A stretch of DNA of 21,647 nt from assembly GCA_021890795.1 (NCBI GenBank), contig JAKKUO010000046.1:1-21647 (forward strand). Reading direction: 5' to 3'. This DNA is from Bacillota bacterium (GTDB lineage Bacteria; Bacillota; Sulfobacillia; Symbiobacteriales; ZC4RG38). A model generated the notes under the pieces. That model had not been told where the DNA came from. It did not search any database and saw only the letters and a program-made list of their open reading frames with translations. The position numbers were made by a program, and so were the translations under genes. Below, in pieces: positions 1 to 21,647 of this stretch. Each line of letters opens with the position of its first letter. The first letter of the stretch is position 1.

Positions 1-938
1 GCCTCCTCGTCGCCGGCGGTCTGCTCGTCCTCAGCAGGCTCCTCGTCCTCGGTAGCCTCCTCGTCGTCCACGGCTTCCTCTTCCCCCGTGGCCTCTTCGC
101 CCTCGGTGACCTCGTCGTCGACTGCGCCGCCGATGACGATCACTGCACCGGTCTCGGGATCGTAGTCCACCAGCGCCCCGAGAGCCTCAGCCACGAAGCG
201 GAGCGGGACGTAGGTGCTGCCCCCCACCACGTCAGCCGGAACCTCCAGCACCGCCGGCTGGCCGTTGACCAGTGCGGTGTTGGAGCCGACGGTCAACTGC
301 ACCGTGGTGTTGCCCAGCACCATGATCACGGTCCGGGACTCCGGGCGCCAGTCCACGGTGGCGCCGAGCAGCTCCGCCAGGCGGCGGAAGGGCACCAGGG
401 TCCGGCCGCCCCGGACCAGCGGGGTGAAGTTCACCCGGTGGCCGTTGACGAAGACCAGGTAGGTTCCCTTCTCCCCTTGGGCCCGGAGCCGGCGGGCTTC
501 CTCCCGCATCCGGAGGCGCATCTCCTCCCGGCGCTGCTGCACCAGCCGTTGCCGCTCAGCCAGCGCTTCACGGCGCTCCTCTGCCCGATCCCGAATCTCC
601 TCCCGGCGGTCGGTGCCATCCTCCGCACGATCCCGGATGTCCTCCCGGCGGTCGAACCGATCCTCCGCCCGGTCCCGGGCGTCCTCCCGGCGGTCAAGCC
701 GGTCCTCTATCCGGTCCCGGACGTCCTCCCGACGGTCAAGCCGGTCCTCCACCCGGTCCCGGACCTCCTCCCGGCGGTCCGGCTGGCCGAACCCCCGACC
801 GGGAGGCACCTGCCCCTGGCGTCCCTGAGTTGCCCGGGGCACGTCGGCCGCCGCCGGCGCCGCCAGGGCCGGCCCACCGGCGGAAAATACGACGGTCAGC
901 GCCGTCAGTAGCGCCATGGTTCGCTGCAGCGTCGTCAT
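1..938 (-). CDS. Secreted copper-amine-oxidase N-terminal ('stalk') domain protein; C-terminus truncated by the window edge. It has a signal peptide, a charged 14-aa tandem repeat region, and then the stalk domain.
   Basis: Minus-frame translation from ATG (rc of 936-938), preceded by SD GGGAGGAG at 7-nt spacing. N-terminal signal peptide MTTLQRTMALLTALTVVFSAGGPALAAPAAA. Five repeats of DRREDxRDRxEDRL. Then VNGHRVNFTPLVRGGRTLVPFRRLAELLGATVDW...GSTYVPLRFVAEALGALVDYD, which is typical of the Cu_amine_oxidN1 stalk domain of Firmicutes cell-wall proteins. Acidic D/E tail runs to the window edge. No stop codon before position 1. Confidence 0.7.
   Translation of the reverse strand, partial: MTTLQRTMALLTALTVVFSAGGPALAAPAAADVPRATQGRQGQVPPGRGFGQPDRREEVRDRVEDRLDRREDVRDRIEDRLDRREDARDRAEDRFDRREDIRDRAEDGTDRREEIRDRAEERREALAERQRLVQQRREEMRLRMREEARRLRAQGEKGTYLVFVNGHRVNFTPLVRGGRTLVPFRRLAELLGATVDWRPESRTVIMVLGNTTVQLTVGSNTALVNGQPAVLEVPADVVGGSTYVPLRFVAEALGALVDYDPETGAVIVIGGAVDDEVTEGEEATGEEEAVDDEEATEDEEPAEDEQTAGDEE
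570..790 (-). repeat. Intragenic tandem repeat, about 5 copies of a 42-bp unit encoding the 14-aa unit D-RRED-x-RDR-x-EDRL.
   Basis: Direct repeats of tcctcccggcggtcNNNccgNtcctcNNNccggtcccggNNg are seen on the plus strand. The plus-strand ORFs 438..911 and 613..828 (LPAV.. / SSRRS.. repeats) are mirror artefacts of this repeat. Confidence 0.7.
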
Positions 939-1296
939 TCCACGTCTCCTCCCTTCGCGGGGGACAAGGCCTGGCATCGGTTTCCGTAGGCAAGATTCAC
1001 AGGGAGTCGTGGCCTTTGTGGGGGTTCTCCCCCCGTGGGGATCACCCCCGGTCCGAAGCCTGCCATGACCGGTGGTTCCTGGCTGATATGGATATTTCGC
1101 TACAAGAACTGACATTTCCTCCCTCTGCGCACGGCCCCAGCCCCACACCTGCCGTTCTGCCCGGCACCTGCCGTCCTGAGGTTCGCTGATGGCAAGCGCA
1201 CAAACCATTGCTATCAGAATCGATCGTCATTCACGAACGGTCTTGCCGGCTGCTGCATCTACATCAACGAGACCATTACGACCAGGAGGTGTGCCG

Positions 1297-2997
1297 GTGG
1301 ACGGACTGTGGCTCACGGTGGTCACCCCGCTGATCCTCCTGCTGGTCCTGTTCCTGGCTCTGGCCAGGGTCGCCAGCTGGTACAAGCGGGTGCCGCCCAA
1401 CAAGTTCATGATCGTCTTCGGCAAGGGGCAGCGGGGCACGGGCGGCGGCGAGATCGTCACCAGCGGCGGCCGGATCGTCTGGCCGATCATCAACGAAGCC
1501 GCCTTCATGGAATTCAAGCTCTACAACCTGCCGGTGCGGGTGGAGCGGGTGCCCACCAAGAACCTGGTGCCCCTCACCGTCGACGCGGTGGTCCAGGTGC
1601 GGATCAAGAACGAGGAGTCCGCCATGCGGGCGGCGGCCAACCTCTTCCTGGGCCGGGAGGACGAGATCGCCAGCACGGTCCAGCAGGTCCTGGAGGGCAA
1701 GCTCCGGGAGATCCTGGCCACCATGGACGTGGAGGAGGTCAACCAGAACCGGGAACTCTTCGCCAGCCAGGTCCAGGAGGTGGCGGTCCAGGCCCTGGCC
1801 CCCATGGGGCTGGGGATCGTCAACTTCTCCATCCGGGAGATCGTCGACCACGACCACTACCTGGAGAACCTCGCCGCCCGGCGGGTGGCGGAGGTGAACC
1901 GGGATGCGCAGATCGCCCAGGCGGAGGCGGCCAAGGAGGCAGCGGTGAAATCCGCCCTGGCCCAGCAGGAGGCGGAGGTCGCCAAGGCTCTGGCCGAGTC
2001 CCGGATCGCCGAAGCCCAGAAGGAACGGGACATCAAGGCCGCGGCCTTCAAGCGGGAGACGGAGGTCGCCCGGGCCGAGGCGGAGATCGCCTACTCCCAG
2101 CGGCAGGCGGTGCTGGAGCAGGACCTGGCCCGGGAGAAGAAGAAGGTCGAGCTGGTCGAGACCGAGGCGGACATCCAGATCGCCGCCCGGCGGGTGGAGG
2201 CCCAGGAGCGGCTCCTGGAGGCGGAGGTCCGCAAGCCCGCAGAGGCCCGGCGGTACCAGACGGAGCAGGAGGCCGAGGCGGCCAAGTACGCCACCATCGC
2301 CCGGGCCCAGGCGGAGAAGGAGCAGGAGATCGCCCGGGCCGAGGCCCACGCCATCGCGATGGAGCGGAAAGGAAAGGCCGAAGCCGAGGCCCTCCGGGCG
2401 ACGCAGCTTGCGGAGGCGGAGGTCCAGAAGGCCAGGATGCTGGCGGAGGCCGAGGGCATCCGGGCCAAGCTCCTGGCCGAGGCGGAGGGGATCCGGGCCA
2501 AGGGCCTGGCGGAGGCAGAAGCCCTGCGGATGGCGGGCCTGGCGAAAGCCGAGGCTCTGGAGAAGGAGGCCGAGGCCCTGGCCAAGATGAACGAGGCGGG
2601 CAAGCTCCAGATGGTGGTGAACGTCCTGCCCGAGGTGGCCCGGGCCCTGGCGGAGCCTCTCTCCCGGGTGGAGCGGATCGTGCTCATCAGCGGCGGGGAC
2701 GGCAAGGGGGGCGTAGGCATCGGCGCCCTCTTCGGCGAGGTGGCCCGGATGCTCCCCCAGATCCAGGAGACCCTCAAGGCCACCACCGGGGTGGACCTCC
2801 TGGGGACCCTGGAGCAGAGGCTGCAGGTAGTCCGGGAAGGGCCGGCCCCGGCGGAGAGCGGCACTCCGGTACCGGCGTCGTTCGGCGCCCCAGAGGGTGG
2901 GGACGGCGACGCTCCGGCCCTGGCAGAGGGCGGCGCCCCAGGGCGCGGGGGCAGCGCCCTGGCGCCGGCGGAGACCCCGGCCCGGGAGGAGGCGTGA
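1297..2997 (+). CDS. floT: Flotillin (SPFH/band-7 family; FloT/YuaG-like) membrane scaffold protein.
   Basis: N-terminal TM helix (LWLTVVTPLILLLVLFLALA), then an SPFH domain and a long Ala/Glu-rich coiled-coil region (EAxxAxAEAE repeats). It is collinear with B. subtilis FloT, e.g. the VNFSIREIVDHDHYLENL and IARAQAEKEQEIARAEA blocks. The ORF is open from 1189. The GTG at 1297 has AGGAGG 7 nt upstream and gives the typical short N-terminus; ATG 1189 is the alternative start. Confidence 0.8.
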   Translation: MDGLWLTVVTPLILLLVLFLALARVASWYKRVPPNKFMIVFGKGQRGTGGGEIVTSGGRIVWPIINEAAFMEFKLYNLPVRVERVPTKNLVPLTVDAVVQVRIKNEESAMRAAANLFLGREDEIASTVQQVLEGKLREILATMDVEEVNQNRELFASQVQEVAVQALAPMGLGIVNFSIREIVDHDHYLENLAARRVAEVNRDAQIAQAEAAKEAAVKSALAQQEAEVAKALAESRIAEAQKERDIKAAAFKRETEVARAEAEIAYSQRQAVLEQDLAREKKKVELVETEADIQIAARRVEAQERLLEAEVRKPAEARRYQTEQEAEAAKYATIARAQAEKEQEIARAEAHAIAMERKGKAEAEALRATQLAEAEVQKARMLAEAEGIRAKLLAEAEGIRAKGLAEAEALRMAGLAKAEALEKEAEALAKMNEAGKLQMVVNVLPEVARALAEPLSRVERIVLISGGDGKGGVGIGALFGEVARMLPQIQETLKATTGVDLLGTLEQRLQVVREGPAPAESGTPVPASFGAPEGGDGDAPALAEGGAPGRGGSALAPAETPAREEA

Positions 2998-3000
2998 CCC

Positions 3001-3558
3001 ATGGCCCCGGCCCTCTGGGTCTACATCCCGGCCATGGTCCTGGGCCTCGGCTGGCTGCTCCTGCAGAACTTCGCCGACGCTGACGGCGACCACCATCCCG
3101 GTGCCGACCACCATCCCGATGCCGGCGACCACCCTGAGGCGGGGCACGGAGGCACCTACATCTCGCCCCTCAAACCCGTGGTCCTCGCCACGACCCTGGC
3201 GATCTTCGGCGCCAGCGGGAGCCTCCTCACCTGGGCCGGGGCGCTCCAGCCGGTGCTGGTGGCCCTGGTCGCGGTGGTCCTGGCCCTGCTGGCGGGCTGG
3301 CTGGTCTTTCGGGTCCTGGTCTTCCTCGCCCGGGCTCAGTCCAGCGCCACTGAGGCCGCGGCGGAGTTCGTGGGTCTCGAGGGGGAACTGACCGTCGGCT
3401 GTTCGGACCGGAGCCTGGGCGAGGTGGTCTTTGACACGGGCCGATCGATCCAGCAGTTCAGTGCCAGGCCCTACCGCCCCGGGGAGACCCTGCCCCGGGG
3501 GACGCGGGTGGTAATCCGACGGATCGCGGGAAACGTCGCGTACGTGGAGCGGCGGTGA
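3001..3558 (+). CDS. NfeD-family membrane protein (YuaF-like flotillin partner). It has two TM segments and a C-terminal OB-fold beta-barrel.
   Basis: The ATG lies 3 nt after the floT stop (tga ccc atg), suggesting translational coupling. Hydrophobic N-terminal segments are followed by a C-terminal GEVVFDTGRSIQQFSARPYRPGETLPRGTRVVIRRIAGNVAYVE segment typical of NfeD OB-fold domains. floT-nfeD pairing is conserved (yuaF-floT in B. subtilis). It has an unusual His-rich (G/A)DHHP x3 loop. Confidence 0.7.
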   Translation: MAPALWVYIPAMVLGLGWLLLQNFADADGDHHPGADHHPDAGDHPEAGHGGTYISPLKPVVLATTLAIFGASGSLLTWAGALQPVLVALVAVVLALLAGWLVFRVLVFLARAQSSATEAAAEFVGLEGELTVGCSDRSLGEVVFDTGRSIQQFSARPYRPGETLPRGTRVVIRRIAGNVAYVERR

Positions 3559-3579
3559 CCGGCGGCTCCCAGCCGCCGG
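3559..3579 (+). terminator. GC-rich stem-loop (9-bp stem, 3-nt loop; ccggcggct ccc agccgccgg) immediately after the nfeD stop. Possibly a weak terminator or processing hairpin, since there is no real U-tract.
   Basis: Perfect inverted repeat read directly. It is followed by ttgacg.. (only 2 U), so termination efficiency is doubtful. Confidence 0.35.
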
Positions 3580-3626
3580 TTGACGCTTCCCTCCCCTGCC
3601 GATACAATTGAATCGTAACTTTACGA
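3580..3626 (+). promoter_or_regulatory. sigmaA-type promoter of the zur-lgt operon with a Zur-box-like operator overlapping the transcription start. Promoter: TTGACG, 17-nt spacer, TACAAT. Operator: TCGTAAC-TTTACGA at 3613-3626.
   Basis: -35 TTGACG at 3580-3585, 17-nt spacer, -10 TACAAT at 3603-3608. The palindrome tcgtaa ct ttacga resembles the Firmicutes Zur box TCGTAATnATTACGA. It sits between the -10 and the zur start. Confidence 0.5.
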
Positions 3627-3632
3627 ATTAGG

Positions 3633-4067
3633 ATGGTGCCCCTGTTGAGCCTGGATGCCATCGTTGCAGCGGTAAAGGCCCGGGGCCTCAAGATCACCCC
3701 CCAGCGGCTGGAGATCCTCCGGGTCCTGGCCGCGGCGGAGGAGCCCCTCACAGCGCAGGAGATCCTGCGGGCCGTCCGGGCCACCCAGCCCCAGGTAAGC
3801 CTGGACACCATCTACCGGAACCTGGCCCTGCTCACCGAACAGGGACTGATCGGCCAGGTCAACCTGCAGAACCGGGAGAGCGCCCGGTACGAGCTGCAGT
3901 CCGAAGGCCGGCACCACCACCACATGGTCTGCCTGGGCTGCGGCAAGAGCTTCTGCGTGGAACTCTGCCCCTCGGCCCTGACCACCGTCCGGCCCCGGGA
4001 GGACCCGGGCTTCAAGGTGGTCGGGCACGCCTTTGAGGTCTACGGCTACTGCAGCAACTGCCAGTAA
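3633..4067 (+). CDS. zur: Fur-family zinc uptake regulator Zur.
   Basis: Collinear with B. subtilis Zur: VSLDTIYRNLALLTEQGLI; HHHH-MVCLGCGKSFCVELCP (His cluster plus CxxC) and GHAFEVYGYCSNC (second CxxC). The Zur-specific ESCP/ELCP and GHxFE(I/V)YG motifs distinguish it from Fur and PerR. The ATG at 3633 abuts the SD; TTG at 3645 (in frame, 6 nt after AGGATGGTG) is the more plausible start. Confidence 0.8.
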   Translation: MVPLLSLDAIVAAVKARGLKITPQRLEILRVLAAAEEPLTAQEILRAVRATQPQVSLDTIYRNLALLTEQGLIGQVNLQNRESARYELQSEGRHHHHMVCLGCGKSFCVELCPSALTTVRPREDPGFKVVGHAFEVYGYCSNCQ

Positions 4068-4078
4068 CGGAGGTCGCC

Positions 4079-4876
4079 GTGGTGAACTTTCTGGTGATCG
4101 ATCCCGTCGCGGTGCACTTGGGACCTCTAGAGATCCGCTGGTACGGGATCATCGTGGTCAGCGCCATCCTCGCCGCCGTCGGGCTGGCCAGCCGGCTCGC
4201 CGCCCGCCGGGGGCTCGACCCGGAGTTCGTGCCGGACCTGGCCCTGTGGGCGGTACCGGCGGGGGTAATCGGCGCCCGGCTGTACGAGGTCTTCGTCCTG
4301 CAGTGGCCGTACTATCGCGCACACCTATGGGAGATCCCCATGATCTGGCACGGCGGCCTGGCGATCCACGGCGGGGTCCTGGGGGGCGTCCTGGTGGGCC
4401 TCTGGTACGCCCGGCGCCGGGGGCAGCCCTTCCTGCCCTGGGCGGACGTCGCGGCGCCGGGGCTGCTGCTCGCCCAGGCCATCGGCCGGTGGGGCAACTT
4501 TTTCAACCAGGAGGCCTACGGCGTCGCCACCACCCCGGAGTTCATGAGCCGGTTCCCCGCCTGGTTCCGGGAGCAGATGTTCATCGACGGCGCCTACCGG
4601 CACCCGACCTTCCTCTACGAAAGCCTCTGGAACCTTTTGGGCGCCGGGCTCCTGCTCCTCTTCTTCCGGAGACGGCCGCCGGCGGGAAGCGTCTTCTTCG
4701 CCTACCTGGTGGTCTACAACGTCGGCCGGTTCCTCATCGAAGGGATCCGGATGGACAGCACTTTCTTCGCCGGGGGCCTCCGGGTCGCCCAGGTGGTGGC
4801 CGCGGCCCTGGTCCTCCTCGGGCTGGCGGGCCTCATCTGGCGCCGGGGCTGGACCCGGGAGCAGCCGGAAGGGTAG
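4079..4876 (+). CDS. lgt: Prolipoprotein diacylglyceryl transferase Lgt.
   Basis: GTG start 5 nt after GGAGG and 11 nt after the zur stop. Multi-TM protein with the Lgt signature GRWGNFFNQEAYG and conserved Y..H.P..YE motifs. Length 265 aa. Confidence 0.9.
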   Translation: MVNFLVIDPVAVHLGPLEIRWYGIIVVSAILAAVGLASRLAARRGLDPEFVPDLALWAVPAGVIGARLYEVFVLQWPYYRAHLWEIPMIWHGGLAIHGGVLGGVLVGLWYARRRGQPFLPWADVAAPGLLLAQAIGRWGNFFNQEAYGVATTPEFMSRFPAWFREQMFIDGAYRHPTFLYESLWNLLGAGLLLLFFRRRPPAGSVFFAYLVVYNVGRFLIEGIRMDSTFFAGGLRVAQVVAAALVLLGLAGLIWRRGWTREQPEG

Positions 4877-4954
4877 CGGCCGGGGGCTGAACCCGGCAGC
4901 GGCCTGAGCAGCCGGAAGGGTAACGAAGAGTAGCGAGAAGGGTAACGAACAGAC

Positions 4955-4995
4955 AGCGGCTCCCACCCGCAAAGGCGGGTGGGAGCCGCTTTTAT
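4955..4995. terminator. Strong rho-independent terminator, probably bidirectional (lgt on plus, hemZ on minus).
   Basis: agcggctcccacccgc aaa ggcgggtgggagccgct followed by tttta. This is a 16-bp perfect stem with a 3-nt loop. On the minus strand the same hairpin is followed by tgtctgtt, 68 nt after the hemZ stop. Confidence 0.8.
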
Positions 4996-5062
4996 CCTGC
5001 GCCGCGCTCCTTTTCCTGCGCCGGCTCTTGCGCCGGCTTCCTTTCTCTTGCGCCGGCCTCCC

Positions 5063-6733
5063 TCAAAACCCTGTCTCCGTCCCCACCGGCGGCCGGGGCG
5101 CCGGGGCGGGGGTCTCGCCACCGAAGAGAAGCCGCAGGTGCTGGACCTTCTGCCAGGCCAGCTCCTCCACCCGGGCGATGTAGGTCCCCGGGTGGCTCGG
5201 GTTCTCGGGGGCCTTCAGCAGCCAGTTGGCCGGGGCGTAGAACCACGCGGAGGTAGCCCCGGCCCCCAGGCCGATGACCGTTTGCCGGCGCTCCATCATC
5301 TGGATGTTGTAGATGCTCTCGGTGCCGGGGCGGGCGTAGCCCACGTTCTCCAGGCTTCCCACCATGTACTTCTGCCGGTAGAGGTAGTAGGGGTGCTGCC
5401 CCAGGCTCCGGGCGGTGGCCGCGGCCTCTGCCACCAGAGCCTCCGCCTCCTGGGGGGTGAGGCGCCGGAGCACCTCGGGCCCGGCCCCTTCCCCGTGGAG
5501 CCGGGAGCCGCGCTTGACCGCCAGGGTGTGGACCGTCAGGTTGTCCGGCGCCAGCCGGCGCATGTCCGCCAGGGTCTGGGCCACCTCCGCCGGCCCCTCG
5601 CCGGGCAGACCGATGATGATGTCGCAGTTGACCACAAAGGGGTGGGGGTGCCGGCGGACCAGGTCGTAGGCCCGGTAGAACTTCTCCACCGTGTGGATCC
5701 GCCCCAGGTGGCGCAGGGTCGCCTGGACGGTAGTCTGGGGGTTGACGCTCACCCGGGTGACCCCGTGGGCCGCCATCGCGTCGAGCTTGAACCGGTTGAA
5801 GGTCTCCGGCCGCCCCCCCTCGACGGTGTACTCCCGGGGCCGCTGCCCCCGGAGGAGGGCCCGGTCGATCTGCTCCAGCAGCCCGGCGAAGTCCCGGTCC
5901 GGCGGGCTGGTGGGGGTGCCGCCCCCCAGGTAGAGGCTCTCGATCCGGAGGCCCAGCTCCGCCACCGCGGCGCCGATGATCTCCAGCTCCCGGTGGAGGG
6001 CGGCGAGGAAGTGGGGCAGCTCCCCCCGGTGCTCCTGGAGGGGGTAGATGGAGAAGGAGCAGAAAGAGCAGATGGTGGGGCAATAAGGGATGCCGATGTA
6101 GACCGAGATCGCCCGGGGGTCGTACCGCTCCGGATCCCCGGCCCCGTGGCGGAGGAAGGGTCGCTGCCGGGCCGCCACCTCTGTCACCAGGTCGATCTTG
6201 TCCGGCCGCACCCGGTACTCCTCGGCCAGGTACCGGCGTACCTCCTCCATGGGGAGCCCCCGGTCCAGGAGGTCGTGGACCAGCTTGGTGGGCCGCACCC
6301 CGGTGAGGATGCCCCACCCCGGGGCGATCCCCGTCAGGCCCCCGAGGACTGCCAGCATCAGCCGCCGGGCAGCCCGGCGGAGCCGGTGGTCGTACTGCCG
6401 GGGGCTCCAGTCGGGCTGCCCGGCGACCATCTCTTCCTGTGCCTCCCGGCGGCCGTCGGGAGCCGCGGCCTCCACCCGCACCCGCCAGCGGATCGGCCGG
6501 GGCTCGGCCGCCGTCCCGGGCATCTCATCGGGCCCTGCATCCGCGGGCAGGGCCGTCACCGTCACCTGCCAGGCCGGGCCGGAGGCGGCAGCCGAGGCGG
6601 CGGCGTCCGCGGGGGCGTCGGGCAGGTCGATGGCCAGCTCGCCGCCGGGGAAGAAGACCTGCCCCAGCTGCTGCAGATCCGGGGCGAAGATCGGGCTGTT
6701 GGCCTGGAGCCTTGCAACCACGGGCATGGGCAA
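5063..6733 (-). CDS. hemZ: Oxygen-independent coproporphyrinogen-III oxidase-like radical SAM protein HemZ.
   Basis: Radical-SAM CxxxCxxC (CPTICSFC). Blocks match B. subtilis HemZ: PGWGILTGVRPTKL, ISVYIGIPYCPT, LYLGGGTPTS, YYLYRQKYMVGSLENVGYARPGTESIYNIQMMERRQTVIGLGAGATS. It has a HemZ-type N-terminal extension. ATG at 6733 with GGAGGG 6 nt upstream. Confidence 0.85.
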   Translation of the reverse strand: MPMPVVARLQANSPIFAPDLQQLGQVFFPGGELAIDLPDAPADAAASAAASGPAWQVTVTALPADAGPDEMPGTAAEPRPIRWRVRVEAAAPDGRREAQEEMVAGQPDWSPRQYDHRLRRAARRLMLAVLGGLTGIAPGWGILTGVRPTKLVHDLLDRGLPMEEVRRYLAEEYRVRPDKIDLVTEVAARQRPFLRHGAGDPERYDPRAISVYIGIPYCPTICSFCSFSIYPLQEHRGELPHFLAALHRELEIIGAAVAELGLRIESLYLGGGTPTSPPDRDFAGLLEQIDRALLRGQRPREYTVEGGRPETFNRFKLDAMAAHGVTRVSVNPQTTVQATLRHLGRIHTVEKFYRAYDLVRRHPHPFVVNCDIIIGLPGEGPAEVAQTLADMRRLAPDNLTVHTLAVKRGSRLHGEGAGPEVLRRLTPQEAEALVAEAAATARSLGQHPYYLYRQKYMVGSLENVGYARPGTESIYNIQMMERRQTVIGLGAGATSAWFYAPANWLLKAPENPSHPGTYIARVEELAWQKVQHLRLLFGGETPAPAPRPPVGTETGF

Positions 6734-6745
6734 CCCTCCACGCGC

Positions 6746-6770
6746 CTCTAGCCCTGCCGCGCCCCAGGCG
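6746..6770. other. GC hairpin in the marR-hemZ intergenic region (ccctgccgc gccccag gcggcaggg).
   Basis: 9-bp perfect inverted repeat with a 7-nt loop. No U-tract on either strand. Possibly an RNA structural or processing element, or a chance palindrome in GC-rich DNA. Confidence 0.3.
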
Positions 6771-6857
6771 GCAGGGCGGGATGCCGCCAGCCGTCGCGCC
6801 CGGGCGGTCAGCCCCGGGGCGCCCGGGCCGGCGCCTGGATCGCACGGTCAGAGGATC

Positions 6858-7286
6858 TTACAGATCGGTCCGGGCCCGTTCAAGGAGGTTCGCCAGGGTC
6901 TGCAGCTCTTCATCGCTCAGGGGGGCGAAAACCTCCTGGAGCACCCGACGCCGCTCCTCCTCCGCGGCCCGGGCTGCCTGACGGCCGGCCTCGGTCAGCC
7001 GCACCCAGACCACCCGGCGGTCGGCCTGGTCCCGTTCCCGCTCCACCAGCTGGTTCCGGGCCATCCGGTCCACCAGCCCGGTGGCGGCGCTGAGGGTCAC
7101 CCCCAGGGTGGCGGCCACCTCGGAGATCTGCAAGGGGGACTCCTCGAGGGCCCGCAGGACCGCCCGCTGGCTCGGGGAGATCCCCGTCGCGCCGGCGTCC
7201 CGGGTCCGGATCAGCCTGAACAGCCGGGCCAGGCTCCGGTCAAGGCGCTCCAGTTCCTGCTCCCGGGTCGTGGGCTTGGTGGCCAT
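6858..7286 (-). CDS. MarR-family transcriptional regulator.
   Basis: 143 aa. Winged-helix region SPSQRAVLRALEESPLQISEVAATLGVTLSAATGLVDRMARNQLVERERDQADRRVVWVRLTEAG, with the DRR..L.LT..G signature of MarR. ATG at 7286 with AGGAGGGGGG upstream. The track ORF 6858..7844 is a GC-artefact extension. Confidence 0.8.
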   Translation of the reverse strand: MATKPTTREQELERLDRSLARLFRLIRTRDAGATGISPSQRAVLRALEESPLQISEVAATLGVTLSAATGLVDRMARNQLVERERDQADRRVVWVRLTEAGRQAARAAEEERRRVLQEVFAPLSDEELQTLANLLERARTDL

Positions 7287-7318
7287 CAGGATCCCCCCTC
7301 CTGGCAACGCTGCGACGC

Positions 7319-7951
7319 TTAGCCGCTGTGTCCGCCTGCAAACGGGTTGTACTCCTGTTCGTCGGCGACGGTGGTGGTCGGCCCGTGGCCGGGGTAGACC
7401 ACCGTCTCCCCGGGCAGGGAGAAGATCCGCTCCCGGATCGACCGGAGGAGGAGCGGCAAATTCCCCCCTGGTAGATCCGTTCGCCCGATGCTGCCGGCAA
7501 ACAGGGCGTCCCCGGAAAGCAGGTGTCCGGGAGTGTAGAAGGAGATGCTCCCCGGGGTGTGGCCGGGGGTGTGGAGCACCCTCAGCCGCAGCCGGCCCAC
7601 CGTCACCTCCTCGCCGTCCCTGACCAGCCGGTCGGGCTGGATGGGCGGCAGGGGGTCTCCCCAGAGGGCGGAGAGGTTGAGCTCCGGCTGCTGCAGGTAG
7701 GGCACCTCGTCGGGGTGGCAGAGGACGGGGGCACCGGCCCACTCCCGCACCCATTCCACCCCGGCGATGTGGTCCAGGTGGCCGTGGGTCAGGAGGATCC
7801 ACTCCACTTGCAGCCCTTCGGACCGGACCACCGACCGGATCCACGGATCCGGCTGGCCGGGGTCCACCACCGCCGCCCGACGGGTCTCTGGGCAGGCGAT
7901 GATGTAGCAGTTGGTCCCAAACTCCCCCAGGGCCCGGGACCAGAGGAGCAT
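7319..7951 (-). CDS. MBL-fold metallo-hydrolase (hydroxyacylglutathione-hydrolase-like).
   Basis: THGHLDH metal-binding motif, downstream HTPGHTPG and GD..F. 210 aa. A gene of this family commonly follows dtd in Clostridia-type synteny. Confidence 0.85.
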   Translation of the reverse strand: MLLWSRALGEFGTNCYIIACPETRRAAVVDPGQPDPWIRSVVRSEGLQVEWILLTHGHLDHIAGVEWVREWAGAPVLCHPDEVPYLQQPELNLSALWGDPLPPIQPDRLVRDGEEVTVGRLRLRVLHTPGHTPGSISFYTPGHLLSGDALFAGSIGRTDLPGGNLPLLLRSIRERIFSLPGETVVYPGHGPTTTVADEQEYNPFAGGHSG

Positions 7952-8013
7952 ACCATCACCTTCTAACTCATGGGATTACAAGAATTCTCGCCTCGGCGCG
8001 TCAGTTCCTGCTG

Positions 8014-8475
8014 TCATGGGGCCGCATCGCCCCGGCGGGGGCTTTCCACGAGGACGGTCACCGGGCCGTCGTTCACCAGCTCTACCTCCATGTGGGCCTG
8101 GAACCGGCCAGTGGCCACCGGCACCCCCAGGGACCGGAGTTCGGCGCAGAACCGCTCGTACAGGGGCTCGGCCACCTCCGGCCGAGCCGCCTGCTCAAAG
8201 CTCGGCCGGCGGCCCCGGCGGGTGTCGGCGTAGAGGGTGAACTGGCTGACCACCAGCGCTGCCCCGCCCACCTCCAGGAGGGAGCGGTTCATCTTGCCGG
8301 CCTCGTCCTCCCAGATCCGCAGGTGGGCGACCTTCTCTGCCAGGTACCGGGCATCCTCCGGGGTATCGTCCCGGGCCACCCCCAGGAGGACCACGTATCC
8401 CCGGCCGATCTCCCCGACCACCTCGCCGCCCACCGTCACCCGGCCCCGGGAAACCCGCTGCACCAGCGCCCGCAT
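8014..8475 (-). CDS. dtd: D-aminoacyl-tRNA deacylase.
   Basis: MRALVQRV... SQFTL and NDGPVT motifs. 153 aa. The start ATG overlaps the relA stop (TGATG). Confidence 0.9.
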
Positions 8476-10784
8476 CAGCCGCTGACACTCCTTCGGGCTC
8501 TGCTTTGCCTGACTACCCGCCGCACATCCAGCACGTCCGGGACCCGGCGGAGCTTCTGGAGGACGTACTGCAACTGGTTCAGGTCCCGGATCTCCAGCAC
8601 CATGTCGATGATCGCCGTGCCGTCCCGGTTGCCCCGGGAGAAGGAGTTGAGGACGTTGATCCGGCTGTCGGCGACGACGCCGGCCACGTCGGCCAGAAGG
8701 CCCGCCCGGTCCACCCCGACGATCTGGATCTCCACCGGGTGGGCGGCGCTGTACCCTTCCTCCCAGCTACACTCGATCAGCCGGTCCGACTCTTTGGCCA
8801 TGTGAGCCATATTGGGGCAGTCCAGCCGGTGGACAGCCACGCCCCGCCCCCGGGTGACATAGCCGATGATCGGGTCGCCGGGCACCGGGCTACAGCACCG
8901 GCTGAACCGGACCAGCACCCCGTCGACCCCCTTGACCCGGATCCCGCTGGAGACCCGCCGGTACCCTTCCCAGTCCTTCCGTTCGGTCACCACAGGAGTC
9001 CCTTGGGCCCCCGGGGTCCCGGTGGCCTCGCCGGCCTCGGCACGCTTGCGGGCCTGCTCCCGCTCGTAGAGGTCGTGGAGCCGGGCCGCCACCGAGGAGG
9101 CGGAGAGGGTGCCGATGCCGATGGCGACGTACAGCTCTTCCTCCGAGGCGAGGTTGTGCTTCCGGCAGATCTCTTCCAGCCACTCGGACCGGCAGAGCTG
9201 GTGCACCTCGTGGCCGAGCCGGCGGATCTCCCGCTCCAGGGCCTCCTTGCCCCGGGCCAGGTTCTCCTCCCGGCGCTCCTTCTTGAAGAACTGCCGGATC
9301 TTGTTCTTGGCGGTGGAGGTCTTGACGATCTTCAGCCAGTCCAGGCTGGGTCCCGGGCTGTTCTTAGAGGTAAGGATCTCTACGATGTCCCCGTTCTTCA
9401 GGGGCGAGTCCAGGGGGACGATCTTGCCGTTGACCTTGGCCCCGACGCACCGGTGGCCGATCTCCGTGTGGATGGAGTAGGCGAAGTCGATGGGGGTGGC
9501 CCCGGCGGGCAGGTCCACCACCCGTCCCTTGGGGGTGAAGACGAAGACCTGGTCCGCGAAGATGTCCACCTTGACGGCCTCGATGAAGTCCCGGGCCTCC
9601 CGCATCTCCTGGTGCCATTCCAGGAGGCTCCGGAGCCAGGAGAGCTTCTGGTCGAAGTCCTTGTCGGTCTTCCCTTCCTTGTACCGCCAGTGGGCCGCGA
9701 CGCCGTACTCCGCGGTTCGGTGCATCTCCCAGGTGCGGATCTGGATCTCGAAGGGCTCCCCGTGGGGCCCCACCACTGTAGTGTGCAGCGACTGGTAGAG
9801 GTTGGCCTTGGGGGTGGCGATATAGTCCTTGAAGCGGCCGGGAAGGGGCCGCCAGTAGGAGTGGATCACCCCCAGGGCGCCGTAGCAGTCCTTCACCTCG
9901 TCGACGATCACCCGGACGGCGATGAGGTCGTAGATCTCGGTGATATCCTTGCCCTGCTGGTACATCTTCCGGTAGATGCTGTACAGGTGCTTGGGCCGCC
10001 CGGAGATGTCGGCCTTGATCCCGACCTCTGCCAGCCGCTGGCCGATCTGCTCCATCAGCTCCCGGGTGATGCTCTCCCGCTCCGCCCGCTTCCGAGCCAC
10101 CAGCTGCGCGACGTGCCGGTACTTCTCCGGCTCGAGGTACCGGAAGGCCAGGTCCTCCAGCTCCCACTTGATGTCCGCCATCCCCAGCCGGTGGGCCAGG
10201 GGCGCGTAGATCTCCAGGGTCTCCTGGGCCTTGCGCCGCTGGGTCTCCGGCGGCCAGGCCCAGGCGGTCCGCATGTTGTGGAGCCGGTCCGCCAGTTTGA
10301 TCAGGATGACCCGGAGGTCCTTGGCCATGGCCAGGAACATCTTCCGGAGGTTCTCGGACTGGGCCTCTTCCTTCGAGGTGAAGTCCAGCTTCTCCAGTTT
10401 GGTGACCCCGTCTACCAGGGAGGCCACTTCCTTGCCGAACTTCTCCTCGATCTGCTGCAGGCTGACGCCGCAGTCCTCACAGACGTCGTGAAGCAGTGCG
10501 GCGGCGATGGTGGCCGGGTCCATCTGGAGCTTCGCCAGGATGCCGGCCACCTCCAGCGGGTGCTGGATGTACGCGTCCCCGGATTTTCGGAACTGACCCG
10601 CGTGGGCCTGGTCAGCCAGGGCAAAGGCCTCATCCACCAGGGTCAGATCCGCATCCGGCAGGTACCGCCGGATCAGTTGTTTCAATGTCTCCAGGTCCAC
10701 GGGCTCACCCCCTCTGCGGGGACGGTACGGCGACCCCGGCCCCTCCGAATTCCGGGAAAGGGCCGGGGCAGGGCCGGTGGCCAT
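8475..10784 (-). CDS. relA: Bifunctional (p)ppGpp synthetase/hydrolase RelA/SpoT (Rel).
   Basis: HD hydrolase domain ([10 protein letters not shown]...HD), synthetase domain ([12 protein letters not shown]...DLIAVRVIV), and TGS and ACT domains. The first 28 codons ([28 protein letters not shown]) are low complexity. GTG at 10700 (GGGGGTGA 4 nt upstream) matches the B. subtilis RelA N-terminus and is the likely real start. Confidence 0.9.
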
Positions 10785-10805
10785 CTCTTCCCGAGTGTAC
10801 CTTCC

Positions 10806-11318
10806 CTAGTACTGGATCAGCGAGTGGACGTCATAGCCGGCCAGGCGCTGCCGGCCCCCCAGGTAGGTCAGCTCGATGAGGAAGCCCACGCCGACCACCT
10901 GGGCCCCCAGGGACTCCACCAGGTCGATGGTCGCCCGGATGGTGCCGCCGGTCGCCAGGAGATCGTCCACCACCAACACCTTCTGGCCAGGCCGGAACGC
11001 GTCCTCGTGTACCTCCAGCGCGTCCTCGCCGTACTCCAGGCTGTAGGTGATCCGGCGGGTCCGCCAGGGCAGCTTGCCGGGCTTGCGCACCGGCACCAGC
11101 CCGGCCCCCAGCCGGTAGGCCAGGGCAGAAGCGAAGATGAATCCCCGGGACTCCGGCCCGGTCACCAGCTCCACCCCGCGGTCCTCAAACCGGGCGGCCA
11201 GGGTGTCGATGGCCTCCCGGAAGGCCGCGGGCTCCTTGAGGAGTGTGGTGATGTCCTTGAAGCTGATGCCGGGCTTGGGAAAATCGTCGACCGTTCGGAT
11301 CAGGGACTTGAGATCCAT
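10806..11318 (-). CDS. apt: Adenine phosphoribosyltransferase.
   Basis: 170 aa. PRPP-binding motif [13 protein letters not shown]. Collinear with bacterial Apt. Conserved recJ-apt-relA order. Confidence 0.9.
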
Positions 11319-11342
11319 TGTAGCCTTGGTGCCTCCTTCACG

Positions 11343-14129
11343 TTACGCCGGGGCACGCGCCGCGGGCCAGGGCCCCGGCGCACCGCAAAGGGCGTCCCGG
11401 CAACGGCCAAGGAACATGCGCCCCACCGTGCCCCGCCGGTACCGGGGACTGTCGCTGAGATTCATTTTACCATGTATACCGCTCGCCGCGGGGGTAAGTG
11501 CGATCCGATCCGCATCCAGCCCCGCAGCCAGCCCCAGTTCCTCGAAGATCCGGACCGCGGCCCAGATCCGCAGCCGGTTCCAGGGCCCCAGGGGCTCCCG
11601 CCCCCGGGCGGCCCACAGATCCGCCCACTCCGCCAGGGACCGGGCCCCGCCGGCGGCGCGGAGGAGCCGGAAGACCTCCACCAGCTCCGGCCGGCCGGGG
11701 TAAGGCCAGGCCAGGGTCCGCTCCAGAAGCGCCCAGTGGTGGGGCTCCCAGGCCCGGCAGACGGGGCCGCCGGGCCGGACCGCCCGGGCCAGGGCCGCGG
11801 CCTGGGCCAGGTGGTAAGGCGGGTGCAGGGCCACCGCTGCGGCAAAGGCGGCCTCCGGCAGCGGCTGGCCCCAGGTGGTGACCACCACCCCGGGCTCCTC
11901 GGCCCCGCCCCCGGGACAGGACTCCCCGGGCCACCAGAGGCAGACCTGGCCCCCGGCCGGGGTGAGGAGCGGCCGGAGGGCCCCGGCCACCGGAAGCATC
12001 GCCCAGGGACTGGCCACCAGGACCAGCACCCGCCCCCCGGCCCCCAGCCGGGCGATGGCCTCAAAGAGGCCGTCCTCCGCCCCAGCCGCCCCGGGAGCCC
12101 CGGGGCCGGCCGCCGGGTCCGGTTCCCCCGCCGCCGGATCCGGAGCCGCCGCCTCCGGGTCCGGATCCGTCTCCGCCAGGCTCGGGTCCTGGGCCAGGGC
12201 GGGCCCGGGCTGGGCTGGCATGGATTCGCTCAGGCCGGGCTCGGTGCCCGCGGCGACCTCCCGGTCCGCCGCCCCCGCCGCCTGGGCCTCCGCCAGGGGC
12301 ACCCACCGGGGCAGGGGCCCCGGGTCCGCCGCCGCCTCCACCCCCGCCAGGGGGTCCCAGGCCAGGAGCCGGGGCAGGGTAAGGAGGGCGTACTCCTCCA
12401 GCCCCTCCGCCGGCCCGGGCACCTGGAGGTCGGTGACGTTCAGCTGCAGCCGCTCGGTGCCATTCCACCGGTTGATCTCCGGGGTGAAGGCCACCTGCAC
12501 CGGCACCGGCGCCGGCGGCAGGGCCGCCCCCGGGGCCCCGGGCGCGGCCAGGCCGAAGCCGATGCCGTCCAGCACCTGCCCGCCGGTCCGGAGCCGGAAC
12601 TTCAGGTGGGTGCCGTCGCCCACCGCCCGGCCCTCCAGCAGTTCCCCCCGGGTGACCAGCCGGGGACCGGGGTTACCCAGGCCGTAGGGCTCCAGCCGGG
12701 CCAGTTCCGCCACCAGTTCCGGCGTGATCTGGTCCCCGGGCACCAGGCCGTCCACCGGCAGCGCGGGCACCAGGTCCTCCTCCGAGAGCCACTCCCGGAC
12801 CAGCCGGTTGAGCCGCTCCCGGAGCGCCGGCACGTTCCGGGCTTTGAGGGTCATCCCCGCGGCCATGGCGTGGCCGCCGAACTTCTCCAGAAGGTCCCGG
12901 CACTCGCAGAGGGCCCGGTAGATGTGGAACCCCGGGATGCTCCGGGCGGACCCCCGGGCCTCGTCCCCCTCGATGGCCAGGAGCACCGCGGGCCGGTAGG
13001 TGGCCTCCACCACCCGGCTGGCGACAATGCCCACCACCCCGTGGTGCCAGCCCTCCCCGGCCAGCACCGCGGCGTAAGCCCGGTCTTCCGGCGGCTGGGC
13101 CGCGAGCTGCGCCATCGCCTCCTGGAGGATCCGCTGCTCCACCTGCTGCCGGGCCTGGTTCTCCCGGTCCAGGCGCCGGGCGATCTCCAGAGCCCGGTCC
13201 GGGTCCTCGGTGAGGAAGAGCTCCACCCCGACCCGGGCATCCCCCATCCGGCCGAGGGCATTGACCCGGGGGCCCAGGGCAAAGGCCAGGTGCCAGGCGG
13301 TGACCGGCCGGTCCTCCCCCAGGCCGGCGACCCGCTTCAGGGCCGCCAGCCCCGGCCGGGGGGCTGCCTCCAGCCGGGCCAGCCCTTCCCGGACCAGGAT
13401 CCGGTTCTCCCCCACCAGGGGCACCAGGTCCGCCACCGTGGCCAGGGCCACCATGTCCAGGAGTTCGTCCAGCAGCGGGTCCCCGGGCCCCAGGAGGGCC
13501 TGGGCGAGCTTGAAGGCCACCCCCGCCCCGCTCAGCCCCTTGAAGGGGTAGGGGCAGTCAGGCCGTTTGGGGTTCACCACCGCGGCCGCGGCCGGGAGCA
13601 TCGGCCCCGGCTCGTGGTGGTCGGTGATCACCAGGGTGATGCCCAGTTCCCGGGCCGCCGCGGCCTCGGCCACGGCGGAGATGCCGGTATCCACGGTCAG
13701 GATGAAGTCGAACCCGGCCGCCCGGGCCCGGTCCAGGGCCGACCGGTTCAGCCCGTACCCCTCGGTGAACCGGTTGGGGATGTAGTACTCCACCGGTACC
13801 CCCAGGCGGCGGAGCACCGTGACCAGGACCGCGGTGCCCACCAGCCCGTCCACATCGTAGTCACCGTACACCAAAACAGGCTGCCGGGCTGCGACCCGCT
13901 CGCGGATCAGCCCGACGGCCCGATCCATGTCCTTCATCTGCAAGGGATCCAGGAGCCGGTCCCGGCGCGGGTCCAGGAACTCCCGGGCCGCTTCCGGGTC
14001 GGCGTACCCCCGGGCCACCAGCACCTGGGCCAGCACCGGGGAGATGCCCAGGGACTCCGCGAGGCCCAGGGCCAGGGCCGGGTCCGCGCCAGCCCAACGC
14101 CAGCGCCGGGCCCTGTAGGGTCGTGCCAC
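11343..14129 (-). CDS. recJ: Single-stranded-DNA-specific exonuclease RecJ, with a long C-terminal extension.
   Basis: DHH motifs (VYGDYDVDG, ITDHHEP), DHHA1, OB-fold. The N-terminus aligns with B. subtilis RecJ. 928 aa, with a Pro/Ala/Asp-rich linker and a ~250-aa C-terminal domain as in Firmicutes RecJ. GTG start at 14129. Confidence 0.85.
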   Translation of the reverse strand: MARPYRARRWRWAGADPALALGLAESLGISPVLAQVLVARGYADPEAAREFLDPRRDRLLDPLQMKDMDRAVGLIRERVAARQPVLVYGDYDVDGLVGTAVLVTVLRRLGVPVEYYIPNRFTEGYGLNRSALDRARAAGFDFILTVDTGISAVAEAAAARELGITLVITDHHEPGPMLPAAAAVVNPKRPDCPYPFKGLSGAGVAFKLAQALLGPGDPLLDELLDMVALATVADLVPLVGENRILVREGLARLEAAPRPGLAALKRVAGLGEDRPVTAWHLAFALGPRVNALGRMGDARVGVELFLTEDPDRALEIARRLDRENQARQQVEQRILQEAMAQLAAQPPEDRAYAAVLAGEGWHHGVVGIVASRVVEATYRPAVLLAIEGDEARGSARSIPGFHIYRALCECRDLLEKFGGHAMAAGMTLKARNVPALRERLNRLVREWLSEEDLVPALPVDGLVPGDQITPELVAELARLEPYGLGNPGPRLVTRGELLEGRAVGDGTHLKFRLRTGGQVLDGIGFGLAAPGAPGAALPPAPVPVQVAFTPEINRWNGTERLQLNVTDLQVPGPAEGLEEYALLTLPRLLAWDPLAGVEAAADPGPLPRWVPLAEAQAAGAADREVAAGTEPGLSESMPAQPGPALAQDPSLAETDPDPEAAAPDPAAGEPDPAAGPGAPGAAGAEDGLFEAIARLGAGGRVLVLVASPWAMLPVAGALRPLLTPAGGQVCLWWPGESCPGGGAEEPGVVVTTWGQPLPEAAFAAAVALHPPYHLAQAAALARAVRPGGPVCRAWEPHHWALLERTLAWPYPGRPELVEVFRLLRAAGGARSLAEWADLWAARGREPLGPWNRLRIWAAVRIFEELGLAAGLDADRIALTPAASGIHGKMNLSDSPRYRRGTVGRMFLGRCRDALCGAPGPWPAARAPA

Positions 14130-14262
14130 CGCTTGTCCGTCCCCCCTGTGGATCTCCGGCCCTTCGGGGCCGGCGTTCCGCTAAGGGGTTCGCCGTCCCG
14201 GGGGCAGTCCCCTGCCGCGCCGGGGCCCCGGCGCCTCCGGCTCTCCCCTGCCGCCCCCCGGG

Positions 14263-16281
14263 TCACCGGCGGCTCCGGCACCGGAGCCGCTCCCGGTGGG
14301 CGATACGAACCAGCGCCTCCTCGTCCAGCTCCTCCACCACGTGGAGGGTTCCCCCCGCGGCCCGGGCCAGGTCCTCCAGGTACCGCCGGGAGGGCATCAG
14401 GCCGATGCACCCGAAAGGCACCCGGCTCCGGGCCACCTGGCGGGCGGCCTCCAGGGCGTCGGCCAGGGGGTCCAGGCCCCACTTGGGCACCGTGGGGATG
14501 CCGTCGGTAATGAGGAGCACCAGGGGCCGGCGCACCCGGCTGTCCCGGATCAGCTCCAGGGCCCCGGTGAGGCCATGGGCCATGGGGGTGAGGCCCATGG
14601 GCTGGATCCGGGCGAGCCCTTCCTCCACCCGGCCCCAGTCCCGGGTGAAGGGGACGTGGACCCGGACGTCCCGCTCCTGGAAGGCCACCACCGCGATCCG
14701 GTCCCGGGTGCTGGTCAGAAGATGCCGGACCAGGTGCTTGGCCGCCAGGATCCGCCGGCCGGCCATGGAGGCGCTGGCATCGATGAGGAGGCAGAGGTAC
14801 AGGGGCTGGTCCCCCGCCCGGGTGTAGACGTGGAGATCCCGCCGCTCCAGGGTGAGCCGGCCGGGGCGGGCGTTCCGGGTCCGGGGCTCCGGGGGCTGCG
14901 GCCTCGGGTCCTGCTGCGCCCGGGCGGGGGGCTCCGGGGGCCGCGACCCCGGGCCCTGCTGCGCCTGGGCCCGCTCCAGGTACGTGCGGCGGATCCCCGC
15001 TACCACCGTCTCCGGCACCGCCAGGTGGGCGATGGGCTGCCCTGGCGCCACCGGGACCACTCCCCGGACCGGCCCGTACCGCACCGCGGGCGAGGGCCGG
15101 TCCCCCAGCCGGGCCGCGGTGGGCAGGGGGCCCCGGGGGACCCGGCGGATGCGCTTGCGGAACCGGAGCTTCACCTCCCGGAGGTGCCGGTCGAAGTACT
15201 CCGCCAGGGCAAGCCCCGCCGGGGTGAGCCGCACCGCCCGGCCCTCCCGGTAGATGAGCCCCTGGGCCTCCAGCTCCCGGAGGAGGTACGGGGCGTGCAC
15301 ACCGGTGGACAGGCCGCCGGAACTGGGGCGCCCCGCCCGGAGCAGGTCCAGGGTCCGCTTCAGCTCGTCGGGGCTGCCGATCCGCCGGGAGAGGGCGAGG
15401 ACCGCCTGGAGCCGCTCCTCGGCCGCTGCCACCGGCACCGGCCACGGAACCCCGGCGGGCTCCGGACCGGCCCCGGGCTCCAGGGCATCCTCCGGAACGG
15501 TTCCCCGGGGGCCCACCCGGCCCCCCCGGGCACCGGGGTCGCCCCCCGGGGCACCCCCGCCCCCGGGCCCAGGGGCCCCGGGTTCCCCGGCCGCGGGGGA
15601 GGTGCCGGGCTCCCGGAGGAGGGAGTCGGAGACATCGGTGTAGTCGCTCATGTCCAGGGGGACGGCCCCTCTGCCTGCGGGAGCCCCCCGGAGCCGGTCG
15701 ACCCTCCGGATCTCCAGCCCCTGGGCCAGCACCTCCTCTTCCAGGGCGAGGATGAGGGGGTAGAGGAGCGGCAGCCCTCCGTCGCCGATCTCGGCGGCCA
15801 GGTGGATGTGGTTCCGGTGGGCGGCCCGGAGGCTGGGCCGGGTGCCGTAGGTCAGGTCCCCGGTGACCCGGCCGCCCCCGGTGCTGGTCTGGACGTCCAC
15901 GTAGTGGGCCAGGTCCGGCTGACCGCACTGGCTGAGGACCCGCCGGACCGCCGCGGCCACCCGCCGGTGGTCCACCGGCCCCACCTGGTGGAAGAGGTCG
16001 ATGTGCAGCACCCGGTCCCGGTCCCGGCGGCCGTAGAAGACCTGGCCGGCGTCCGCGTGGCCCAGGACCACCACCTCTTCGGGAACGGCGGGATCCATCA
16101 GGTGGACCCGGCGGCTGACCACCGCCGCCTCCCCGAACCGCACCCCCTCGCCCCGGTGAAGGTGGGCGGCCACCTTCTCCACCCAGTCCATGCCGGCCGC
16201 GGCCCCGGTCCCCCTGCCCATGCCCCCGTCCAGGCCGGTGATGCCCTGGGTGCTGCTCAGGCCCCCGTCCCGGACGGTCAT
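14263..16281 (-). CDS. VWA (MIDAS) domain protein, ChlD/BchD-like at the C-terminus. It has an uncharacterised N-terminal ~200-aa domain, Gly/Pro linkers and a possible winged-helix region.
   Basis: The C-terminal LYLCLLIDASASMAG...RIAVVAFQERDVRV...LTPMAHGL...LVLLITDGIPT matches the D-x-S-x-S...T...D MIDAS pattern. It is collinear with the Mg-chelatase D-subunit VWA. The middle YLLRELEAQGLIYREGRAVRLTPAGLALAEYF looks like a wHTH. I do not recognise the N-terminal domain (HRNHIHLA, TGGGRVTGDL). The ATG overlaps the upstream gene's stop (ATGA). Confidence 0.7.
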   Translation of the reverse strand: MTVRDGGLSSTQGITGLDGGMGRGTGAAAGMDWVEKVAAHLHRGEGVRFGEAAVVSRRVHLMDPAVPEEVVVLGHADAGQVFYGRRDRDRVLHIDLFHQVGPVDHRRVAAAVRRVLSQCGQPDLAHYVDVQTSTGGGRVTGDLTYGTRPSLRAAHRNHIHLAAEIGDGGLPLLYPLILALEEEVLAQGLEIRRVDRLRGAPAGRGAVPLDMSDYTDVSDSLLREPGTSPAAGEPGAPGPGGGGAPGGDPGARGGRVGPRGTVPEDALEPGAGPEPAGVPWPVPVAAAEERLQAVLALSRRIGSPDELKRTLDLLRAGRPSSGGLSTGVHAPYLLRELEAQGLIYREGRAVRLTPAGLALAEYFDRHLREVKLRFRKRIRRVPRGPLPTAARLGDRPSPAVRYGPVRGVVPVAPGQPIAHLAVPETVVAGIRRTYLERAQAQQGPGSRPPEPPARAQQDPRPQPPEPRTRNARPGRLTLERRDLHVYTRAGDQPLYLCLLIDASASMAGRRILAAKHLVRHLLTSTRDRIAVVAFQERDVRVHVPFTRDWGRVEEGLARIQPMGLTPMAHGLTGALELIRDSRVRRPLVLLITDGIPTVPKWGLDPLADALEAARQVARSRVPFGCIGLMPSRRYLEDLARAAGGTLHVVEELDEEALVRIAHRERLRCRSRR

Positions 16282-18092
16282 GGCCCGTAGTCGCCCCCTA
16301 GCTCCGCCTGGGTACGGACCAGCTCCCCGGGCCCCAGGGTGCCCAGGGGGCGGGCCGGGTGGGGCGGCGCCTGGGGCGGGACGGCCTCAGGGCTCGCGGG
16401 GCGGAGGGGCCTGCCGTCCCCGTCCCGGAGGCCCTCTTCCCGGCCGGGTCCCCGGGCCCCGGCCGCAGCCCCTGCCACGGGACCCCCGCCCCGGCCGGAC
16501 CCCCGGAGGGCGGCTTTCACCCGCTCCCAAAAGGGCCGGCCGTCCCGGTGTCCCCCACCCGGACCGGGGGAAGCAGGCCCCGGGCCGGAGCCCTGGCCCA
16601 GCCCCTGGACGCCGGGGCCGTGGCCCCCGGTGTGAGGTCCGGAGAGCCCCAGGCCGCCGCCGGCGGCCCCCCGGCCAGACCCGGCAGGGCCGGCGCCCCC
16701 AGTGCCGGCACCAGGGCTGGCGCCGGCGGCGCCGCCGGGCCCCGCCCCGTTCCACCCGGCCCCGGGGGCAAGGCCGGCGGTGCCCTGGGCGGCCGGCTGC
16801 AAGAAGGACCCCGGCGGGGCGAGGCCCCCCTCTCCCTGCCCCGGGGTCGCCCCCGCGCGGGGCCGGGCCGCACCCGGGGCCAGACCCGGCCCCGGCCGGG
16901 TGGGCCCGGAACCGGCCAGGACCCCCGGGGCTGCCGGCCGGCCCCCGGCCTCGGCCCGGGCTAGGGCCGCGGCGGCTGCCCCGGGGCCGCCCGGTCCGGC
17001 ACTCCCCGAGGCCCCGCTGCCTTCCCCGGGGCCCCGCAGGGTCCGGAGGTACTGGAGGATCCGGCCCAGGGTCTCCCCGTCCACCCGGTGCTGCAGGGCC
17101 AGGGGGGCCACCGCCAGCAGGTCCTCCCCCGCCGCCTCCTTCCGGTCCCCGAGGCAGGCGGAGAGCCGCACCCCCCACAGGATCGCCTGGGCGGCCCGGA
17201 GGCTCTCCAGGCCGAACCGGGCGTAAATCTCCGCGACCTGCCGCCGGACCCAGGGAGGGACCGCCACCTCCTGCAGCCGGGCCGGCCGGGCAGCCATCCG
17301 GGTCCGGTAGGCCTCCAGCCGGGCCGCCTGCGCGGTGGCGGGGGCCCCGCCCAGGGCCAGGGTGCCCTCGAAGTGGGCCAGGATCTCCGCCACCACCTCC
17401 GCCTCCCCCGGCCGGCCGGTGGGGATGACGAAATCGAACCGATCCGAGAGCTGCCGGCGGATCTCTTCCAGGGGCCCGGGGTCCTCGTCCGGGTTGGAGG
17501 CCGCCCAGACCGAGATGGAGACGCTGAGCTCCACCCCCGGCAGGCCCGTCTCCTCGATCTGCACCCGGCCGGGCTTGGTGCCCATCACGTCCAGCAGCAC
17601 GTCCGCCAGTTCCGGGGCGGTCTCCGCCAGCCGGTTGATCTCGTCGACAAAGACGATCCCCCGGTGGGCCCGGGGCAGGGTCCCCGGAAGCAGGGCCGCC
17701 TCGGGCTTCTCCGCATCCACCAGGCGGCCGAGGTCGATGGATCCCACCACGGTGCCGACCTTGGCGGAATGGGAGATCTCCAGAAAGGGCATCGGGATCC
17801 ACTCGGTGCCCAGGGCGGCCACCGCCTCGGGGTCCAGGTCCCGGTGCCGGGGGCAGTGGGGCGCCCCGGGGTCGCAGTTGTACGGGCAGCCCTGGATCCG
17901 GCGGATCCGGGGCAGGAGCCGCTGGGCTCCCCGCAGGATCGTCGTCTTGCCGGTGCCCCGGAGCCCCTCCGCGTGGAGGTGCAGGGGCTGCCCCGCCAGG
18001 GTGGAGAGGATCGACATCTCCACCGCCTGAAGCAGGGCGGCATTGCCGCTGTGCCGGACCAGACCCAGGAGTGACTCGAACCGTGGCTCCAC
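16278..18092 (-). CDS. ChlI/BchI-family (Mg-chelatase I-subunit-like) AAA+ ATPase with a ~260-aa Gly/Pro-rich low-complexity C-terminal tail.
   Basis: Walker A GLRGTGKTT and Walker B IVFVDEINRL. The sensor/arginine-finger region PGRVQIEETGLPGVELSVSISVWAASNPDEDPGPLEEIRRQLSDRFDF is collinear with BchI/ChlI. Cys/His insert GCPYNCDPGAPHCPRH. GTG start with GGAGGG 6 nt upstream. The tail (nt ~16281-17060) is over 80% GC. Confidence 0.75.
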   Translation of the reverse strand: MEPRFESLLGLVRHSGNAALLQAVEMSILSTLAGQPLHLHAEGLRGTGKTTILRGAQRLLPRIRRIQGCPYNCDPGAPHCPRHRDLDPEAVAALGTEWIPMPFLEISHSAKVGTVVGSIDLGRLVDAEKPEAALLPGTLPRAHRGIVFVDEINRLAETAPELADVLLDVMGTKPGRVQIEETGLPGVELSVSISVWAASNPDEDPGPLEEIRRQLSDRFDFVIPTGRPGEAEVVAEILAHFEGTLALGGAPATAQAARLEAYRTRMAARPARLQEVAVPPWVRRQVAEIYARFGLESLRAAQAILWGVRLSACLGDRKEAAGEDLLAVAPLALQHRVDGETLGRILQYLRTLRGPGEGSGASGSAGPGGPGAAAAALARAEAGGRPAAPGVLAGSGPTRPGPGLAPGAARPRAGATPGQGEGGLAPPGSFLQPAAQGTAGLAPGAGWNGAGPGGAAGASPGAGTGGAGPAGSGRGAAGGGLGLSGPHTGGHGPGVQGLGQGSGPGPASPGPGGGHRDGRPFWERVKAALRGSGRGGGPVAGAAAGARGPGREEGLRDGDGRPLRPASPEAVPPQAPPHPARPLGTLGPGELVRTQAELGGDYGP

Positions 18093-18142
18093 GCCGGACC
18101 CTCCGTCTCCCTCAAGCAGTCCCTTCTAGTGTAACCACCCCC

Positions 18143-18181
18143 AGGAAAAAACTGCGGCCCCCCGGCCACCGGGGAGCCGCT
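18143..18181 (-). terminator. Rho-independent terminator downstream of the CDF gene on the minus strand.
   Basis: On the minus strand: gcggc t ccccgg tgg ccgggg g gccgc followed by agtttttt. This is a nested GC stem plus a U6 tract. Confidence 0.6.
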
Positions 18182-18259
18182 GGGCCTCTTCCTCGGGAGC
18201 CGGGGAGCCGCTACGCCTCCTCCTTGGGAACCGGAGAGCCGTCATGCCTCCTGCTCGGG
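18166..18259. repeat. Three tandem ~31-bp direct repeats (ccggggagccgctNNgcctcNtccNNggg) spanning the CDF stop codon and 3' UTR.
   Basis: Copy 1 is 18166-18197, copy 2 is 18198-18228, copy 3 is 18229-18259. Each carries AGGAGG-like SD sequence on the minus strand. Confidence 0.55.
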
Positions 18260-19131
18260 ACCGGGGGCGGGGCGGGCTCCACGTGGACCATCACCCGGTC
18301 GATGGCGCACCAGCCCCGGAGGTGGCTCTCCACCCGCTCGGCCACCCCGTGGCCCTCGGCCACCGTCAGGTTCCGGTCCACCCCGATGGTGACGTCCACC
18401 AGCACCGCGGGCCCCATGTACCGGGCCCGGACGTCGTAGACCGCCGCCACCCCTTCCACCTCCGCCACCCGGGCCCGGATCGCCTCCAATTGGGCCGCGT
18501 CGAAGCCGTCCAGGAGCTGGTGGGCCCCTTCCCGGCCGATCTCCCAGGCGGTCCGGAGGATGAACCCCGCCACCACCAGCCCGGCCACCGGGTCGAGCCA
18601 GGGCAGCCCGAGTTCCGCCCCGGCCACGCCGGCGAGGGCGACCAGGCTGGAGAGGGCGTCCGAGAGGTGGTCCGCGGCAGCCGCCAGGAGGGCCGGGCTC
18701 CCGAGCCGGCGGCCCAGACGCAGGTTGTACTGCCAGACCGCCACCATGACCAGGGCGCCGAAGGCGGCGGCCCAGGCCGCCTCCGGCCGGGGCGCCGCCC
18801 GGGCCGGGTCCAGCAGGGCCCGCACCGCGCCGAGGCCGATCTCCACCGCCACCGTCGCCATGATCCCGCTGACGATGACCGTGGCGAGGGTCTCCGCCCG
18901 CTGGTGGCCGTACTGGTGGTCCGCGTCCGCGGGCCGGCCTGCCACCCGCATGGCCAGCAGCACCGCCAGGGTGCCGGCGATGTCGGTCAGGTTGTTGATC
19001 CCGTCGGCCACCAGGGCCCGGGAGCCGGACCAGAAACCTACCCCGAGTTTGAGCCCGGCCAGGCCGATGTAGGCCGCCAGCCCGACCGCCGCACCCCGCT
19101 GGCCCCGTTCGTAGCGGGCGAGATCGGTCAC
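18211..19131 (-). CDS. Cation diffusion facilitator (CDF) family divalent-metal efflux transporter.
   Basis: Six TM helices. CDF signature HQYGHQRAETLA. C-terminal cytoplasmic domain (VYDVRARYMGPAVLVDVTIGVD...). GTG at 19131 has GGAGG 9 nt upstream. The track start (TTG 19182) is less likely. Confidence 0.8.
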   Translation of the reverse strand: MTDLARYERGQRGAAVGLAAYIGLAGLKLGVGFWSGSRALVADGINNLTDIAGTLAVLLAMRVAGRPADADHQYGHQRAETLATVIVSGIMATVAVEIGLGAVRALLDPARAAPRPEAAWAAAFGALVMVAVWQYNLRLGRRLGSPALLAAAADHLSDALSSLVALAGVAGAELGLPWLDPVAGLVVAGFILRTAWEIGREGAHQLLDGFDAAQLEAIRARVAEVEGVAAVYDVRARYMGPAVLVDVTIGVDRNLTVAEGHGVAERVESHLRGWCAIDRVMVHVEPAPPPVPSRRHDGSPVPKEEA

Positions 19132-19290
19132 GGTGCTTCGCCTCCGGCCAAGAGAGTTGGTCGAGGGAAAAACCCCCGACAAGGCGGAGAGACCCGCGGG
19201 ACCTCCGCCCGACGGGTCTCCGGCTCCGCCCTTGCGCCCATATCCATTTCTGAACCCGAACGTTTCGTCTCAGATTCAGTATACCACGGC
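19132..19290 (-). promoter_or_regulatory. CDF promoter/leader: extended -10 (TGgTATACT, 19278-19286 on the minus strand) in an AT-rich island, followed by a ~140-nt structured leader with two stable hairpins before the SD.
   Basis: Local GC falls sharply at 19235-19290. There is no convincing -35. Leader hairpins: ggagacccg..cgggtctcc (19188-19221) and gtcggggg uuuuu cccucgac (19160-19182). Confidence 0.4.
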
Positions 19291-19324
19291 CATGGGGCGG
19301 CACCCGGCGGTGCCCCAGGCCCAT

Positions 19325-19380
19325 CGAAATATAGCCAGCCCCCAGGGCCACCGAAACATACCCAGCGCCCCAAGGCCACC
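19325..19380. repeat. Imperfect tandem direct repeat, 2 x 28 bp (cgaaatatagccagcccccagggccacc / gaaacatacccagcgccccaaggccacc), between the secF stop and the CDF promoter.
   Basis: About 85% identity with one indel. A partial third copy lies upstream (gccccaggcccat). Confidence 0.5.
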
Positions 19381-19385
19381 GCACC

Positions 19386-20294
19386 TTACCGGGCCCGGGC
19401 AGCCCGGGAGCGCTTGCCCTCCCCGGCCTGCCGCCACCAGTACCAGATGGGGGCGGCAAAACAGATGGAAGAGTAGGCGCCGGCGACCGTGCCGATGAAG
19501 AGGGTAGCGGCAAAGTCCCGGGTGGTCTCGCCCCCGAGCCAGAGGATCGCCGCCAGCACCAGCAGAACCGTCACCGAGGTGTAGAGGGACCGGGTCACGG
19601 TCTCGCTCAGGCTCCGGTTGACCAGGTCCGCCAGGCTCTCGCCCCGGCCCTTCTGTCGCTGCAGGTTCTCCCGGATCCGGTCGAAGATGATGATGGTGTC
19701 GTTTACGGAGTACCCGATAATGGTCAGCACCGCGGCCACAAAGGCCGGCCCCACCTCAAGGCCCAGCAGGGAGACCATTCCCAGGGTGACCAGGACGTCG
19801 TGGACCACGGCGAGGATCGCGGTGACGCCGGAGCGGAACTCAAACCGGAAGCCGATGTAGATCAGCTGGAAGGCTGTGGCGATCAGCACCGCCAGGACCG
19901 CGTTCCGGATCAGCTCCGACCGGATGGTGCCGCTGACGTCATCGACCGACAGGACCGTCACCTCGGTGCCCAGCCGCTCCTTCAGTTTGGCCACCAGGTC
20001 CAGCCGCTCCTGGTCCGTGAGCCGGGGGGTGGTGACGATAAAGTCGGTCCCGACCTCCCCGCCACCGACCTTCTTGACCGCCGGGCTCTTGCCGCTCAGC
20101 TCCGCCACGGCCTCCCGGACCTGGGTCACCGTCAGCTCCTGGCCGAACTGGAGCTCCAACTCGGTGCCGCCGGTGTAGTCGACGCTCAGGTTGATGCCCC
20201 GGGTCGCGAGGCTGACCAGGCCCACGGCGATCACCACCAGGGAGATGGCGAGCCAGACCTTGGCCCACTTGATGAAGTCAAACTGCCGCCGCAT
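19386..20294 (-). CDS. secF: Protein translocase subunit SecF.
   Basis: 302 aa. Collinear with SecF (FDFIKW..., GINLSVDYTGGT, six TM helices). The ATG overlaps the secD stop (TGATG). Confidence 0.9.
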   Translation of the reverse strand: MRRQFDFIKWAKVWLAISLVVIAVGLVSLATRGINLSVDYTGGTELELQFGQELTVTQVREAVAELSGKSPAVKKVGGGEVGTDFIVTTPRLTDQERLDLVAKLKERLGTEVTVLSVDDVSGTIRSELIRNAVLAVLIATAFQLIYIGFRFEFRSGVTAILAVVHDVLVTLGMVSLLGLEVGPAFVAAVLTIIGYSVNDTIIIFDRIRENLQRQKGRGESLADLVNRSLSETVTRSLYTSVTVLLVLAAILWLGGETTRDFAATLFIGTVAGAYSSICFAAPIWYWWRQAGEGKRSRAARAR

Positions 20295-21568
20295 CAGGCC
20301 TGCACCTCCTCCCGGATGCCGAAGAGACTGCGCTTGCTAAACCAGCCGGTGTTGACCGCCAGCACCAGGAGCCATCGGCTGAGGGTGACCGCGGTGAAGA
20401 AGGAGATGGCGGTGCCCAGCCACAGGGTGAGGCCAAAGCCCTTGATGGGCCCGGTGCCGAAGTACTGGAGGATCAGCCCCGCGGCGATGGTGGTGAGGTT
20501 GGCGTCCGCGACCGCCGCAAAGGCCCGGTGGAAGCCGGCGTCGATGGCGCTGCGGAGGCCCGTGCCCTTCCGGAGCTCATCCTTGATCCGCTCGAAGATG
20601 ACGATGTTGGCGTCCACGGACATGCCAAGGGAGAGGACGATACCGGCGATGCCGGGGAGGGTGAGCACCGCGTCAATCGCGATGAGCGCCCCGGCGGTGA
20701 GGAAGAGGTAGACGATCAAGGCCAGGTCCGCCAGGAAGCCGGGGAGCCGGTAGACCGCGACCATGAAGAGCATCACCAGGGCCACGCCCACCGCCCCGGC
20801 CTGCAGGCTCTTCTGGAAAGCCGCCTGGCCCAGGGTGGGGCTGATGCTCCGGTTCTCGATGATGTTGAGCTTCACGGGCAGGGCGCCGCCGTTAATGAGG
20901 CTGGCGAGATCGGCAGCCTCTTGCGCGGTGAAGTCGCCGATGATCTGGGCCTGCCCGCCGGTGATGACGCTCTGCACCACCGGGTTGGAGATCATCTCAT
21001 CGTCGAGGTAGATAGCGATGGGCTGGCCCAGATACTTCCGGGTCGCCTCTTCAAACTTCTTCGGCCCCTCGCCTTTGAGGGAGAGGGCCACCACGAACTT
21101 CCCGGAGGCCGGGTCCTGGACCGCCTGGGCCCGCTCCACGTCGTTGCCGGTGAGGACCTCCTGGCCGTCGGGGCCGACAAACCGCAGGACCGCGGTCTTG
21201 CCCACCATCTCCCGGGCCCGCTCCACATCGTGGACGTCCGCCAGCTCGACGACGATCCGGTCCTGCCCCTCAAGCTGGATATTCGGCTCGCTCACGCCGA
21301 GGGTGTTGACCCGCCGCTCGATCACCCGGGCAGCGTCCTCCATCGCCTGCCGGGTGATGGGGGCATTGGCAGTGGGCTCCCCCTGGAGCACCAGCCGGAC
21401 CCCGCCCGCGATGTCCAGTCCCCGCTTCACGTACTGGGTCAGCGGCCAGACCCTGGAAAAGAGAAAAGCGGCCGTCAGGATCAAAAGAATCAGGGCCGGG
21501 AAGAGGACCCTGGCCCACCTGGTCCTGGCCTGCACCTTGGGCTTGTCCCCCTTCGTTTTCCGTCGCAT
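20294..21568 (-). CDS. secD: Protein translocase subunit SecD.
   Basis: 424 aa. N-terminal TM, periplasmic domain, C-terminal six-TM SecD/RND-like region (GLDIAGG, GGALP...). Directly upstream of secF. Confidence 0.9.
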   Translation of the reverse strand: MRRKTKGDKPKVQARTRWARVLFPALILLILTAAFLFSRVWPLTQYVKRGLDIAGGVRLVLQGEPTANAPITRQAMEDAARVIERRVNTLGVSEPNIQLEGQDRIVVELADVHDVERAREMVGKTAVLRFVGPDGQEVLTGNDVERAQAVQDPASGKFVVALSLKGEGPKKFEEATRKYLGQPIAIYLDDEMISNPVVQSVITGGQAQIIGDFTAQEAADLASLINGGALPVKLNIIENRSISPTLGQAAFQKSLQAGAVGVALVMLFMVAVYRLPGFLADLALIVYLFLTAGALIAIDAVLTLPGIAGIVLSLGMSVDANIVIFERIKDELRKGTGLRSAIDAGFHRAFAAVADANLTTIAAGLILQYFGTGPIKGFGLTLWLGTAISFFTAVTLSRWLLVLAVNTGWFSKRSLFGIREEVQA

Positions 21569-21588
21569 CCAGGTTATGTCCCGACGGG

Positions 21589-21617
21589 ATTATACTCCCG
21601 GGCTGTACAGGTGTCAA
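21589..21617 (-). promoter_or_regulatory. Perfect consensus sigmaA promoter for secDF: TTGACA, 17-nt spacer, TATAAT.
   Basis: Minus-strand -35 TTGACA at rc 21612-21617 and -10 TATAAT at rc 21589-21594, exactly 17 nt apart. The leader to the ATG is only ~13 nt and has no SD. Confidence 0.6.
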
Positions 21618-21647
21618 CGAAGCCGTCGGAGAGTTCTTGCCGAGCCC

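Follow-up and report, generated by a model that had tools for sequence, protein, structure and literature searches.

The window analysed (21,647 nucleotides of contig JAKKUO010000046.1 from a Bacillota bacterium) contains two overlapping genes on the minus strand, of which gene 1 encodes an AAA+ ATPase and gene 2 a protein ending in a VWA domain. The features are, in the direction of transcription:

18154–18180, minus strand: intrinsic-terminator-like hairpin between the CDF exporter gene and gene 1 (12-bp stem with 11 G-C pairs, followed by TTTTTT).
16278–18092, minus strand: gene 1, BchI/ChlI-clade AAA+ ATPase, whole gene, 604 aa (ORF list).
17058–18092, minus strand: AAA+ core and lid of gene 1, aa 1–345 (invariant columns of alignment A3; AAA_lid_2).
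16371–17057, minus strand: Gly/Ala/Pro low-complexity tail of gene 1, aa ~346–574 (composition, GC).
16281–16370, minus strand: conserved C-terminal peptide of gene 1, last ~30 aa (end block of alignment A3).
16278–16281, minus strand: stop/start overlap of genes 1 and 2, sequence GGGCCATGACCG.
14263–16281, minus strand: gene 2, VWA/MIDAS protein, whole gene, 672 aa, ATG start (ORF list, alignment A1).
15598–16194, minus strand: N-terminal family-specific domain of gene 2, aa 30–228 (predicted alpha+beta two-layer).
15421–15597, minus strand: low-complexity linker of gene 2, aa 229–287 (gapped, unconserved A1 columns 280–425).
14947–15420, minus strand: middle region of gene 2, aa 288–445 (MarR-like wHTH, basic helix, disorder, 'LAVPET' helix).
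14263–14814, minus strand: VWA domain of gene 2 with complete MIDAS (VWA_2, VWA; A1 invariant columns).

DNA of 72–82% GC has long ORFs in every frame; the reading frames were fixed by protein conservation across many genomes and not by ORF length. Gene 1 starts at a GTG with GGAGG 7 nt upstream, and the public gene calls of the contig give identical 604-aa and 672-aa products. The ATGA overlap noted in the sequence-only reading was confirmed. Overlaps of the ATPase and VWA genes by NTGA or TGATG occur in most of 36 related loci, in line with the claim that the ATPase with its linker and the VWA are encoded by separate, translationally coupled genes. The predicted strong terminator upstream of gene 1 separates the CDF exporter from the pair and places it in a transcription unit of its own.

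The product of gene 1 matched the BchI chain 1g8p in the PDB (E 2e-19). Its family profile matched ChlI at 7.5e-32 over residues 39–342, followed by MCM3 (8.6e-4) and the MoxR-like 2r44 (0.69). The NCBIfam score was 97.2 bits for TIGR02030, below the equivalog cut-off of 466.95, and the Pfam Mg_chelatase score of 17.1 bits was under the cut-off of 20.3; AAA_lid_2 (aa 285–338) exceeded its Pfam cut-off, and no match to Pfam AAA_3 or AAA_5 was found at E ≤ 0.1. More than 100 homologues have 56–74% identity, and the family is internally tight (>50% identity) with a remote similarity to ChlI. In 18 homologues (alignment A3) the Walker A (G43–T50), Walker B (D150/E151) and sensor-1 (N200) motifs are invariant, as are the Arg finger R218 and sensor-2 R299. 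By these motifs gene 1 encodes a catalytically intact, I-type ATPase of the BchI clade, as had been read from the sequence, and its product should form an ATP-hydrolysing ring. A Cys/His cluster in the core (C69-C73-H79-C80-H83) is invariant in the same 18 sequences and may bind zinc; in the HMMER alignment it lies opposite the ChlI segment 'DPFNSDPSDP'.

The tail of gene 1, estimated before at ~260 aa and rich in Gly and Pro, comprises 259 aa in total (Gly 30%, Ala 18%, Pro 15%), with a GC content of 0.84 in its low-complexity part. Homologue lengths range from 383 to 604 aa, and alignment gaps are confined to this low-complexity part. The tail ends in a peptide with the family consensus APPxxARPLxxLxxxELVxTEEEL, in which A580 and R581 are present in at least 90% of the A3 sequences, and the peptide is kept even in the 400-aa ATPase of Syntrophothermus. 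We propose that it could be a docking peptide for the gene 2 partner.

Gene 2 has 48 full-length homologues, with identities as low as 34%. Its C-terminal part (residues 497–657) matched VWA_2 (2.1e-15) and VWA (8.5e-8), both exceeding the Pfam cut-offs, and the MIDAS residues D501-x-S503-x-S505, T565 and D593 are invariant in 33 homologues (alignment A1). The best relative in the PDB was the VWA domain of BchD (2x31_A, 1.6e-10), and the match to TIGR02031 covers model positions 404–547, which bears out the earlier statement that this domain is collinear with the BchD C-terminus.

The first ~200 residues had been described as matching nothing recognisable, and searches of Pfam, NCBIfam, PDB sequences and PDB folds indeed returned no match. 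The structure model of this N-terminal domain is confident. S56, H60, D77, H93 and H98 are invariant, and D95, H158, H160 and E181 are present in at least 90% of the sequences; the His/Asp/Glu core is invariant down to 21–31% identity, and the HxH pair is lost in one divergent member (P0301). The domain occurs exclusively in the ATPase/VWA-pair architecture. Gene 2 carries a histidine-rich domain that has not been described before. The AAA-like module, homologous to subunit I, with which BchD/ChlD (TIGR02031) begin is absent from gene 2. The linker that follows (GC 0.86) varies in length among homologues and is sometimes missing.

The middle region contains a MarR-like wHTH followed by a basic helix of 26 residues (HLREVKLRFRKRIRR), after which come a disordered segment and then the conserved 'LAVPET' helix. 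The wHTH-like segment noticed from sequence has the three-helix bundle and beta-hairpin wing of MarR/PadR-like domains, with a recognition helix of low conservation. Together with the strongly basic helix, it raises the question whether the machine could act on nucleic acid instead: DNA or RNA would be held by these two elements, with the His/Asp head as a metal-dependent phosphoesterase or nuclease under the control of the ATPase. Such a machine might cooperate with RecJ, take part in the stringent response or in tRNA metabolism, or regulate transcription of the downstream operon in an ATP-dependent manner. The invariant His/Asp/Glu/Arg set and the Gly-rich TGGGR loop of the main subfamily are consistent with this, as is recJ, which in the window and most loci lies directly downstream with no predicted terminator in between. 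However, the helix preceding the wing is acid-rich (…LRELEAQG…, consensus RxLExxGL) with only L337 and G356 invariant, the head has no fold similarity to known nucleases or phosphoesterases among PDB folds, and recJ is missing near the pair in the Caldinitratiruptor, L003/L045, Syntrophomonadales and Fermentithermobacillaceae loci. BchI-clade ATPases also have no known action on nucleic acids, and we consider a role of this kind unlikely.

The ATPase gene lies directly upstream of the VWA gene in all 40 species-level genomes, and 28 of these loci have recJ, apt, relA and dtd downstream in the same orientation. Symbiobacteriaceae, Thermaerobacter, Fervidicola (Thermosediminibacterales) and many unclassified Bacillota MAGs share the order (secDF)-ATPase-VWA-recJ-apt-relA-dtd, at 30–74% identity; all homologues of the pair are from Bacillota. 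Mean identities of the ATPase core and RelA are 60.5% and 60.0% (r = 0.83), and the GC3 of the pair equals that of the neighbouring genes. Local GC is high, at 0.77–0.82, and its peak stems from the Gly/Ala/Pro-coding linkers. The surroundings vary by lineage (recJ/relA; gerM-racE-rph; decarboxylase-amidase), and thus the context points to no functional partner. In Caldinitratiruptor, a CbiMNQO transporter is located ~8 kb from the pair. Overall, the pair is ancient in this housekeeping region and has been passed down vertically in several thermophilic, mostly anaerobic Bacillota lineages.

These data contradict the proposal that the pair and the CDF exporter interrupt a conserved synteny between secF and recJ as an acquired module. 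That inference fails because the synteny recurs across relatives, ATPase and RelA diverge in step, and GC3 does not differ from the neighbours; the same gene order in relatives had been named beforehand as evidence against an insertion, and relatives keep the pair at this place. Nor does the CDF gene belong with the pair: the terminator lies in between, and only 4 of 40 loci have the gene at this position. The accompanying guess of an NTP-dependent vWA-ATPase conflict or anti-phage module, acquired horizontally along with the CDF exporter, would fit an unusual domain, the high local GC and the frequency of AAA+ and vWA pairs in conflict systems (PMC7159879). It is disfavoured because neither protein matched any PADLOC-DB 2.0 family at E ≤ 0.1, no relatives were found among 2.9 million viral contigs, and the conservation is that of a core gene; associated effector genes are absent as well. 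Above all, the position in the core gene cluster is fixed across families and orders, and this synteny largely refutes the reading, which we regard as extremely improbable. The vWA-MoxR conflict systems (Kaur, Burroughs, Iyer, Aravind 2020) likewise combine AAA+ and vWA proteins, with extra domains on the vWA component, but the pair has neither their VMAP/effector repertoire nor signs of mobility, and its ATPase is of the chelatase sub-clade.

Some neighbours hint at sporulation or germination, in which the pair would be an assembly factor that remodels or metalates, for instance, a spore component. Depending on the lineage, gerM-racE, a CwlD-like Amidase_3, or spoIIR and a sigma factor a few genes upstream are found near the pair, which is restricted to Bacillota. 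These associations are, however, inconsistent among lineages; the promoter scan, which covered the sigma-70 type only, returned none of the sporulation type. Several carriers (Syntrophothermus, Thermaerobacter) have been described as non-sporulating. We judge such a link to be very unlikely.

The usual interpretation of BchI homologues in non-phototrophic Firmicutes is that of a tetrapyrrole chelatase motor, here a ChlI/ChlD-type partner of a CobN or ChlH encoded elsewhere in the genome (class I chelatase). Such BchI-type homologues have been assumed to replace CobST (PMC3595025). The closest solved structures, BchI/ChlI and BchD, agree with this, and the best NCBIfam matches of both genes were TIGR02442 ('putative cobaltochelatase') and the BchI/BchD models; the Caldinitratiruptor transporter would also fit. 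On the other hand, the equivalog cut-offs lie 5–8 times above the scores obtained, the ATPase family is tight and only remotely ChlI-like, and the VWA subunit carries unrelated domains in place of the AAA-like N-domain that builds the I6D6 double ring. No CobN/ChlH-like gene was found in the window, as noted before, or within ±10 kb of the 40 related loci, and the neighbours are translation, secretion and stringent-response genes, never cob, cbi or bch. An ordinary chelatase motor is thus quite unlikely.

Several features are shared with chelatases. As in BchI/BchD, the genes are adjacent, the ATPase has all catalytic motifs, the VWA is nearest to the BchD C-terminus and ATPase module and VWA have a flexible Pro/Gly-rich linker between them. 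The pair differs from BchI/BchD in that the linker is encoded with the ATPase and terminates in a conserved peptide, the ATPase has the Cys/His cluster where ChlI has its DPFNSDP segment, and the VWA subunit has the His/Asp head, the winged helix and the long basic helix in place of the AAA-like module; moreover, its carriers are non-phototrophs, an H subunit gene is not nearby and the context is that of housekeeping genes. The label 'split ChlD' is loose, since gene 1 is a catalytically intact I-type ATPase. Among single polypeptides, the fused TIGR02442 type comes closest. Both genes score best against this family and match its N-terminal (positions 31–312, 133.6 bits) and C-terminal (positions 447–637, 95.8 bits) parts in order, so that derivation from such a fused gene is probable. 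Unlike that single polypeptide (cut-off 779 bits), the pair consists of two overlapping genes, with ~460 aa of new domains before the VWA and no CobN in the vicinity.

A two-gene organization of ATPase and VWA adaptor is shared with CobS/CobT(/CobN), NorQ/NorD, CbbQ/CbbO, CoxD/CoxE and RavA/ViaA; as in MoxR-type pairs, a VWA/MIDAS adaptor gene is adjacent to the ATPase gene. With an N-terminal domain, a disordered linker and the VWA in this order, the adaptor resembles CobT, whose N-terminal domain serves as an anchor; the CobT layout and the motor-adaptor-effector logic of AAA+/VWA pairs are described in the literature (bioRxiv 10.64898/2026.07.21.739949; PMC7159879). Metal insertion or the remodelling of metalloenzymes is the task of many of these systems. 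Their motors are of the MoxR type (clade 6), whereas that of the pair is BchI-type. They also have known effectors, usually with genes close by; in the pair, the fused head domain might play this part.

Overall, the pair is probably not an ordinary tetrapyrrole chelatase motor, and it is not a foreign island. Our preferred reading, to which we give about an even chance, is that of a vertically inherited AAA+ motor and VWA adaptor of the chelatase lineage, repurposed and equipped with its own metal-binding head. The ATPase ring would be tethered to the adaptor via the flexible Gly/Ala/Pro tail and the acidic C-terminal peptide (...ELVxTEEEL), which may dock on the MIDAS site and supply the carboxylate that completes it, in the manner of integrin-type ligands. 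The His/Asp head would be the working end and, judged by its residue pattern, may bind one or two metal ions; it could serve as an effector in cis or as a ring-docking module comparable to the N-terminal domain of CobT. ATP hydrolysis would then remodel adaptor and head so that a client encoded away from the locus gains or gives up a metal or cofactor, or is remodelled in another way. A metal-insertion or chaperone role, one of the original functional guesses, is plausible, and in the thermophilic Bacillota lineages that carry it the pair is part of the core genome and behaves as a single-copy core gene.

Since high-GC DNA gives long open reading frames in every frame, as seen throughout the window (65–82% GC), a reading frame was accepted only if its protein was conserved in other genomes. 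The contig stems from a metagenome assembly, and database sources attribute the 100%-identical protein to a Firmicutes/Bacillota MAG; the products of 604, 672 and 928 residues are also present in public gene calls. The genes of the cluster, in which gene 1 and gene 2 form the pair studied here, are:

20294–21568, minus strand, secD
19386–20294, minus strand, secF
18211–19182, minus strand, CDF exporter (Cation_efflux and ZT_dimer domains)
16278–18092, minus strand, gene 1, AAA+ ATPase, 604 residues
14263–16281, minus strand, gene 2, VWA/MIDAS protein, 672 residues
11343–14129, minus strand, recJ, 928 residues
10806–11318, minus strand, apt
8475–10784, minus strand, relA
8014–8475, minus strand, dtd

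Beyond dtd lie genes for an MBL-fold hydrolase and a MarR regulator. Gene 1 starts with GTG, preceded by GGAGG, and the ATGA overlap between the two genes is present in the window sequence, as read earlier. In RecJ (11343–14129, minus strand; see especially 11343–12389), the DHH, DHHA1 and RecJ_OB domains end near residue 567 of 928. The ∼350 residues of C-terminal extension that follow match no Pfam family and are in part rich in Ala, Pro and Gly. The recJ frames are long in related loci too (813–1310 residues), whereas RecJ has a normal length of 574 residues in loci L005 and L006. At the other end of the window (1189–4067, plus strand) lie genes for an SPFH/Band-7 protein (602 residues, with a long Ala/Glu-rich region), an NfeD-like protein and a Fur-family regulator, followed by lgt (4079–4876) and a HemN-like radical SAM protein (5063–6733, minus strand).

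A scan of one genome per species yielded 40 loci with a full-length relative, which were surveyed by tblastn with the window proteins. The two genes are obligately coupled: the ATPase gene was directly upstream of the VWA gene in every locus with enough DNA, and of 36 stop–start junctions most overlap, as NTGA or TGATG. The sequence-only reading had taken the pair and the CDF exporter for a foreign insertion between secF and recJ. This does not hold, as the same order occurs in other lineages: recJ and/or apt-relA-dtd lay downstream on the same strand in 28/40 loci and secD-secF upstream in 17, and a CDF homologue was found between secF and the ATPase gene in only 4. The arrangement recurs around three homologues of 57%, 37% and 34% identity; the orders are secDF-(RND pump)-ATPase-VWA-relA-dtd in Caldinitratiruptor, secDF-ATPase-VWA-LapA-apt-relA-dtd in a biogas MAG and yajC-x-HD-ATPase-VWA-recJ-relA-dtd in another lineage. 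Named carriers are Symbiobacteriaceae, Thermaerobacter, Fervidicola (Thermosediminibacterales), Syntrophomonadaceae and Candidatus Fermentithermobacillaceae.

The pair behaves as core genes. When identities to the window proteins were compared over 21 loci, those of the ATPase core and of RelA correlated (r = 0.83), with equal means of 60.5% and 60.0%, respectively; SecD was less conserved (50%). The GC3 of the folded domains of the pair (0.94–0.96) is close to that of the neighbours (0.90–0.94), and the peak of 0.82 in the GC profile is due to the Gly/Ala/Pro-coding linkers. No relatives of either protein were found on 2.9 million viral contigs, and neither matched in PADLOC. The CDF exporter is a transcription unit separate from the pair, because a strong hairpin of intrinsic-terminator type (12-bp stem with 11 G–C pairs, followed by a T-run; 18154–18180, minus strand) stands directly after its gene. 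No terminator was predicted between gene 2 and recJ; a sigma-70 promoter scan upstream of gene 1 gave no site, but such a scan is uninformative at this GC content. From the synteny, the RelA-like conservation, the GC3 values, the lack of viral and PADLOC relatives and the terminator between the CDF gene and gene 1, it follows that the pair is an old, vertically inherited resident of a housekeeping cluster, beside which the CDF gene occurs independently and only sporadically. By the same synteny and conservation data, a role in conflict or defence, which had also been proposed, is essentially excluded.

The pair has moved in two lineages. In Syntrophomonadales (loci L007, 13134–20597, and L047, 11853–17109) it lies upstream of gerM (Germane)-racE-fumarase-rph-rdgB instead of recJ-relA, and the VWA protein there falls into a divergent subfamily. 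In Candidatus Fermentithermobacillus carboniphilus (CP062796; locus L029, 11735–14247) the genes downstream of it encode an Orn/Lys/Arg decarboxylase (OKR_DC_1) and an Amidase_3. The decarboxylase recalls the RavA–LdcI couple of E. coli, a likeness confined to one lineage that may be coincidence. Pfam analysis of the neighbours in these three loci revealed no shared third gene travelling with the pair. A sporulation-linked role, suggested by neighbouring genes that are inconsistent, is unlikely.

Residues 39–343 of gene 1 match BchI/ChlI (1g8p, E 2e-19 in a single-sequence search). Since a profile of 18 family members matched ChlI with an E-value of 7.5e-32, compared to 8.6e-4 for the next hit, MCM3, and 0.69 for a MoxR-like chain, gene 1 is placed by sequence in the chelatase clade and not among the MoxR-type ATPases. 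The Walker A (GLRGTGKT) and Walker B (D150, E151) motifs as well as N200, R218 and R299 are invariant in the family, in keeping with the earlier description of an intact ATPase. A further invariant cluster, C69, C73, H79, C80 and H83 ('GCxYNCxPxxPHCPxH'; residues 69–83, 17844–17888, minus strand), aligns opposite DPFNSDPSDP of ChlI; it is probably a zinc site and looks like an insertion specific to this ATPase family. The tail comprises 259 residues (63% Gly+Ala+Pro) and is variable, but closes with a conserved peptide of ∼30 residues (consensus APPxxARPLxxLxxxELVxTEEEL), which is retained even in homologues with a tail of only ∼50 residues.

The C-terminal VWA domain of gene 2 is likewise intact: VWA_2 and VWA exceed the Pfam cut-offs at residues 497–657, the MIDAS residues D501, S503, S505, T565 and D593 are invariant, and the closest solved structure is the VWA domain of BchD. 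The N-terminal head domain (residues 30–228) is modelled as a compact α+β domain (pLDDT 93.6, pTM 0.90). Foldseek gave no match in the PDB at E ≤ 1e-3, and 26 members had no consistent Pfam family match even at E ≤ 10; the N-terminus is thus indeed unlike known families. That it might be the degenerate AAA module of ChlD was considered and rejected. A head-domain profile matched only 169 clusters among 1.84 billion representative proteins, nearly all with the head at the N-terminus of a protein of 550–650 residues, and of the members with unusual architecture or high divergence, nine were tested and each still had a VWA domain at its C-terminal end. The Syntrophothermus protein has the head as well.

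Among 33 close homologues, S56, H60, D77, G79, Y83, R85, H93, D95, H98, D129, T132, H155, H158, H160, E181 and R192 of the head are invariant. Of these, S56, H60, D77, H93 and H98 are kept throughout the sequences of 21–31% identity, while at least 90% of them also keep D95, H158, H160 and E181. Several of the invariant residues occupy alternate positions on predicted adjacent strands (e.g., H93/D95 and H158/H160), a pattern that would suit a metal-binding site on one side of the sheet. Just past the head, at lower model confidence, the main subfamily alone has a conserved linear motif of acidic and aromatic character, PLDLSxYxDxxDSLLR (D210, S212, Y214, D219, S220; residues ∼205–225, 15517–15597, minus strand), which could be a docking or autoinhibitory peptide; the Syntrophomonadales proteins lack its PLDLSxY part. 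The wHTH-like segment noted from sequence proved to be a genuine MarR/PadR-like winged helix, located between head and VWA and followed by a basic helix of 26 residues. The winged and basic helices, the His/Asp head and the neighbouring recJ would be compatible with a nucleic-acid-directed role, which we consider unlikely.

In AAA+/VWA systems of the motor–adaptor–effector type, a partner caught on the MIDAS or peptide-binding face of the VWA protein is remodelled by the ATPase ring (PMC7159879). In the CobSTN structures the adaptor consists of an N-terminal anchoring domain, a disordered linker and a VWA domain, with the effector CobN on the far side (bioRxiv 10.64898/2026.07.21.739949). Gene 2 follows this general plan, with a head, a disordered linker and a VWA domain; the AAA-like module by which BchD stacks on BchI is missing from it. 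The NCBIfam model TIGR02442 ('putative cobaltochelatase'), which describes a fused ChlI/ChlD-type protein, matches both members of the two-gene pair (gene 1 at model positions 31–312, 133.6 bits; gene 2 at 447–637, 95.8 bits), far below the cut-off of 779. The pair belongs to a known kind of system, the chelatase-lineage AAA+ motor with its VWA adaptor, from which it is set apart by the two-gene split, by an adaptor that lacks the AAA-like module and has gained a winged helix and a head domain without family or fold relatives, and by its housekeeping behaviour in several Bacillota lineages.

BchI homologues of non-phototrophs are usually assumed to be motor partners of CobN/ChlH (PMC3595025). 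For the pair this is quite improbable, given the missing AAA-like D module and the scores far under family cut-offs; moreover, cob, cbi or bch genes never occur in its context and, in agreement with the sequence-only reading, no CobN was found among all ORFs of at least 800 residues within ±10 kb in the 40 loci. These ORFs were long RecJ, spurious high-GC frames, a GGDEF protein, an AddA-like helicase and an intein-bearing ribonucleotide reductase. The latter, a large subunit in a Candidatus Fermentithermobacillaceae MAG (locus L026, 15158–19024), carries a LAGLIDADG endonuclease domain in its intein.

As to the docking mode, we infer that the ATPase ring would hold the adaptor by the flexible tail, with the acidic C-terminal peptide completing the MIDAS coordination. 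The His/Asp head would be the working, metal-binding end, either as an effector fused in cis or as a ring-docking module, and ATP hydrolysis might drive metal or cofactor loading or release on an unlinked client, or remodelling of the client. A tentative possibility is that the head has a new fold and acts, driven in cis by the chelatase-type motor, as a metal-dependent enzyme or metal-handling module of a new type. In that case the pair would combine motor, adaptor and effector in one self-contained machine. Its housekeeping function in deep-branching Bacillota would be one not described before, such as using ATP to metalate or repair an essential protein or nucleic-acid substrate.

Metal insertion and enzyme remodelling are powered time and again by AAA+/VWA pairs, as in Mg- and Co-chelatase, NorQD, CoxDE and CbbQO. 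A literature search for the pair in Symbiobacterium and Firmicutes found no description, and databases label its members magnesium chelatase subunit I/D or VWA-domain protein. The chelatase label very probably misleads, and because of it chelation for chlorophyll or aerobic-type cobalamin could be predicted too often in the carrier organisms. Although the claim of a foreign module was wrong, two features merit follow-up, namely the highly conserved, uncharacterised head domain and a chelatase-type motor reused outside tetrapyrrole chemistry. The family is conserved like RelA in several Bacillota orders and carries a fused domain of ∼200 residues described in no database. Should the His/Asp head prove to be catalytic or to handle metals, a new protein family would be defined, and with it possibly a new maturation pathway of thermophilic anaerobes, which are poorly studied.

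Follow-up and report, generated by a model that had tools for sequence, protein, structure and literature searches.

Bacteria are known to keep manganese export under two main forms of control, the yybP-ykoY riboswitch and proteins of the MntR type. The yybP-ykoY element (RF00080), a multi-helix fold with conserved loops, lies in the 5' leaders of manganese exporters (MntP, TerC, UPF0016), and another leader RNA, NiCo (RF02683), a multi-helix junction with conserved internal-loop nucleotides, precedes CDF exporters of Firmicutes. Small riboswitches such as preQ1-I, fluoride/crcB and guanidine-III consist of one helix and a conserved 3' strand beside the Shine-Dalgarno sequence (SD), the tail pairing with the hairpin loop to form a pseudoknot; 5'-terminal stabiliser stem-loops of Gram-positive mRNAs (ermC, aprE, STAB-SD) are, to our knowledge, not restricted to a single functional class of genes and lack an extended tail of conserved sequence. 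All characterised members of the GDT1/UPF0016 family transport Mn2+, and yybP-ykoY precedes 328 of 333 bacterial UPF0016 genes (PMC7380456). At mneP and mneS of B. subtilis, MntR activates the promoters of manganese-exporting CDF genes through four 18-bp dyad sites with 19-bp spacing, which lie upstream of and overlap the -35 element (PMC11275975). Here we present a candidate for a previously undescribed addition to the known leader RNAs of metal-transporter genes, one that from its sequence context appears to belong to the manganese-exporter genes of a Firmicutes group related to Thermaerobacter and Symbiobacteriaceae. We found no description of the motif in the searchable literature, and no curated family matched it.

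The window analysed here is a 21,647-nucleotide stretch of DNA from an uncultured Firmicute (Bacillota) whose minus strand carries, in order, secD (21568–20294), secF (20294–19386), a 254-nt spacer, a CDF exporter gene (19131–18211) and an intrinsic terminator (18180–18154), followed by a chelatase-like AAA gene, a VWA gene, recJ, apt, relA and dtd. The terminator is canonical, with a 12-pair GC-rich stem and then a T6 run, and its position directly after the CDF gene argues for a monocistronic transcript. The same 306-aa CDF protein is annotated in public assemblies, and three public runs contain contigs identical or near-identical to the window. The CDF, AAA and VWA-domain genes form an insertion between secF and recJ in the classic secDF-recJ-apt-relA-dtd cluster. 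The chelatase-like protein (14263–18092, minus) has an AAA_lid_2 domain, weak BchI/CobN-type matches and a long C-terminal half rich in Gly, Pro and Ala. A 31-bp tandem repeat (3.2 copies, 18168–18266) runs from the 3' end of the CDF gene into its terminator and encodes a proline-rich C-terminal tail (PPPVPSRRHDGSPVPKEEA) that the relatives lack.

The CDF protein combines Cation_efflux and ZT_dimer domains. Alignment to E. coli YiiP placed N and D of TM2 (INNLTD) and D and D of TM5 (DHLSD) at the four A-site positions, and these N-D/D-D residues were invariant in 14 homologues. This quartet is unique to a bacterial clade experimentally shown to be manganese-selective (PMC5703985). Matches to the NCBIfam equivalogs MamM, MamB and MntE (scores of 162, 140 and 135 bits) were all sub-threshold, placing the protein in the CDF superfamily only; a Paenibacillus homologue is named MneS by its source. 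On its A-site residues, it is plausible that this CDF is of the manganese type.

The closest CDF proteins are 46–61% identical to that of the window, and the loci of eleven were fetched, including those of Thermaerobacter marianensis DSM 12885 (CP002344, near 575,070–575,150), Thermaerobacter sp. PB12/4term and a Symbiobacteriaceae MAG. Eleven related leaders revealed one common motif, a hairpin (P1) followed by an unpaired tail that ends just before the SD. The motif lies directly 5' of the start codon in the fetched CDF orthologue loci, with the exception of one low-GC homologue (P0020). In the window and three relatives the upstream gene is secF; elsewhere it is unrelated or divergent (four loci have a gene other than secF, divergent in two of them), and since the motif is kept there, it belongs to the exporter gene and not to a secF terminator. 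Covariance models built from the leaders detected exactly one copy per locus (19148–19224 in the window, model R1, 74.7 bits), and no other gene in the fetched loci has the motif. The same models gave no match in 80 loci of more distant CDFs (Paenibacillus and Cupriavidus among them), the genome scan returned distant CDFs only, all lacking the motif, and none was present in the viral contigs and plasmids scanned. A weak match of a second model, R2, in locus L093 was an ordinary terminator. No regulator gene was found conserved beside the motif-bearing loci. The evidence base comprises 12 distinct leaders and includes one non-CDF instance, on a 1.3-kb contig.

P1 is 33–39 nt long. Its lower stem usually pairs AAAGACC[C/G] with [C/G]GGUCUUU; it is separated by a bulged nucleotide (A or U) or a small internal loop from an upper stem of 4–8 bp, whose sequence is free, and the hairpin loop of 3–16 nt has no conserved bases. 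An earlier note on this DNA, made from the window alone, had put forward a comparison of orthologous leaders for covariation, and in that comparison P1 covaries strongly. In a hand-made, structure-guided alignment of the 12 leaders, P1 was paired in 98.8% of 168 cells, with compensatory changes in 12 of 18 pairs; none of 500 shuffles was as good, and slid registers reached 31–56%. An alignment made by Infernal gave P1 pairing of 83% versus 71% and compensatory changes in 11 of 15 pairs, again with 0/500 shuffles as good, and RNAalifold on the 12 leaders predicted P1 alone, so that the consensus is a single hairpin. The two Thermaerobacter genomes have a rewritten lower stem, GGAGGGAGG/CCUCCCUCC in place of AAAGACC/GGUCUUU, AGACC/GGUCU giving way to GGAGG/CCUCC, and keep the tail. 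The covariation and this rewritten stem together indicate that P1 is selected for its shape and not for its sequence.

In the window P1 spans 19232–19181 (minus strand; core 19221–19188), on the evidence of both folding and covariation, and its predicted energy is -36.3 kcal/mol (z -3.1; 1/200 shuffles as good). The lower stem pairs GGAGACCCG (19221–19213) with CGGGUCUCU (19196–19188), U19212 is bulged, and the upper stem CGGG/CCCG carries a 7-nt loop; an outer extension, 19232–19225 with 19188–19181, is specific to the window. The 3' arm, first given as cgggtctcc, reads cgggtctctcc. The whole 166-nt leader (19290–19125) folds at -77.4 kcal/mol (z -2.7), with none of 200 shuffles as good.

Downstream of P1, conservation is of sequence. 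The tail, about 45 nt with the consensus CGnCGUGU-GGGGUUUUU-CCAACUUUCUUG, is laid out as a 10–11-nt linker, GGGG-UUUU(U), a 7–9-nt spacer and CCAAC-UUU-C/G-U-U/G-G, and it ends a few nucleotides before the SD. These blocks are invariant or nearly so, the spacing between them varies by at most 1 nt, and some 25 positions are invariant or near-invariant across proteins only ~50% identical. The window's tail comprises a 10-nt linker, CCGCCUUGUC (19187–19178, minus; C-G-n-C-G-U-G-U-n-n in the relatives' consensus), a G-U tract, GGGGGUUUUU (19177–19168), conserved as sequence with invariant GG and UU columns, and a CAAC box, CCAACUCUCUUGG (19160–19148; consensus CCAACUUUCUUG), with invariant AAC, 2 nt upstream of the SD. 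The good SD and GTG start claimed by the earlier note are there: GGAGG at 19145–19141, a 9-nt spacer and GTG at 19131–19129. Across 11 leaders the tail folded no better than shuffled sequence (z -0.9 to +1.45). We also considered a leader peptide or N-terminal extension from an in-frame TTG at 19182; the tail has single-nucleotide (±1-nt) indels and, in one relative (L085), no start codon, and is therefore not coding.

Two stable hairpins had been proposed for this leader, the second of them terminator-like. Both fold in the window: the second (gucggggguuuuucccucgac, 19180–19160, minus) has an energy of -13.9 kcal/mol and z -3.4, and the G-U tract supplies its 5' half and loop. Only the first, P1, is conserved. 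As a conserved helix the second hairpin failed, with 55.9% of cells paired versus 56.2% in shuffles (68.9% in the best slid register) and no covariation. It is stable in the window yet an accident of the window's sequence; the conserved part is its 5' half, GGGGUUUUU, and it is conserved as sequence.

The 55-bp AT-rich island upstream of P1 is as the earlier note described it, with its features on the minus strand: 19232–19286 has 45.5% GC versus 71.8% for the whole window and is among the four lowest-GC 55-mers in the 21.6 kb. It bears an extended -10, TGgTATACT (19286–19278), which resembles the Thermaerobacter -10 (TATACTGGAA) and is one of two TGnTATAAT matches with at most one mismatch on both strands of the whole window (0.37 expected). 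The other near-consensus site (TGGTAAAAT, 11464–11472, minus) is located within the 3' end of recJ, 146 nt upstream of apt, and is a possible internal promoter. No usable -35 accompanies the leader's -10, the best candidates matching at most ~2/6, and a consensus scan gave no full sigma-70 site. The -35-less promoter thus holds for the window and is peculiar to it: all 11 relatives have ordinary predicted sigma-70 -35/-10 pairs, such as TTGACG-17-TATAAT in L088. Their consensus-predicted -10 elements end 4–16 nt before P1, compared to 56 nt in the window, from which we infer that P1 is the 5'-terminal structure of the relatives' mRNAs.

The window is also an outlier in having an extra 5' hairpin, HP0 (19279–19250, minus; cugaaucugag-a-cg-aaa-cg-uucggguucag), with 11+2 pairs, three of them G-U, inside the AT-rich island. 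It folds on the sense strand (-13.7 kcal/mol, z -4.2) and far less on the antisense strand (-5.8 kcal/mol, z -1.0), and it is absent from all relatives, being confined to a single species. The inverted repeat that had been suggested as an ArsR/SmtB-type operator is part of this longer hairpin; it reads TCTGAA-n20-TTCAGT, with a spacer of 20 and not 22, needs G-U pairs, folds on the sense strand only and is found in one species, and we therefore reject it as an operator in favour of a strand-specific RNA hairpin. HP0 overlaps the final two bases of the sole good -10 and conflicts with a start site 7 nt past it. The window's transcript may start further upstream, be read through from secF, or carry HP0 in truncated form. 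Directly past the secF stop lies a window-specific 27-bp tandem repeat (~2.5 copies, 19381–19312, minus), without counterpart among the relatives, whose copies contain -10-like TATGTT (19360–19355) and TATATT (19333–19328); it could be an alternative promoter or an activator region for the -35-less CDF promoter. As an MntR-type array these repeats fail, having the wrong period and being unconserved and window-specific. A second sample of the same species (L082) has a single difference over the 320-nt intergenic region, T>C at 19240, a spacer position between HP0 and P1; both samples have an identical motif.

Comparison with known RNA families gave negative results throughout. No Rfam family reached its gathering threshold anywhere in the window, and permissive searches of 19050–19450 and of short stretches (150–400 nt) of L085 and L102 (E up to 10) and of nine relatives' loci (E up to 1) gave chance matches only. 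The NiCo (czcD-motif) riboswitch, named by the earlier note as a candidate controller, finds no support: its covariance model matched neither the window, also at E up to 10, nor nine relatives' loci nor the short L085 stretch. Likewise yybP-ykoY had no match in the window leader, L085 or L102 (E up to 10) or in the nine loci (E up to 1). The broader proposal of a metal-responsive leader fares better, in that a conserved, structured leader is tied to the exporter and the manganese link is plausible, although the leader is neither NiCo nor any other Rfam family.

We then looked for pairings by which the leader could act as a switch. Tested as an anti-SD, the 3' arm of P1 had duplex energies that in 10 of 12 leaders did not surpass those of shuffled SD regions. 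Pairing of the CAAC box with the SD or start had a mean z of 0.12, the box being among the predicted SD partners in only 6/12, and pairing of the box with the G tract (mean z -0.03) was not above shuffled controls. A hairpin between the C-rich linker and GGGG, followed by a U run, can be drawn in 5–6 of the 12 leaders, including the window, L088, L108, L111 and L113; as a general leader terminator it is rejected, being absent or weaker than 3 kcal/mol in L086, L087, L089, L090 and L102. That the G-U tract might pair alternatively with the purine-rich 5' arm, or join it as a triplex strand, fits species with AAAGACCC; in Thermaerobacter the arm has become GGGAGGGAGG while the tail is kept, leaving this pairing unsupported. 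Among the 12 leaders, neither a pocket nor a pseudoknot nor a pair of mutually exclusive helices could be demonstrated, and none of the candidate pairings beats shuffled controls overall.

To see the motif outside CDF loci, we scanned metagenomes with a DNA pattern made from the motif alone and blind to the downstream gene. Sixteen stretches were returned, of which one held the full motif (67 bits), a 1.3-kb JGI contig, Ga0196971_1027048 (L102), with the motif at 1017–1095 and a gene at 322–984 (minus). This gene is not a CDF: it encodes a 220-aa GDT1/UPF0016 protein with two E-x-G-D-K-T repeats (PF01169, E 3e-41), and the locus has no yybP-ykoY match. A covarying 5'-leader structure before non-homologous, functionally related genes is a generic mark of riboswitches, and that is what we find, the second context being represented once. 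A leader RNA specific to a regulon would be expected to recur in this way, ahead of manganese exporters from two unrelated families, the GDT1 side being a single instance here. The L102 leader also has an extra perfect hairpin (CCAACUUUCUUUCCC/GGGAAAGUUUGG) that sequesters its CAAC box.

How, then, does this element compare to the described systems? Its gene context matches that of yybP-ykoY, and before the L102 UPF0016 gene it holds the same position, an analogy of function only, by which expression would be expected to be ON at high Mn2+; in sequence and structure the two do not match, the motif being one hairpin with free loops and an unpaired tail, and its Mn2+ role is putative. Like NiCo it is a leader before a Firmicutes CDF exporter, and its copy in the window stops 2 nt short of the SD of a gene for a Cation_efflux/ZT_dimer protein. 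It differs in lacking a match to the NiCo model, in its consensus, a single hairpin over 12 leaders, and in the metal site of the downstream CDF, N-D/D-D as opposed to the H-D/H-D typical of CzcD-like proteins. With the MntR sites at mneP and mneS it shares the control of manganese-exporting CDF proteins as a putative role, but it is part of the transcript, beyond the -10, and shows covariation of RNA pairs. A strong, shape-selected hairpin near the predicted 5' end recalls the stabiliser stem-loops, and one helix with a conserved 3' strand beside the SD recalls preQ1-I, fluoride/crcB and guanidine-III; unlike in the latter, the loops vary freely (3–16 nt) and tail pairing is not above chance.

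We favour, with moderate confidence, the reading that 19148–19232 (minus) is a copy of an undescribed manganese-linked cis-regulatory 5'-leader RNA that depends on a factor or a fold. Such a leader would set exporter expression at the RNA level in response to manganese status. P1 may serve as a fixed scaffold and 5'-end protector, and the unpaired tail as the surface recognised by a trans-acting factor or engaged in a tertiary metal-dependent fold; recognition of the tail would decide ribosome access to the adjacent SD and, in some species, may also decide read-through of the short C-rich/GGGG hairpin and its U run. The conserved yet unstructured tail points to recognition in trans, by an RNA-binding factor or an sRNA, or else to a non-canonical fold on P1 that depends on metal. 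Several considerations weigh against this reading. The leaders number only 12, with one non-CDF instance; the promoters are consensus predictions, and in the window the -10 lies 56 nt from P1 and overlaps HP0; the manganese assignment of the CDF is a residue signature, with every NCBIfam equivalog match below its cut-off; all known metal riboswitches are more elaborate than one hairpin with an unpaired tail; and conserved but unstructured sequence would be compatible with a site in the DNA or with a signal for constitutive translation.

Foremost among the alternatives, and unlikely, is a special case of the same reading in which the leader itself binds Mn2+, as a new minimal riboswitch class that replaces yybP-ykoY in a thermophilic Firmicute lineage; the tail would fold on P1 only with Mn2+ bound, freeing the SD or preventing termination. 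The motif's occurrence before two unrelated putative manganese exporter families, its presence where UPF0016 genes nearly always have yybP-ykoY, the lack of a conserved regulator gene adjoining the loci, and the ±1-nt spacing and invariant A-A-C and G-G columns, which suggest a compact fold, would all be in keeping with direct sensing. Yet pairing of the tail is no better than chance, no second helix or pseudoknot covaries, the unconserved P1 loops make a loop–tail pseudoknot impossible, the sequences number only 12, and the metal riboswitches we know of are multi-helix. We regard as doubtful, and as somewhat less probable than direct sensing, a constitutive signal without sensing, with P1 protecting the mRNA from 5'-end-dependent decay and the tail acting as a ribosome standby or enhancer site. 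It would account for a P1 that begins a few nucleotides from the predicted +1 in 11 relatives and is selected for structure only, and for a tail that is unpaired, U-rich and adjoins the SD; but it has no need of ~25 near-invariant positions held at ±1-nt spacing across ~50%-identical proteins, gives no reason for a specific recurrence ahead of a second manganese exporter family, and leaves unexplained why no other gene of the fetched loci has the motif.

Less probable again is that the conservation belongs to DNA, the tail or half-sites in P1 forming an operator, a roadblock downstream of the start, for a protein of the Fur/Mur, MntR or ArsR family. The tail's lack of RNA structure would fit this, as would its loose look of direct repeats (GGTCTTTC, GGGGTTTTTC and CAACTTTC, ~17 bp apart), the grouping of the distances from the -10 to the G tract about one helical turn apart (50–52 and 58–62 bp) and the Fur-family gene in the window. 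However, covariation in P1 is a prediction of RNA pairing and not of protein–DNA contacts, the tail has no dyad symmetry and is fixed in distance to P1 and the SD instead of to the promoter, no conserved regulator gene lies nearby, and the 27-bp repeats misfit the B. subtilis MntR sites at mneP and mneS (PMC11275975). Finally, it is very improbable that there is nothing specific here, P1 being a secF terminator with chance GC-rich structure or the leader a diverged NiCo or yybP-ykoY. P1 does follow secF in the window and three relatives, and GC-rich DNA folds easily. As a secF terminator, though, P1 lacks a U run in the window and in Thermaerobacter, where it is directly followed by CUCCGCCUUGUC and CGGCGUGUCC, respectively, versus T6 at the organism's own CDF terminator; a promoter separates secF from P1, the motif also follows divergent or unrelated genes, and Rfam gave no match at any threshold used. 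Among the main readings we thus infer a ranking that runs from the regulatory leader through direct Mn2+ binding and the constitutive signal to the DNA operator.

If the favoured reading, a manganese-linked regulatory leader RNA, is true, the motif would be a third, unrelated leader element before two exporter families and a lineage's own solution to the same problem. Its design is unusual, combining a hairpin kept only for shape with a tail kept only for sequence, and points to an RNA-binding regulator or a non-canonical fold. At ~80 nt the motif is a short, testable candidate, and one of its carriers is a cultured strain with a complete genome, Thermaerobacter marianensis DSM 12885.

Other features of these loci were observed in passing. 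The Fur-family regulator gene of the window (3633–4067, plus; PF01475, E 4e-27) lies ~15 kb from the CDF gene, between an NfeD-like gene and lgt, and could encode Fur, Mur, Zur or PerR; the CDF leader showed no site resembling a Fur box. A 157-aa ORF (438–911) with coding-like GC3 and no Pfam match contains a 42-bp tandem repeat (4.8 copies, 577–779, plus). Directly downstream of the CDF gene, and convergent with it, both Thermaerobacter genomes have a small gene with a metal-binding YHS/TRASH domain (L108:3630–3839 and L113:3590–3793).
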